From: Elusimicrobiota bacterium
GTDB taxonomy: Bacteria > Elusimicrobiota > Elusimicrobia > UBA1565
DNA: 64,000 nt
Assembly (NCBI GenBank): GCA_043819795.1
Contig: JBDREN010000222.1
Location: 1-64,000 of the forward strand
Reading direction: 5' to 3'
Below the pieces are notes generated by a model, which was given only the letters and a program-made list of their open reading frames with translations, made no database searches and was not told where the DNA came from. Numbering within the stretch: position 1 is the stretch's first letter; every line of letters starts with the position of its first letter. Below, piece by piece: positions 1 to 64,000 of this stretch. A program made the translations under genes and the position numbers.

Positions 1-1
1 C

Positions 2-316
2 GCCTTCGCCGGCCTGTGGGACCGGTGGCGCGTCCCCGGGGAGACGCCGCTAGACACCTTCACGGTCCTGACGACCTCGGCCAACAGCTTGGTGGCCGAG
101 GTGCACGCCCGCATGCCGGTCATCCTTCGGGAAGACGACGAGGCACTCTGGCTCGACCCTGAAGCCGATAGGGAGAGTCTCGCCGCGCTGCTCGTCCCCT
201 TTCCGGAGAGTCCCCTTAGATCCTATGCCGTGACTCCGCGCGTCAACTTTCCCGAGAACGACGACGCCGCCTGCGTGCGCGCCGCCGAGGACACCCAGCC
301 GGAGTTAGGCCTGTAG
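2..316 (+). CDS. SOS response-associated peptidase (SRAP/YedK/HMCES family), C-terminal part; 5' end outside window
   Basis: Frame open from base 2: AFAGLWDRW...TFTVLTTSANSLVAEVHARMPVIL...WLDP...V..RVN..ND, the characteristic SRAP C-terminal motifs. Confidence 0.88.
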   Translation, partial: AFAGLWDRWRVPGETPLDTFTVLTTSANSLVAEVHARMPVILREDDEALWLDPEADRESLAALLVPFPESPLRSYAVTPRVNFPENDDAACVRAAEDTQPELGL

Positions 317-326
317 AGAGCCGGCC

Positions 327-2306
327 TTACGCGGCCCCGAGATTCTTCTTGGCGCCGTCCCAGGAGATGAAGTAGAGCTCGCGGCCGGTGTGGAAGAAGA
401 GGCCTCCTTCCGCCAGCTGGACGGTCTCATCCTCGTGCCAGCTCCGCCGCCTCTGGCTCTTGGGGAGCCCCCATATTTTCAGGAGCTTTCCGCTTGTGTT
501 GTCCAGCATGGCCAGGAAGCGGTCGTCCGCGATCAGCCAGGCGTTCGAGCGAGTGACGTGGACGACTCGGGCATGCTTGGAGTCCGTCCCGAGCTTTTGG
601 AGGGCCGGGCCTGCGGCCACGGGAGGCACGTGGGTATTGTCGGGCGTCACGAGATGCAGAGTCGTGCCGTTCCGCCACCCCCATAGACTTTCGTCGGCGT
701 TGTTTTCGAGCCGGTAGAAGGTGTTCTGGTCTCCATGCCATCCGGTCGCGACTGTCCCGTCCGGATGGCAGATGCTCCGGGCTCTGCGGCCCTCCCCAAG
801 GTCCACGACGAACGACAAGTGCAGCGGAGGATTTGGCGGTAGGGCGATCTTCTCATGATAAGAGAGGAGGACCCTGCCGGGAAGCCTGCAGCGCCGGATC
901 GTGCCGTCGGGGCTTTTTCGAACCAAGGTGCGCTTGTCCGCGCTTAGGGTGATGACGTTGCCGGAGCCTTCCCAGCCTTTACTCAAGAATTCCGTCTCAT
1001 TGTCTCCCATCGGCGACCATCGGGGTCGTCCTCCCTTTTCCGGAAGCGCGGCGTAGAGGTTCGACTCGCCGGCCGGTCCCCAGGCCAGCATCCCGAGCTC
1101 GGGCCCGCGATGAGCCAAGCGAAAGGGCCGCGGATCGGATGGGCGCCGGCTGATGCTGGTGTGGAGGCTGAGGAGCCCGGTAGGCCTGCCGTGCCATAGC
1201 TGATAGTATTCGAGTGCCGCGGCTTTCCTGTCCTCGGGAACGCGGACCAATGCCCACAAGATTCCCTCTTTGTCCCAGGCGACGGATACGATGTTGTCCC
1301 ACCATGGGAGGTGCACGATGTTCATGAGCGTCCGGCGCTGTCCCTGGATCAGGGTCGTCCGTTCGCCTTCCGGGGTGATCCAGACCAGCTTGCCCGCCAG
1401 GGATTTAAGCAGAGCCCCGTGAGAGGCTGCCCGCCGCGCCTTGACGGGGACGGTCAGATCGCGGCGCCGTTCCGTCCATGAGCGGAAGCCGTTGAAATCC
1501 GAGACCATATAGAGCGCCCCGGTGAGCCGGTGGAACGTAAATGAGAGGGCGCCGACCGAGGCGACGCTTCCGGCCGCCAGGGCCGCGGCGATCAGAAGGC
1601 CCTTCTTCCATCCCTCCTTGGGCCGGCGCTCGACCCAGGGGGCCGTATGGGCCAAGGCCAGGCCGCCGCCTGCGAGGGCGATGACGATGGCGGGGGTTCC
1701 CAGGTCCGCGAACGGCGCCCGGTACCCAAACATCGGGATCAGGCTGAACCCGAAACCCAAGGCCGCGACCGCCGGCCCCGCGAACAGCACGCCCAGGAAG
1801 CCCCCGATGATGGCCTGCTTGAATGCGTAGGCGCAGGTGAAGCTGACGACCAGGAGATAGGCGATCGTGAAGAGCGTCATCGCGAAGAACGTCCGGAGGA
1901 ACGTGGGTTTGACCCAGTTATCCTGCGACAGGAGGGTCTCACGCCATGCCGGGCTGACCACGAACGAGACAAGGAGCACCAAGAGGGCCAATAGAAGCAG
2001 GTGAATCCCTCCGGCCAGCACCGCCGCGGCCGCCTTCTTCCGGGGAGAGACGGGAAGAAGCGCCTCCGCCTCGCGCACCGGTTCCGCCCGCAGGCCGGCC
2101 CCTCCCGAGGCCCCGAAGAGCACGGTGATGCCGGGGAGGCCCGCCAAGGTCCAGAACAGGAGGGCCGCGTTGAGCGCCTGGGCCGCCGAATAATCGCTCA
2201 TGGTCGAGAGCATGGCGGCGAAGGGCATCGAGAGCAGGAACGCGCATCCCATCCCGATGAAGAGCGTCCGGTTCTTGCGCAGCTCGAGAGCGATATAGCT
2301 AGTCAT
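327..2306 (-). CDS. ABC exporter permease-like membrane protein with a large C-terminal soluble domain
   Basis: About 7-8 hydrophobic segments in the first ~260 aa, N-terminal ELRK motif and LLPVSP loop typical of ABC-2 permeases; overlaps the stop of the upstream ABC ATPase. Confidence 0.65.
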   Translation of the reverse strand: MTSYIALELRKNRTLFIGMGCAFLLSMPFAAMLSTMSDYSAAQALNAALLFWTLAGLPGITVLFGASGGAGLRAEPVREAEALLPVSPRKKAAAAVLAGGIHLLLLALLVLLVSFVVSPAWRETLLSQDNWVKPTFLRTFFAMTLFTIAYLLVVSFTCAYAFKQAIIGGFLGVLFAGPAVAALGFGFSLIPMFGYRAPFADLGTPAIVIALAGGGLALAHTAPWVERRPKEGWKKGLLIAAALAAGSVASVGALSFTFHRLTGALYMVSDFNGFRSWTERRRDLTVPVKARRAASHGALLKSLAGKLVWITPEGERTTLIQGQRRTLMNIVHLPWWDNIVSVAWDKEGILWALVRVPEDRKAAALEYYQLWHGRPTGLLSLHTSISRRPSDPRPFRLAHRGPELGMLAWGPAGESNLYAALPEKGGRPRWSPMGDNETEFLSKGWEGSGNVITLSADKRTLVRKSPDGTIRRCRLPGRVLLSYHEKIALPPNPPLHLSFVVDLGEGRRARSICHPDGTVATGWHGDQNTFYRLENNADESLWGWRNGTTLHLVTPDNTHVPPVAAGPALQKLGTDSKHARVVHVTRSNAWLIADDRFLAMLDNTSGKLLKIWGLPKSQRRRSWHEDETVQLAEGGLFFHTGRELYFISWDGAKKNLGAA

Positions 2307-3189
2307 GGGAGCCTCCGTTCGTCTTCTTGAGAAGGAATTTTAAAGTCTGCTCCAGGGGCACGGGCGTCCGCTCGATGTTCTCGAAGATGCCGGACGCGGC
2401 GAGCATGTCGGCCACGGCCTTCTCAAAGGCGATCAGCTCCGTGAGCGGCTTGGCCGCCGGCAGCTCGGCGACGGGCATTCCCGCCGGCAGCCGGGCGCCC
2501 TCTTTCAGGCGCCCCGTGATCCGGCAGGCCTGGGTCCTGAGCGTCTCGACTTGATGGACGCCGTGGACGGCCCCGTTCGCCAGCACCCAGATCTCGTCGA
2601 GAACCCCGGAGAGCTCCTCCATGCGGTGGTTGGCCACCAGGATGCTCTTGCCGGAATCGTGCAGCTCGCCGATCATGTGGCTCAGGACGTCCTCGCGCAC
2701 CAAGGCGTCGAGCCCGGATGTGGGCTCGTCCAGCAGGAAGAGCTCCGGATCGTGGGCCGCGGCGCAGACCCAGGCGGTCTTGCCCAACGTTCCCTTGCTC
2801 GCGCCGCGGATACTGGTCTCGACGGGGAGCTCCATCTGCTTGGCCATGGCCAGGGCCTTGTCCATGCGCCACCCTTTGAAGAATCGGGCACGGAGGCCGA
2901 AGACCTCGCCGACCGTCATGAAGTCATGGAAGGCCGGACGCTCGGGGACATAGCCCACCTTCTGCCGGATGGCTCCTGTTCCGTCCGGTCTCATCCCCAG
3001 GACCTCCACCTCGCCTGCGTCCGTGGCGAGCATGTCGAGCATGATCTTGAACAGGGTGGTCTTGCCCACGCCGTTGCGTCCCAGCAGCCCCACCACCTTG
3101 CCGGGGGCCGCGGTCGCGGTGACGCCGGCGAGTACCTTCTTCCGTCCGAAAGAGCGGGTGACGTCATTGAGAGCGATGACGGGCCTCAT
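2299..3189 (-). CDS. ABC transporter ATP-binding protein (YtrB/YhcG-like)
   Basis: Walker A GRNGVGKTT, Walker B LFLLDEPTSGLD, degenerate signature ASKGT; ATG at 3189 overlaps the GntR stop (ATGA). Confidence 0.9.
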   Translation of the reverse strand: MRPVIALNDVTRSFGRKKVLAGVTATAAPGKVVGLLGRNGVGKTTLFKIMLDMLATDAGEVEVLGMRPDGTGAIRQKVGYVPERPAFHDFMTVGEVFGLRARFFKGWRMDKALAMAKQMELPVETSIRGASKGTLGKTAWVCAAAHDPELFLLDEPTSGLDALVREDVLSHMIGELHDSGKSILVANHRMEELSGVLDEIWVLANGAVHGVHQVETLRTQACRITGRLKEGARLPAGMPVAELPAAKPLTELIAFEKAVADMLAASGIFENIERTPVPLEQTLKFLLKKTNGGSHD

Positions 3190-3557
3190 TTTTCCTCCCC
3201 TTTGACCTTCCTCACTAGCGATTCGATGTCCGGCCAAACAAGCCCTCCCCGCCTGGCCAGCCGCAGGGACTCCCGGAGCCCGAGGCGCACGGCGTCGAGC
3301 CCGTCCTGGGCTTGGCGCTGGGCCGTGGCCGAGATGTAGTTGCCCTCGCCGCGCCGGGACTCGAGAAAGCCCTCCATGGACAGCTCCCGGAACGCTCGGG
3401 CCACGGTATTGGGATTGACGCGCAGGGTCTCGGCCAGGGCGCGGATGGAGGGGGCCTGGTCTCCGGGCCGCAGGAGGCCCTTGGCCACCATCCCTTTCAA
3501 ACCGGCCTTGATCTGGTCGTAGATCGGTACGGGCGAGCTTTGGTCTATTTGGATCAT
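3186..3557 (-). CDS. ytrA: GntR-family transcriptional regulator, YtrA subfamily
   Basis: 123 aa; PIYDQI...PGD..PSIRALA..LRVNPNTVARAFREL...GF..SRRGEG; heads an ABC ATPase/permease operon. Confidence 0.9.
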   Translation of the reverse strand: MIQIDQSSPVPIYDQIKAGLKGMVAKGLLRPGDQAPSIRALAETLRVNPNTVARAFRELSMEGFLESRRGEGNYISATAQRQAQDGLDAVRLGLRESLRLARRGGLVWPDIESLVRKVKGEEK

Positions 3558-3576
3558 TCGCGGTGCCGTGTCTTTG

Positions 3577-3600
3577 ACTGTACTAGTGTTCTAGTACAGT
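3577..3600. promoter_or_regulatory. Palindromic operator, probably the YtrA autoregulatory site
   Basis: Perfect 10-bp inverted repeat ACTGTACTAG-TGTT-CTAGTACAGT immediately downstream of the -10 box; TGTA...TACA core resembles YtrA-type operators. Confidence 0.75.
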
Positions 3601-3629
3601 AGTATAAAGGAAGCGGCTCGTCTTGTCAA
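3601..3629 (-). promoter_or_regulatory. Sigma70-type promoter of the ytrA-ABC operon
   Basis: Minus strand TTGACA (3629-3624), 17 bp spacer, TATACT (3606-3601). Confidence 0.8.
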
Positions 3630-3675
3630 GGCCCATTTGGCGGGACGGGCGGAGTGGGGCGGCGCGCCCCGGCGA

Positions 3676-4670
3676 TTACTTGGGCAGGTTCTCGGCGTAG
3701 TGGCAGGCCACCAGGTGCCTGCCGCGGCTGGAGCTCGGCGCGTCCTGGAGCGCGGGGACCTCGGCCTTGCACAGCTTCTGGGCGTACGGGCAGCGGGTAT
3801 GGAAGTTGCAGCCCGGAGGGGGGGTCCGGGGGCTCGGAACATCGCCCTCCAAGACCTGCCTGCCGCTTTTGTCGCTCGTGGGGTCCGGGACCGGGATGGC
3901 CGAGAGCAGGGCCTGCGTGTATGGATGAAGGGGCTTCTTGTAGATGGCGTCGGCGTCCGTGAACTCGACGATCTTGCCCAGGTACATGACCGCGATCCGG
4001 TCCGACACGTGCTTGACCACCGCGAGGTCGTGGGCGATGAAGAGGTAGGTCAGGCGCATCTCGCGCTGGAGCTTGAGCAGGAGGTTCAGGATCTGCGACT
4101 GGATCGAGACGTCGAGCGCCGAGACGGGCTCGTCGCAGACGATGAGCTTGGGCTCGAGGGCGATCGCGCGGGCGATGCCGATGCGTTGTCTCTGGCCTCC
4201 CGAGAACTCGTGGGGGAAGCGGTCCATGGCGGCTTGCGACAGGCCGACCTTCGCGAGCAGCTTCTTGGCCTGCTCCTTCCTCCATCCGGGCTCGCCGATC
4301 TTGTGGATGATGAAGGGCTCCTGGAGGATATGGCCCACCGTGTGGCTGGCGTTGAGCGACTCGAAGGGGTCCTGGAAGATGATCTGGATGTCCTTGCGCA
4401 CCCGGCGGAGCTCTCTTCTCTTGAGGGCGGCCAGGTCCTTCCCTTCGAACAATACCTGCCCGCTGGTGGGGTCGTCCAGGCGCAGGATGGTCTTGCCCAG
4501 CGTGCTCTTGCCGCAGCCGGACTCGCCGACCAGCCCGACCGTCTCGCCCGGCTTCACGTTGAAGGAGACGCCGTCCACCGCGTAGACCGTGGCGATCTGG
4601 CGGAAGAGGACCCCGCCGTGGATCGGGAAGTGCTTCTTGAGGTCCTTGACCTCCATGAGGTAGCCGGGCA

Positions 4671-4671
<1 letters not shown>
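3676..4671 (-). CDS. oppF: Oligopeptide/dipeptide ABC transporter ATP-binding protein (OppF/DppF-like)
   Basis: GESGCGKST, FSGGQRQR, CDEPVSALDV, C-terminal HPYT...GCNFHTRCP...ACH oligo-HPY domain. Confidence 0.93.
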
Positions 4672-5648
<977 letters not shown>

Positions 5649-5662
5649 TGTGCGGTCCTCTC

Positions 5663-7480
5663 TCAGTCGGGCCTGTAGCGCTTGTCGATGATGGTCACGG
5701 TGGGGAACTTCTCGCCTGCCGAGCGCGCCTTCTTCGTGCGCTCCTTTTCGCCTTTATCGATCCAGAAGAGGCCGCCCCAATCGCCGTCGAAAGGATAGGA
5801 GAAGGGGTCCTCCGAGTGCTTGGTGGCCGGGACCTCGGGGAACTTGACGTAGCGCCAGTAGGCTACGCGGATGTACGGGACCATCACCCTGGGGATGAAG
5901 TAGGCCCCGTCATAGATGCGCTGCTGGATCTTGTGCGCGATCTGCGCCTTCTCGTCCTCCATGTACGCCGCCCGGTAGGCGTCGATGAGCCGGTCCATCT
6001 CCGGGTCGTCGGTATTGGAGAAGTTGTTGGTTTGCGGCTTGTGGGCGTTCTTCGAGTGGTACTGCCCCCAGTACTGCGGCCGGTCCATGGCGCCCCAGCC
6101 GCTCCAGGCGATCTCGTGTCTTTTCTCCAGCATGGTCTTGAAGGACGCCGCGGAGTCCAAAAGCTGGAGCGTGAGCTCGATGCCGGCCTTCTTCGCCTCC
6201 TCCTTGAGCACCACGAGCCGGTCGGCGTGATGCTTCGAGCCGTAGGTGACGCGTGCGGAGAGGCGCTTGCCGTCCTTGATCCGGATGCCGTCGGGCCCGC
6301 GTTCGACCCACCCGGCCTTCTTGAGATACTTGTCGGCCAGGTCCAGGTCGAACGCGCGCGCCCGGATCTTCTTGTTGGTGTATTTCCCATGGCCGGTCGT
6401 GTTGGTATGCAGCCGCTCGTAGTCTCCGCGCAGGACCGTCTCGATCACCTTGTCGATGTTCATGGAGTGCTGGAAGGCCAGGCGCACGTTCTCGTCCTTG
6501 AAGAGGTCCACGTCCATGTTCAGCCACATGCCGTAGACCGGCTGGGGCCGGTCGTGGTAGAACCAGAGCTTGTGGATGTAGCCGTCGTCGAAGAGCTTGC
6601 CCGTGGCCTTCTTGTGCCAGAACTCGGGCAGGACGAGGGCGAACCCGTCTATTTTGCCCTTCTTGAAGTGCTCCCAGGCGATATTCATGTCGCGGATGAC
6701 CGTTATCCTGACGCGGTCGGGGTTGAAGCGGTTCTTGAAGTACTTAAGGTCCTTGGCCCACCAGTCCTTCTTGCGCGTGAAGACGATGTGCTTGCCTTTC
6801 CGGATCTCCGAGATCTGGTAGGGGCCGGTGTTGGGCTCGATCTTCCAGTTGTAGTCCCGGACCCATTTCTCGTCGAGCTTATGGAAGTGCCGGGGCCGGG
6901 GGTTGAACGCGTAATAGTAGTGCATGTCCTTCGCGGTCTTCTTCTCGTTGCCCACGACTGCGAAGGTGTGGTCGTCGTAGACGATCACCTTGTCGAACTT
7001 TTCGGTGTAGTACGTGTTATACCAGGGGGCGACGATGTGCTTGGACCGCATGAACTCCAAAGCGAAGGCGAAGTCCGGGGCCGTGACCGGCTTGCCGTCG
7101 GACCAGCGGGCCCTCTTGTCGAGCTTGAAGTAGATGGTCTTGTGGTCGTCGCCGTGGGCCCAGTGGGTGGCCAGGCCCGGGACGATGTTGCCCGTGTTGG
7201 GGTGGACGTACGTGAGCTGGACCTGGTTGTTCAGGAGATAGGACCGGAAGGAGCCGTTGGAGTCGGGCCCCACGGTGCGCAGCGTGAGGGGGAACGACAG
7301 CATGTAGGTGTTGAACGTCCCGCCCTTCTCGGCTTGGGGGGAGGCGAAGACCGGGTCGCTGTCGTTGGTCTCCCACTTGACGCCGGCGGGCAGTTCGGCC
7401 GCCCCGGCCGCGATGCCCGGCGTCAGGAGGATGGCGGCGAGTACGAGGGTCGGCGCGTTGTTCATGGGAGCTCCTTTCAT
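5663..7480 (-). CDS. Peptide ABC transporter substrate-binding protein (family 5, YejA/OppA-like)
   Basis: Signal peptide; [42 protein letters not shown] motifs; operon context. Confidence 0.9.
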
Positions 7481-7481
7481 T

Positions 7482-8534
7482 CTATTCGTAGTACGTATGT
7501 TTCCTCGGGTCGTAGGCTTCTCGGACGGCCTCCCCGACGAAGGTCACCATGGTCAGCAGGACGATCATGGTCGCGATGACGGAGCATGAGATCCATAGGG
7601 CGTCGAGGTTCGCCGTGCCCTGGCGGAGCAGCTCGCCCCAGCTCGGCGTGGGCGCCGGGAGGCCGAAGCCCAGGTAGTCGAGCGAGGTCAAGGCGATCAC
7701 GCCCGCGGATATGGAGAAGGGGACGAAGGTCACGATGATCGAGACCGAGTTCGGCAGGATGTGGTGGAAGATGATGTGGATGTCGGAGGCGCCGAGCGCG
7801 CGGGCGGCGAGCACGTACTCGCGGTTCTTCTGCTTGTAGGTGGAGGTCCGCATGTACCAGGTCATCTGCATCCAGCCGAAGAAGAGCATGATGGCCATCA
7901 GGGTGAAGAAGTTCGGGATCATGATCGAGGAGACGATGATGATGATGTACAGGAAGGGCACGTTGGACCAGATCTCGATGATCCGCTGGAAGAAGAGGTC
8001 GAACTTTCCCCCGAAATAGCCCATGATGCAGCCCATCGAGACCCCGACCGTGTAGTTGCATATGAGAAGCAGCAGCGAGAAGATGATGGCGATGCGGAAG
8101 CCGTAGACGACGCGGGCCGCCACGTCCCGCCCGGAGGTGTCGGTGCCGAGATAGTGCCCGTCCTCGAGGGAGGGGGCCGCCGGGGGGTATTCGTCCTCCT
8201 TAAAGTCGTTCTCGAAGGCGTTGTACGGGACGAGGGGCATGATCACGAAGTCGCCCTTGCCGCCCTCTTCGCGGAGCTTCTTGCGCAGCTCCCGGTACTT
8301 GGTCTCGTATTCGTAGTCGAGCCCGAAGGTCGTCCCCGGGATCATGGACCCGTAGGTGGGAAAGTGGAGCTTGCCCTGATAGCGGACCGCGAGCGCGCGG
8401 TTGTTGACGAAAAGCTCCGCGAAGAACGAGAGGGATATGGCGACGGCCAGGAAGATGGCCGAGTAGTAGCCCCTCTTGATCGAGCGGAAGCGCTTGAGCT
8501 TTTTCGCGGTCAGCGGATCGAGCCTGAAAGCCAT
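7482..8534 (-). CDS. Peptide ABC transporter permease (OppC/YejE-like)
   Basis: Start at MAFRLDP (ATG 8534); HYLGTDTSGRDV, EYVLAARALGAS (EAA loop), LDYLGFGLP..PSWGELL. Confidence 0.92.
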   Translation of the reverse strand: MAFRLDPLTAKKLKRFRSIKRGYYSAIFLAVAISLSFFAELFVNNRALAVRYQGKLHFPTYGSMIPGTTFGLDYEYETKYRELRKKLREEGGKGDFVIMPLVPYNAFENDFKEDEYPPAAPSLEDGHYLGTDTSGRDVAARVVYGFRIAIIFSLLLLICNYTVGVSMGCIMGYFGGKFDLFFQRIIEIWSNVPFLYIIIIVSSIMIPNFFTLMAIMLFFGWMQMTWYMRTSTYKQKNREYVLAARALGASDIHIIFHHILPNSVSIIVTFVPFSISAGVIALTSLDYLGFGLPAPTPSWGELLRQGTANLDALWISCSVIATMIVLLTMVTFVGEAVREAYDPRKHTYYE

Positions 8535-8542
8535 TCCGGTCT

Positions 8543-9562
8543 CTATTTGAACTGCACCCGGGGATCGACGAACGCCACGCAGATGTCCGAGAGGATGTTC
8601 CCGATGAGGAACAGGAGCGAGGAGATCACCAGGATCCCGAGCACGATGGGGTAGTCCCGCTCGACCACCGACGTGAACCCGAGCAGGCCGAAGCCGTCGA
8701 TGTTGAAGATGGTCTCCACGAGGAACGAGCCCATCAGGATCAGGGAGATGTTGTTGCCGAAATGGGTGGCGACGGGGATGAGGCTGTTGCGTAAGGCGTG
8801 CTTCAGGACCGCCCTGCGGAAGGGAAGGCCCTTGGCGATGGCCGTGCGCACGTAGTCGGCCGCCAGGTTGTCCATCAGGGAGTTCTTCATGAGGAACGTC
8901 ATCACCGCGAAGCTCCCGGCCATGTAGGCGGTGAGGGGCAGCACGGCGTGGTAGGCGATGTCCCCGATCTTGCCCAGGAGCGTCAGGTCCTCGAACTCGT
9001 CTCCCACGAACCCCCCCAGGGGGAAGACCTCCCAGTATCCGGCGAAGAGCACGAGCACCAGTATGCCCACCACGTAGTTGGGGATGGCGTAGCCCACGAA
9101 GACGAGCACGGACGTGGCGTTGTCCATCACGGACTTGTGCTTGATGGCCTTGAGCACGCCCAGGGGGATGCACACCACGTAGGTCAGGAACATCGTGCAG
9201 GCTCCGTAGAAGATGGAAACGGGGAGCCGGCCCTTGATGATTTCCCAGACGGGCTCGCCGTACCGGGTCGAGGTCCCCAGGTCGAGCATCAGGACCTTTT
9301 TCAGCCAGAGGACGTAGCTGATGAGGATCGGCTTGTCCAGGCCGTAATAGCGCTTGAGCTCCTCGATCTGGTCGTCGGAGAGGGCCGCCGCGCCCACGCG
9401 GTCGGAGCCGGCCATGGTGTCGCCCGTCATCTGCTGGGCCGCGGCGATCATCCGCTCCACGGGCCCGCCGGGCACGAAGCGCGTCACCGCGAAGACCATC
9501 ATGGTCACCCCCAGGAATGTGGGGATGATGAGCAAAAAGCGCCGGGCGAAGTATGCGGTCAT
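8543..9562 (-). CDS. Peptide ABC transporter permease (OppB/YejB-like)
   Basis: YFARRFLLIIPT, VPGGPVE, YGLDKP, DYVRTAIAKGL, ETIFNIDGFG, RDYP, DPR motifs. Confidence 0.93.
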   Translation of the reverse strand: MTAYFARRFLLIIPTFLGVTMMVFAVTRFVPGGPVERMIAAAQQMTGDTMAGSDRVGAAALSDDQIEELKRYYGLDKPILISYVLWLKKVLMLDLGTSTRYGEPVWEIIKGRLPVSIFYGACTMFLTYVVCIPLGVLKAIKHKSVMDNATSVLVFVGYAIPNYVVGILVLVLFAGYWEVFPLGGFVGDEFEDLTLLGKIGDIAYHAVLPLTAYMAGSFAVMTFLMKNSLMDNLAADYVRTAIAKGLPFRRAVLKHALRNSLIPVATHFGNNISLILMGSFLVETIFNIDGFGLLGFTSVVERDYPIVLGILVISSLLFLIGNILSDICVAFVDPRVQFK

Positions 9563-9646
9563 GTCAGTCGGTCCGCCCCATTTTACAAGTTATGAGGCGC
9601 GGCAAGGCACCCGCGGAGCCTCGGGCGGCGGGCGTGGCCGTAAAGA

Positions 9647-9673
9647 GGCGACCCCGCGGATCGCGGGGTCGCC
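9647..9673 (-). terminator. Probable intrinsic terminator after the Dabb gene
   Basis: 12-bp GC-rich stem GGCGACCCCGCG/CGCGGGGTCGCC followed on the minus strand by TCTTTA. Confidence 0.5.
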
Positions 9674-9700
9674 GTCGCGGCCGGGGGCCGCGGTTCGCCG

Positions 9701-9991
9701 TTAGGTGGATTTGTAGTCGACGGCGGCGATCTGCTCGCAGAGTGGCCGGAGCTCCTCCAGGACCTCGGCGTGGAACGGGTGGCTCTTGTAGGCCTGGAGG
9801 TCCTTCATCGAGTCGAACTTCGCCAGAAGGACGAGGTCGTAGGTGTGCTGGCCGCGAAGGAGGTCCACGCCGACCTCCAAATACCGCAGCTGCGGCACCT
9901 TCCCGTCCATGCTCTGCAGAAGGTCGTGGGCCTTCTCGATGTCTTCCGGGGTCCTGTTTTTGACTTTGATGAATACGACGTGCGTGACCAC
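9701..9991 (-). CDS. Dabb family (stress-responsive A/B barrel) protein
   Basis: 96 aa; VTHVVFIK...EVGVD...YDLVL...FDS..DLQAY..HPFH...VDY. Confidence 0.88.
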   Translation of the reverse strand: MVTHVVFIKVKNRTPEDIEKAHDLLQSMDGKVPQLRYLEVGVDLLRGQHTYDLVLLAKFDSMKDLQAYKSHPFHAEVLEELRPLCEQIAAVDYKST

Positions 9992-10029
9992 GCGAATGCT
10001 CCTTAAAGAGCGGCGTCCGACGCGGCCGG

Positions 10030-11307
10030 TCAGACCGCTTCGAGCGCCTGTTCGATGTCGGCGATGATGTCCTCCGGGTTCTCGACGCCGATCGAGAAGC
10101 GGACCATGTTGTCCGTGACGCCCATGCTCTCCCGGTTTTCCCTGGGCACGTCCGAGTGCGTCATGGCGGCCGGATGCTCGGCGAGAGACTCCGTCCCTCC
10201 GAGGCTGACGGCGAGCTTGATGATCTTGAGCGCGTCGAGCAGCCGGAACGCCTCAGCCTCCCCGCCCTTGACCTCGAAAGCGAGCATCGAGCCGGGAGCC
10301 GCGCATTGAGATCGGTATATCCGGAACTGCTCCGTGTCCTGCTCCAGCAGTCCGGGATAATAGACCCGCTCGACCTTGGGATGATCCACCAGGAAGTCCG
10401 CGATCTGGCGGGCGTTCTTCGTCTGGCAGGTCATGCGGAGCTTCAGGGTCTCCAGGCTGCGAAGAAGCAGCCAGCCGGTCCAGGGGCCCGGCAGGGTGCC
10501 CAGCACGGTCCGCAGGGTGCGCACGCGCGAGAGCAGCTCTTCGGAGCCCAGGCAGGCCCCGGCCACCACGTCGCTGTGGCCGCCGATGAATTTCGTGGCC
10601 GAATAGACCACTAGGTCGGCCCCGAACTTGATCGGGTGCTGCCAGAGCGGTCCCAGGAAGGTGTTGTCCACCGCGACGAGGGCCTTGCGGCCGGGCTTGG
10701 AATGTTTTTTGGCGAACTCGACGCAAAGGGGGATGTCGACGAGCTTCATCGTGGGGTTGGCCGGGGTCTCGACGAATACCATCGCGAGCCGGTCCGCGGC
10801 GCCCGACTCGGCCAGGGCCCGCTCCATCCCGGCGGCGTCGCAGCCGGCGGGAAATCCCTTGGTCACGATCCCCAAGGTGGGCAGGATCCGGCGGACCAGG
10901 TAGTCCGTGCCCCCGTAGACGGGCTCGCTGTAGAGGATGAGGTCGCCGGGCTTGGCGAACTCCAGCATGATGGTGCTGATGGCCGCCATGCCGCTGTTGA
11001 AGACCGCCGCGGCTTCCGCCTCGTCCCAGAGGGTGAGGCGGTCCTCGAGGATCTCGACGTCCGGGTTGTTGACGCGGCTGTAGATCAGGCCGGTCTCCTC
11101 GGCCGGGCGCTTCTCCCGGAGTCCGTAGGCGAGCTCGAAGAAGCCCTTACCCTCCTCCGCGTTCCTGAATACGAAGGTGGATGTCTGGAAAATCGGGCAC
11201 TTGGCCGCGCCTTCGGAGAGCTTCGGCTTGTATCCGTAGCTCATCATGAGGGTCTCGGGCCGCAGGAGGCGGTCCTTGATATAGGCTTCGTCTTTGCGTT
11301 TGGGCAT
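10030..11307 (-). CDS. PLP-dependent Cys/Met metabolism enzyme (cystathionine gamma-synthase / methionine gamma-lyase family)
   Basis: YSRVNNP, SGMAAI, ETPANPT, VDNTF, YSATKFIGGHSD (PLP lysine), VSLGGTESL, RFSIGVE. Confidence 0.92.
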   Translation of the reverse strand: MPKRKDEAYIKDRLLRPETLMMSYGYKPKLSEGAAKCPIFQTSTFVFRNAEEGKGFFELAYGLREKRPAEETGLIYSRVNNPDVEILEDRLTLWDEAEAAAVFNSGMAAISTIMLEFAKPGDLILYSEPVYGGTDYLVRRILPTLGIVTKGFPAGCDAAGMERALAESGAADRLAMVFVETPANPTMKLVDIPLCVEFAKKHSKPGRKALVAVDNTFLGPLWQHPIKFGADLVVYSATKFIGGHSDVVAGACLGSEELLSRVRTLRTVLGTLPGPWTGWLLLRSLETLKLRMTCQTKNARQIADFLVDHPKVERVYYPGLLEQDTEQFRIYRSQCAAPGSMLAFEVKGGEAEAFRLLDALKIIKLAVSLGGTESLAEHPAAMTHSDVPRENRESMGVTDNMVRFSIGVENPEDIIADIEQALEAV

Positions 11308-11464
11308 ACGCCGACATCTTACGAAACTACGATGCCGATGTCATGGGACTTGGAGCGTTTGAAATCCCTCGCCGAAAGCCTTAAGATGGCGTTGGGGAGC
11401 GTGTCCGAGGCGACAGGCGGACACGCTCTCGGAACGAGGCTGTCCCGACGGAGGAGTTCATCCG

Positions 11465-11890
11465 ATGCCCTGGATCCAGAAAGAGATGCGCCTGAGCCCC
11501 AGACCCCGGGGCTTTCATCTGGTCACCGACGAGATCGAGAGCCGCCTGCCGGAGCTCGCCGGGTTCTCCGTCGGGATCGCGCACCTGTTCATCCAGCATA
11601 CCTCCGCCTCGCTGACGATCAACGAGAACGCGGACCCCACGGTGAGGCCCGATCTGGAGGATCATTTCAGCCGGATGGTGCCGGAGGGCGCGTCCTATTT
11701 CAGGCATACGACGGAGGGCCCCGACGACATGCCGGCGCACATCAAGGCTTCCCTCATCGGCCCGGCCCTCTCGGTCCCGATCGCGAAGGGCCGGCTCAGG
11801 CTCGGCACCTGGCAGGGGATCTACCTCTGCGAGCACCGCGACCGCGGCGGCGCCCGCCGCATCGTTGCGACGCTCTACGGAGAGGGCTGA
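11465..11890 (+). CDS. yjbQ: YjbQ (UPF0047, secondary thiamine-phosphate synthase) family protein
   Basis: QHTSASLTINENADP, EGPDDMPAHIKASL, LGTWQGIYLCEHR; GGAG RBS. Confidence 0.93.
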   Translation: MPWIQKEMRLSPRPRGFHLVTDEIESRLPELAGFSVGIAHLFIQHTSASLTINENADPTVRPDLEDHFSRMVPEGASYFRHTTEGPDDMPAHIKASLIGPALSVPIAKGRLRLGTWQGIYLCEHRDRGGARRIVATLYGEG

Positions 11891-11914
11891 GTCTCAGGTA
11901 GCGGTCGGCCCGGC

Positions 11915-12397
11915 TTACCGGGAGGGCGTCTTCCGTTCGCTCATAGGCAGGCCGCCCGCGAACTTGTCCGGACTTCCCATGTAAACCAGCTCCACGGTGT
12001 CCGTTCCCACATTAGTGACGACCCCGAAGACGGGTACGGGCCCATCGTGACCGTAGGTCGTAGGCACCTGCTGGGCGTTGCGCCACACAAGGCGGACATC
12101 GGGGGCATCCGCGCACCTGTCGGCCGGCAGGATACTCCACGAGACGAGCTGGTTGACGCAGGAACCGGGCCTAAGGAGGCAATCCTCGCAGGAAACGTCG
12201 GAGGCCCGGTTCCGCAGGACCGCAACGATCTTGCTCTCGCGACTCCGCTCCACGTAGGAGTCCAGCAGCCGCGTGAAGTCGTACATGAGAACGAGGCCGG
12301 CCGCGAGCCCGGCCATGAATCCCAGGACCCAGGGGCGCAGGCTCGCCCAGGACAGGCGTGGGGACGAGTCGAGAAGGCGCCGGATGCCGGACCTCAC
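11915..12397 (-). CDS. Hypothetical membrane-anchored protein
   Basis: 160 aa ORF starting 7 bp after the clpB stop; one hydrophobic segment and CxxC; fills the gap between clpB and yjbQ; no family recognised. Confidence 0.5.
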   Translation of the reverse strand: MRSGIRRLLDSSPRLSWASLRPWVLGFMAGLAAGLVLMYDFTRLLDSYVERSRESKIVAVLRNRASDVSCEDCLLRPGSCVNQLVSWSILPADRCADAPDVRLVWRNAQQVPTTYGHDGPVPVFGVVTNVGTDTVELVYMGSPDKFAGGLPMSERKTPSR

Positions 12398-12404
12398 GAG
12401 CGCA

Positions 12405-15008
<2,604 letters not shown>

Positions 15009-15018
15009 GATTCCCTCC

Positions 15019-15339
15019 TTACTCCTCTTCTTCCTCATCCATGGAAAGCGAAATGCGCTCTATGTGGTAGGTCCGCTTCACCTCCAGGATGGTGCGAATG
15101 CCGGCCAGGTTCACCTTGCGCTCGAGCATCTGCGCGACCTCGAGGAGGAACTCGATGTCGTCGTCCGAGAAAAGCCGCTGGCGTCCTTCGGTCCTCGCCG
15201 GCTCGAATATCTCGTTGGCCTCGAGCCAGCGGATCGTATGGATCGGCAGCCGGGTCAGGCGGGCGGTTACCGAGATCGTGTAGAGCGGCATGCCGCTGTG
15301 TCCCCTGGCGGGTCCCCGGTTCTTGTCGGGTCTGTCCAT
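15019..15339 (-). CDS. hspR: MerR-family regulator, HspR-like
   Basis: [18 protein letters not shown]...[15 protein letters not shown].......L....VNLAGI; immediately upstream of clpB; start uncertain. Confidence 0.72.
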
Positions 15340-15394
15340 GCGGAGCGGTCTCCTCTGATGCGGACGCCGATTTCGGGGGTCCAGTCGCATATAT

Positions 15395-15423
15395 AGTATA
15401 GCATATAAGCTAGGAAAAGGCAA
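15395..15423 (-). promoter_or_regulatory. Putative sigma70 promoter of the hspR-clpB operon
   Basis: Minus strand TTGCCT (15423-15418), 17 bp, TATACT (15400-15395) in an AT-rich patch. Confidence 0.55.
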
Positions 15424-15517
15424 TAGCAAAGCTAATAACAGATATGAGTTAGTGGGTGTCGGATATTCCAGCACCGGGTTGACGGACAGGGCCAAAAAGG
15501 TGGAAAATCAAGGCATT

Positions 15518-16045
15518 ATGATGAAAGCGATCCAGGGCGATATCACGCTGGAAGCGGTGGATGCCATCGTCAACGCCGCCAATGAGAGCCTTCTCGGAGG
15601 GGGCGGGGTCGATGGAGCCATCCACCGCGCCGCCGGGCCGGAGCTTCTGGAGGAATGCCGGACCTTGGGCGGCTGTCCCACAGGTCAAGCCAGAGCTACC
15701 AAGGGGTACGGCCTGCCCGCGAAGTGGGTCATCCACACGGTGGGCCCGGTCTGGGGAGGGGGGAAGAGGGGCGAGGATGAGCTGCTCGCGTCGTGCTACC
15801 GCAATTCGCTGGAGTTGGCCCTGCGTAAGGGGGCTGCGTCGGTGGCTTTTCCCGCCATCAGCACCGGCGTATACCGCTTCCCGCCGGAGCGGGCCGCGCG
15901 GATCGCCCACCGCGAAGCGGCCGCCTTCCTTAAAAAACATCCGGAGATCGAGGTGCGTTTCGTCTGCTTCGACCGGGCCACCTGCGAGATCTACCGCGAG
16001 CTGTTGAACGCTTCCCTCCCCCACGGGGAGGGAAGCGGGTGTTGA
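15518..16045 (+). CDS. ymdB: Macrodomain protein, O-acetyl-ADP-ribose deacetylase (YmdB-like)
   Basis: [47 protein letters not shown]: all canonical motifs intact. Confidence 0.92.
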
Positions 16046-16147
16046 GGGGGCTAGCATAGGTCCTAGTCTCCGCTGGGCCCTAGGTCCCGGAGCGCGGCCG
16101 CCGCGGTGCTGTATAATGTGAGAAGATTTAAGGTCGGAGGTCCGTCC

Positions 16148-17083
16148 ATGAAGAGAACCGTCATCCTCGCCGTCTGCTTGTTCGCGTCCGCCTTGGCGGC
16201 GCGCGCCGCGTCCCTTGAAAGCGCGAAGTCCGCGGGATACGCCTCGTTCGACGCCATATATTCCAAGGGGCGCATCGTGAAGAGCCTGGGCCGGGCCGAT
16301 GACGAGCTGATGGACCTCACGCGCGACGCCGATCCCCAGATCCGGGCCGCGGCGGCGTGGGCCTTGCGGGACTACGTCTCCGGGCGTTACCGGGTCGAGG
16401 ACCGGCTGCTCGCGATGGCCCTCAACGAGAAAGAGGACGCCGAGGTGCGGGAAGCGGCGATCAAGAGCCTGTCGCGGGCGAGCAATCACCGCGCGCATGA
16501 CGCCCTCATCGATCTCGCCAAAGACCGGGACGCGGCCGCGCCGCTGCGCGTGGCGGCGCTCAAAGCCCTTTACAGCCGCACGTTTGACTACGGCCCGGCC
16601 CAGGACGCCGCTCTCGAGCTCCTCAAGGACGGCAAGCAGCCGCTTGAGGTGCGCAAGGGCGCCGCCTGGTCGCTCTTCGGCTCCGTCGGCAAGTACCGGA
16701 GCTGGAGCGCCCTCTTGGAGGTCCTTCAGGACGACGGCGAGGACGCGTCTTTGCGCGTCGAGGCGGCTAGGTCGCTTTACTACGCGGTGTTCGACCAGCA
16801 CAAGGTGCGGCAGGCCGTTTGGGGCATCGCCAAGGACGCCCGCGAGCCTTCTGATCTGCGGAAGACGACGGTCCTGGCCCTGCACTCGGCGCTGTCGGAC
16901 TACCGGATCGAGGAGTGGCTGCGGGAGCTGGCTCAGGACTCCCGCCAGCCCGAGTTGCGCCTGGCCGCGATCACGGCGCTCAAGCCCCTGATGAGCGAGG
17001 AGATGCTCAGCTACTTCCACCTCGCCCGCTATCCGGGAAGGTCCGACGACAGCAGGAGATACCGGGACCCCCTGCAGGACTGA
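16148..17083 (+). CDS. Exported HEAT/PBS-like alpha-helical repeat protein
   Basis: Signal peptide MKRTVILAVCLFASALAARA; ~35-aa repeats ending (I/V/L)R.AA..AL; GGAGG RBS. Confidence 0.75.
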   Translation: MKRTVILAVCLFASALAARAASLESAKSAGYASFDAIYSKGRIVKSLGRADDELMDLTRDADPQIRAAAAWALRDYVSGRYRVEDRLLAMALNEKEDAEVREAAIKSLSRASNHRAHDALIDLAKDRDAAAPLRVAALKALYSRTFDYGPAQDAALELLKDGKQPLEVRKGAAWSLFGSVGKYRSWSALLEVLQDDGEDASLRVEAARSLYYAVFDQHKVRQAVWGIAKDAREPSDLRKTTVLALHSALSDYRIEEWLRELAQDSRQPELRLAAITALKPLMSEEMLSYFHLARYPGRSDDSRRYRDPLQD

Positions 17084-17305
17084 ACTAAGCGGATCTTCCG
17101 GGAAATCCCATGGGGATCTTCCGGAAGATGTAAGCGTCGTTTCAGGTGAGATTCTTGAAGCGGCGGTGGACCCAGAGCCACTGGGCCGGGTGCGCCCGCA
17201 CCCATCGCTCCACCTTGCCGGCCAGGGCCTGCGTGGATTTCTCCTGAGCGGCGGCCGCCGCACACAGGGGCGCGGACTGCCATAACGGCATGGGCCTGCG
17301 GGCCA

Positions 17306-18310
17306 CTATCCGATGGACTTCTGGAGCCTGGCGACCTCTTCGCGGTCGCCGAGCACGACGAGGTATTCCCCGGCCTGAAGAGGCCGCTCCTTCGGAGGGT
17401 TGACCACGTAGCGGCCGGTGCCGGACTCCTTGACGCCCAGCACGAGGGGGGGGCGGCCCCCCCGGATCTCGATCGATCCGAAGGGCCGGCCGACCGCGGA
17501 CGAGTCCTCGCTGATATGGACCTCTTCGAAGCGGTAGGCCGAGTCCTTGTCTCGGATCATGGAGTCCAGGAAGCCGACGGCCGCCGGACGCACCATCTCC
17601 GAGGCGAGCCGCAGCCCGCCGATGTGCGTGGAGCTCACCACGGCGTCGGCCCCGCTGCGCAGCAGCTTGTCGCGGACGCGCTCGTCATTCACCTCGCTGA
17701 CGATGCGAAGCAGCGGGTTGAGGCCGCGCGCGGTCAGGGCGACGAAGACGTTGTCCCGGTCGTTGTCGACCACGCAGAAAAGGCCCCGGGCCTTCTTGAT
17801 CCCGGCGCGTTCCAAGACCTCGTCGTGCATGGCGTCGCCCCGGATCACCAGGTGGCCCTCCTGCTGCAGATGGGCGGCCTTCTCGTCGTTGAGCTCGATA
17901 GCGACGAAGGGGCGCCCGATCTTGACGAGCTCCCGGATGATGGTCATTCCGGTGTAGCCTGCGCCGCAGACGATATAGTGGCCGTCGAGCGTGCGGATGC
18001 GGGATTCCATCTTCCTCCTCCTCAAAACGTCCGTCAGTTGCCCCTCGACGATGAAGGCCGTCAGCGTCGAGAAGCTGTAGGCCATGACCCCCAGGCCGCA
18101 GAGGCTCAGGACGATCGTGAAGACTCTTCCCGCCGTCGAGAGCGGATGGACCTCCCCGAATCCGATCGTCGCCAGCGTGATGATCGTCATGTAGAGGGAG
18201 TCGAAGGGCGGCCAGCCTTCGATGAGGGTATAGCCCATCGTCCCGGCGAAGAGGACGGCGAGCAGCGCGACGAGGACGCCTCTGAGCCTTTCCGTCATCT
18301 CGGAGTCCAT
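17306..18310 (-). CDS. Potassium channel protein with TrkA-N/TrkA-C (RCK) domains
   Basis: Two TM helices with pore signature TLATIGFGE; Rossmann motif IVCGAGYTG; C-terminal TrkA-C. Confidence 0.92.
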   Translation of the reverse strand: MDSEMTERLRGVLVALLAVLFAGTMGYTLIEGWPPFDSLYMTIITLATIGFGEVHPLSTAGRVFTIVLSLCGLGVMAYSFSTLTAFIVEGQLTDVLRRRKMESRIRTLDGHYIVCGAGYTGMTIIRELVKIGRPFVAIELNDEKAAHLQQEGHLVIRGDAMHDEVLERAGIKKARGLFCVVDNDRDNVFVALTARGLNPLLRIVSEVNDERVRDKLLRSGADAVVSSTHIGGLRLASEMVRPAAVGFLDSMIRDKDSAYRFEEVHISEDSSAVGRPFGSIEIRGGRPPLVLGVKESGTGRYVVNPPKERPLQAGEYLVVLGDREEVARLQKSIG

Positions 18311-18343
18311 CGGGAGTGATTATAGCCTTTTGCGCGGAATAAA

Positions 18344-18431
18344 GGCGTCAGGCATTGAGTTCTTTGAGTAACTCCAATCATGGTGCCAGGCACCGGGGCG
18401 TGGTTACTCAAAGAACTCAATGAGTGACGCC
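18344..18431. repeat. Nested inverted repeat (REP/MITE-like)
   Basis: Perfect 20-bp arms 18353-18372/18403-18422, outer 7-bp arms GGCGTCA/TGACGCC, inner palindrome GGTGCC-A-GGCACC. Confidence 0.8.
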
Positions 18432-18553
18432 CTGGGTTTGCGCCCCGCCTTCTGCTAAACTAGTGCCAGCGCCGGTTGCGCGAAGCGCCAACCGGTCGCT
18501 TGCACCGCTGAGTTATCAGGAATTGCCCGCCCGCCTTCGGCGGGCGGAGGGGC

Positions 18554-20263
18554 ATGTCAAACGCCGAGATCGCCGACGTCCTGGATACGATCGCCCGGAT
18601 CCTCGAAATCCAGGACGAGAACGTCTTCAAGGTCCGGGCCTACTACAACGCCGCCCGCCTGATCCGCGGCCTGCCCGAGCCGGTCGCGGAGCTCGCGCGG
18701 AAGGACGCCCTCAAGGACCTGCCGGGCGTGGGAGAGGCGCTCCGTCAGAAGCTCACGGAGCTGAGCGCGACAGGAAGGCTCGAGTACTTCGAGAAGCTCC
18801 GGCGGTCCGTGCCGGCGGGCCTGCTCGATATGCTGCGCATCCCGGGCCTGGGGCCCAAGGGCGTGAAGTCCCTGTGGCGGGACCTGGGCGTCACGACGAT
18901 CAAGGGGCTCGAGCGCGCCTGCCGCGCCGGGAAGGTGGGCGGGCTCAAGGGCTTCGGCAAGCGCAGCGAGGAGAAGATCCTCGAGGGGATCGCCTTCATC
19001 GCTCGCCACGCGGGCCAGTGCCGCCTGGGCGACGCCCTGCCGACGGCCAAGGGACTGGCGCGCTACCTCGAGGAGAGCGGCCTGGCGGGGCGGGTGAGCC
19101 TGGCGGGGAGCATCCGGCGCGGCAAGGCGGTGATCAAGGATATCGACATCCTTGCTTCGGCGAGGCGCCCGGAGAAGCTCATGGAGGTATTCCTGAAGGC
19201 TCCGGGCGTGGCCGGCACGGTCGTCGCCGGGAAGACGAAGACGAGCCTGCGCCTCGAGTCGGGCATCCAAGTGGACCTGCGCGTCGTGTCGGACGACGAG
19301 TTCCCCTACGCGCTCCTGTACTTCACCGGGAGCAAACAGCACAACGTGCTCGTCCGCCAGAGGGCGCAGAGGCGCGGGCTCAAGGTCAACGAGTACGGAA
19401 TATTCAAGGGGGCGCGCCTGCTTCGCGCGAAGACCGAGGAGGAGTGCTACCGGCATCTCGGGCTCGCCTATATCGAGCCCGAGATTCGAGAGGCCGCCGG
19501 CGAGCTTGAGGCGGCTGAGAAAGGGGATCTCCCCAAGCTGGTGGAGCTCGCGGACATTCAGGGGGTGTTCCACGTCCACTCGGATTGGAGCGACGGCGGC
19601 TTCAAGATCGAGCGGATGGCCGATAAGGCCCGGTCCATGGGGCTCAAGTACCTGGGGATCGCGGACCACAGCAAGGCCGCGGCCTACGCCAACGGCCTCG
19701 ACGAGAGGCGTCTTCGCCGGCAGATGGCCGAGATCCGGGGGCTGGGGAAGAAGTGGAATGGCTTCCGGCTGCTGTGCGGCCTCGAGTGCGACATCCTGGC
19801 GGACGGGAAGCTGGACCTCTCGCCCAAGGTCCTCTCCGAGCTTGATTTCGTGATCGGCGCGGTCCACTCGCGCTTCAAGATGCCGGAGGCTGAGATGACC
19901 GGCCGCATCTGCCGGGCGCTCGCCGACGAGAACCTGGACATCCTCGCCCACCCGACCGGTCGCCTCCTGCTGGAGCGGGACGCCTACGCGGTCGACCTCG
20001 AGAAGGTCATCGAGAGCGCCGGCCGGCACAAGAAGGCCATCGAGATCAACGCCAGCCCGTTCCGCCTCGACCTCGACGCGGCGTCGGCGCGGCGCGCGGC
20101 GCAGCGGGGGGTCCCGGTCTCGATCGAGCCCGACGCGCACAGCCCCGATGGCATCGAGGACATCGAGTTCGGCGTGGCCACGGCGCGGCGCGCCTGGCTC
20201 ACCAAGGACCAGGTACTCAACGCGCGTCCGTGCGACAAGGCGCTGAAGATGGGGAAGGCTTGA
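18554..20263 (+). CDS. polX: DNA polymerase X family with C-terminal PHP domain
   Basis: ENVFKVRAY, HhH motifs (LPGVG, IPGLGPK), AGSIRR...KDIDIL, QVDLR, YFTGSKQHN, PHP motifs HVHSDWSDG, DHS, HPTGR, DAH. Confidence 0.95.
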   Translation: MSNAEIADVLDTIARILEIQDENVFKVRAYYNAARLIRGLPEPVAELARKDALKDLPGVGEALRQKLTELSATGRLEYFEKLRRSVPAGLLDMLRIPGLGPKGVKSLWRDLGVTTIKGLERACRAGKVGGLKGFGKRSEEKILEGIAFIARHAGQCRLGDALPTAKGLARYLEESGLAGRVSLAGSIRRGKAVIKDIDILASARRPEKLMEVFLKAPGVAGTVVAGKTKTSLRLESGIQVDLRVVSDDEFPYALLYFTGSKQHNVLVRQRAQRRGLKVNEYGIFKGARLLRAKTEEECYRHLGLAYIEPEIREAAGELEAAEKGDLPKLVELADIQGVFHVHSDWSDGGFKIERMADKARSMGLKYLGIADHSKAAAYANGLDERRLRRQMAEIRGLGKKWNGFRLLCGLECDILADGKLDLSPKVLSELDFVIGAVHSRFKMPEAEMTGRICRALADENLDILAHPTGRLLLERDAYAVDLEKVIESAGRHKKAIEINASPFRLDLDAASARRAAQRGVPVSIEPDAHSPDGIEDIEFGVATARRAWLTKDQVLNARPCDKALKMGKA

Positions 20264-20301
20264 CGGACTCTCGGATCTCCGGCGGGCTCCGCCGCGGCCT
20301 G

Positions 20302-21372
20302 CTATAGACCCCGCTTCTTCGAGACCGGACAGGCGGCCACGCCTTTTTTTCTGTAGTAGTCCTGGTGGTACTCCTCGGCGGGATAGAAATCCCCGGCCGG
20401 CGCGATCTGCGTCACGATGCCCCTGCCGTGCCTGCCTGAGCGCTCCAGCTCCTCCTTCGAGGCCGAGGCGGTCCGCTTTTGCTTCGGCGTATGATAGAAG
20501 ACCGCGGAGCGGTATTGGCTGCCGACATCCGGGCCCTGCCTGTCGAGGGAGGTGGGGTCGTGGATATCCCAGAAGAGCTCCAACAGCTTCTCGTATGAGG
20601 TGCGCTTCGGATCGAAGGCGACCCGGACCGCCTCCGCGTGCCCGGTCCGGTGGCCGCAGACCTGCTCGTAGGTGGGGTCCTTGAGCCGCCCGCCCGTGTA
20701 CCCGACGGTGGTGTCCAGGACGCCTTCGGCCTTGGCGAAAGCGGCCTCCACCCCCCAGAAGCAGCCCGCCGCGAAGGTGGCGGTCTCCCTCGTCTCCCCG
20801 GGACCGCCGTCCGGGACCAGGGCGGCCGCGTCCGCGAAGAGCCGTGCGTACCTTTCGAACCCTTCCCGCTCGAGCTCGTGCGCCGGGACGAAGCGCAAAG
20901 CCGCCGAGTTGACGCAGTAGCGCAGGCCCGTGGGCGGGGGACCGTCCTCGAACACGTGTCCCAGGTGGGAGTCGGCTTTCTTCGACCGGACTTCGGTCCG
21001 GGTCATGAACAGGCTTCTGTCGGTCTTCCGGACGATGCCGTCCTTCTCCAGGGGGGCGGTGAAGCTGGGCCAGCCGGTGCCGGAGTCGAACTTGTCCTTG
21101 GAGCTGAAAAGAGGCTCTCCCGAGACGATATCGACGTAGATCCCCGGCTCCTTGTTGTCCCAATAGGCGTTCTCGAACGGGGGTTCGGTCCCGTTCTGCC
21201 GGGTGACGCGGTGCTGCTCAGGCGTGAGCTTCTTTCCGAGCTCCGACATGGCTCCCCCTTGCCCGCTCTGGCCGGCGAAGAGGCGGGGACCCAGCCAAAA
21301 CAACGCGCCGAGCCCTATCCCCGCGGCCATTAGCCAAGCGGCTCCCTCCACCAAGAAGGAAGGTTTTCTCAT
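20302..21372 (-). CDS. msrAB: Bifunctional methionine sulfoxide reductase MsrB-MsrA with N-terminal membrane anchor/signal
   Basis: Msr[39 protein letters not shown]; Msr[35 protein letters not shown]. Confidence 0.95.
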
Positions 21373-21410
21373 CCATGGGTGAGTGCCGTTGCCCTCGGAA
21401 ACGTTACAGG

Positions 21411-22874
21411 CTAAAAAGGGAACTCGGAGACCGCGGGCTCCGGGATCCGCTGCTCGCCCTTCTTGCGCTGCTTTGGATTGAAGGCGAAGGTGTGGATCTC
21501 CACCGGCTTGACCACGATCGCCCGGACGGGCTTGACGGGGCAGGCGTGCTGGCAGGCGCCGCAGCCGATGCAGTAGTCGTCGTTCAAAACGGGCGCCCGG
21601 ACGGACTTATGCGGCTTCATCGTGATAGCCCCGGTCGGGCACACCTCGTGGCAGGCGGCGCAGTCCTTCCCCTCGGCGTACGGAATGCAGAGGTCCTCGT
21701 CGAGCCCGGAGGAGCCGATCTTGATGGTCTTCTTGACCTCGAGGGGGAAGTACGAGATGGCGCCGCTCGGGCAGACGGCCAGGCAGGCGTTGCATTCGTA
21801 GGAGCAAAACGACCTTCCGTAGTCCATTCGCGCCTTGGCGAGGCCCAAAAGCGAGTTCTCGAGGTCCGACGGCGCCAACACGTTGGTCGGGCAGACGGAG
21901 ACGCAAGTATGGCACGCCGTGCACTTCTCCAGGAACTGGTCGCCGCATTTGGCGCCGGGCGGCACGATGGTCGCCAGGGCCTTGAAGCCGGCGCCGAGGG
22001 CTTTCGTCTTGAGGATCGCGGCGGAGAACGCGCCCAGGACGGCGTAGGCCGCCGCTTTCAGGAACCTCCGCCTGCCTCGGGGATCGCCCTCGGCCCCGGC
22101 GGGCTTCGTCCCCGCGTTCGAAAAGGGGTTGCGGAAAGAGAAGCCGATCGCGTCCTGGGGGCAGGCGGAGAGGCACTCGAGGCAGTGGACGCACAGGTCG
22201 TAGTCGACCTCGCCCCCGCCGATGCATAAGGCCGGGCAGGCCGGGGTGCAGGAGCCGCAGTCGGTGCACTCGTCCGAGATCCTGACCTTGAAGAGGGAGC
22301 GGCGCTGCAGGAGCATGAACAGCGTGCCCGAAGGGCAGAGGGCGCCGCAGAACCACCTCGGGAAGGACGGAGGGACGATCAGTACGAGGGTCAGGAAGAG
22401 CGCGCCGAGAACGAAATTCAAGGTGAAGGGGCCGAAGCGGGCCAGCGTCTCGAAGACGCCGTAGGCGCGGCCCAGGTTGCTGAAATGGTCGAAGTAGTGG
22501 TAGGTCGAGGATTGCAGGACGATGAAGGCGAGGGATAGGCCGAGAATGAAGAGCCTGAGCCGGTTGAAGCCGGCGGCGGGCCGCCCTTCCCGGCCGTACC
22601 GCTTGGCGAGGCGCGCGGCCGCCTCCTGAAGAAAGCCCGCGGGGCACAGGTAGGAGCAGTAGAGCCTCCCGAAGAGCAGGGGCAGGACCAAGAAGAGAAG
22701 GGTGATCGCGGCGAAGGGAGGGAGCGCGAGCCAGGCGATGGAGGACAGAGCCGGGAGGACGTGGATCGAGTTGTAGAGGGAAACGAAAGTCCGGCCGCTG
22801 ACCAGCCCGAAGAAGACGGACAGGCTGAAGAGCAGGAACAGCGACTGGGCGGCGAGCCTGATCTTGGGGATCAA
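21411..22874 (-). CDS. Membrane polyferredoxin, NapH/MauN-like domain fused to NapG/MauM-like domain
   Basis: TM helices with [12 protein letters not shown] and [10 protein letters not shown], several CxxCxxCxxxCP motifs, internal RRRFL segment; TTG start overlaps the DUF362 stop. Confidence 0.85.
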
Positions 22875-23815
22875 GGGGCGGACGGGCTCTTCAAGGAGAT
22901 GCGCTTGATCGAGCTTTTCTCCAGGTCCATGGTCCCGATCCCGAGCCCGGCGGCGGTCTTGAGATACGGGATCTCCCCGGGATCGAGCCCCAGTATCTTC
23001 GCGGCCGCCGTGTCGACGAGGACCATGTCCGTGGAGAGCAGCTGCATCTTCTTGAGCAGCAGGTCCTCGGTCGAGACGCCCCGGGGACCGTTCTTCATCA
23101 TCACGATGTAGGCGTCGATGACGTTGAGGTCCGGCCGCCTGACCAGGGGGAACTCGCCGATGGCCTGGTGCAGGCCCTTGCGGTGCCAGTAGCGCCTGTC
23201 CCAGACCACGCCCATGAGGTTTTTTAGGGCCGAGGTCATAAGGCCCCCGCCGTGGCTTTTCAGGACGGGCACGTTGATCACCACGTCGCAGTCCAGATAG
23301 AGCTCGTGGACGAGGACCTCCTTGAGGACCTTCGTCTTCTCGAGGGTCACCTTGCGGTAGTAGGCCTCTTTCTTGGCGGAGCGCATCTCGCCGCCGTTGT
23401 CCTTGACGGCCTTGGCAATCCCTGAGCGTTCGTAGCACTCTTCCTCTAGGTTGACCGGATGGTCGAAGGCGTAGACCTTCTTGGCCCCCGCCTCGTACGC
23501 CAGCGCGACAATCCTCCCAATCAGGTCGGGATTGGTGTTGGCCGCCTCGTTGGGAGTCTTGTTCCACCCGATATTGGGCTTGACGAGGACCGTCTGCCCC
23601 TTCTTGACGAAGCGTCCCATCCCCCCCAAGGCCTTGATGCCCGCCTCGAACATCTGCGCGGGGGAGCCGTCCTTGACCGCGACGAGATCGGGGAATTCCC
23701 GGGGCGGCTTCGGGCTCGTCTTCGCCCAGAGAAGCCTCCCGGGGAGCTTCGGGAAGAGCCCCACGGCGGCTCCGGAAAGAAGGACCTGAAGGAATCTCCG
23801 GCGGCTTGTCTTCAT
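22871..23815 (-). CDS. DUF362 family protein with Tat signal peptide
   Basis: MKTSRRRFL Tat motif; LGGMGRFVKKGQTVLVKPNIGW, ANTNP, INVPVLKSHG, ALKNLMG. Confidence 0.88.
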   Translation of the reverse strand: MKTSRRRFLQVLLSGAAVGLFPKLPGRLLWAKTSPKPPREFPDLVAVKDGSPAQMFEAGIKALGGMGRFVKKGQTVLVKPNIGWNKTPNEAANTNPDLIGRIVALAYEAGAKKVYAFDHPVNLEEECYERSGIAKAVKDNGGEMRSAKKEAYYRKVTLEKTKVLKEVLVHELYLDCDVVINVPVLKSHGGGLMTSALKNLMGVVWDRRYWHRKGLHQAIGEFPLVRRPDLNVIDAYIVMMKNGPRGVSTEDLLLKKMQLLSTDMVLVDTAAAKILGLDPGEIPYLKTAAGLGIGTMDLEKSSIKRISLKSPSAP

Positions 23816-23956
23816 AATGGATCGGCTCCCGTTCGATGGATGTCCCGGGCCGGGCGGGAGACATGTTAATTTGTTTTGGCGGCTCGTTACAAGCGAATGT
23901 CCGCTCACGCGAAGTTCTCGGCGGGTGTATTCTGTATACAGCCTTTTGACGATCTT

Positions 23957-23997
23957 GGATTATTGAAGAAATCCCTTCGGGATTTCTTCAATAATCC
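23957..23997. repeat. Perfect 19-bp inverted repeat with 3-nt loop
   Basis: GGATTATTGAAGAAATCCC-TTC-GGGATTTCTTCAATAATCC between divergent genes. Confidence 0.85.
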
Positions 23998-24064
23998 GCT
24001 TCGTTTTTCATTTGCCCGACTCTCGGGCAAAATGTTCTAATTCCCTCTCCGTGAGAGAGGAGCC

Positions 24065-25807
24065 ATGCAAGCGACCCAGGCCCTGAGCACAGGCATGATG
24101 GCGGCGCTGATGCTGCTCGTCGCCATCCTGGGCGGCTACATCGCCAAGTGGGTCCGGGTCCCGCGCATCGTCGCCCTGATCATCGGCGGAGTGGGGCTGA
24201 AGTACCTCATCGGCCTGTCCGAGCCCCCGGAGTACGCGCGGGACCTGGTCGCCCCCCTGGGATTCATCAACGAGCTCGCCCTGGGCCTCATCCTCTTCAT
24301 CATCGGCGGATTGTTCGAGGTGGCCCGCCTCAAGGCCACCCGGGGCGTGCTCAGGCGATTCAGCCCCTCCGAGATCGGCCTGACCGCCGCGCTCACGACC
24401 GTCGGTTGCGCGGCGGCGGCCTGGACCATCCCCGGCATGACCTTAACGCTGAGTTTGGCGACGGGCCTCTTGATGGGCTGCGCGGCCGTGGCCACGGCCC
24501 CCGCGGCCACCTGGTTCGTGCTGCAGGAGTATGACGCCAAAGGCCCCACGACCGACCACCTGCTCATCATGACGGGGATCAATAACTTGGTGAGCATCAT
24601 CTCCTTCCATACGGTGCTCATCGCCTTCATCGCTTTCGGAGCGCTGGAGGGTGTCCAAGGCTCGCCGAGCGCCTGGTGGCTGGACCTGTTCTTCGTCTCG
24701 GTCGGGAGCATCGGCCTGGGCGTGCTGCTGGGCCTCGCGCTGAGCGTGCTCCACGCCCGCCTGCCTCTGCGGGAGATGGTCCTGATGTTTTTCGCCACCC
24801 TGTTCCTCTTGTCGGCCGGCGACGATTGGATGCGGCATATGCTGGGCACCGCGTTCTATCCCATGGTGGCCTGTCTCGTGATGGGGGTGGCGTTCGCGAA
24901 CACGGCGCGGGACGCCGCGTATTTCGAGCGGACCCTCGAGACCGTGAGCATGCCGATCTTCGCGATCTTCTTCGTCCTGGCCGGCTACAATCTCCACCTG
25001 GAGGAGCTCCCCCACCTCGGGGTCCTGGGCGTGGTCTATCTGGCGATGCGGACGGCCGGGAAATACGTGGGCGTGCGGCGGGCGGTGCGCCGGTTCGGCG
25101 ACGGCGCTAAGCTCAAGGAGAACGCGGGGCTGGGGCTTCTCTGCCAAGCCGGGGTCGCGGTTTTCCTGGGCGCGTTCCTGGTGGAGTACTGGGCGCATCC
25201 CGTGGCGGCCAAGATCAATGCCGTCATCCTGGCGGCGGTCGCTATCTGTGAGCTGGCGGGGCCGCTGTTCGTCAAGCACGTGGTGATCGAGGCGGGCGAG
25301 GTCAAGGCGGTCACCCTTCTGAGGCCGGGCTTCCTCCATCGCACCTGGATCAGCCCCGGGCCGGGCCTGAGCAGCCTGGCCAAGGAGTACTCCGAGAAGA
25401 GCAAGCTCAAGGGGAAGATCGGCGAGCCCCTGACGGCCAAGCACCTCATGCGCACCAACATCCACTTTCTGCCCGCCACGGCCACCTTCGACGATGTCCT
25501 GACCTTCATCGAGCGCAGCCGCTTCCACGACTTCCCCGTGGCGGACGCGGAAGGCGCCTACCTGGGCATGGTGCATTTCCGCAAGGTCCGGGGCCAGTTC
25601 TACAACCCGGCCTCGGTCAAGCTGGTCACCGCGGGCTCTTTGGCGGACAAGGATACCCCCACGGTGATTCCCGGCACCGAGCTCTCCGAGCTGCTGGAGC
25701 TCTTCCACAAGCACAACCTGGGCGAGATCGCCGTCGTGGAAGACCAGCTCAGCAAGCGGCTCATCGGGCTCATCGAGCAGAGGGACCTGCTCCGAGTCCT
25801 GCATTAG
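24065..25807 (+). CDS. Cation:proton antiporter family protein with C-terminal CBS pair
   Basis: About 12 TM segments, ATAPAAT and A.GP.T motifs, FFVLAG, QAGVA; C-terminal CBS motifs (FPVAD...YLGMV; LIGLIEQRDLL); GAGGAG RBS. Confidence 0.85.
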   Translation: MQATQALSTGMMAALMLLVAILGGYIAKWVRVPRIVALIIGGVGLKYLIGLSEPPEYARDLVAPLGFINELALGLILFIIGGLFEVARLKATRGVLRRFSPSEIGLTAALTTVGCAAAAWTIPGMTLTLSLATGLLMGCAAVATAPAATWFVLQEYDAKGPTTDHLLIMTGINNLVSIISFHTVLIAFIAFGALEGVQGSPSAWWLDLFFVSVGSIGLGVLLGLALSVLHARLPLREMVLMFFATLFLLSAGDDWMRHMLGTAFYPMVACLVMGVAFANTARDAAYFERTLETVSMPIFAIFFVLAGYNLHLEELPHLGVLGVVYLAMRTAGKYVGVRRAVRRFGDGAKLKENAGLGLLCQAGVAVFLGAFLVEYWAHPVAAKINAVILAAVAICELAGPLFVKHVVIEAGEVKAVTLLRPGFLHRTWISPGPGLSSLAKEYSEKSKLKGKIGEPLTAKHLMRTNIHFLPATATFDDVLTFIERSRFHDFPVADAEGAYLGMVHFRKVRGQFYNPASVKLVTAGSLADKDTPTVIPGTELSELLELFHKHNLGEIAVVEDQLSKRLIGLIEQRDLLRVLH

Positions 25808-25866
25808 CTCCCTTATCCCGATTCGTGGGTCAGGCCTGGTCCTCTCGCTTCAGCGTCCTTCCGTGC

Positions 25867-25895
25867 TTGACAACGGTCGTGAAACATGTTATAAT
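25867..25895 (+). promoter_or_regulatory. Consensus sigma70 promoter with extended -10
   Basis: TTGACA (25867-25872), 17 bp, TG-t-TATAAT (TATAAT 25890-25895), upstream of regulator 1. Confidence 0.85.
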
Positions 25896-25937
25896 TGCAT
25901 AAAAGCAATAAATAACCCAATAAAAAGACTGATTCCT

Positions 25938-26732
25938 ATGCCAAATACGGAAACGTACGAGACAGTGCTTTCTACCGGCCAAGCAGCCAAGCTGTGTTCG
26001 GTCACGCGCGATACTGTGCTCAAGTGGATCAAGCTGGGTAAGATTGAGGCCGTCCAGACACCCGGCGGGCATTACCGGATTAAGAGGGAGAGTCTGGCGC
26101 CCTACATCTCGATTCAGGGTGCTGTCCAGAAGCCAACGACGGGCGCGAAGCCGGTGACGTTCTGCTGGGAATACCATTCAGGCGGTGGGGATATCGGGCA
26201 TGACTGCCGGAAATGCATGGTATTCCAGGCCCGGGCTCAGAAATGCTTCTTGATGGCGGGGCTCGGCGAAAAAGGCGGTCATGCGGGGGTCCACTGCAAG
26301 GACAACTGCTATGACTGCGAGTACTTTCATCTGATCAGCGGAGGGGTCATCAACGTCCTGCTCGTCACCGAGAATGAGAATCTGAAGAAGTCGATCGAGG
26401 CGGGCATCAGCGATCGGATCGTTCTGAGGTTCGCGAGCTGCGAGTACGAGACCTCCTCGGTCGTCCACGATTTTAGGCCGGATTTCGTCATCGTGGACGA
26501 TTCGCTGGTCAGCTGCAGGCCCGAGGATATCTGCAGGCACCTGATCAAGGACTCCCGGGTCGGCGGCGCCCAGATCGTCATGACCGTATCCGAGGATCGC
26601 GGGAGGGCCACGCTGCAGGAGGGTGTCTGCGCTTCGATCGCCGCGCCGTTCAGCGCGCGGGAGATGGAGGAGAGCTTTCATCAGCTTAGACGGAGCCTGT
26701 GGGGCGGCTGCAAGCCGCCTTCGCGGGACTGA
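25938..26732 (+). CDS. Putative transcriptional regulator 1: excisionase/MerR-like HTH + Cys-rich domain + degenerate receiver
   Basis: LSTGQAAKLCSVTRDTVLKWIKLGKIEAVQTPGGHYRI; C-x13-C-x2-C-x9-C-x11-H-x4-C-x3-C-x2-C; FRPDFVIVD receiver-like fold. Confidence 0.85.
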   Translation: MPNTETYETVLSTGQAAKLCSVTRDTVLKWIKLGKIEAVQTPGGHYRIKRESLAPYISIQGAVQKPTTGAKPVTFCWEYHSGGGDIGHDCRKCMVFQARAQKCFLMAGLGEKGGHAGVHCKDNCYDCEYFHLISGGVINVLLVTENENLKKSIEAGISDRIVLRFASCEYETSSVVHDFRPDFVIVDDSLVSCRPEDICRHLIKDSRVGGAQIVMTVSEDRGRATLQEGVCASIAAPFSAREMEESFHQLRRSLWGGCKPPSRD

Positions 26733-26756
26733 GTCAATGCCCATGGAGAGACAGCG

Positions 26757-27281
26757 ATGAACGGGAAAAAGATCAACAACACCATGTTGCGCCTCGTCAA
26801 AGGCGACGTCACCGACAGGGAAGTGGACGCGTTCGTGTTCTACGCCAGGCACGACCTGCAGCTGGGCTCCGGGTACGGGACGGCGATCATCCAGCGGGGC
26901 GGGCCCGGCATCAAGGGTGAGCTCGATAAGATCGGCCCGATCGAGACCGGCGAGGCGGTCGTCACGGGCGCGGGTGAGATGAAGGCCAAGTACATCATCC
27001 ACGCGGTCGGGCCGCGTTTCCAGGAGGATGATGAAGAGCGCAAGCTTCGCGAGACCATGAAGGCGTCATTGAAGCGGGCCGAGCAGATTGGGGCCGAGAC
27101 GCTGGCCTTCCCTCCCATGGGCGCGGGTTTCTACGGGATACCGCTCGATCTCTGCAAGAAGGTCATGATCGAGGAGATCAAGAAGCATATCGAGGGGAAG
27201 ACCGGCCTCAAGCAAGTGGATATCGTCGTGATGGATTCGAGGGAGAACGCGCCTTTTGAGGAAGCGTTCAAGAGTCTGTAA
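26757..27281 (+). CDS. Macrodomain protein with degenerate catalytic motifs
   Basis: GDVT, GEAVVTGAG, IIHAVGP, AFPPMGAGFYG retained; NAAN replaced by FYAR and GGGV by GSGY. Confidence 0.88.
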   Translation: MNGKKINNTMLRLVKGDVTDREVDAFVFYARHDLQLGSGYGTAIIQRGGPGIKGELDKIGPIETGEAVVTGAGEMKAKYIIHAVGPRFQEDDEERKLRETMKASLKRAEQIGAETLAFPPMGAGFYGIPLDLCKKVMIEEIKKHIEGKTGLKQVDIVVMDSRENAPFEEAFKSL

Positions 27282-27293
27282 GGAGAGAGACTG

Positions 27294-27998
27294 ATGAGCG
27301 ACTTATTGTACTTCGCGGAGCACCGGCTGCAGGAGGCCGCCCTGGTCTGGATGGCCTCGGTCTACGCCGTACGGATATGGTGGCTGCTGCGCTTCAAAGA
27401 CGCCCGGGACAGGCAGGTCCCGACGGGCAGGGGGGTGGATGACCCTTCGACCGGCAAGCTCTACTCCCTGGCCAATATAGCCATGCCGTGGGCGATGGAG
27501 AGCACGCGGACGAGCCCCTTCTTCTACCTGCAGTTCGTGGTCTTTCACGTGGGAGTGACATTCGCCATAGGGCTGTCCTTCGTGATCCCGTACCTTCCGC
27601 AGGTGCTGGAGAGCGCGATCGTCGTTAAGATCATCCAGGCCTTCACCGCCGCCGCCTTTCTCATCGGCTGCGGGCGGATGATCCGCCGGTTCGTCAAGCC
27701 GGTCATGCGGTTGATCAGCACGCCGGACGACTATTTCTCGCTCGCCCTGCTGACCACCTGGTTCGTCTTCGCTTTCCTGGCGGCGCCCAACGACATCGCC
27801 CGGGGCGAGGGGATACTGCTGACGTACTTCTTCATGACGGCGTTCTTTCTGATGTACGTCCCGTTCAGCAAGATCTCGCACTACCTGTATTATCCGTTCA
27901 CGCGGTACTGGCTGGGCAGGACGCTCGCCCACCGCGGGGTGTTTCCGATACGCCTCCCCGCCGGTGAGCGCAGGGACGTCGAAACGGCGAAGTCATAA
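27294..27998 (+). CDS. NarI/DsrM/HmcE-like membrane subunit retaining two of four heme-ligand His
   Basis: Five TM segments, RR....MR.IS..DDY, PFSKISH; adjacent to a DsrK/HmcF-like gene; AAGGAG RBS. Confidence 0.8.
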   Translation: MSDLLYFAEHRLQEAALVWMASVYAVRIWWLLRFKDARDRQVPTGRGVDDPSTGKLYSLANIAMPWAMESTRTSPFFYLQFVVFHVGVTFAIGLSFVIPYLPQVLESAIVVKIIQAFTAAAFLIGCGRMIRRFVKPVMRLISTPDDYFSLALLTTWFVFAFLAAPNDIARGEGILLTYFFMTAFFLMYVPFSKISHYLYYPFTRYWLGRTLAHRGVFPIRLPAGERRDVETAKS

Positions 27999-28015
27999 TC
28001 CCGAGGAAACTTGAA

Positions 28016-29758
28016 ATGAGCGAGAAAAAAGAACGATCCCAGAAGGCGAAGAAGTTCCTCGAGAGGCTGCCTAAGAAGATGACGCGGCAGATCGTCGGCT
28101 CGCTCGCCGGCTGCGTGCACTGCGGCATGTGCACCGAGAGCTGCCACTATGTCCTCTCCAACCCCGAGGACCCCACGTTCGCTCCGGCGCATAAGGCCGA
28201 TCAACTGAGGAAGATATTCAAGCGCCACATCGACTGGACCGGCCGGGTCTTCCCCTGGTGGGTCGGGGCGAAGAGCGTCTTCACGGACGAGGACCTGGAG
28301 ACCCTGAAGGATATCGCGTTCGGGAAATGCACGAACTGCCGCCGCTGCACGTTCAATTGTCCGATGGGCGTGGACTTCGCGACCGCCAACAGGACTTTGC
28401 GGGGCCTTCTGGTCCACGTCGGGGTCATGCCGGAGGGCGTGTCGGTCGTCAGCAAGGACCAGTGGGAGATCGGCAACCAGATGGGGGTCCTCAAGGAGGA
28501 TTACCTCGAGACGCTGGAATGGATGTCGGACGAGCTCTCCGAGGAGCTCGGGGACCCGAAGGCCAGGATCCCGATCGATGTGGAGGGCGCCGACGTCGTC
28601 TATTCCATCAATCCCCGCGAGGTCAAATACGACCCGCGCTCCATCTCGGACGCGGCGAAGGTCTTTTGGGCCGCCGGGGAGAACTGGTGCATGCCCAGCG
28701 AGTGCTGGGACATGACCAACTTCGGCCTCTTCTCCGGAGACGACGACCTGGGCGGCACGGTCGGACGGCGCCTGTTCGAGAAGGTCATCGAGCTCAAAGG
28801 GAAGATGCTGGCCATCTCCGAATGCGGCCATGGGTACCGGTCCACCCGCTGCGAGGCCCAGAACTGGGCCGGAAAGGCCTACCCGATCCAGATGGAGAGC
28901 TCCGTCATCACCATGCTCCGCTATATTAAGGAAGGCAAGATCAAGGTGGACAAGAGCAAGAACCAGGGGATCTACACCTTCCACGATTCGTGCAATAACG
29001 CCCGCAGCTGCGGCCTGACCGAAGAGCCGCGCGAGCTGCTTGAGCTGGTGGTGCCCGAGTTCCGCGAGATGTATCCGAACCGGGCGGAGAACTACTGCTG
29101 CACGGGCGGCGGCGGCGCCATGTCCATGTCGGAATATACGCCCCGGCGTCTCAAATCCGCCAAGATCAAGGCCGACCAGCTCAAAGCCACGGGCGCCAAC
29201 GTCGTGGTCACGTCCTGCCACAACTGCGTGGACGGGCTCAACGACCTGATCCGGCACTACAAGCTGGACATGAAGGTGACGCAGCTGGTCAACCTGGCCG
29301 CCACGGCGCTCGTGATCCCCGCGAAGGTCGCGCCGCCGGTCGAGAAGGTGTTGGCGCTCGCGGGGAAGACGATCATGGTCGTCGACGACGAGCCGGACGC
29401 GCTCACCTACTTCAGCACCGTGTTCGCCGACAACGGGGCCAGGACCATCGAGGTCTCCGACAGCGGCGAGGTCCTGGCGATGGTCAAGAAGGAGAAGCCC
29501 GACCTCGTCACCCTGGATATCTCCATGCCGGGCAAGGACGGGGGCGTGGTCCTGGCGGAGCTTCGTAATGACCCCGAGACCGAGGCCACCAAGGTCTGCA
29601 TCATAACGGGCAAGCCGGAGCTCAGGAAGCTCATCTACGACCGTCCGGTGAGGCCGCCGGAGGGCTACCTGGACAAGCCGGTGGACGAGGAGAAGCTCCT
29701 GACCAACGTGCGTAAGATCCTGGAGCTTTCGCACGAGGCAGCCCCGGTGAAGGCCTGA
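28016..29758 (+). CDS. DsrK/HmcF/HdrD-like Fe-S oxidoreductase (CCG domain) fused to a C-terminal receiver domain
   Basis: CVHCGMCTESC, CTNCRRCTFNCP, SECGHG, HDSC, CCTGGGG, SCHNC; then VVDDEP...PDLVTLDISMP...IITG...LDKP. Confidence 0.9.
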   Translation: MSEKKERSQKAKKFLERLPKKMTRQIVGSLAGCVHCGMCTESCHYVLSNPEDPTFAPAHKADQLRKIFKRHIDWTGRVFPWWVGAKSVFTDEDLETLKDIAFGKCTNCRRCTFNCPMGVDFATANRTLRGLLVHVGVMPEGVSVVSKDQWEIGNQMGVLKEDYLETLEWMSDELSEELGDPKARIPIDVEGADVVYSINPREVKYDPRSISDAAKVFWAAGENWCMPSECWDMTNFGLFSGDDDLGGTVGRRLFEKVIELKGKMLAISECGHGYRSTRCEAQNWAGKAYPIQMESSVITMLRYIKEGKIKVDKSKNQGIYTFHDSCNNARSCGLTEEPRELLELVVPEFREMYPNRAENYCCTGGGGAMSMSEYTPRRLKSAKIKADQLKATGANVVVTSCHNCVDGLNDLIRHYKLDMKVTQLVNLAATALVIPAKVAPPVEKVLALAGKTIMVVDDEPDALTYFSTVFADNGARTIEVSDSGEVLAMVKKEKPDLVTLDISMPGKDGGVVLAELRNDPETEATKVCIITGKPELRKLIYDRPVRPPEGYLDKPVDEEKLLTNVRKILELSHEAAPVKA

Positions 29759-29773
29759 GCCCGGGGCGGCGGG

Positions 29774-30439
29774 GTGACGCAAATGGAGCGCAAAACGGTG
29801 AGCTTCAGGGGAGGGAGGTCCTACACGCTGGACCGATACGGCTTCCTCGAGTCGCCGGAGCAGTGGGACGAGGACTTCGCCGACGGGATGGCCGGGAAGC
29901 TGGGCATCTACGGGGGCCTGACCGAGCAGCACTGGAGCTTCATCCGGTATCTGAGGAAGAAGTTCCTCGAGGAGAACACTGTCCCCGTGGTCGTGATCGC
30001 CTGCGCCAACAACAAGCTCAGGCTGAGCCAGTTGAGGCGGCTCTTCCCGACGGGCTACCACCGGGGCGCGTGCAAGATCGCCGGCATCAACTACAAGTTC
30101 ATGTACGAGACCAACATCTGGCTCACGTACGAGTCCTACCCGGCGCTCAAGGCCGAGCACGATATGACGCCCGTGGGGTTCCTGAAGGACTTCGACAGGT
30201 GGGACGAGCGCTTCGCGGAGATCGTCGCCAGCGATTGGGACCTGCCCGAAGGGCTGACGGGCAGGCACTGGAAAATCATCCGATACCTGCGCGATTTCTA
30301 CAAGAACAACGAGAACGTGCCGACCATCTACGAGACTTGCAAGGCGAACGATCTCGATTTGGGCGAGCTGAGGCGGTTGTTTCCGGACGGCTACCGTCGC
30401 GGCGCGTGCCGCATCGCCGGACTGCCCTTCCTGGGTTAG
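29774..30439 (+). CDS. Tandem two-domain DsrC/TusE-family protein lacking the C-terminal CysA
   Basis: Two repeats of GFL....WDE.FA...LT..HW..IRYLR...LFP.GY.RGAC.IAG; start may be ATG 29783. Confidence 0.88.
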   Translation: MTQMERKTVSFRGGRSYTLDRYGFLESPEQWDEDFADGMAGKLGIYGGLTEQHWSFIRYLRKKFLEENTVPVVVIACANNKLRLSQLRRLFPTGYHRGACKIAGINYKFMYETNIWLTYESYPALKAEHDMTPVGFLKDFDRWDERFAEIVASDWDLPEGLTGRHWKIIRYLRDFYKNNENVPTIYETCKANDLDLGELRRLFPDGYRRGACRIAGLPFLG

Positions 30440-30455
30440 ACGTCCTTCCCGCCGT

Positions 30456-31235
30456 TCAAGCCCGCCTGGTCGCGTCCCCGCCCGGGCGTGAGAGTTCCCC
30501 GAGGAGCCGTTCGATGCGCTCGGCGGTGAACGGCGGCGTGATGGTCGGCGCGGCGATGCCTCCGAGACCGGACTCATGCCCTTCGCGGCGCGCGATGAGG
30601 ACTTTCACTCCGGGGATGCGGTCGTCGCGCGCGATGGAATCCGCCAGATCGCCTTCCCTCACCTCGGCCAGCGCGCTGTCCATCAGGACCACGGCCGGCC
30701 GGAAGGCGTCGATGACCGCCGAGCTTTCATAGCCGGAGCGGGCGAACCGCAGCGAGAGCTTCTCCCCGTCGGCGTGCTTCTCCAGGGCGCGGATGAGGGC
30801 CTTGTCGTTCGTGACGACGAGTACCGTGGTGGCCAGTCCTTGGCACGAGCGATAGAAGGCGCAGTCCCGGCAGTCCGTCTTGCAGAAGCGGCGTTCATGA
30901 CCGGCCGCCTGTTCGAGGCCGGCCAACTCGTAGCAACGCTCCGCCCTGGCGCGATATACCAGGCACTTGCTACAGGCGTCGGTCGGCGTGCCTCGCTGTC
31001 CGAAATACTCCCAGCAGTGCGGCGTCCGGGTTTTCCCGTTCCGCGAAACGGCGCATGTGCCGTCGGAGCTGCGGGCGAGGCCGAGGTCATCGCACGTATT
31101 CCGGGAGACCCGGTAATGGCCCCCTGTGGTCCGAATCGCCGGCAGCCTTCCTTTCTTAATCCACTTTAGCACAGCGTCGGGAGTCACCCCGCACAGCTTG
31201 GCTACCTGGCCTGTGGTGAGTAGATCTGAACCCAT
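30456..31235 (-). CDS. Putative transcriptional regulator 2: HTH + Cys-rich domain + degenerate receiver
   Basis: LTTGQVAKLCGVTPDAVLKWIKKGRLPAIRTTGGHYRV; same 7Cys/1His spacing; FRPAVVLMD. Confidence 0.85.
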   Translation of the reverse strand: MGSDLLTTGQVAKLCGVTPDAVLKWIKKGRLPAIRTTGGHYRVSRNTCDDLGLARSSDGTCAVSRNGKTRTPHCWEYFGQRGTPTDACSKCLVYRARAERCYELAGLEQAAGHERRFCKTDCRDCAFYRSCQGLATTVLVVTNDKALIRALEKHADGEKLSLRFARSGYESSAVIDAFRPAVVLMDSALAEVREGDLADSIARDDRIPGVKVLIARREGHESGLGGIAAPTITPPFTAERIERLLGELSRPGGDATRRA

Positions 31236-31553
31236 AAGTTATTCCTTGAGCATCTATGATTAATGGATATATTAGATAAAGTCAATAAATAATATTTTAC
31301 ACTAAACCGATAGAAAAGTCAAATTCTCTTGATGCGGTGGACGGGCGGGCTTTCCAGGCACCCAGATCGGTCGACGCCATCTCTCCTGGGCTGGCAGCCC
31401 AGGAGATTTCGCCATTCGAAATACTTTTGCCACGGGCCGCTAGGGGTCTTCCTTCGGCAGTGGCGTCTTTGCGTTTGTCTGAGATAGGGATAGCGTATGG
31501 TTTGAATCGGACTGGAATTTTGATGATATGGAAATTATCCATCAGTAGAAGTC

Positions 31554-31582
31554 TTGACGCGTTGGTGATGTGTATGTAAAAT
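31554..31582 (+). promoter_or_regulatory. Putative sigma70 promoter of the regulator 3 operon
   Basis: TTGACG (31554-31559), 17 bp, TAAAAT (31577-31582) in an AT-rich intergenic region. Confidence 0.7.
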
Positions 31583-31639
31583 ATGCAAAATTGGGACATA
31601 TTGTCATCGAATACATAAATAACATACACAACGAAGCAT

Positions 31640-32467
31640 ATGATTCAAAAAGAATCCGGTTGGCTTACGACGGGACAGGCGGCCAAGCTTTGTTCTGTCA
31701 CTCCCGACACGGTGCTGAAGTGGATTAGAAAGGGACGGTTGGAAGGGGTGAGGACCGCCGGCGGACACTACCGCGTGCGCCGGGATGACCTTGGCGGAAT
31801 GCGCACCGAGGGGCGGACCTGCGGGGCGGGTGCCCCGGGTATGGACCCCTTGATGCATAATCTGCGGTGCTGGGAATATCTCGCCGAGGGAGGCGTCGTC
31901 CGCGAGGCCTGCAAGACTTGCGTGGTCTATCGGGTGCGGGCGGCACGGTGCTTCCAGATGGCGGAGATGGGCCCCGGCCTCGGACATGCGAAACGCTTCT
32001 GCCGGTCGTCCTGCGAAGAATGCGTCTACTACCGGCGCGTACACGGGCTCGACACGAACGTGCTCGTCGTCACGCCGGATGAGGACCTCATCAAGCGGCT
32101 GAAGGCGCAGGAGCGAAAGGGGATGGCGCTGCGCTTCGCCCGCAACGGCTACGAGGCCTCGACCGTCGTGCAGGCCTTCCTGCCGGCGTTCGCTGTCGTC
32201 GACCAGCGGGTGATCGAGGCCGGGGGCGAAGGCCTCCTGGACTGCCTGTCGGGCGACGAGCGCCTGCCGGGCCTGAAGATCATCGTCGCCGCGGTGAAGG
32301 ACGCCCCTGGCCCGGAGGCGTGGGACGGGCGCTCGGTGGCCGGCGTGGTTGAGAAGCCGTTCGGCGTGGATGAGATCGCTTCGGTGATCGGCAGCTTCCC
32401 GGTCGAGTCCGCCGGACCGGAGAACGGCACGCCTCATTGCGAAGGACCGGACAAGGAGGATCCATGA
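31640..32467 (+). CDS. Putative transcriptional regulator 3: HTH + Cys-rich domain + degenerate receiver
   Basis: LTTGQAAKLCSVTPDTVLKWIRKGRLEGVRTAGGHYRV; same 7Cys/1His spacing; FLPAFAVVD...VEKPF. Confidence 0.85.
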   Translation: MIQKESGWLTTGQAAKLCSVTPDTVLKWIRKGRLEGVRTAGGHYRVRRDDLGGMRTEGRTCGAGAPGMDPLMHNLRCWEYLAEGGVVREACKTCVVYRVRAARCFQMAEMGPGLGHAKRFCRSSCEECVYYRRVHGLDTNVLVVTPDEDLIKRLKAQERKGMALRFARNGYEASTVVQAFLPAFAVVDQRVIEAGGEGLLDCLSGDERLPGLKIIVAAVKDAPGPEAWDGRSVAGVVEKPFGVDEIASVIGSFPVESAGPENGTPHCEGPDKEDP

Positions 32468-32781
32468 CGAAGGTGGAGGGTGCGGTCGAAAGCGGCGAGT
32501 TCGATGACGATGGTTTCCTCAAGACGATGTCCGGGTGGGACCAGGAGATGGCGCAAGAGCTCGCCCGGGAGCACGACATCGGCCCGCTGACGGACGAACA
32601 CTGGAAGGTGATCAAGTTCGTGCAGATGTACTACAAGACCAACGGCACGGGCCCGTCGGTCTTGAAGCTGCATAAGGAGACCGGCCTGAGCTCGGCCGAC
32701 ATATGCCGCCTCTTCCCGTGCGGGATGGTGAAGGGGGCGTATCGGCTGGCCGGCCTGCCGCGCCCTTCGGGGTGCGCGTAG
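32464..32781 (+). CDS. DsrC/TusE-family sulfur relay protein with CysA only (TusE-type)
   Basis: DDDGFL...W...LTDEHWKVI...LFPCGMVKGAYRLAGLPRPSGCA; ATG overlaps the regulator 3 stop (ATGA); AGGAGG RBS. Confidence 0.88.
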   Translation: MTKVEGAVESGEFDDDGFLKTMSGWDQEMAQELAREHDIGPLTDEHWKVIKFVQMYYKTNGTGPSVLKLHKETGLSSADICRLFPCGMVKGAYRLAGLPRPSGCA

Positions 32782-32809
32782 GACTCAAGACGAACGGAGG
32801 AGGGAGACT

Positions 32810-33529
32810 ATGGATATCGTGAGGTTTATGGCGGGAGGGGTGCTCCCGTACGTCGCGCTTGCCGTATTCGTCGGCGGCATGACCTACAAGATACGCGCGT
32901 GGACGACGCTGGCGTCGCCGCCGATGACGCTTTTCCCGGCTCCCGTGACCGGAGAGGCCAACATCCTCAATACCGTCCAGGAGGCGGTGCTGTTCAAGAG
33001 CCTGTTCAAAGGCGACCGGGTGCTGTGGGCCTTCGCGTGGGTGTTCCACGCGGTACTGGCGCTCATCGTCATCGGGCACTTCAGGGTCGTCGCCAATGTG
33101 GACGTGATCCTCATGAAGCTGGGGATGAGCGAAGAGGCCATCGCCGGCATGTCCAGCGGCGTCGGAGGGGCGGCCGGGGTCGTGATCCTCGCCGCGGCGT
33201 TTTTCCTTCTGGCCCGCAGGTTCGTGGTGCCCCGGGTGGCGGAGATTACGGGAGCCAGCGACTACCTCGCGCTGCTGCTTGTCGCGGCGATCATCATCAC
33301 CGGCAACATGATGCGTTTCGGAGCGGAGCATTTCGACCTGGCGTTGACGCGCGACTACTTCGCCGCGCTCGCGACGTTCTCCGGCGCCGCGAAAGCGGCC
33401 GCGCTGGATAACGGCGTATTCCTGGTCCACATGTGCCTCGCGCTCTCGCTGGTCATGGTCATGCCGTTCAGCAAGCTCCTGCATTTCGGCGGGATCTTTT
33501 TCACGCATCAGCTTGTCCGGAAGCATTGA
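32810..33529 (+). CDS. NarI/DsrM-like di-heme cytochrome b membrane subunit
   Basis: Five TMs; FH-x9-H and H-x17-H (PFSKLLH) with all four His; LFKSLF and DY motifs as in DsrM. Confidence 0.88.
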   Translation: MDIVRFMAGGVLPYVALAVFVGGMTYKIRAWTTLASPPMTLFPAPVTGEANILNTVQEAVLFKSLFKGDRVLWAFAWVFHAVLALIVIGHFRVVANVDVILMKLGMSEEAIAGMSSGVGGAAGVVILAAAFFLLARRFVVPRVAEITGASDYLALLLVAAIIITGNMMRFGAEHFDLALTRDYFAALATFSGAAKAAALDNGVFLVHMCLALSLVMVMPFSKLLHFGGIFFTHQLVRKH

Positions 33530-33568
33530 GGCGAGTCCGGATCAACCGACTCGGAGAAGGAGGCCAGG

Positions 33569-34996
33569 ATGTCCAAGCAGAAGGTGAACGATAAAGTCGC
33601 CGGCGCGGCCGGCAAGAAGCGGCAGGCGCCCGAGTCCGACGCGGCGGGCAAGAAGAACGGGCAGCCGTCGCCCGCGGACGTGAAGAAGACCGTCGTGGAC
33701 GCCGTCAAGGCCATCAAGAACGGCCCGCGGGCGATGAAGATGTACATGGAAATGTGCGCCAAGTGCGGGACGTGCGCCTCCGTTTGCCCGGTCTACTACG
33801 GCAAGAGCGAGAAGCGGTACAACCCGGCCGAGAGGACGGACCTGATCCGGCGCATCTACAACAAGTACTGCACGACCGGGGGAAAGCTTTTCGGGAAGCT
33901 CGCCGGAGCGGAGGACTTCAATCCGGAGGACATCCATGAGTGGAAGCAGATCTTCTACGAGTGCACGGGCTGCCGCCGGTGCGCCACGTTCTGCCCCTTC
34001 GGGATCGATCACTCGGTGATCACGCGAAAGGGCCGGGCCATCCTCGACACGCTGGGGCTCACGCCCGAGACGATGGCGAAGGTCGTGAAGATCTCGCTCG
34101 AGACGGGCAACACCGACGGCGCCGGCGCGGCGGCCTTCAAGGAGGCCATCAACTTCCTCGAGGAGGAGATGGAGGAGGAGAACGGCGTCAAGATCAAGAT
34201 CCCGGTCGACGTCGTGGGCGCCGAATACTTCTACGTGCCGCCCTCCGGGGACGTGCTCGTGAACCCGGAGGCCACCATGGGCGTCGCCAAGGTGTTCCAC
34301 GCCCTGGGGATGGCCGACAAGTGGACGATGAGCTCGAAGTGCTTCGACGGCGCCAACTACGGGCTCTTCACCGGCAACGACGCCCACATGAAGGCGGACA
34401 ACAAGCTGTACGTCGAGGAGACGAAGCGCCTCGGCGCCAAGACCCTGCTGATGGGCGAGTGCGGCCACGCCCACCGCATCATGAAGATGATGATGGAGAA
34501 GGCGAGCTGGTGGGGCAAGCTTCCCTTCCAGATCACAAACTGCATGCAGTGGACCGCCGCGCGCGTCCGGGAGGGCCGGCTGCGGTTCGACAAGAGCAAG
34601 AACAAGATGCCGGTCACCTATCACGACCCGTGCAACTTCGGACGCTCGTGCGGCATCACGGAGGAGCCGCGGGAGATCCTCAAGGCCGCGTGCTCCGACT
34701 TCCGCGAGATGACTCCCAACCGGTCGGAGAACTGGTGTTGCGGCGGCGGCGGCGGGCTCTCCGCCATGGACGACATCCGGGAGTTCCGGATGACGGTCTC
34801 CGGCACGAAGAAGCTGGAGCAGGTCCGGGCGACCGGCGCGAAGTACGTGGCCACCGCCTGCTCCAACTGCAAGCGCCAGCTGACCCAGCTCATGGAGCAT
34901 CACAAAGAGGAGATCGAGGTCGGCGGGGTCCACGACATGCTTTCGCGGGCGATCCTTATCGACGGGAAGGCGGCGGACCGGAAGGATCATCGTTAG
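33569..34996 (+). CDS. DsrK-like Fe-S oxidoreductase (CCG domain)
   Basis: CAKCGTCASVCP, FYECTGCRRCATFCPFGID, GANYGLF, GECGH, YHDPCN, WCCGGGGG, ACSNC. Confidence 0.9.
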   Translation: MSKQKVNDKVAGAAGKKRQAPESDAAGKKNGQPSPADVKKTVVDAVKAIKNGPRAMKMYMEMCAKCGTCASVCPVYYGKSEKRYNPAERTDLIRRIYNKYCTTGGKLFGKLAGAEDFNPEDIHEWKQIFYECTGCRRCATFCPFGIDHSVITRKGRAILDTLGLTPETMAKVVKISLETGNTDGAGAAAFKEAINFLEEEMEEENGVKIKIPVDVVGAEYFYVPPSGDVLVNPEATMGVAKVFHALGMADKWTMSSKCFDGANYGLFTGNDAHMKADNKLYVEETKRLGAKTLLMGECGHAHRIMKMMMEKASWWGKLPFQITNCMQWTAARVREGRLRFDKSKNKMPVTYHDPCNFGRSCGITEEPREILKAACSDFREMTPNRSENWCCGGGGGLSAMDDIREFRMTVSGTKKLEQVRATGAKYVATACSNCKRQLTQLMEHHKEEIEVGGVHDMLSRAILIDGKAADRKDHR

Positions 34997-35017
34997 ATCC
35001 TCCGGCAGGCTCTGAAA

Positions 35018-35048
35018 GACAGGCCTCCCCCCCACGGGGAGGCCTGTC
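35018..35048 (+). terminator. Hairpin, probable terminator or mRNA-stabilising stem
   Basis: 13-bp stem GACAGGCCTCCCC/GGGGAGGCCTGTC about 20 bp after the DsrK-like stop; weak U-tract. Confidence 0.5.
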
Positions 35049-35155
35049 GCTTGTCGGGGGGCCGATCGCGCCCTTCCCCCGCACCCTTCCCCCGCGGCCT
35101 GGCGTCACCTCCTTAGGTCTGCTATCCTGGAGGAGGCGGGGACCGTCGCCGTTTC

Positions 35156-36592
35156 ATGCCGGGGGAAGCGATGGACGAGAGATTCTATGAGCAGTGCTTC
35201 GACGAGATGCCGTGCTATGTCTCGGTGCAGGACAAGGACCTGCGCATCCTCAAGACCAACCGGCGCTTCAAGGAGCACTTCGGCGAGGGAGTGGGGGAGC
35301 ATTGCTTCAAGATCTACAAGTGCCGGGAAGAGAGATGCCCCGAGTGCTCCGTGGCCAGGACCTTCGAGGACGGGAAGAGCCACGGGAGCGAGGAGGTCGT
35401 CCGGACCCGGAACGGGGAGCCGGTCTCGGTCATCGTGTACACCTGTCCGCTTCGCGACGAGCGGGGCGAGGTGGTCTCGGTGCTGGAGATGTCCACCGAT
35501 ATCACGGAGGTCAAAAGGCTCCAGAAGAAGCTCGACGAGAGCCAGAAGCTCCACGGCCTGCTGTTCTCGGAAGCGCCGTGCTACATCTCGGTCCAAGACC
35601 GCGACTTCAAGATCGTCCACGCCAACCGTCGCTTCAAGGAGGACTTCGGCGAGGAGGATGGGCACTGCTACGAGATATACAAGCACCGGACGGAGCGGTG
35701 TCTGGACTGCCCCGTCGCCCTGACGTTCGAGGACGGGCGGTCCCATCACAGCGAAGAGGTCGTGACGTCCCGTTCGGGCGAGCGGGTCAACGTGGTCGTG
35801 CGCACGGCGCCCATCCGGGATGAGAAGGGCGAGATCGTCCAGGTGATGGAGATGTCCACCAACATCACCGAGATCCGTCAGCTGCAGGAGCAGCTCACCT
35901 CCCTGGGGCTGCTGGTGAGCTCGATCTCCCACGGCGTCAAGGCGCTCCTGACCGGCCTGCGGGGCGGCATCTATATGCTGAAGACCGGCTACAAGAAGCG
36001 GGACGAGGCCCGCATCACCCGGGCGTGGGAGATGGTCGAGGGGAACGAGGCCCGGATTCGCAGCATGATCGGCGACATCCTGTACTACGCCAAGGAGCGG
36101 GACTTCGACATGCAGCCCGTGGACGCGGCCAAGCTCCTGAAGGACGCCGGCGGCCTGCTCCAGGCTCGGGCCGCGAGCCTTGGCGTCGCCTTGGATCTCC
36201 GGTCCGACGCCGCCGCCGGAGAGTTCGACGGCGACGGCGCGGCTTTGCTGTCCGCGCTGGTTAATCTCGTCGAGAATTCCTTGGACGCCTGCCGCGTGGA
36301 TAAAAAGAAGCCGGCTCACGCCGTCACGGTCGGGGTCAGGAGCGACAAGGAGCACATCCTTTTCGAGGTCTCGGACAACGGGATCGGTATGGACCAGGAG
36401 ACCCGCGAGAAGGCGTTCAGCCTCTTTTTCTCCTCCAAGGGGACCGAGGGGACGGGCCTGGGGCTGTTCATCGCCAACAAGATCGTGACGAAGCACCTCG
36501 GCACGATAGCCATCGACTCGACGGAGGGGGAAGGCACCCGCTTCACAGTGAGGCTCCCGAGGAGATGGTCTGCGCCCGAGGAAAAAAGCTAG
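35156..36592 (+). CDS. Cytoplasmic PAS-PAS sensor histidine kinase
   Basis: Two duplicated PAS domains ending EMSTDITE/EMSTNITE; H-box SISHGVK; NLVENSLDA, DNGIG, FFSSKG, GTGLGL; no TM; start may be ATG 35171. Confidence 0.92.
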   Translation: MPGEAMDERFYEQCFDEMPCYVSVQDKDLRILKTNRRFKEHFGEGVGEHCFKIYKCREERCPECSVARTFEDGKSHGSEEVVRTRNGEPVSVIVYTCPLRDERGEVVSVLEMSTDITEVKRLQKKLDESQKLHGLLFSEAPCYISVQDRDFKIVHANRRFKEDFGEEDGHCYEIYKHRTERCLDCPVALTFEDGRSHHSEEVVTSRSGERVNVVVRTAPIRDEKGEIVQVMEMSTNITEIRQLQEQLTSLGLLVSSISHGVKALLTGLRGGIYMLKTGYKKRDEARITRAWEMVEGNEARIRSMIGDILYYAKERDFDMQPVDAAKLLKDAGGLLQARAASLGVALDLRSDAAAGEFDGDGAALLSALVNLVENSLDACRVDKKKPAHAVTVGVRSDKEHILFEVSDNGIGMDQETREKAFSLFFSSKGTEGTGLGLFIANKIVTKHLGTIAIDSTEGEGTRFTVRLPRRWSAPEEKS

Positions 36593-36626
36593 AATCCTCC
36601 CCATCCGATATCAGAGGTGGGCAGGC

Positions 36627-37010
36627 ATGGCGAAGAAGATCCTGGTCGTGGACGATGAGCCGGATACCGTCACGTTCCTGACGACGCTGCTTGGCGACAA
36701 CGGTTACGAAACGTTCTCCGCGGGCGACGGAGACGAGGCGAAGGGCGTGCTGGAGAGGGAAAAGCCGGACTTGGTCACGCTCGACATCGTCATGCCGAAC
36801 AAGTCGGGAGTGAGGCTGTTCAGGGAAATGAAGCAAAGCCCCGACCTCAAGGACATCCCCGTCCTCTTCGTTTCCGGGCTGGGGGATTTCAAGAACTTCA
36901 TGCAGAAGATCAAGCCCCTGCCGGACCCGACCTCCTTCGTCGAGAAGCCGCTGGACGAGAAGGTCGTGCTGGAGGCCGTCCAGAAGGCTCTCTCCCCCGC
37001 GGGCGCGTAG
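36627..37010 (+). CDS. Single-domain response regulator (receiver only)
   Basis: ILVVDDEP...PDLVTLDIVMP...FVSG...VEKP, all conserved receiver residues present. Confidence 0.93.
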   Translation: MAKKILVVDDEPDTVTFLTTLLGDNGYETFSAGDGDEAKGVLEREKPDLVTLDIVMPNKSGVRLFREMKQSPDLKDIPVLFVSGLGDFKNFMQKIKPLPDPTSFVEKPLDEKVVLEAVQKALSPAGA

Positions 37011-37129
37011 GTCCGGCCCAGGAGCGGGGACGGGCGGTCCCAGGAATCCCCGCACATTGACGACGGAGCCTCGGCGTCCGGTGTTCCCGCCTCAGGGCGC
37101 CGAGACGCGCGTCGCGGACAGGACTCGGG

Positions 37130-37792
37130 ATGGATAGCAAGCCTACCAAAGAGGACTCCCTGCGGTACTTCGCGGGGTTGCTGGAGAGGAACGAGGAGCA
37201 CGCGCGGGCGCACGGCGCGTCGTACGGCGCGCTCAAGAGCGGCCAGCGGCCCAAGGTCGTGATCGCCTTCTGCTCCGACTCGCGGCTGCAGACCTGCATC
37301 TTCGGCGACAGCCTGGACTTGGTAAACAACCTTTTCGTCGGCCGGGATATCGGCAACACGTATTCGGACAGCGAGGGCGCGGTGGACTACGCCCTCCGGC
37401 ACCTGGGCGTCCCGGTGCTGTTCATCATGGGGCATACGGGGTGCGGCGCGGCCGAGGCGGCGCGCGGCGATTATGCTGGCGAGACCGAGGCGATCCGCGC
37501 GCGGCTGGGCAGGCTGAAGACCGGCGAAGACGAGGCGCACGATCCGGAGGCGAACGTGGACGCCCAGGTCGGGCTCGCCCTGCGGCGATATCCGGAGAAG
37601 GTGTCGAGCGGCGATCTGGTCGTCATCGGGGGGGTCTTCGACCTCGTGGGCCATTATGGGGGTCTGCCGGGCAAGGTCTACCTGACCAACCTCAACGGGG
37701 CGACCGGCGTCGGACGGATCAAGGAGGGGCTTTCCCGCTGCGGGGCCTTCCCGGACGGGCTGCTGGACGCGACCGTCAGAAGACTTCCTTGA
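37130..37792 (+). CDS. Beta-class carbonic anhydrase
   Basis: GQRP....CSDSR and GHTGCGA zinc-ligand motifs; DYA..HL. Confidence 0.85.
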   Translation: MDSKPTKEDSLRYFAGLLERNEEHARAHGASYGALKSGQRPKVVIAFCSDSRLQTCIFGDSLDLVNNLFVGRDIGNTYSDSEGAVDYALRHLGVPVLFIMGHTGCGAAEAARGDYAGETEAIRARLGRLKTGEDEAHDPEANVDAQVGLALRRYPEKVSSGDLVVIGGVFDLVGHYGGLPGKVYLTNLNGATGVGRIKEGLSRCGAFPDGLLDATVRRLP

Positions 37793-37819
37793 AAGTACCC
37801 GCGTCTTAACGGGCTCTGG

Positions 37820-37849
37820 TTGACATCCGCCGCTCGATAGAATTATGAT
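37820..37849 (+). promoter_or_regulatory. Putative sigma70 promoter of qmoCAB
   Basis: TTGACA (37820-37825), 18 bp, TATGAT (37844-37849). Confidence 0.6.
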
Positions 37850-37925
37850 ACGGGCGCCCGCGAGCGCGGGCGCGAGCCGGACAATCCATTTTTTCTCAGA
37901 AACCGCCGGAGCAAGGAGACGCTGA

Positions 37926-39059
37926 ATGGGCTCAGGACGAACGATCGACGCCGACGTGGGTTTCATCCGATTCCTGAAGAGGTCCGGGGGCGCTGACGTC
38001 AAGAAGTGCTTCCAGTGCGCGACATGCTCGGCGGTATGCAACCTTTCCCCCGCCGAAAAGCCCTTCCCCAGAAAAGAGATGCTTCTCGCGGGGTGGGGGC
38101 AGGCGGAGAAGCTGGCCAAGGACCCCGATATCTGGCTGTGCCATCAGTGCAACGATTGCTCGACCTACTGCCCGCGCGGCGCGAAGCCGGGCGACGTGCT
38201 GGCCGCGATCCGCTCCTACGTTTTCCAGCATTTCGCGTTCCCTTCCTTTATGGGGAAGGCTTTGGCGAGCCCGAAGGCCCTTCCGTGGCTTATCCTGGCG
38301 CCGATGATCATCATCGGGCTTCTTCTCCTCGGCCGCAAGCCCGATTTCACGCAGGGGCAGGTCATCTACGACCACTTCATAAGCGTGCATTGGCTGGAGC
38401 CCCTCTTCATAGGCGGCAACATCCTCGTGTTCTTCTGCGCCTTCATGGGGCTCTGGCGCTTCTGGAACGGTCTGGAGTCGCCGTCCGCGAAGGCCGAGGT
38501 GGGGTTCGTGAAAGGAGCCATCGAGGCGGTCAAGGATATCCTGACCCACGCCAACTTCTTTGAATGCGACGAGAACAAGTCCCGCGCGTACGCGCACCTG
38601 CTCGTCTTCTTCGGCTTCTGCGGCGCGGCGATGACCGCCGGCATGGGCGCCATGGCGCTCAAGGTCCTCGGGATCGAATCCCCCTATACGTTCGACCATC
38701 CCATGGTCTTCGTCAGGCTGATCAAGTGGATAGGGAACCTGTCGGCGATCGCGGGCATCGCGGGGACGATCTGGCTCCTGGTCCGACGCTTCACCGACCC
38801 TGAGAACGTCGGCGCCAACGGCTACCAGGACTGGCTCTTCCTCATCGTGATCTTCCTCGCCTTCATCACGGGCTTCCTGACCCAGGTCGTGCGGATGACC
38901 GGCGCGGACATCGCCTTCCTGGTGTATTACATCCACCTCGTGGTCGTCTTTTTCCTCTTGTGGTACGCCCCCTACTCGAAGTTCGCTCACATGTTCTATC
39001 GGAGCCTCGCCTTCGTCCACGCGCGCAGCGCCGGGCGCGGGAAGAAGGAGAGGCCGTAA
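37926..39059 (+). CDS. qmoC: Quinone-interacting membrane-bound oxidoreductase subunit C
   Basis: KKCFQCATCSAVC.LSP...PFPRKEM, WLCHQCNDCSTYCPRGAKPGDVL, then a TM domain ending PYSKFAH. Confidence 0.93.
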   Translation: MGSGRTIDADVGFIRFLKRSGGADVKKCFQCATCSAVCNLSPAEKPFPRKEMLLAGWGQAEKLAKDPDIWLCHQCNDCSTYCPRGAKPGDVLAAIRSYVFQHFAFPSFMGKALASPKALPWLILAPMIIIGLLLLGRKPDFTQGQVIYDHFISVHWLEPLFIGGNILVFFCAFMGLWRFWNGLESPSAKAEVGFVKGAIEAVKDILTHANFFECDENKSRAYAHLLVFFGFCGAAMTAGMGAMALKVLGIESPYTFDHPMVFVRLIKWIGNLSAIAGIAGTIWLLVRRFTDPENVGANGYQDWLFLIVIFLAFITGFLTQVVRMTGADIAFLVYYIHLVVVFFLLWYAPYSKFAHMFYRSLAFVHARSAGRGKKERP

Positions 39060-39104
39060 CGGGCCGTCCGCGGCGATCGGACGGATCCCCCCAGGGAGAA
39101 GGCA

Positions 39105-40379
39105 ATGACTAATGATGAGAAGCGCGATTCGTTGACCGCCGACGTGCTGGTCGTGGGCGGCGGGATCGCCGGCATGACCGCGGCGATCGAGCTCACCGAG
39201 GTGGGCAAGCGGGTCATCCTCGTTGAGCGGAGCCCCTCGCTGGGCGGACGGGTCGTGGCGTCCAACCAGTACTTCCCCAAGCTGTGCCCGCCGACCTGCG
39301 GGATGGAGATCAATCTGAAGAGGATAAGGGCGAACCCTCTCATCACCGTCCTCACCCTTGCCGAGGTGGAGAGCATCACGGGATCGCGGGGCGCCTACGA
39401 GGCCCTGGTCAGGCTCGATCCGCGCTACGTCAACGAGAAGTGCACCGGCTGCGGCGACTGCGCCAAGGCCTGTGAGATCGAGCGCCCCAACGACCTCAAC
39501 TTCGGGCTCGACAAAACGAAGGCCGCGTACCTGCCGCACCTGATGGCCTATCCCTTCCGGTACGTCATAGACCCCGCCTTCGTCGCGGACGAGGGGATCA
39601 AGAAGTGCGCCGAGGCCTGCAAGTACGGAGCCGTCGACCTCGACATGCAGCCCCGGACCGTCGCGGTCAAGGCCGGCGCCGTCGTGTGGGCGACGGGCTG
39701 GAGGCCGTATGACGCCCGCAAGCTCGACCGGCTCGGCTTCGGCAAGTACGCCAACGTCGTCACTAACGTGATCATGGAGCGGCTGGCGTCGCAGAACGGC
39801 CCGACCGGCGGGAAGATAGCGAGGCCGTCGGACCAGCAGGGCGTCAAGAAGATCGGGTTCGTGCAGTGCGCGGGGTCCCGCGACGAGAACCACCTCCCCT
39901 ATTGCTCGGCGGTCTGCTGCCTGGCTTCGATGAAGCAGGCCACCTACGTCCGCGCGCAGTACCCGGACGCGGAGATCCACATGTTCTACATCGACGTCCG
40001 CGCGCCGGGCCGGATGGAGGACTTCTACACGAAGGCGCAGGAGGACAAGAAGCTGTTCTTCCACCGGGGGAAGGTCGGGACGATCACCGAGGTCCCCGAG
40101 AGCAAGAACCTGATCCTGGAGGCCGAGAACACCCTCACGGGAGATATCGTCAAGACGGAGGTCGACATGGCGGTGCTCGCCGTCGGCATGGTGCCCAACA
40201 CGGCCGACGCGCCGCCGCCGCTCGACACGCCCCGGGACGATTTCGGGTTCATCGCTCCCGACGAGGACGCCGGGGTGATCGGCGCCGGGACCTCGACGCG
40301 GCCTCTGGATGTGTCGTCCTCCGTGCAGGACGCCACGGGCGCCGCGGCGAGCGCCTTGATTGCCGTTTCTGGGAGGTAG
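39105..40379 (+). CDS. qmoA: QmoA, HdrA-like flavoprotein
   Basis: VVGGGIAG, YFPKLCPPTCG, GPTGGKI.RPSD, QCAGSRDENHLPYCSAVCCLAS, SSVQDATGAA. Confidence 0.93.
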   Translation: MTNDEKRDSLTADVLVVGGGIAGMTAAIELTEVGKRVILVERSPSLGGRVVASNQYFPKLCPPTCGMEINLKRIRANPLITVLTLAEVESITGSRGAYEALVRLDPRYVNEKCTGCGDCAKACEIERPNDLNFGLDKTKAAYLPHLMAYPFRYVIDPAFVADEGIKKCAEACKYGAVDLDMQPRTVAVKAGAVVWATGWRPYDARKLDRLGFGKYANVVTNVIMERLASQNGPTGGKIARPSDQQGVKKIGFVQCAGSRDENHLPYCSAVCCLASMKQATYVRAQYPDAEIHMFYIDVRAPGRMEDFYTKAQEDKKLFFHRGKVGTITEVPESKNLILEAENTLTGDIVKTEVDMAVLAVGMVPNTADAPPPLDTPRDDFGFIAPDEDAGVIGAGTSTRPLDVSSSVQDATGAAASALIAVSGR

Positions 40380-40383
40380 GGGG

Positions 40384-42624
40384 ATGGACACGAAAGTCGG
40401 CGTATTCATCTGCAAGGGTTGCGACATCGCGGGCTCCGTCGACGTCGACAAGATGGCGGAGGTCGCCACGGGCGAGGCGAAGGCCGCGGTCTGCAAGACC
40501 CACGACGCCTTCTGCAGCCCGGAGGGCGCGGGCCTGATCAAGGCCGACGTCGAGGGTGAGGGCCTGAACCGGGTGGCGGTCGCGGCATGCTCCCAGCGGG
40601 TCTTCCCGGAGCTCTTCGATTTCGGCAAGGACGTCCTCGTGGACAGGGTCAATATCCGCGAGAACGTCGCCTGGTCCCACGAGCCCAACGACGAGGACAC
40701 GCAGATGCTCGCCGAGGACTGTGTCCGCATGAGCGTCGCCCGGCTGGGCAGCAGCGCGCCCGCCGAGCCCTTCATGGAGGAGACGAGCAAGGATATCTTG
40801 GTCGTCGGCGGGGGTATGACGGGGATGAACGCCGCGCGTACGGCGGCCAGGGCCGGCTACAAGGTCGTCCTCGTGGAGAAAGAGGACCGCCTCGGCGGCT
40901 GGGCGGCCAAGTTCCCGAAGGTCTTCCCCAAGCGCCCTCCGTATCGCGATCTCGAGGACGCGGGCGTGGAGGGGCTGGTCAAGGACGTCGAGGCGGACCC
41001 GAACATCACCGTCCACAAGTCGACGGTCGTCGAGAAGACGGTGGGGCAGCCGGGGAAGTTCGCGGTGGCGCTCAAGAACGGCGGCAAGTCCGCCGAGCTC
41101 ACCGTGGGCTCGATCATCCTGGCCTCCGGCTGGAAGCCCTATGAGGCGGAGAAGTTGACTCACCTGGGCTACGGCTCCTCGCCGGACATCATCACCAACG
41201 TGCAGATGGAGGAGATGGCGGCGAAGGGTGAGATCAAGCGCCCCTCCGACGGCAAGCCGGTCGAGAGCGTGGCCTTCATCCAGTGCGCCGGGTCGCGGGA
41301 CCAGGAGCACCTCCCCTACTGCTCGGCCGTATGCTGCCGGGTCAGTCTGAAGCAGGCGCTCTACGTCAGGGAGCGCCACCCGGACGCCAAGGTCTACGTG
41401 ATCTATAAGGACGTCCGGTCTCCCGCCCAGTACGAGATGTTCTACGCCCGCGTGCAGGAAGACGAGGCCGTCTTCCTGACGAAGGGAGAGGTCGCCGGCG
41501 TGGCGAAGGAGCCCGACGGCAAGATCGCGGTCGACGTAAAAGAGACGCTTCTCGGCGAGGATATCACCATCAAGGCGGACCTCGTGGTGCTGGCCACCGG
41601 CATGGTGCCGACGACGAAGGTCGAGGTCGGCGAGAACGGCGCGAAGCCGGAGGCCGGCGCCGAGGCGAAGGAGGGGGAAACCGCCGACGGCAAGAAGGAG
41701 GCGGAGAGCGCCGAGTTGGGCGCCAAGATCCTCAACCTGACGTACCGCCAGGGCACCGACCTTCCGACGCTGAAATACGGCTTCCCGGACTCGCACTTCA
41801 TCTGCTTCCCGTATGAGACGCGGCGGACGGGCATCTACGCGGCGGGCTCGGTCCGGGCGCCGATGGATCTGGCCTCGGGCGCCAGCGACGCCCGAGGGGC
41901 GGCGCTCAAGGCGATCCAGGCGGTCGAGTCGATCGCCCGGGGCGCCGCGGTCCACCCGCGCGCGGGCGACCTGAGCTACCCGGAGTTCTTTATGCAGCGG
42001 TGCACCCAGTGCAAGCGCTGCACCGAGGAGTGCCCCTTCGGCGCGCTTGACGAGGACGCGAAGGGGACTCCGCTGCCGAATCCGCTGCGCTGCAGGCGCT
42101 GCGGGGTGTGCCTGGGAGCCTGCCCGGAGCGGATCGTCTCGTTCAAGAACTACAACGTCAACATGATCTCCCAGATGATCAAGTCCATGCACGTGCCCGA
42201 CGAGTTCGAGGAGAAGCCGAGGATCCTCGCCTTCATCTGCGAGAACGACGCGCTCCCGTCGGTGGACATGGCCGGGATCAAGAGGCTGAAGTACAACGCC
42301 ATGATCCGGATCATCCCGCTCCGGTGTCTCGGCTCGATGAACGCGGTCTGGGTGAGCGACGCCCTGGCGCGGGGAGTGGACGGAGTCCTCCTCATCGGCT
42401 GCAAGAAGGGCGACGACTACCAGTGCCATTTCGTGCGGGGCAGCGAGCTTGCGGCCTACCGCATGGGGAACGTCCAGGAGAAGCTCAAGCAGCTCGCGCT
42501 CGAGACCGAGCGCGTCGAGATGCACGAGCTGGCTATCACGGACTACCACAAGATCCCGGGGATCTTCGACAAGTTCCTGGAGGTCATCGAGGGCGTCGGC
42601 CCCAATCCCTATAAGGGAATGTAG
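40384..42624 (+). CDS. qmoB: QmoB, HdrA-like + ferredoxin + MvhD-like domains
   Basis: QCAGSRD..HLPYCS, GFPDSHFICFPYETRRTGIY, CTQCKRCTEECPFG, CENDA, GCKKGDDYQCHF, GPNPYKG. Confidence 0.95.
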   Translation: MDTKVGVFICKGCDIAGSVDVDKMAEVATGEAKAAVCKTHDAFCSPEGAGLIKADVEGEGLNRVAVAACSQRVFPELFDFGKDVLVDRVNIRENVAWSHEPNDEDTQMLAEDCVRMSVARLGSSAPAEPFMEETSKDILVVGGGMTGMNAARTAARAGYKVVLVEKEDRLGGWAAKFPKVFPKRPPYRDLEDAGVEGLVKDVEADPNITVHKSTVVEKTVGQPGKFAVALKNGGKSAELTVGSIILASGWKPYEAEKLTHLGYGSSPDIITNVQMEEMAAKGEIKRPSDGKPVESVAFIQCAGSRDQEHLPYCSAVCCRVSLKQALYVRERHPDAKVYVIYKDVRSPAQYEMFYARVQEDEAVFLTKGEVAGVAKEPDGKIAVDVKETLLGEDITIKADLVVLATGMVPTTKVEVGENGAKPEAGAEAKEGETADGKKEAESAELGAKILNLTYRQGTDLPTLKYGFPDSHFICFPYETRRTGIYAAGSVRAPMDLASGASDARGAALKAIQAVESIARGAAVHPRAGDLSYPEFFMQRCTQCKRCTEECPFGALDEDAKGTPLPNPLRCRRCGVCLGACPERIVSFKNYNVNMISQMIKSMHVPDEFEEKPRILAFICENDALPSVDMAGIKRLKYNAMIRIIPLRCLGSMNAVWVSDALARGVDGVLLIGCKKGDDYQCHFVRGSELAAYRMGNVQEKLKQLALETERVEMHELAITDYHKIPGIFDKFLEVIEGVGPNPYKGM

Positions 42625-42682
42625 CGGGCATCTGTCGCCATCCGGGCGACGTCCGAGGAGCCTGTCCGTCTGAACGCCGGAG

Positions 42683-42702
42683 AGGCTCCGCGGCCTTTTT
42701 TT
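42683..42702 (+). terminator. Possible weak intrinsic terminator after qmoB
   Basis: Short stem AGGCT/GGCCT followed by a T run. Confidence 0.3.
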
Positions 42703-42915
42703 GGCGCCCACTTCATCGCGAAATAAATAAAAAGATCCAAAAAGAATTGTTTTTATGGCTGCGGATAGGGGCGGAGGGCTCCCCTTGATATGGTCTTTCA
42801 ATTTAGTTAAAATCGATCACACGCGGGGCGTCTGTTGGGCGTTGCCCCGGTCGTTGGTAGGCCCCGGTTTGTGTCGCGGGCGTTGGAATATCGACCATCA
42901 AGTCAAGGAGATATC

Positions 42916-44124
42916 ATGGCTGAGAAAACTTCGGAAACACCAATGCTCGATCAGCTCGAAACAGGGAAGTGGCCGAGCTTCGTCACGGAGATCAAGATGG
43001 CCGCCAAGAGGAGTCCCATGGCCAAGGACCTCCTCGGGCAGCTCGAGTACTCGTATCAGAAGAAGATCGGGTACTGGAAGCACGGCGGCATCGTCGGAGT
43101 CATGGGCTACGGCGGAGGCGTCATCGGCAGGTATTCCGCGTTGCCCGACAAGTTCCCGGGCGTCTCCCATTTCCACACGCTCCGGGTCAATCAGCCGGCC
43201 GGCTGGTTCTACACCTCCGAAGCCCTGCGCAAGATCTGCGACATCTGGGAGAAGCACGGCTCGGGAGTCACCAACATGCACGGCTCCACGGGCGACATCA
43301 TCCTGTTGGGCACCAAGACCTCCGAGCTCGAGCCGGTGTTCTCCGAGCTGCAGAAGATCGACTTCGACCTCGGCGGCTCCGGCTCCGACGTCCGGACGCC
43401 GAGCTGCTGCTGCGGGCAGGCCCGGTGCGAGTGGGCCTGCTACGACACGATGGGGGCCTGCACCGAATTCACCCAGGCCTACCAGGACGAGCTTCATCGC
43501 CCGGCGTTCCCCTACAAGTTCAAGTTCAAGTTCTCCGGCTGCCCGAACGATTGCGTCGCTTCGATCGCGAGGGCCGACATGTCCATCATCGGGACATGGC
43601 GCGACGACATCCAAATGGATAAGGACGCGGTCAAGGAGTACGCCGACGGCGGGATGGACGTCCAGTCCGACGTCGTCGACAACTGCCCGGCCAAGTGCAT
43701 GGAATGGGACGGCAAGGAGCTGAAGATCGACAACAGCTTCTGCCGCCGCTGCATGCACTGCATCAACGTCATGCCCAAGGCCCTGCAGCCCGGGAAGGAC
43801 CGCGGCGCGACCATACTCCTTGGCTCGAAGGCCCCCATCATGGAGGGGGCCCTGCTGTCGTCGGTTCTCGTCCCCTTCATCAAGATGGAGCCTCCGTATC
43901 AGGAGATCAAGGACCTCGTCGAGAAGATCTGGGACGTTTGGGGCGAAGATGGCAAGAACCGCGAGCGGGTCGGTGAGTTCATCCAGCGCGTCGGGCTCGG
44001 CAACTTCCTCGAGGCGATCGAGCTCGAGCCGCGGGCCGAGATGGTGGCCCATCCCCGCGAGAACCCGTACGTCTTCTACGAGGAGTACTTCGAGGAAGGC
44101 GGCGACGGGGACGGCGAGAAGTAA
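42916..44124 (+). CDS. dsrA: Dissimilatory sulfite reductase alpha subunit
   Basis: [84 protein letters not shown]. Confidence 0.98.
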
Positions 44125-44170
44125 GGGCGGGCGGCCGTAAACGACCAGTTTAAACAAGCGAGGTAGAGAA

Positions 44171-45259
44171 ATGGCTGAAGCGACCCAGACACAGGAAAGA
44201 CGGACGGATTTCGGGCCTCCGCACTACGAGAAGTTCCTGCCGCCGGTGATCAAGAAGAACTACGGCAAGTGGAAGTATCACGAGATCCTGAAGCCCGGCG
44301 TGATGGTCCACGTGGCGCAGTCCGGAGACAAGCTCTATACGGTGCGCTCCGCTTCGGGCAGGCTGCTGAGCATCGACAAGATCCGCATGTACTGCGACCT
44401 GGCCGACAAGTACTGCGACGGCTATATCCGGTTCACGAGCCGCCACAACGTGGAGTTCCTCACCGACAAGAAGGAGAGCATCGAGCCCCTGATCGCCGAC
44501 CTCAAGAAGATGGGACATCCCGTCGGCGGCATCGGCAACTCCATCTCCAGCATCGTCCATACTCAGGGCTGGATCCACTGCCATTCGGCCGCGACCGACG
44601 CCTCGGGCATCGTCAAGTCGGTGATGGACGACCTGATCGTCCATTTCGAGGAGAGGGACCTTCCCGGCAAGCTCCGGATCGCCCTGGCGTGCTGCCTGAA
44701 CATGTGCGGCGCGGTGCACTGCTCGGACATCGCCATCCTCGGCGTCCACCGGCGCCCGCCGAAGACGGACCATGACACGGTGAAGAAGCAGTGCGAGATC
44801 CCGAACGTCAGCGCCTCCTGCCCGACGGCCGCCATCCGGCCGGCGACGGTCAACGGCAAGCAGTCGGTCGAGGTCATCGAGGAGCGGTGCATGTTCTGCG
44901 CCAACTGCTACACGGTCTGCCCGTCCATGCCCTTGAACGATCCCCTCAACGACGGGGTCTCGATCTGGGTCGGCGGGAAGGTCTCGAACGCGCGGACGGA
45001 GCCGGCCTTCTCGAAGCTGGCGATCCCGTACCTGCCGAACAACCCGCCGCGCTGGCCCGAGGTGACCGACGCGGTGAAGAACCTGGTCGAGCTGTGGGCC
45101 AAGAACGCGAAGAAGTACGAGCGGATGGGCGAGTGGATCGCCCGCATCGGCTGGCCGAGGTTCTTCAAGATGTCCGGGATCCCGTTCCAGAAGGAGCATA
45201 TCGACGACTTCAAGCATGCCGGCCTGACGTACAAGCGGTCGACTCATCTGACGTTCTAG
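44171..45259 (+). CDS. dsrB: Dissimilatory sulfite reductase beta subunit
   Basis: [68 protein letters not shown]. Confidence 0.98.
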
Positions 45260-45275
45260 AGCCGGGAGGTCGCAA

Positions 45276-45521
45276 GTGGCAAAGACAGCGGAAGAAGTGG
45301 CCGAGGCCATGTATAGCCTGGTCAAGGACGCCCAGGGCCAGAAGAAGTTGAAGGCGATGGACCTGATGAAGGCCATGGTGCAGCTTTTCGGTGACGAGGT
45401 CGACAAGAAGCTCTGCAAGGAAGCGATCAAGCTGCTGGTCAACTCCGGGAAGTGCGTCTATACGTACTTCGGGGGCAGCTTCATCGAGATCCCCCACAGA
45501 GAGGCTGCGGCGAACGACTGA
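45276..45521 (+). CDS. dsrD: DsrD-like small winged-helix protein
   Basis: 81 aa directly after dsrB, GGGAGG RBS, GTG start; K.AI..LVNSG..VYTYFGGS; C-terminal motif differs from the classical YWSSGST type. Confidence 0.75.
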   Translation: MAKTAEEVAEAMYSLVKDAQGQKKLKAMDLMKAMVQLFGDEVDKKLCKEAIKLLVNSGKCVYTYFGGSFIEIPHREAAAND

Positions 45522-45631
45522 TCGGACGCCGGGCTTCCGGCGGTCCTCAATAGCTTCGTTGTTCATCGGGCCAATGCCCGGACGGTCGGCAGCGTGTCGG
45601 CCGTCTGGGCGTTGAGGTCTGCAAGCAACTT

Positions 45632-47032
45632 ATGGATGTGAAGATCCCGCGGCTCGTCATCGGAGGGCTGTCGGGCGACTCGGGCAAGACGGTCGTCAGC
45701 CTCGGGCTCCTGGCGGGGCTGCGCCAAAGAGGCCTGGGCGTCTCCGTCTTTAAGAAAGGCCCCGATTACATCGACGCGGCCTGGCTCGGGAAGCTGGCCG
45801 GTGCCGTCTGCCGCAATCTCGATACCTACATGGTCGAGCCGGACGAGGTCTATGAAAGCTTCGTCTCGCACGCCGCCGGGGCCGATGTCGCGGTCGTTGA
45901 GGGCAATCGCGGGCTCTTCGACGGGAGGGACGTCGAGGGGGCGAACAGCACCGCGGAGCTCGCGAAGCTGCTGCGGGCGCCGGTGGTCCTCGTCGTCGGC
46001 GCCTCGAAGACGACGCGGACGATAGCGGCCGTGGTCAAGGGCTGCCAATCGTTCTGCCCGGAGCTCGACATCGCCGGGGTGGTCTTGAACAAGGTGGCCG
46101 GCAAGCGCCATGAGCGCGTGCTCACCGACGCGATCGGGAAGTACTGCGGCCTGCCGGTCCTCGGGGTCGTCCCGAGGATGGATGACGGCCCGGGGCTGAT
46201 CGGCAGCCGCCATCTGGGGCTGGTGACGCCCGCCGAGTCCGGAGAGGACGCGGATCTGGAGGCTCGGCTGACGGCGATCGCCGGGCATCTCGACGTGGAC
46301 GGGCTCCTGGACGCGGCCCGGAGGGCCGCGCCGCTTCCGGGCCGGGAGCGGCGTCGGCCGCCGGAGACCCCCGCGAAGGTGAAGGTCGGATATTTCAAGG
46401 ATACGGTCTTCACGTTCTACTATCCGGAGAATCTCGAGGCGCTGGAGGCTCATGGCGCTGAGCTAGTGCCCGTCTCCTCCTTGGACGACGCGTCTCTTCC
46501 GGATATCGACGCGCTCTATATCGGGGGCGGGTTCCCCGAGACCCATGCCGGACGCCTGGCCCAAAACGGCTCGATGATGGAGTCCGTCAGGGCCGCTGCG
46601 GAGGGGGGCTTGCCCGTCTACGCCGAGTGCGGCGGGCTGATCTATCTTTCAAGGTCGCTCACCTGGAAGGGCGATCGCTGTCCGATGGCCGGCGTCTTCC
46701 CGGTCGACTTGGTGATGCGTCCCCGGCCGGCGGGCCATGGATACGCGCGGCTGCTGGTCGACCGGCCCAATCCGTTCTTCGAGGTCGGCGCCGCGATCAA
46801 GGGGCATGAGTTCCATTACTCGTGCTTGACGGCGGCCCCGGAGGAATCGATGACCTGCATGCGCGTCGAGACAGGGACCGGCTTGGGGGAGGGCCGGGAC
46901 GGCTTGTTGTACAAGAATACCATGGCATGCTACACTCATATCCACGCTGATGCCGTGAAAGACTGGGCGCCCCGCCTGGTGGCGAGCGCCGCGGTGCGTC
47001 GCGGGAGGATGGAAAAACCGTTGCATATATAG
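45632..47032 (+). CDS. dsrN: DsrN, siroheme amidase (cobyrinate a,c-diamide synthase family)
   Basis: GDSGKT, FKKGPDYID, EGNRGLFDG, RHLGL, FYYPEN, GGGFPE, AECGG, GHEFHYS; located in the dsr operon. Confidence 0.92.
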   Translation: MDVKIPRLVIGGLSGDSGKTVVSLGLLAGLRQRGLGVSVFKKGPDYIDAAWLGKLAGAVCRNLDTYMVEPDEVYESFVSHAAGADVAVVEGNRGLFDGRDVEGANSTAELAKLLRAPVVLVVGASKTTRTIAAVVKGCQSFCPELDIAGVVLNKVAGKRHERVLTDAIGKYCGLPVLGVVPRMDDGPGLIGSRHLGLVTPAESGEDADLEARLTAIAGHLDVDGLLDAARRAAPLPGRERRRPPETPAKVKVGYFKDTVFTFYYPENLEALEAHGAELVPVSSLDDASLPDIDALYIGGGFPETHAGRLAQNGSMMESVRAAAEGGLPVYAECGGLIYLSRSLTWKGDRCPMAGVFPVDLVMRPRPAGHGYARLLVDRPNPFFEVGAAIKGHEFHYSCLTAAPEESMTCMRVETGTGLGEGRDGLLYKNTMACYTHIHADAVKDWAPRLVASAAVRRGRMEKPLHI

Positions 47033-47077
47033 AAGTGTAGGAAATCCCGGCACATTTGCAGATAGCGAGAGCTGATT

Positions 47078-48751
47078 ATGATCAATAAAGTCGTCAAAAA
47101 GAAGAAGCGGGGCCTGGGCTCAGGGCGCAGTTCGGGCGTCGAGACCTCTATGCAAAGGCCGAAGTTCGTGGAAAAAACGCCGCCATGCACGAACACCTGT
47201 CCCAACCAGAACAAGATCCGCGAGGGCCTGATGGCGGTTTCCAGGGCGGAGGCCCTCGGAAAGACCTATGATCAGGCGCTGGAGGAGGCCTGGCACACTT
47301 TCCTTGAAACGACTCCCTTCCCCGCCGTATGCGGGAGGGTCTGCCCGCATCCCTGCGAGTCGGAATGCAACCGCAAAGGGAAGGACGGGGCGGTCGGCGT
47401 CAATAATTTCGAGAGGTTCATCGGCGACTTCGGGCTGCGCAAGAAGCTCGTCCCGAAGAAGCTGACCGAAGAGAAGAGGACCGAGAAGATCGCGGTCGTC
47501 GGCTCCGGCCCGGCGGGCCTCAGCTGCGCCTACCATCTGGCCCGCCGGGGCTATCCGGTCACGGTCTATGAGGCCTTCCCGAAAGCGGGCGGGATGCTCC
47601 GCTACGGCATCCCCGACTACCGCCTGCCGCAGGACGTGCTCGACGGCGAGATCAACCGCATCGTGGATATGGGCGTCGAGCTGAAATGCGGCGTCGTGGT
47701 CGGCAAGGACATCCCCCTCGACGAGATCCGGAAGGAGCACAAGGCCGTGTTCGTCGGGATCGGCGGGCATCAGGGCAAGAAGTTGAGGGTCGAAGGCGAG
47801 GACGCCGAGAACGTCTTCACCGGGACCGAGTTCCTTCACAGGATCAACTGCGACGAGAAGATCGACGTCGGGGACAAGGTCGTGGTGATCGGCGGAGGCG
47901 ACACCGCGATCGACGCCGCCCGCGTCGCCCGCCGCCTCGGCGCGGAAACGACCATCCTCTATCGCCGGACCAGGACGGAGATGCCGGCGATCCATGAGGA
48001 GATCGAGGGCGCCCTAGAGGAGGACGTCAAGATCCATTTCCTCGCCGCCCCGCTCGAGATCTCCGGGCGGAACGGCAAGGCGGCGGGCATGAAGTGCCAG
48101 CGGATGGAGCTCGGCGAGCCCGACTCCTCGGGCAGGCGCAGGCCCGTCCCCATCGAGGGCGACACGTTCGATCTGGAGTTCTCCACGCTGATCGCGGCGG
48201 TCAGCCAGGAGCCCGACTTCGCCGGCCTGGACGGCCTCCGCGAGGGCAGGGATTGGATCAAGATCGACGACAAGGGCAAGACGAAGGAGGACGGCGTCTA
48301 TTCGGGCGGCGACAACGTGAACCTGGGATTGGTGGTGCACGCCATCTATCAAGGGCGGGTGGCGGCGGATTCCATCCATGAGGCCATCACGGGCGAGACC
48401 GTCCCGAAGCCTCCGGTCCTGCCGGCGATCAAGCAGGATAAGATCAAGCTCGAGTACCACGACGAAAAGAAGCGGGCCGAAGTCAAGCAGCTCCCCGTGC
48501 CCGAAAGGATGGGCGGCCTCAAGGCCGAGATCGCCGGCACGTTGTCGCAGGATGAGGCCATCGCGGAAGCGAAGCGATGCATGAGCTGCGGCCTCTGCTT
48601 CGAGTGCGGCAGCTGCTGGAGTTTCTGCCAGGACGGCGCGGTGATCAAGCCGCTCGTCAAAAACGAGCCGTACAAGTTCAAGCTGGAGTTCTGCAAGGGC
48701 TGCGGGAAGTGCATGGACATGTGTCCCTGTGGATACATCGAGATGCACTAG
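47078..48751 (+). CDS. dsrL: DsrL, NAD(P)H:acceptor oxidoreductase Fe-S flavoprotein (DsrL-2 type)
   Basis: RP.FVEKTPPC...CP, CGRVCPHPCE..CNR, GSGPAG, GGGDTAIDAAR, YRRTRTEMPA, RCMSCGLCFECGSC, CKGCGKC...CPCGYI. Confidence 0.9.
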   Translation: MINKVVKKKKRGLGSGRSSGVETSMQRPKFVEKTPPCTNTCPNQNKIREGLMAVSRAEALGKTYDQALEEAWHTFLETTPFPAVCGRVCPHPCESECNRKGKDGAVGVNNFERFIGDFGLRKKLVPKKLTEEKRTEKIAVVGSGPAGLSCAYHLARRGYPVTVYEAFPKAGGMLRYGIPDYRLPQDVLDGEINRIVDMGVELKCGVVVGKDIPLDEIRKEHKAVFVGIGGHQGKKLRVEGEDAENVFTGTEFLHRINCDEKIDVGDKVVVIGGGDTAIDAARVARRLGAETTILYRRTRTEMPAIHEEIEGALEEDVKIHFLAAPLEISGRNGKAAGMKCQRMELGEPDSSGRRRPVPIEGDTFDLEFSTLIAAVSQEPDFAGLDGLREGRDWIKIDDKGKTKEDGVYSGGDNVNLGLVVHAIYQGRVAADSIHEAITGETVPKPPVLPAIKQDKIKLEYHDEKKRAEVKQLPVPERMGGLKAEIAGTLSQDEAIAEAKRCMSCGLCFECGSCWSFCQDGAVIKPLVKNEPYKFKLEFCKGCGKCMDMCPCGYIEMH

Positions 48752-48798
48752 CGGCTTGTTCGACAGGCTCTTTTCCATAGTCCCATAGGAGGTAAGGT

Positions 48799-49116
48799 AT
48801 GCCGAGGTTCCAACACAACGGAGTGGATATCGAGGTCGATGAAGACGGGTTCATGCAGGAGCCCGAGGGCTGGAACGAGGCGATAGCGAAGGCTCTCGCG
48901 ACCACCGAAGGGGTCGCCGAGATGACCGAAGAGCACTGGAAGCTCGTGAACTATCTCCGGGAATACTACCTTAAGTTCGGTATCGCCCCGATGATCCGCA
49001 AGCTCTGCAAGCAGACCGGCTTTCCGCTGAAGAAGGTGTACGAGCTGTTCCCTTCCGGGCCGGCCAAGGGAGCCTGCAAAGTCGCCGGGCTGGCGAAGCC
49101 CACCGGCTGCGTGTAG
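48799..49116 (+). CDS. dsrC: DsrC sulfur carrier (canonical, CysB and CysA)
   Basis: DEDGF, W, HW, GIAPMIR, LFPSGPAKGACKVAGLAKPTGCV; AGGAGG RBS. Confidence 0.97.
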   Translation: MPRFQHNGVDIEVDEDGFMQEPEGWNEAIAKALATTEGVAEMTEEHWKLVNYLREYYLKFGIAPMIRKLCKQTGFPLKKVYELFPSGPAKGACKVAGLAKPTGCV

Positions 49117-49124
49117 CTGCCCGC

Positions 49125-49159
49125 ACGGCTAGAGATCCGCGCCGCGGATCTCTAGCCGT
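49125..49159 (+). terminator. 16-bp perfect hairpin after dsrC (terminator or stabiliser)
   Basis: ACGGCTAGAGATCCGC-GCC-GCGGATCTCTAGCCGT. Confidence 0.55.
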
Positions 49160-49233
49160 TGCGATACCTTATCGGTCCGTTAATGTCGGGCGCGAGCGCC
49201 CGACATCTTAGGGCCGTCCGTCCGGAAGAATCC

Positions 49234-49767
49234 ATGCAATCTTCGCTGGCAGACCTCCTGAAAGAACGGCGGGACGCGATCGTGGCGGCCTGGTTCGACC
49301 GGGTCGCCGCGACCTATGCCCCTGAGACCGTGAGGTTTCTGAAACGGGAAAAGGACGGGTTCAGCAACCCCGTCGGCGGCAACATCCTCCGGGGCTTGCG
49401 GGGCGTCTATGATGGTCTTCTTTCGGGAGCCGATGCCGGCGCGCTCCGGGACGCTCTCGACCGCGTCATCAGGATCCGCTCGGTCCAGGACTTCTCCGCT
49501 TCCGAGGCGGTCGCGTTCGTCTTCCTGCTGAAGGGGGTCGTCCGAGAGGCCCTGGCGCGGCCGATGCGCGAGCCGCGCATCCGCGAGGAATTTCAGGCCT
49601 TCGAGGCGCGGGTCGACGAGCTCGGTCTCGCGGCCTTCGACGTCTATATGAGCTGCCGTGAAAAGCTTCACGAGATCAGGACCAGCGAGGTCAAGAGGCG
49701 GTCGAGCCAGCTCTTCGAGCGTCTCGGCGCGCCGGGCGCCTGCCCGGGTAAAGGGTGCGGATCTTGA
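49234..49767 (+). CDS. dsrT: DsrT (RsbRD N-terminal domain protein)
   Basis: L.....AIV..W.....TY......F....D.F.NPVG, IRIRSVQDFSASEAVAFVF.LK, AFDVYMSCREKLHEIR; precedes dsrMK. Confidence 0.9.
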   Translation: MQSSLADLLKERRDAIVAAWFDRVAATYAPETVRFLKREKDGFSNPVGGNILRGLRGVYDGLLSGADAGALRDALDRVIRIRSVQDFSASEAVAFVFLLKGVVREALARPMREPRIREEFQAFEARVDELGLAAFDVYMSCREKLHEIRTSEVKRRSSQLFERLGAPGACPGKGCGS

Positions 49768-49792
49768 TGTCCGTGAGAGGAGATATCCGTCA

Positions 49793-50788
49793 ATGAACGT
49801 ATTGTACTCGCTCGCTTTTGTCGCCGTCCTCTTCGTCATCGTCGTCGCGAGCGCGCCGATGAGGCATTTCGGGACGGTCTTCGGGATCGCGATCCCCTAC
49901 GCGGCCGCCGCCGCCTTCATCCTGGGGCTCGTCTATCGCGTCGTCAAGTGGGGGGCGGCGCCGGTGCCCTTCCGCATCCCGACGACCTGCGGCCAGCAGA
50001 AATCCCTCCCGTGGATCAAGAACAGCCCGCTCGACAGCCCTCACAGCGGGCTCGGCGTCCTCGGCAGGATGGCCCTGGAGGTCCTCTTCTTCCGCTCCCT
50101 GTTCAGGAACACCCGGTCCGATCTGGGCGAGGGGCCGAGGCTCACCTATTCGGAAAGCAAGTGGTTGTGGCTGGGCGCGCTGGTGTTCCATTGGTCGTTT
50201 CTCGTCGTCGTCCTGAGGCATATCCGGCTCTTCGCCGAGCCGGTGCCTTCGCCCATCCTCCTGCTTCAGTCGCTCGACGGGTTCTTTCAGATCGGCGTGC
50301 CGATCCTTTACATGAGCGGCTTGGGCCTCCTGGCGGCCGCCACCTACCTCTTCGTGCGAAGGGTGGCCCTCCCGGAGATCCGCTACATATCCCTTCCGGC
50401 CGACTACGTCCCGCTGTTCCTGATCCTGGGTATCGCCGTCTCGGGGCTCCTTATGAGGCACTTCACCAAGGTGGACATCGTGAGCGTCAAGGAGCTGGCC
50501 ATGGGGCTGGCGAGGTTCTCCCCCTCGGTCCCCGCGGGCGTCGGCACGGTGTTCTACGTCCATCTCTTCTTCGTGTGCGTCCTGATCGCCTATTTCCCCG
50601 TCAGCAAGCTCATGCACATGGGCGGGGTATTCCTGAGCCCCACCCGGAACCTGGCCAACAACAACCGCATGAAGAGGCACGTTAATCCGTGGAACTACGA
50701 TGTGAAGGTGCACACCTATGAGGAGTACGAGGACGAGTTCCGGGGCGTCATGAAGGACGCCGGAATGCCTCTGGAAAAGGACGCGTGA
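49793..50788 (+). CDS. dsrM: DsrM cytochrome b subunit
   Basis: PVPFRIPTTCGQQKSLPWIK, LFFRSLFRNT, FHWSF...RH, SKLMHMGGVFLSPTRN..NN.R..RHVNPW; four heme His. Confidence 0.96.
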   Translation: MNVLYSLAFVAVLFVIVVASAPMRHFGTVFGIAIPYAAAAAFILGLVYRVVKWGAAPVPFRIPTTCGQQKSLPWIKNSPLDSPHSGLGVLGRMALEVLFFRSLFRNTRSDLGEGPRLTYSESKWLWLGALVFHWSFLVVVLRHIRLFAEPVPSPILLLQSLDGFFQIGVPILYMSGLGLLAAATYLFVRRVALPEIRYISLPADYVPLFLILGIAVSGLLMRHFTKVDIVSVKELAMGLARFSPSVPAGVGTVFYVHLFFVCVLIAYFPVSKLMHMGGVFLSPTRNLANNNRMKRHVNPWNYDVKVHTYEEYEDEFRGVMKDAGMPLEKDA

Positions 50789-52404
50789 TGGAAGAGAAGA
50801 AATTGAAACCCGACGAGGTCGCGCGGGTCGACTACGCCCCGCCCAAGAAGCGCTGGACGGATCCCCGCGTGGAGTTCCGGAAGGGGACGTTCAACTACGG
50901 GGCCGTGCCCAAGAGCGTCGAGTATCTGGGCCTGCCGAACGTCAGGAAGTGGCAGCCGATGGACGCCGACTGGCAGCTCCCCGATGACTGGGAGCGGATC
51001 GTCCTGGAGGGGCTGCGGGACCTGCTGAAGAAGTACCGGTCCCTTCAGGTGTTCATGGACATCTGCGTGCGCTGCGGGGCCTGCGCCGACAAGTGCCACT
51101 TCTACATCGGATCGGGGGACCCCAAGAACATGCCCGTCCTGCGCGCGGAGCTGCTGCGCTCGGTGTACCGGAACGACTTCACCATAGCGGGGAAGCTCCT
51201 CCGGGGCTTCGCCGGCGCGAGGAAGCTGTCGATCGACGTCATCAGGGAGTGGTTCCTGTACTTCTATCAGTGCACCGAGTGCCGGCGCTGCTCCGTGTTC
51301 TGTCCGTACGGGATCGACACGGCCGAGATCACGATGATGGGGCGGGAGCTCCTCAACCGGCTCGGGCTCGGGATCGACTGGATCTGCACGCCCGCGGCGA
51401 ACTGCTTCCGGACGGGGAACCATCTCGGCATCCAGCCCCACGGGTTCAAGGACAGCGTCGAGTTCGCCCTGGACGACGTCAAGGAGATCTACGGCGTCGA
51501 GATGGAGGCCCCGATCAACAAAAAGGGGGCGGAGATCCTCTTCGTGGTCCCCTCGGCCGACTACTTCGGCGACCCCCACTACTTCGGGTTCCTGGGCTAC
51601 ATCGCCCTGTTCCATGAGATCGGGCTCGACTACACCTTCAGCAGCTTCGCCTCGGAGGGAGGGAACTTCGGCCTGTTCCACTCGGCGGATATGATGAAGA
51701 GGCTCAACGCCAAGATCTACGCCGAGGCCAAGAGGCTCGGAGTCAAGTGGATCATCGGGGGAGAGTGCGGGCACATGTGGCGGGTCCTGCACCAGTACAT
51801 GGACACCATGAACGGCCCGGCCGATTTTCTGGAGGAGCCGGTCTCCCCGATCACGGGCACGCGGTTCGAGAACGCCAAGACCACCAAGATGGTCCATATC
51901 GCGGAGTTCACCGCGGACCTGATCAAGCATGGCAAGCTGAAGCTGGACAAGAGCCGCAACGACCGCTGGAAGGTCACCTGGCACGATTCCTGCAACACCG
52001 CCCGGGCCATGGGGATCTTCGAGGAGCCGCGGTACGTCCTGAAAAACGTGTGCAACCACTTCCATGAGATGCCGGAGAACACGATCCGGGAGGAGACCTT
52101 CTGCTGCGGGAGCGGCTCCGGCATCGGCACCGATGAGAACCTCGAGATGCGGATGAGGGGCGGGTTCCCCAGGGCGAACGCGGTCAAGCACGTCCATGAG
52201 AAGCACGGGGTGAACCTGCTGGCGTGCATGTGCGCGATCGACAAGGCGACGCTGCCGCCGCTGATGGACTTTTGGGTCCCGGGCGTCCAGGTGGGGGCTC
52301 TGCACGAGCTCGTGGGCAACGCCCTTGTCGTCAAGGGCGAGAAGAGGACGACCGACCTGCGCCAGGAGCCGCTCAAGGGAGAGGAGGACAAGGAAGATGC
52401 ATGA
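50785..52404 (+). CDS. dsrK: DsrK Fe-S subunit
   Basis: CVRCGACADKCH, DPKNMPVLRAEL, QCTECRRCSVFCPYGID, GECGHMWR, HDSCN, CCGSGSG, CAIDK. Confidence 0.97.
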   Translation: MMEEKKLKPDEVARVDYAPPKKRWTDPRVEFRKGTFNYGAVPKSVEYLGLPNVRKWQPMDADWQLPDDWERIVLEGLRDLLKKYRSLQVFMDICVRCGACADKCHFYIGSGDPKNMPVLRAELLRSVYRNDFTIAGKLLRGFAGARKLSIDVIREWFLYFYQCTECRRCSVFCPYGIDTAEITMMGRELLNRLGLGIDWICTPAANCFRTGNHLGIQPHGFKDSVEFALDDVKEIYGVEMEAPINKKGAEILFVVPSADYFGDPHYFGFLGYIALFHEIGLDYTFSSFASEGGNFGLFHSADMMKRLNAKIYAEAKRLGVKWIIGGECGHMWRVLHQYMDTMNGPADFLEEPVSPITGTRFENAKTTKMVHIAEFTADLIKHGKLKLDKSRNDRWKVTWHDSCNTARAMGIFEEPRYVLKNVCNHFHEMPENTIREETFCCGSGSGIGTDENLEMRMRGGFPRANAVKHVHEKHGVNLLACMCAIDKATLPPLMDFWVPGVQVGALHELVGNALVVKGEKRTTDLRQEPLKGEEDKEDA

Positions 52405-52780
52405 CACGGGCAAGATCCTGGCCGGCCTGCTGGTCTTCCTCGCTTTGGTGAGCTTCCCGTTCTGGTACAACGCGGCCAGCGGTAAAGGCGCCTACAAGCC
52501 GGAGCCCAAGCTTCCCGTGGGCGAGAAGCGGTGCGTGGCGCCCCGGGAGTACATGAAGTCGTTCCACATGGACCTCTTGAACACGTGGAGGGACGAGGTC
52601 GTGCGCGAGGGCAAGAGGGAGTACGTGGCGCACGACGGGAAGAAGTACGACAAGAGCCTCTCGCGCACCTGCATGAGCTGCCACACGAGCAGGAAGGATT
52701 TCTGCCTCCGGTGCCACGAATACGCCGGGGTGACGCCGTACTGCTGGGACTGCCATGTCGAGCCAAAGGACACCGAGTGA
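52397..52780 (+). CDS. dsrJ: DsrJ triheme cytochrome c
   Basis: N-terminal TM/signal; CV....M...HM.LL..WRD.VVR.G; CMSCH, CLRCH, CWDCH. Confidence 0.95.
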   Translation: MHDTGKILAGLLVFLALVSFPFWYNAASGKGAYKPEPKLPVGEKRCVAPREYMKSFHMDLLNTWRDEVVREGKREYVAHDGKKYDKSLSRTCMSCHTSRKDFCLRCHEYAGVTPYCWDCHVEPKDTE

Positions 52781-53571
52781 TGGATAGAAAAGGATTCTTG
52801 AAGCTGGCCGGATTGACGGCTATCGCGGGGGCCGCGGGCAAATGGGGCGCCGTCGCGGATGCCGCGGGAAAGACGAGCGAGGCGTCCTCTGGGCGCCACG
52901 CGGGCGAGGGCTCTTCCAAGGCCGTCCATAGATGGGCGATGGCGGTCGACGTGAAGAAGTGCGTGAAGGAGAAGGGGTGCGAGCTCTGCACCGAGGCCTG
53001 CCACGCGGAGCATAACGTCCCCGACTTCGGCAACCCGAAGGACGAGGTGAAGTGGATCTGGAAAGAGCCCTTCGAGCGCGTCTTCCACGAGCACGAGCAC
53101 GAGTTCGTTCCCGAGAATCCCAAGCACGGCCCGACGCCGGTCCTGTGCAACCATTGCGATAATCCCGCCTGCGTGAAGGTCTGCCCCACGAAGGCGACCT
53201 GGAAGAGGGAGTCGGACGGGATCGTCATGATGGACTGGCACAGGTGCATCGGCTGCAGATACTGCGTGGCCGCGTGCCCCTACGGCTCCAGGAGCTTCAA
53301 CTGGCGGGACCCGCGCCCCTTCATCAAGGATATCAGGAAGGAGTTCCCCACGAGGGCCATCGGCGTGGTGGAGAAGTGCAATTTCTGCGAAGAGCGGCTC
53401 GCGAAAGGGAAGCCGCCGGCCTGCGTAGAGGCGTGCCCCGCCGGGGCGCTGGTCTTCGGCGACCTCAAGGACCCGAGGGCCGAGATCCGGAGGCTCCTCG
53501 GCTCGAAGTTCTCCCTGCGGCGCAAGCCGGGGCTCGGGACGAGGCCGCAAGTCTACTACATCGTGACCTGA
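52780..53571 (+). CDS. dsrO: DsrO periplasmic Fe-S protein
   Basis: Tat-like DRKGFLK; C..ACH.EHNVP, CNHCDNPACVKVCPT, CIGCRYCVAACPYG, EKCNFC, PACVEACP. Confidence 0.95.
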   Translation: MDRKGFLKLAGLTAIAGAAGKWGAVADAAGKTSEASSGRHAGEGSSKAVHRWAMAVDVKKCVKEKGCELCTEACHAEHNVPDFGNPKDEVKWIWKEPFERVFHEHEHEFVPENPKHGPTPVLCNHCDNPACVKVCPTKATWKRESDGIVMMDWHRCIGCRYCVAACPYGSRSFNWRDPRPFIKDIRKEFPTRAIGVVEKCNFCEERLAKGKPPACVEACPAGALVFGDLKDPRAEIRRLLGSKFSLRRKPGLGTRPQVYYIVT

Positions 53572-53578
53572 GGCGGAT

Positions 53579-54739
53579 ATGCTATTAGAGAGAGCGCTCG
53601 TCGGAAGCCGGAAGTACTGGATGTGGATGTCCTTTTTGGGCGCCGTCGTCCTTGTGGGGGTCCTCTTCTACCTCAAGCAGTTCACCTACGGGCTGGGCAT
53701 CACGGGCCTCAGCAGGGACGTGACCTGGGGCTTTTATATCGCCCAATTCACGTTTCTAGTCGGAGTGGCGGCCTCGGCGGTCATGGTGGTGCTGCCCTAC
53801 TACCTGCACGACTACAAGGCGTTCTCGAAGATCACCATCCTCGGCGAGTTCCTGGCGATCTCGGCCGTGGTTATGTGCGTGACGTTCATCTTCGTGGACA
53901 TGGGCCAGCCGCTGCGGATCGTCAACGTGCTCCTCTATCCGTCTCCCGGGTCGATGATATTCTGGGACGTGATCGCCCTCAACGGGTATCTGGCGCTCAA
54001 CGCCCTGATCGGCTTCGTGGTGCTGAGCGCGGAGCGCAAGGAGACGGCCCCGCCCGGGTGGATCAAGCCGGTCATCATCCTGTCCATTCCCTGGGCGATC
54101 AGCATCCACACCGTGACGGCGTTCCTGTACTCCGGCCTCTCGGCCCGGCCGTTCTGGATGACGGCGATCCTCGCCCCGCGGTTCCTCGCGTCGGCCTTCG
54201 CTTCGGGCCCCGCCCTGCTGATCCTCCTTTGCCTGCTCCTCAAGAAGATAACCCGGTTCGACGCCGGGGAGAAGCCGGTCCAGGCGCTCGCTCTCATCGC
54301 GACCTACGCCATGCTCATCAACGTGTTCTTCGTCCTGATGGAGGTCTTTACCGCGTTCTACAGCGATATCCCGGAGCACACGTCGCATTTCCTGTTCCTG
54401 TTCGCGGGCCTGGGGGGGAACGCCACGCTCGTGCCTTGGATGTGGACCTCCGTGGCCTTGGCCGTCGTGGCGCTCGCGCTTCTGCTCAACCCCGGCACCA
54501 GGCGGACCCCGGAGACGCTGGCGGTCGCCTGCATGGCGATCTTCGGCTCCATCTGGATAGACAAGGGCCTGGGCATGGTCGTGACGGGCTTCATCCCCAC
54601 CCCCATGGGCGAGGTGGTCCGGTACTGGCCGACCTTCCCGGAGGTCATGATCAGCCTGGGCGTCTACGGGATCGGGCTGTTTCTGCTGAGCGGTCTGTAC
54701 AAGATCGTCCTCTCCTTGAGGGGAGAGGTGGCGGTCTGA
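53579..54739 (+). CDS. dsrP: DsrP (NrfD/PsrC family) integral membrane protein
   Basis: GLGITGLSRDVTWG, FLVGVAASAVM, SIHTVTAFL, LAPRFLASAF, WIDKG. Confidence 0.95.
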   Translation: MLLERALVGSRKYWMWMSFLGAVVLVGVLFYLKQFTYGLGITGLSRDVTWGFYIAQFTFLVGVAASAVMVVLPYYLHDYKAFSKITILGEFLAISAVVMCVTFIFVDMGQPLRIVNVLLYPSPGSMIFWDVIALNGYLALNALIGFVVLSAERKETAPPGWIKPVIILSIPWAISIHTVTAFLYSGLSARPFWMTAILAPRFLASAFASGPALLILLCLLLKKITRFDAGEKPVQALALIATYAMLINVFFVLMEVFTAFYSDIPEHTSHFLFLFAGLGGNATLVPWMWTSVALAVVALALLLNPGTRRTPETLAVACMAIFGSIWIDKGLGMVVTGFIPTPMGEVVRYWPTFPEVMISLGVYGIGLFLLSGLYKIVLSLRGEVAV

Positions 54740-54826
54740 ACGGCGCTCTTGCGACGATATCCTCGATAAAACCCAAGGAGTCGTTCCCTCGGCCGCCTTC
54801 GGCGTCCGAAGGGACATACCATAGCC

Positions 54827-55468
54827 ATGATCAACACGTATCTTCCGATTAGCATATCCCTCAAGGGCCGGCGGTGCCTGGTGGTCGGCGGAGGGGGGGT
54901 CGCCCTGCGCAAGGTCGAGACCCTGCTCGACTACGACTGCCGGATCACGGTGGTGGCCCCCGAGCCTGTGGAGAAGATCGGGTACTTCGCGAAGGCGGGC
55001 AGGCTCACGCTCGAGAAGAGGGAGTACCGCTCCCCGGAGGCGTCGGGATACGGGCTCGCGATATCGGCGAGCGACGATCGCGGGGTCAACAAGGCGGTGG
55101 CGGAGGACTGCGAAAAGGCCGGCGTGCCGGTCAACGTCGTGGACGATCCCGCGCTGTGCGGCTTCATCTTCCCGGCCGTGGTCAAGCGGGGAGGCCTGAG
55201 CGTGGCCGTCTCGACCGACGGCAGGTCCCCCTTCCTGGCCGGCCATTTGAGGGCGATCCTCGAGGACATCTTCCCGGACCGGTGGAAGAATATAGCGGAT
55301 GCCGCCGCTGCGTTCCGCGACAAGGTCCGAAAGCGCTGGCCGAAGGATCCGCGGGGGCAGTCGGAGTGCTATACGAGGTTCGTCAGCGCCGACTGGAAGG
55401 ATATCCTCAAGAAGAAGAAGGACGGGCCCGAGATCGAGCGCGAGCTCGACGGCATGCTCGAGGGATAG
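54827..55468 (+). CDS. sirC: Precorrin-2 dehydrogenase / sirohydrochlorin ferrochelatase (SirC / CysG N-terminal)
   Basis: CLVVGGGGVALRK, VNVVDDP..C.FIFPA, VAVSTDGRSP. Confidence 0.9.
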   Translation: MINTYLPISISLKGRRCLVVGGGGVALRKVETLLDYDCRITVVAPEPVEKIGYFAKAGRLTLEKREYRSPEASGYGLAISASDDRGVNKAVAEDCEKAGVPVNVVDDPALCGFIFPAVVKRGGLSVAVSTDGRSPFLAGHLRAILEDIFPDRWKNIADAAAAFRDKVRKRWPKDPRGQSECYTRFVSADWKDILKKKKDGPEIERELDGMLEG

Positions 55469-57039
55469 TGGCCCGGGCAAATCGGGGGATCGTCTACCTC
55501 ATCGGCGCGGGTCCGGGCGACCCGGAGCTCATCACCGTGAAGGGACGGAGGCTTCTGGAGACCTGCGACGCCGTGATCTACGACAACCTGGTCGCCAACG
55601 AGCTCGTGCTCTCGCTTCCGGAGTCGGCCGAGAAATACTACGTCGGCAAGAAGGCGGGCCATCACTGCTATTCGCAGGCTGACATCAACAGGCTCCTCGT
55701 CGAGCTGGCCGGGAAGGGGAAGGCGGTGGCCCGGCTCAAGGGCGGCGACCCCTTCGTCTTCGGGCGCGGCGCGGAGGAGGCGAGGCATCTCAAGAGGCGC
55801 GGCATCAGGTTCGAGATCGTGTCGGGAGTGACGTCGGGAGTCGCGGCGCTGGCCTACAACGGCATTCCCTGCACGGACAGGACCAAGTCCTCGTTCGTGG
55901 TCTTCGCCACCGGCCATAAGGCGAGCGGCAAGAAGCGATCCGCCGTCCCCTGGGATTGGATCGCCCGGGCCAAGCAGGGCACCATCGTCGTCTATATGGG
56001 GATGGGGGAGCTCGAGAATATCGTCAAAAGGCTCTTGGACGGCGGGATGCCGGCCCGGACGCCCGCCGCCGTCATCGAGCGCGGCACGTTCCCCTCCCAG
56101 AGAGTGGTCACCGCCGGCCTCGGCCGCCTGCCGGAGAAGGCGCGCGCCGCCGCGATCCGCCCGCCCGCCGTCATCGTCATCGGGGAAGTCGTCGGCCTCA
56201 GGCCCCAGCTGCGCTGGCAGCAGATGCGGCCGCTTTCGGGCGTCCGGGTCATGAGCACGCGCCTTCCCGGACAGGCGGGGCGGATGCACGAGCTCCTTCG
56301 GGAGTCGGGAGCCGAGGTTCTGTCCTATCCGACCATCGCGGTGGCGGAAAAAGACGATCCGCGGGGGTGGGCGGCGTTCGAGAGGCTCTCCGGGGAGAAC
56401 CGCTGGCTGGTCTTCACTAGCGCGAACGGCGTCCGATGCTTTTTTAGGGAGCTCATGAGGCGTTACGGCGACATCCGGCGCCTCAGCGGCTTCAAGATCG
56501 CGGTCGTCGGCGAGGGCGCGGCCCGGGCGCTCAAGGCGCTGAATCTGGCGACGGACTTCATTCCCCCGAAGGCCACCGTGGCGACGCTGGCCGGGAGGAT
56601 GCTCAAGGAGCTGGACCTCTCCGGGGCCGCCGTCGTGCGGGTCCGGGGGACCCTCGCGGAAAGGACGCTCGAGAGGAGGCTGGAGAAGGCCGGGGTCAGC
56701 GTGACGCCGCTGACGGTCTACCGGACGCGCCGGCCCGCGTGGCCCGAGGGCCTGAAGGGGAAGCTCTTCGACCATCCTCCGCAGGCGATGGTGTTCACCA
56801 GCGGCTCATCGGTGGCGGGGCTCTTCGCCAACCTCACGAACAATGAGGCGAAGCGTCTGGCGGCCGGCGCGGCCGTCGCCTCGATCGGGCCGATGACGAC
56901 CAAGGCCCTGCGGGCGCGGGGGCTGAAGGTCACGATCGAGGCGGAGGAGCACACGGTCCCCGGCCTGGTCGGAGCCATAGTGGAGCACTTTCGGCGCCGG
57001 TCTCGGCGCGGGCCGCGGAAGCGCGGCCCCGCCCGATAG
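55468..57039 (+). CDS. cobA: Fused uroporphyrinogen-III C-methyltransferase / uroporphyrinogen-III synthase (CobA-HemD)
   Basis: GTG 55468 overlaps the sirC stop; VYLIGAGPGDPELIT, RLKGGDPFVFGRG.EE; HemD motifs FTSANGV, FTSGSSV, SIGPMT. Confidence 0.93.
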   Translation: MARANRGIVYLIGAGPGDPELITVKGRRLLETCDAVIYDNLVANELVLSLPESAEKYYVGKKAGHHCYSQADINRLLVELAGKGKAVARLKGGDPFVFGRGAEEARHLKRRGIRFEIVSGVTSGVAALAYNGIPCTDRTKSSFVVFATGHKASGKKRSAVPWDWIARAKQGTIVVYMGMGELENIVKRLLDGGMPARTPAAVIERGTFPSQRVVTAGLGRLPEKARAAAIRPPAVIVIGEVVGLRPQLRWQQMRPLSGVRVMSTRLPGQAGRMHELLRESGAEVLSYPTIAVAEKDDPRGWAAFERLSGENRWLVFTSANGVRCFFRELMRRYGDIRRLSGFKIAVVGEGAARALKALNLATDFIPPKATVATLAGRMLKELDLSGAAVVRVRGTLAERTLERRLEKAGVSVTPLTVYRTRRPAWPEGLKGKLFDHPPQAMVFTSGSSVAGLFANLTNNEAKRLAAGAAVASIGPMTTKALRARGLKVTIEAEEHTVPGLVGAIVEHFRRRSRRGPRKRGPAR

Positions 57040-57080
57040 ACGCGGCCGCCGCGGCGAATGGAGCGGAGAAAGGAGGAGAT

Positions 57081-57473
57081 ATGGATCTGATGACGATCAG
57101 TCAGGTGGAGGACAAAAAATTCAGCATCGAGCTCAGGAGCCACAAGATAGAATCCGACATGCACGCGGACGAGGGCGGCAAAGACGCCGGCATGAACCCG
57201 ATCGAGCTCCTGGTCGGGTCCCTCGGGGCGTGCATCGGGATGACGATCAAGTTCTACTGCGACTCCCACAAGATCCCCTGCGAGGGCCTGGTCGTCAACG
57301 CGGTCCCCACTCTTGCGGCCAAGCCCAAGCGGGTGGAGAACATCGCCATCGACATAAGCCTGCCGGAGGGCTTCCCCGAGGACAGGAAGGAGTCGATCCT
57401 GAGGGTCGCGGAAAAGTGCCCCGTCCACAACGCGCTCAAGCACGCGCCCGCCATAGATATCGACATCGTCTAG
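57081..57473 (+). CDS. OsmC/YhfA family protein
   Basis: GG.D.G..P.ELL..SLGAC...T, AEKCPVH; AAGGAGG RBS. Confidence 0.9.
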   Translation: MDLMTISQVEDKKFSIELRSHKIESDMHADEGGKDAGMNPIELLVGSLGACIGMTIKFYCDSHKIPCEGLVVNAVPTLAAKPKRVENIAIDISLPEGFPEDRKESILRVAEKCPVHNALKHAPAIDIDIV

Positions 57474-57478
57474 AATGA

Positions 57479-57513
57479 GCGGAGGGAGATCCGCGTTGCG
57501 AATCTCCCTCCGC
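57479..57513. terminator. Hairpin between convergent operons
   Basis: GCGGAGGGAGATCCGC-GTT-GCGAATCTCCCTCCGC, 16 bp with one mismatch. Confidence 0.55.
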
Positions 57514-57596
57514 CCCTTCCGCACGGCGCCGGCGTCCTTGCGGCGGCGTTCCTGATAACACCGAGGTGTAAGCGCCGCAGGGCAGGCCTGCGGCGC

Positions 57597-58496
57597 TTAG
57601 TTCATCTTCGGGTTCATCTTATCGGTGGGATCCACCTTCGCCGCGGCCTCCCGCGCCTCCGCCGCCTCCTCCGCCGCCTTCTTTTTGGCTTCCAGCTCCT
57701 TCTTCTTGGCTTCCATGACCTCGGCCTCGACAGTCATGGTCTTCTCGCCGAGCAGGGCGAACCGGAGCCAGCGGTAGCCGAACTTGAGGAGGGCCGTGTC
57801 GTCCTTCTTCAGGGCTTCCCGGGTCTCCTCGTCGACCACGAACTTGTCGAAGAAGCTGCTCTTGAACACGAAACCCCGGAACTTGTCGAGGTCGTAGCAG
57901 GCCATGAAGAACATCTCGATCTTCTGGGGGGTGAGGATGCCGCCCTCCTGGACGAGCTTGTGCAGGGTGATGTCCTTGAACTCCTTGCCCATCTCGTCGT
58001 ATTCGGCGATCCCCTGCTCCCGGAGCCATTCGCTCACCGTCCACTTGCGCGTCTCGTCGAAGCCCTTGCAGCCGGTCTCCTTGAGGAGGAAGTAGAACTC
58101 CTTGTTGAGGGCCTCGCTGTCTTCCTTGGGCGACGCCAGGCCCAGTGGGTACATGCGGCACGACCAGGGCCTGTCGGCGTAGACCCCGCAGCCGTCCTTG
58201 GTGACGAACTGGCAGGTCTTCTTCTCGTCGTCCCGCATCTTGAGTAGGACGATCGGGTACTTGAGGTTCTTGTCGAACGGTGAGATCGTGTATTTCTCCA
58301 GGAACTCCCCCGACGTGATCCCCAATGCCTTCTTGAAACGCAGGATGTCGTAGGGCGTCAGGAAGATGTTGACGTCGCCGCAGCAGTTGTTGAAGCACGA
58401 GACATCCTTGTGGCACGCGAAGGTGAATTCGCTGTCTTTCGTGAGCCGCGGGTATTCCTTAAGGATCTCTTCCTTTAGTCTCTGGATCTCCTCCAC
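57597..58496 (-). CDS. YkgJ-family cysteine-cluster protein
   Basis: F.CH..V.CFN.CC....I.LTPYDILR, C.F....GC.VY.DRP.SCR.YP, C.G; AAGGAGG RBS, GTG start. Confidence 0.88.
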   Translation of the reverse strand: MEEIQRLKEEILKEYPRLTKDSEFTFACHKDVSCFNNCCGDVNIFLTPYDILRFKKALGITSGEFLEKYTISPFDKNLKYPIVLLKMRDDEKKTCQFVTKDGCGVYADRPWSCRMYPLGLASPKEDSEALNKEFYFLLKETGCKGFDETRKWTVSEWLREQGIAEYDEMGKEFKDITLHKLVQEGGILTPQKIEMFFMACYDLDKFRGFVFKSSFFDKFVVDEETREALKKDDTALLKFGYRWLRFALLGEKTMTVEAEVMEAKKKELEAKKKAAEEAAEAREAAAKVDPTDKMNPKMN

Positions 58497-58506
58497 TGTT
58501 TCCTCC

Positions 58507-58779
58507 TTATTCCTGCTCCACGATGCCGCTGCGGAGCGCCATCGGCGACCAGACCGGCAGGGGCCCCTGCTCGCCCGTTTTGGGGTCGTAGCGGTGCCGG
58601 TAGGACACGTTCTGCCGGTATGTCTTCCTCATCCAGTCCCAGCCCCGGATGAAGTAGGGGCAGGAGTCGTTGAAGCATACGTACTGATGGCCCGGCCCCC
58701 ACGACGACTGGTCCGCCGGGGGTTCCCACGGCGACATCGCCTGGTCGCAGTGCGGGCATTTCGCGTTCTTATCTTCCAT
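58507..58779 (-). CDS. Small zinc-ribbon-like protein (90 aa)
   Basis: [11 protein letters not shown]...W....W.....[18 protein letters not shown] upstream; lies between aprA and the YkgJ-like gene. Confidence 0.75.
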
Positions 58780-58877
58780 ATCGGCCCTCTGGTTTTTCCG
58801 AAGAAGGCGCGAATCCTCCAGGCGCGCGGGGCGCCTGGAGGATTCTATGCAGCCTTCTATCCGTCGTGCCGCCCGAC

Positions 58878-60746
58878 TCAGTAGATGGAGAGGATCTCCC
58901 TCTTCTTCATCTCCCATTCCTTCTTGTCGGGGCAGTACGTGCAGTTGGCGAAGACCTTCCAGTCGTCCTTCATCTTGGGGCGGTCCGCCCGGAAGTAGTA
59001 ACCCGGCCAGCGGGTCTCGTCCCGGAACATGATCGTCCGCATGTGCGACTCGGCCTGCCACGTGCGGTGGATGTTCTCCCAGCAGCGCGTGAGCTCATGA
59101 AGGCCCTCGGCCGCGAGCTTCTCGGCGTCCACCTTGAGCACGTCGAGCAATTCGAGGCCCTTCTTCAGCAGCATCTCGCTGGTGGTGAAGTTCGTCGACA
59201 CTCCGCCCGCGTACTCGTCCATGAGCTTCTGCAGGCGGAACAGGTACTGCTTCGGCCGGATGTAGTTCGGGTTGATGTCCGGATCGACCGTGTAGCCCTT
59301 GTGCTGCTCGAAGATCTCGAGCGGCTGGAGGATCCTCTCCTTGAGCGCCTCGATCTTCGCGTTGTCGACTTCCGGCGCGTCCCCGTTCTCGACCGCGAAG
59401 CGGGCGGCGGCCTTGGCGGCGATCCTCCCCTCGGCGTGGGAGCCGGAGGAGAACTTATGGCTGGACGCGCCGGAAGCGTCGCCGGCGGCGAACAGGCCCT
59501 TCACCGTGGTCATGTTGGCGTAGCCCCAGAAGTAGTCCTTGGGGGCGATGTCTTCGGGACCGCTCACCCAGGCGCCTGACGCGCCGGAGTGGGAGCCGAT
59601 GAAGTAGGGCTCGCATGCCGCGATCTCAGAGGGCTTCTCCTCGGGCATGACGTTGCTCGCGGCCCACAGGATGGCCTGCGAGATGGTCATATCGAGGAAG
59701 TCCTCCCAAGCCTCGCTCTCGAGCTCCTTGAGCTTCCGTTTGCGCTCCTTCGGGTCCTGCACCTGCTCGGACAGCTTCTGGATGGCCTCTTCGGTCCTCA
59801 TGTGGATCGGGCCCTTGCCGTCCATGACGTCGAGCATCATGAGCCAGTTGCGCAGGTTCGCCGGGACCGGCTTCACCGCGCCGTAAGGCTTCCAGTTCTC
59901 GAGCTCGGGCCGGCGGGTCTCCATGTAGTTCTCGCCCAGGCCGTTCGTGGCCCGGGACTTGAAGAGCAGGAACCACGCGCCGACGGGGCCGTAGGCGTCC
60001 TTGAAGCGGACCGGGATGAACCGGACTTCCTGGCAGGTCATCTCGGCGCCGGCCTTGATGGTGAAGTAGGCGCTCGCGCCGGAGTTGAACGGAGGATACC
60101 AGGAGCGGCCGAGGCCTTCGCCGCCGGAGCGCGGCTTGAAGACGTGCACGGCGCCGCCCATGGCGGTCAGCACGGCTTTCGCCTTGAACACGTAGAACTT
60201 GTTCTCGCGGGTGCTGAAGCCGACGGCGCCCACGCACCTGCCGTTCTCGACCAGGGGCTCGACGATGAACACCCGCTCGTAGACGTTCTCGGCGCCCAGG
60301 GCGTTCTTCGCGGCCTCGGCGACGATGATCTTGTAGGACTCGCCGTTGATCATCAGCTGCCACCGGCCCTCGTGCACGTAGCCGCCCTTCTCGTCCTTCC
60401 AGATGGGCAGGCCCCACTTCTCGAAGAGGTGGACGGAGGAGTCCACGTGGCGCGCGATATTGGCCACGAGGTCCTCGCGGGTGATCCCCATGAGGTCGTT
60501 GCGCACGTAGTCGACGTAGTTCTCGATGGTATTCTTGCCGTCCTTCACGCCGACGTACTGGTTGATGGCCGAAAGGCCCATGGCCACGGCGCCGGAGCGG
60601 TCCATCGCCGCCTTGTCGACTAGGACGACCTTCAGGCCGTTCTTCTTGGCCCAATAAGCGGCTTCCACGGCAGCCCCGCAGGCCGCCATGCCGCCGCCCA
60701 GGATGAGGACGTCACTCTTGACTTCTACGGTTTCGAATTTCGCCAT
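58878..60746 (-). CDS. aprA: Adenylylsulfate reductase alpha subunit
   Basis: [75 protein letters not shown]. Confidence 0.98.
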
Positions 60747-60787
60747 ATCTTTTCTGCTCCTTAAGGGTTCTCGTTACCTGGGGCGGC

Positions 60788-61243
60788 TCACGCCACCTTC
60801 GTCAGAGGCTTTACCGGCGGCAGCTCCTTCATGCCGCAGGACTCGGGCTCGGTGAAGAGCAGCTGGCTCTTGAGATCGTCCGAGGAGGAAAAGCCGCCGT
60901 CCGGCACGGCCGATCCCTCAGGGGTGGTCCTGATAGGGAACTTGAACCTCTTGAGCGTGCCGTTGCGGAACTTGACCGTCCACATGATGGAGTCCGTGCT
61001 GCGCAGCGGCGTCACGCTGGCGCCCAGGGGCACGAAATCCGCGTAGCCGCGCACCTCGACCGCCTGCACCGGGCAGATCTTGACGCAGCACATGCACTCC
61101 CAGCACATCTGGGGGTCCTGGTTGTACGCCTTTTTGGTGTCCTTGTTGAGGACCATCAAGTCGTTGGGGCAAATGTGCTGGCACGCGGTCTTGTCCAGCG
61201 CCTTGCACCCGTCGCACTTGTCCGTAATCACATAACTCGGCAT
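60788..61243 (-). CDS. aprB: Adenylylsulfate reductase beta subunit
   Basis: MPSYV..KCDGCK..DKTAC..ICPNDLM, CWECMCCVKICP, RGYADF, IMWTVKFRNG..KRFKFPIRTT. Confidence 0.98.
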   Translation of the reverse strand: MPSYVITDKCDGCKALDKTACQHICPNDLMVLNKDTKKAYNQDPQMCWECMCCVKICPVQAVEVRGYADFVPLGASVTPLRSTDSIMWTVKFRNGTLKRFKFPIRTTPEGSAVPDGGFSSSDDLKSQLLFTEPESCGMKELPPVKPLTKVA

Positions 61244-61355
61244 TAGAACTTCCTCCTTACCTTTTATGTTCCTAATTCTTTCTCCACGGTACCGTGCATG
61301 CCCCTGGCGGGACGGCCGGTACGGCTTTCGTCATTCCGTCGGCGGAAAGCCACGC

Positions 61356-62576
61356 TCACTTCTGTGCGGCGGCGCCGGTCGCATGACCGTGCATCTTGAC
61401 CTCGACCTTCTCCGTCAAGCCGGCATAGTAGGCGCGCAGGATCTCAAGCACCTCGGGCCGGCTGAACTCCTTGGGAACGTCCCCGCCCTCGGAGAGGGAC
61501 TTGCGGAGAGCCGTTCCGCTCAAGAACAGCCGGTCCTTCTTGTCGTGGGGGCAGGTCTTCATGGAGGCCATCCCGCCGCACGCGTAGCACCAGAACGTCC
61601 AGTCGATGGGCAGCATCTTGCACAGCAGGGCGCCGTCCCACAGGTTGTGGTAGGCATCCTGGGCGTCGAACGGGCCGTAGTAGTTGCCCACGCCCGCGTG
61701 GTCGCGCCCGATGATCATGTGCGTGCAGCCGAAGTTCTGGCGGAACACGCCGTGCAGCAGGCCCTCGCGCGGTCCGGCGTAGCGCATGTCGAGAGGATAG
61801 CCGCCGGTGATGACCCGGTTCTTGTCGAAATAGTTCTCGACCAGAGTATTGATGCACTTGACCCTGACGTCGGCCGGGATGTCGCCGGGCTTGAGCCCGC
61901 CGACCAGCTGGTGGATGTAGATCCCATCGCTGACCTCGGTGGCGATCTTCGCGAGGTACTCGTGCGAGCGGTGCATCGGGTTGCGCAGCTGCAGGGCGGC
62001 GATCGTCTTCCAGCCCTTCTCCTCGAACATCTTGCGGCTGTCGGACGGGCGCTGGTAGAGGCCCTGGAACTTCTCGGGGAAGTAGCTCTCCGAGAGGACC
62101 TGGACGGTGCCGGCGATGTTGAACTCTTTCTGGGCCATCACCATCTTCACGCCGGGGTGCTCCTTGTCGTTCGTCGTGAAGACGTTCTTGCACTCGAAGT
62201 CCTTGTCGATCTTGTAGGACTCGGTGACCTTCATGATGGCCATCGTCTCGTTGGTCTCGTCGGACACCAGCGCGATCTCGGTCCCCGCCGCGATCTGCTC
62301 GTCGTGGGACATGGTGATCGGGATCGGCCAGAAGACGCCGTTGGTCAACTTCATTCCTTCGCACACGCTCTTCCAATCGTCGTGGCCCATAAAGCCGTCG
62401 AGGGGCGTGAACCCGCCGATGCCCAGCATGATGAGGTCACCGGTCTCGCGAGACGTGATGACGACCTTTTTGAGCGTCTCGGCCTTCTTTAGAGCCTCTT
62501 CCCGCTGATTTCCTTCCAGGAGGAGGACTTTGAGCGTATCACTGCCGTGAGGGGAGATCAATGTCGATTTAGGCAT
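61356..62576 (-). CDS. sat: Sulfate adenylyltransferase (ATP sulfurylase)
   Basis: [57 protein letters not shown]. Confidence 0.98.
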
Positions 62577-62699
62577 CTTACCTTCCTTAGTTACGAGTCT
62601 TTGCGACCCGACGATGGGACCCTGGAGACGGATTCCGGCGAGGGGTTGCCCGGTCGTTTACGTTCACATAGATTTAATCAATTCCCCGGCCTCCGGGAA

Positions 62700-62736
62700 T
62701 TGATTAAGATCAATAAAGTTCGTTGACTCAGATCAA
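62700..62736. promoter_or_regulatory. Two tandem FNR/Crp-family-type boxes between sat and sulP
   Basis: TTGAT-TAAG-ATCAA (62700-62713, perfect) and TTGAC-TCAG-ATCAA (62723-62736, 9/10). Confidence 0.75.
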
Positions 62737-62967
62737 TAGGGGGAAACGCCTATATGGGCGGGACGGCTTCGCCGAAAATCGCGCGGCACCCCGGAGGCCG
62801 GCTTGTTTTTCTGGGGCGGTTTATTGGTATTCTGGCCAAGCCGCCTTTGCTCGTGGCGGCCGCGCGCAAAGGCGGTCTCGGATCGTCCGCTCTCGTCCGC
62901 TCTCGGATAGTACACGAACCCGAGAAATGATAAGATTCCCCCGGTTTTTAGTGAGCGCTTCCGTCGT

Positions 62968-64000
62968 ATGAACCGGGGAAACAATACCCTCATACGCGTC
63001 TTCCCTTTCGTGGGCTGGTTCAAGGGCTACACCCTGTCCCATCTCCGCGCCGATTTCATCTCCGGGATCACCGTGGCGCTGGTGCTCATCCCCCAGTCCA
63101 TGGCCTACGCCCAGCTGGCCGGATTGCCCGCCTACTACGGCCTTTTCGCGGCCTTCCTGCCGCCCATGATCGCGTCCCTCTTCGGCTCCAGCCGCCAGCT
63201 CGCCACCGGCCCGGTGGCCGTGGTCTCCCTGATGACCGCGACCGCCTTGGAGCCTTTCGCCACAGCCGGCGGCGAATCCTTCATCGCCTACGCCATGCTC
63301 TTGGCGCTCTTGGTCGGGGCCTTCCAGTTCAGCCTGGGGGTCCTGCGGCTCGGACTGGTGGTGAACTTCCTCTCCCATCCGGTCGTCAACGGCTTCACCA
63401 ACGCCGCTGCCCTTATCATCGCCTCATCGCAGCTTTCGAAGCTCTTCGGCGTGTACGTCGACAAGGCGGAGCATCATTACGAGACCGTGATCAACGTCGT
63501 GAAGGCGGCCTGGGATTACACCCATTGGCCCACCCTGGCGATCGCGATCCTCGCCTTCGTGATCCTGGTGGGCCTCAAGCGGCTCAATCCCCGGATTCCC
63601 AACGTGCTGGTGGTGGTGGTCATCACCACCGTCTTGTCATGGACGATAGGGTTCGAGAAGAACCACAAGGCGCCGGTCGAGGCCATCGAATCCACGGAGG
63701 TGAGGGAGACCATCAAGGAGTTTGACACGTCCCTGGTGGACTACGAAAAGCTGAGCGAGGAACGAGTGGGATTGGTGGCGAGGACCAAGAAGGCGGAGAA
63801 GAAGCTCGGACCGCTTTCCGCGGAGGTCATGACCCTCCATCACGAGCGGAATCTCCTCAACCTCCGGATCACGGAGCTGAAGGAGACCATCCGGGTCGAC
63901 CGGTCCAAGCTGCGGGCGCTCCGGTTCCACGCGGCGCAAGAGCCGGGCGGAGGACTGATGTTCTATCTCCCGGGCCTCGTCCCGGAGGGAATGCGGCGCG
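62968..64000 (+). CDS. sulP: SulP/SLC26 family sulfate permease, 3' end beyond window
   Basis: Not in the ORF track (no stop in window). Manual translation: FPFVGWFKGY...RADFISGITVALVLIPQSMAYAQLAGLP.YYGL...FGSSRQLATGPVAVVSLM...NFLSHPVVNGFTNAAA. Confidence 0.93.
   Translation, partial: MNRGNNTLIRVFPFVGWFKGYTLSHLRADFISGITVALVLIPQSMAYAQLAGLPAYYGLFAAFLPPMIASLFGSSRQLATGPVAVVSLMTATALEPFATAGGESFIAYAMLLALLVGAFQFSLGVLRLGLVVNFLSHPVVNGFTNAAALIIASSQLSKLFGVYVDKAEHHYETVINVVKAAWDYTHWPTLAIAILAFVILVGLKRLNPRIPNVLVVVVITTVLSWTIGFEKNHKAPVEAIESTEVRETIKEFDTSLVDYEKLSEERVGLVARTKKAEKKLGPLSAEVMTLHHERNLLNLRITELKETIRVDRSKLRALRFHAAQEPGGGLMFYLPGLVPEGMRR

Follow-up and report, generated by a model that had tools for sequence, protein, structure and literature searches.

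Gene content and boundaries of the two modules

The window analyzed here, a stretch of 64,000 nucleotides from an Elusimicrobiota bacterium (contig JBDREN010000222.1), contains a block of 12 genes that recurs in other phyla. All 12 were confirmed as real, in the order and on the strands given by the initial annotation. Regulator 1 (positions 25938 to 26732, plus strand) is followed on the same strand by a macrodomain protein (26757 to 27281), an HmcE/TmcC-like membrane anchor (27294 to 27998), a TmcB/HmcF-side Fe-S enzyme fused to a receiver (28016 to 29758), and a tandem DsrC-fold protein (29783 to 30439). Regulator 2 (30456 to 31235), which is assigned to module B, is encoded divergently on the minus strand. 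Regulator 3 (31640 to 32467), a three-cysteine DsrC variant (32464 to 32781), a diheme NarI-like DsrM paralog (32810 to 33529), a DsrK paralog (33569 to 34996), a soluble PAS-PAS histidine kinase (35156 to 36592, with 35171 as a possible alternative start), and a single-domain, DVU0259-like receiver (36627 to 37010) complete the block on the plus strand. The canonical dsrC, dsrM, and dsrK genes do lie downstream, and the block is upstream of qmo/dsr, but not immediately so, as had been stated: between it and qmoC are a gene for carbonic anhydrase and another promoter (37820 to 37849). Three more such modules are present in the same genome, two of them with similar kinases and receivers.

Comparison with other loci moved the boundaries of the two units originally proposed: the tandem DsrC belongs with unit B, and unit A also includes the kinase and the receiver. 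Module A thus has the order regulator, macrodomain, one-heme anchor, TmcB/HmcF-side enzyme-receiver fusion, PAS-PAS kinase, and receiver, and module B the order regulator, three-cysteine DsrC variant, NarI-like DsrM, and DsrK paralog, plus the tandem DsrC. In G122, a 97% complete genome of the same family as this one, the order of module A is uninterrupted; G122 has a single DsrC and carries module A alone, the DsrC variant being absent. In 18 of 24 loci, the kinase comes after the module A enzyme; the remaining six either show the same insertion (L003) or are interrupted by gaps or contig ends. Among 53 close tandem-DsrC loci, the module B DsrK paralog is present in 40 and module A in 10, and the same 10 also have the module B DsrC variant. 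The view that each unit has a DsrC partner of its own does not hold for module A, which lacks a DsrC in G122 and in Desulfobacterota loci. Nor are the genes recent duplicates of Dsr parts; the paralogs are old, with 27 to 37% identity within the genome compared to 66 to 89% to orthologues in other phyla. Our best explanation is that dsrAB bacteria inherit two accessory modules separately and that, in this block, B is inserted in A; together with the functions proposed below, we give it an even chance of being right in full.

As to the connection with dsrAB, dsrA was found in 45 of 50 genomes with the tandem DsrC, compared to a background of 2/251 and 6/251 genomes in two phyla, and in the phylum of this bacterium the two genomes out of 251 that encode the regulator are also the two that have dsrA. 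Two genomes (G046 and G701) have module genes, but no dsrAB or canonical dsrK was found in them. None of the three contrary patterns named in the initial annotation (genes that do not recur together, genes mainly in genomes that lack sulfur dissimilation, or a known Hmc or Tmc operon) was encountered: the genes are found together in other genomes, nearly all of them with dsrAB, and neither profile scores nor gene content gave a gene-for-gene match to either operon.

A cysteine-rich regulator family and a 9-bp repeat at its promoters

Regulators 1 to 3 belong to one family, described here for the first time, that combines a BldC/excisionase-like helix-turn-helix domain (PF12728), a domain with seven conserved cysteines, and a receiver fold. 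For regulator 1, 25938 is most likely the start rather than 25863, because the longer reading frame would begin upstream of its own promoter. It falls in a clade of its own together with the regulators that precede the macrodomain of module A. Regulator 2 has counterparts ahead of the tandem DsrC in 14 Gemmatimonadota-type loci. Judged by their sequence, the receiver domains are atypical: Asp188 is present in 175 of 176 rows, Thr/Ser is missing, and Lys is found only in the regulator 3 type. Since the cysteine domain has no match in NCBIfam or Atlas and is poorly modeled (the structure model has low confidence), it may have a zinc-binding or structural role. Against the BldC model NF033787, the three regulators score 33, 45, and 42 bits, below the cut-off of 77.

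Both units have sigma70-like promoters of their own, as proposed initially, at 25867 to 25895 (plus strand, regulator 1/module A, 12/12 consensus matches) and at 31554 to 31582 (plus strand, regulator 3/module B, 10/12 matches); a third, for regulator 2, is located at 31322 to 31294 on the minus strand. The promoter search gave 10 sites, compared to 2.2 ± 1.4 in shuffles. A predicted operator of 9-bp direct repeats (25896 to 25925, plus strand) starts at the base after the −10 box of the module A promoter and ranks 4th of ~10 million genome positions in a scan with a held-out matrix, whose training set excluded this genome and both of its Elusimicrobiota relatives. Predicted operator repeats at 31264 to 31315 overlap the promoter of regulator 2 and rank 5th in the same scan, and a weaker repeat follows the promoter of regulator 3/module B (31603 to 31629, plus strand; score 6.4, rank 132). 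A retrained matrix scored 11.5 at 9-bp spacing, compared to at most 9.3 at other spacings and ~6 in shuffles. A score of 8 was reached by 29 of 73 held-out metagenome promoters (some of these loci being close kin of training loci) compared to 8 of 365 shuffles, and by 1 of 10 promoters at loci that have Rrf2 in place of the regulator. The repeat is rich in A and T, and in the clade of stand-alone regulators it is weak. In sum, a 9-bp direct repeat, first described here, marks the promoters of this regulator family, held-out data included. It is likely the binding site of these proteins: BldC, according to the accessible text of PMC5859096, binds 9-bp direct repeats head to tail, and in silico a target of this type is found at the regulator genes' own promoters. 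Each module would then likely be switched by one member of the family at the repeat of its own promoter, and the position of the repeat just after the −10 box suggests repression.

A strong form of the model in the initial annotation would take the modules as sensors and the regulators as master switches of dsr, qmo, apr, and sat transcription. Promoter regions of dsrA, qmoC, apr, and sat in this genome showed no operator enrichment (scores of 2.6 to 7.0, with ranks from 77 down to 320 or lower), while the regulators' own promoters scored 10.4 to 10.9. Control of dsr/qmo/apr is not supported here, and the regulon of this bacterium is likely a local one. Elsewhere, a score of 8 upstream of dsrA was reached in 1 of 20 module genomes and in 2 of 20 controls (P = 0.25), neither a clean period nor a held-out signal emerged when sat and dsrD promoters were searched in a clade-specific manner, and the module B enzyme is present in only two of seven dsr-bearing Gemmatimonadota of the sample. 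Wider control is favored by 21 of 79 metagenome loci in which a member of the family occurs alone within a sat/apr/dsr cluster; in this arrangement, newly described here, the gene is divergent from sat in 17 cases and directly precedes aprBA-qmoAB in two. Furthermore, the Acidobacteriota MAG CO124 has a gene of this architecture between sat and dsrN-dsrD, and its sat and dsrD switch between oxic and anoxic phases with log2 values of 6.3 and 6.9; the regulator-like gene itself is weakly expressed, without significant change (adjusted P = 0.18) (PMC10564751 supplements). Module genomes also encode terminal oxidases (bd oxidase in 5/5 checked, a heme-copper oxidase family subunit in 4/5). Weighing both sides, we consider the strong form rather unlikely.

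Proposed functions of the two modules

The reading that we prefer, two accessory modules under regulators of their own, makes module B a predicted quinol-oxidizing reductase of the DsrMK type. Its anchor (PF02665) has four His residues in 37/37 rows, as the initial annotation had noted. A Gly-His plus continuous-helix pattern is likewise present in 37/37, the second Arg is kept, and the quinol site is predicted to be open as in NarI; the criteria for an open site (Gly for Arg, no loop insertion) come from the accessible text of a preprint (10.64898/2026.08.25.746951). Four heme His residues together with such a site are the features of DsrM-1 from JOP-less DsrMK, and dsrJOP was found neither in the block nor in the module loci, except in G594, whose dsr operon contains the pair. 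The DsrK paralog has an ECGH cysteine (Cys298) and an all-Cys CCG motif, and two [4Fe-4S] motifs, the ECGH Cys/His, and one CCG motif are conserved in 35/35 rows. With 366 bits, it stays below the NCBIfam threshold for canonical DsrK (NF045796, ≥400), as does the module A enzyme with 219. In both, the Asp that is the last cluster ligand is replaced by Cys, and the Phe wedge by Leu (B) or Lys (A); residue numbers of Archaeoglobus fulgidus were transferred by motif, with the DsrK of the window as intermediate, rather than by alignment of the A. fulgidus sequence. The replacement in both paralogs of Phe wedge, His, and Asp ligand, which are tied to trisulfide opening, points to a different sulfur species.

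The DsrC variant has the fold of DsrC (TM score of 0.85 to Desulfovibrio vulgaris DsrC, 2v4j_C) and scores above the PF04358 cut-off. Its description as CysA-only was right in that CysA (C104) is kept and CysB lost to Tyr, but overlooked two new cysteines, C81 and C86, that are invariant (35/35). It differs at two positions from the DiSCo C-terminal motif, for which at most one is allowed. The tandem protein, which matches PF04358 twice, does have CysB, but it is not CysB-only: each half contains a second conserved cysteine (119/120). A C-terminal CysA arm is missing, and no cysteine is found within the last six residues in 119/120. Neither protein thus combines CysA with CysB as DsrC does, and scores against the TusE equivalog model were under its cut-off. 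In the literature searched, the defining 2014 review lying outside it, we found no description of the C81/C86/C104 set or of the two-domain, four-cysteine form. Of CysA and CysB, variant and tandem each have the one that the other lacks, and 36 of 53 close loci encode both proteins; it is imaginable that they form an intermolecular trisulfide or disulfide that is reduced by the module B enzyme. The two cysteines of the variant's own beside the lost CysB position, and four loci with the tandem and the enzyme pair but without the variant (L017, L048, L049, and L102), make such a split-cysteine pair quite improbable.

In our model, the diheme anchor would relay electrons from menaquinol to the noncubane cluster; what they reduce would be a disulfide or persulfide carried by the C-terminal cysteine of either the DsrC variant or canonical DsrC, and module B would thereby offer protein-bound sulfur a second outlet independent of JOP. 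Of 48 loci long enough to show it, 41 have the variant directly before the enzyme pair; in the other seven, once within the dsr operon itself (G594), the pair is present without it, and the variant is therefore not an obligate substrate. A CysA-only DsrC can still serve DsrMKJOP, according to the accessible text of the preprint (10.64898/2026.08.25.746951). The redox or sulfur state of the variant likely reaches regulator 3 by direct contact, and the tandem DsrC would take part as an accessory, cysteine-bearing partner. A tie between the cysteine-rich regulator and the variant, as already proposed, is supported by fusions of the two in 11 of 119 homologues, a combination new here. The five fusions in genome loci all fall within one Gemmatimonadota clade, and since the stop of regulator 3 overlaps the start of the variant gene (ATGA), a read-through fusion needs no contact.

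Module A would be a membrane-tethered, one-heme thiol-redox enzyme whose activity is set by the neighboring kinase through phosphorylation of the enzyme's own receiver. The anchor has one His pair (H85 and H196; invariant in 11/11, in line with the initial annotation), predicted to bind a single heme. The pair had been called NarI/DsrM-like and DsrK-like, yet it scores nearer to HmcE/TmcC and HmcF/TmcB: the anchor scores 53 bits for HmcE (cut-off, 275) and 45 for TmcC (240), and the enzyme 317 for HmcF (750) and 311 for TmcB (735), compared to 219 for DsrK (400); in the tree, the enzyme groups with TmcB. Two [4Fe-4S] motifs, the ECGH Cys/His (Cys270), and one full CCG motif are conserved in 8/8 rows and 120/120 homologues, and the fused receiver is complete (acidic pair, phosphoacceptor Asp501, Thr/Ser, and Lys) in the 120/120 top homologues. 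The lone receiver has all of these residues in the alignment as well and scores 116 bits against NF045717 (cut-off, 160). Each PAS domain of the kinase contains four conserved cysteines (C-x10-C-x2-C plus a fourth); the triad is kept in 13/13 module A kinases, and both domains likely hold redox-sensing Fe-S clusters. An Asn-Ala-Ala-Asn motif and a GGG loop characterize MacroD-type ADP-ribose hydrolases. The module A macrodomain (PF01661) is indeed degenerate, as first noted: Asn and GGG loop are absent in 12/12 rows and present in the second macrodomain of this genome, which is also located in the window. Several module A loci lack the macrodomain altogether.

Both modules might instead serve ordinary accessory respiration. 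They would then be pared-down paralogs of Hmc/Tmc/DsrMK by which canonical DsrC is fed or drained, local regulators would act like Rrf1 and Rrf2, and the DsrC variants would be dispensable decorations. dsrMK paralogs near dsrAB have been described as not uncommon (PMC6018796), hmc is regulated by rrf1 and rrf2, an Rrf2 or sigma54 activator takes the place of regulator 1 in Desulfobacterota loci, and both the variant-free pair in the dsr operon of G594 and the three further modules of the present genome, two with kinases and receivers, would fit. Arguments against it are a variant of three invariant cysteines directly before the pair in most loci, the intact signature of the fused receiver in all top homologues, and a one-heme anchor, which presumably cannot span the membrane as the diheme anchors of the HmcE type do. 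We regard this alternative as unlikely.

Many newly found dsrAB bacteria also respire O2, and at least one turns the whole sulfate reduction pathway off in oxic phases; the main text of that study names no regulator for the switch-off (PMC10564751). The regulator family and its 9-bp repeat are a candidate on/off switch for redox genes in oxygen-tolerant sulfate reducers, and they offer a concrete protein family, a predicted operator, and an organism with the gene beside sat (MAG CO124). A bolder joint reading, which we find doubtful, is that facultative, largely uncultured dsrAB phyla use the HTH-Cys7-receiver proteins as a transcription switch dedicated to sulfate respiration. These proteins would polymerize on the 9-bp repeats and read the sulfur load of the three-cysteine DsrC, balanced with the respiratory chain by a private quinol-driven DsrMK; a kinase-gated HdrD-type enzyme would add a phosphorylation input, and sulfur carrier and reductase would become a signaling circuit. 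Two orphan clades of DsrK/TmcB paralogs, highly conserved across phyla, gain likely partners, and module A offers a respiratory-type Fe-S enzyme with a predicted built-in phosphorylation site. In marker-gene surveys, the paralogs and DsrC variants described here should not be equated with the canonical pathway.

Relation to known systems

HmcEF (with Rrf1/Rrf2) and TmcCB (with DVU0259-type receivers) of Desulfovibrio resemble module A in that its enzyme groups with TmcB, its receivers match the DVU0259 model best, and Rrf2 precedes module A in Desulfobacterota loci. In contrast, module A has no cytochrome c, HmcB-D, or TmcD, has only one His pair, carries a receiver fused to the enzyme and a macrodomain, and scores at less than half of the cut-offs. 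An Hmc operon was rejected, with HmcE and HmcF below cut-off and no hmcA-D in the block; so was a Tmc operon, with TmcB and TmcC below cut-off and TmcD above it on contig C49. The genome's real TmcB/TmcD/HmcA-type cluster is located on that contig.

BldC, as portrayed in the accessible text of PMC5859096, shares with the regulators a MerR-like winged helix-turn-helix without coiled coil and 9-bp direct repeats at promoters; its repeat sequence differs, and it has neither the seven-cysteine domain nor the receiver fold. The Fe-S PAS sensors OrpR and NreB are also soluble PAS proteins of anaerobe signaling with a conserved cysteine triad (excerpts of PMC8359166 and PMC13478379). OrpR is a precedent for a cysteine-bearing PAS domain, but its triad is C-x8-C-x3-C (PMC8359166), whereas the module A kinase has two PAS domains of another spacing, with a fourth cysteine and a putative cofactor. 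Within the family of DsrC, TusE, and RspA, the two DsrC-fold proteins share the fold, and loss of one C-terminal cysteine is known there (excerpts of PMC8477390).

Compared with DsrMK(JOP) and DsrC, as far as described in the accessible text of PMC10861901 and preprint 10.64898/2026.08.25.746951, the modules are without dsrJOP, and both enzymes are below the DsrK cut-off, with Cys for the Asp ligand and no Phe wedge. They share with it a heme anchor and an Fe-S subunit with one noncubane cluster and the ECGH cysteine; DsrC-fold proteins adjoin, and the module B anchor fits the NarI-like DsrM-1 pattern of JOP-less DsrMK.

Arrangement of the two modules

All twelve ORFs of the block are present as first described and carry the expected domains, and the closest relatives come from the Elusimicrobiota, which suggests this phylum for the host. 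Sigma70-type promoter-like sites are over-represented in the region (10, compared to 2.2 ± 1.4 in shuffles), and the one at 25867-25895 has a 12/12 match. On its 3' side, the block is followed by a carbonic anhydrase gene, qmoCAB, and dsrABDNLCTMKJOP, with aprBA and sat on the opposite strand; the names of the dsr, apr, and sat genes rest on sequence and related searches, not in each case on a profile scan. The carbonic anhydrase, of the beta type (37130-37792, between the block and qmoC), was not found in related module loci. Directly 5' of the block (20302-25807) lie an MsrB-MsrA fusion, a membrane polyferredoxin together with a DUF362 gene, and a CBS-domain cation/proton antiporter.

The initial annotation had placed the tandem DsrC in one unit with regulator 1 and enzyme A. 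In G122, a genome from the host's own family (97% complete; the host genome is 90% complete), module A runs unbroken from regulator 1 through the macrodomain, anchor A, the enzyme A::receiver fusion, and the kinase to the lone receiver, directly after dsrP, and canonical DsrC is the only DsrC in this genome. Furthermore, the kinase comes after enzyme A in 18 of 24 loci. Together, this order and this frequency show that, in the window, module B has been inserted into module A, with the fusion on its left and the kinase on its right; the left half of this arrangement recurs in locus L003. The tandem DsrC alignment was scanned against species genomes (47 of 64 parts of the collection), which confirmed 244 relatives, and the best 80 were kept. 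Among the 53 closest of these 80 loci, enzyme B is present in 40, a regulator in 38, the three-cysteine DsrC variant in 36, and enzyme A in 10, all 10 of which also have the variant; the 27 distant loci are without enzyme B, variant, regulator, and enzyme A. In the most frequent arrangement, a regulator comes first, followed by the variant, anchor B, enzyme B, and then the tandem DsrC. Module A of G122, which does without a tandem DsrC, and the neighbours of the close tandem-DsrC loci thus rule out this protein as the partner of module A.

Elsewhere, the parts are combined differently. Both modules are joined in other orders in Gemmatimonadota and Pirellulaceae, Desulfobacterota loci have an Rrf2 or sigma54 activator in the position of regulator 1, and the fused receiver is absent from six enzyme A orthologues. 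The window holds a second macrodomain gene (15452-16045), which looks canonical and shares 33% identity with the macrodomain of module A; we speculate that the latter might bind APS or ADP rather than ADP-ribose.

Membrane enzymes and DsrC-type proteins

Both enzymes keep the two ferredoxin motifs, the ECGH cysteine, and the full CCG motif. Enzyme A scores 317 bits with the HmcF profile, 311 with TmcB, and 219 with DsrK, and enzyme B scores 366 bits with DsrK, all below cut-off. In an unrooted quick tree of 63 sequences, which included 16 selected module B orthologues and left the remaining ones out, enzyme A clusters with TmcB (SH-aLRT 99); the grouping of enzyme B with canonical DsrK is weak (SH-aLRT 90) and came with a long-branch warning. 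A recent duplication of the host dsrMKC as the origin of the paralogs was ruled out by this tree and by comparison within the genome. No solved DsrK structure was among the PDB entries searched. A preprint on the structure of DsrMKJOP (10.64898/2026.08.25.746951) links the opening of the trisulfide to three residues, the Phe of a wedge, one His, and the Asp that serves as a ligand. Motif mapping through the window's own DsrK places Leu/Thr/Cys at these positions in enzyme B and Lys/Gln/Cys in enzyme A.

The same preprint separates DsrM-1, with an open, NarI-like quinol site, from DsrM-2. Anchor B has the NarI-like pattern in 37/37 rows, and the window's dsrM has the blocked one. Anchor A retains a sole His pair, aligned to H80 and H225 of anchor B, which we take by NarI numbering to belong to the cytoplasm-side haem.

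The small DsrC variant adopts the DsrC fold and keeps CysA, with Tyr or Phe at the CysB position and two new invariant cysteines (35/35). The tandem DsrC has CysB and one further Cys per half and lacks the CysA arm. The variant lies directly 5' of the anchor B-enzyme B pair in 41 of 48 loci only, and in genome G594 (locus L101) the dsr operon itself contains the pair, between canonical dsrC and dsrMKJOP; the variant is therefore not obligate for enzyme B. Most likely, enzyme B and anchor B would act as a quinol-driven reductase of a DsrC-type arm that carries a persulfide or disulfide, a reading for which we draw on the finding of the preprint (10.64898/2026.08.25.746951) that a CysA-only DsrC suffices for DsrMKJOP in vivo.

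A second tandem DsrC-fold family (27 loci, L056-L082) was seen in Zixibacteria, Ignavibacteria, and others; it has CysB mostly in the first half only, occurs in up to three copies in a row and often near HdrA/QmoA-like genes, and module A and module B genes are absent from all of its loci. In genome G046, a sulfite-reductase-like::TusA fusion, a cysteine desulfurase-like gene, and a two-Cys DsrC lie close together (locus L106, about 6000-16200).

Module A has a kinase arm. Its kinases (13 aligned) have four conserved cysteines per PAS domain, and a triad of these aligns to the C-x8-C-x3-C triad of the host's own sigma54 PAS protein. The latter spacing is reported for OrpR, which senses redox state in D. 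vulgaris with a [4Fe-4S] cluster (PMC8359166). The receiver fused to enzyme A has the full set of signature residues in 120/120 top homologues. It is followed by no output domain, and enzyme A itself is therefore the likely target. Module A would most likely be a membrane-tethered thiol-redox enzyme gated by phosphorylation; for both modules, substrates, cofactors, direction, and signal are what we infer.

The regulator family and its predicted operator

Regulators 1 to 3 share 36 to 44% mutual identity, and their family has at least 893 members. In the three regulators, an excisionase/BldC-like HTH is followed by a seven-cysteine domain and a receiver fold. Each of the seven cysteines is retained in 174 or more of 176 rows; in the receiver fold, the Asp is nearly invariant and the usual Thr/Ser is absent. 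The cysteine domain was modelled with pLDDT < 50 over much of its length and gave no NCBIfam match and no usable Atlas match; by eye, it resembles a two-CW domain. Clades of the family track genomic position. Fusion to the DsrC variant occurs in 11 of 119 homologues, and the five fused proteins within genome loci fall into a single clade.

Motif discovery in 60 upstream regions yielded a direct repeat with the consensus YCCATAAAA. The matrix was retrained on 36 regions, one per locus, with neither the window nor its two relatives from Elusimicrobiota among them. A spacing of 9 bp then gave a mean score of 11.5; six other spacings, each with its own retraining, gave 7.0 to 9.3, and dinucleotide shuffles gave about 6. 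With this matrix, the window sites at 25896-25925 and 31264-31315 rank fourth and fifth of about 10 million positions in the host genome; the three higher-ranked sites have no relation to redox genes and are probably due to chance. In held-out upstream regions from an independent metagenome scan, some from close kin of training loci, a score of 8 was reached by 29/73 compared to 8/365 shuffles, and 9 bp was once more the spacing at which scores peaked. Upstream of Rrf2 genes beside modules, 1/10 regions reached this score. The repeat fits the HTH type of the regulators since BldC, according to PMC5859096, forms head-to-tail multimers on 9-bp direct repeats. The predicted operator at 25896 begins at the base following the -10 box, a position that, judged from sequence, suggests action by repression. 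Each module would most likely be switched by a cysteine-rich regulator at such an operator.

The initial annotation inferred that the two units control dsr/qmo/apr. In the host genome, the promoter regions of dsr, qmo, apr, and sat score only 2.6 to 7.0, and the repeat is not enriched in the 600 bp 5' of dsrA (20 module genomes and 20 controls, no difference), a comparison limited by dsrA being often operon internal and by controls that were dsrA genomes without a strong match to either module enzyme, not screened for the regulator. For such control in the host genome, evidence is thus against or absent. In other genomes, members of the family do lie within the core pathway. A metagenome scan for the regulator (33 of 64 parts; best 80 of 407 kept) gave 79 loci for analysis, of which 36 have module A or B genes, 21 core dsr/sat/apr genes only, and 7 (at least 4 kb long) neither by this count, and 15 are short; 17 are divergent from sat, and two of these precede aprBA. 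Several of the seven loci with neither adjoin genes for a multihaem cytochrome, a molybdopterin enzyme, haemerythrin, or a CCG enzyme, and one is without a redox neighbour. Family members in L204, L209, L210, L214, and L218 have multihaem cytochromes, haemerythrin, a molybdopterin enzyme, and a long CCG enzyme as neighbours, which suggests a broader role of the family in anaerobic respiration.

A stand-alone form of the regulator (L180-L203 and L208) is divergent from sat, which often has a dsrMK paralog pair after it, and convergent with dsrD-dsrN. By eye, a short common element follows the -10 boxes of sat and dsrD in this clade; a clade-specific matrix settled on the -10 box, with spacings of 8, 9, and 11 scoring alike, and held-out dsrD promoters gave mostly shuffle-level scores with the matrix so locked. 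A study on the Acidobacteriota MAG CO124 (PMC10564751) lists a gene annotated as excisionase family, gene 304, between sat and dsrN-dsrD, and by eye its product has the same cysteine pattern. There, sat and dsrD are expressed in a strongly anoxic-specific manner, and gene 304 is weakly expressed (log2 change of 2.7, adjusted p of 0.18).

Sulfur respiration and known systems

The module genes recur elsewhere in dsrAB genomes: dsrA is above cut-off in 45 of 50 tandem-DsrC genomes (the close clade from the best 80, minus three short loci). Of the five exceptions, G009 carries dsrB plus a fragment of dsrA, canonical dsrK is present in G025 and G036, no dsrB was found in the small genome G007, and in G046, which has module B, neither dsrAB nor canonical dsrK was found. 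As background, dsrA is present in 2/251 genomes of the host's own phylum, the same two that have the regulator family, and in 6/251 genomes of Gemmatimonadota, where enzyme B occurs in 2, both dsrA positive and one the seed genome. Of 201 genomes of Desulfobacterota, 99 have dsrA. Seed included, 14 genomes of this phylum encode enzyme A, of which 12 have dsrA (one of the 12 split across contigs), and 5 encode enzyme B, of which 3 have dsrA. These counts include kin and are not independent. The modules are accessory, since the majority of dsrAB genomes in the phylum samples are without them. A bd oxidase was present in 5/5 module genomes examined and a haem-copper family subunit in 4, which, without a control set, only fits life at redox boundaries.

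Contig C49 of the host carries three further DsrK/TmcB-like modules (L001 and L002, about 50400-78700): the first has HmcB/HmcC-like partners and follows a Cys-PAS sigma54 activator, the second lies behind a MerR regulator (P0361) whose Cys domain is two-CW-like, and the third is a TmcD-TmcC-TmcB-HmcB-HmcC-HmcA hybrid, accompanied by divergent receivers, a Cys-PAS kinase, and Rrf2. A MerR-led pair of this type adjoins module A in several other genomes.

Identity of the block with an Hmc/Tmc operon is ruled out by the sub-cut-off HmcF/TmcB scores, and such a cluster sits on C49; that the block does not match these operons gene for gene thus stands. Control of hmc by rrf1/rrf2 is known, and additional dsrMK paralogs are on record in PMC6018796, PMC10504309, and PMC10861901. 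A literature search, with most subscription journals outside its reach, returned no description of module A, module B, or the regulator family. In sum, the block is of the DsrMK/HmcEF type and includes members of an uncharacterised regulator family, whose predicted operator is testable.
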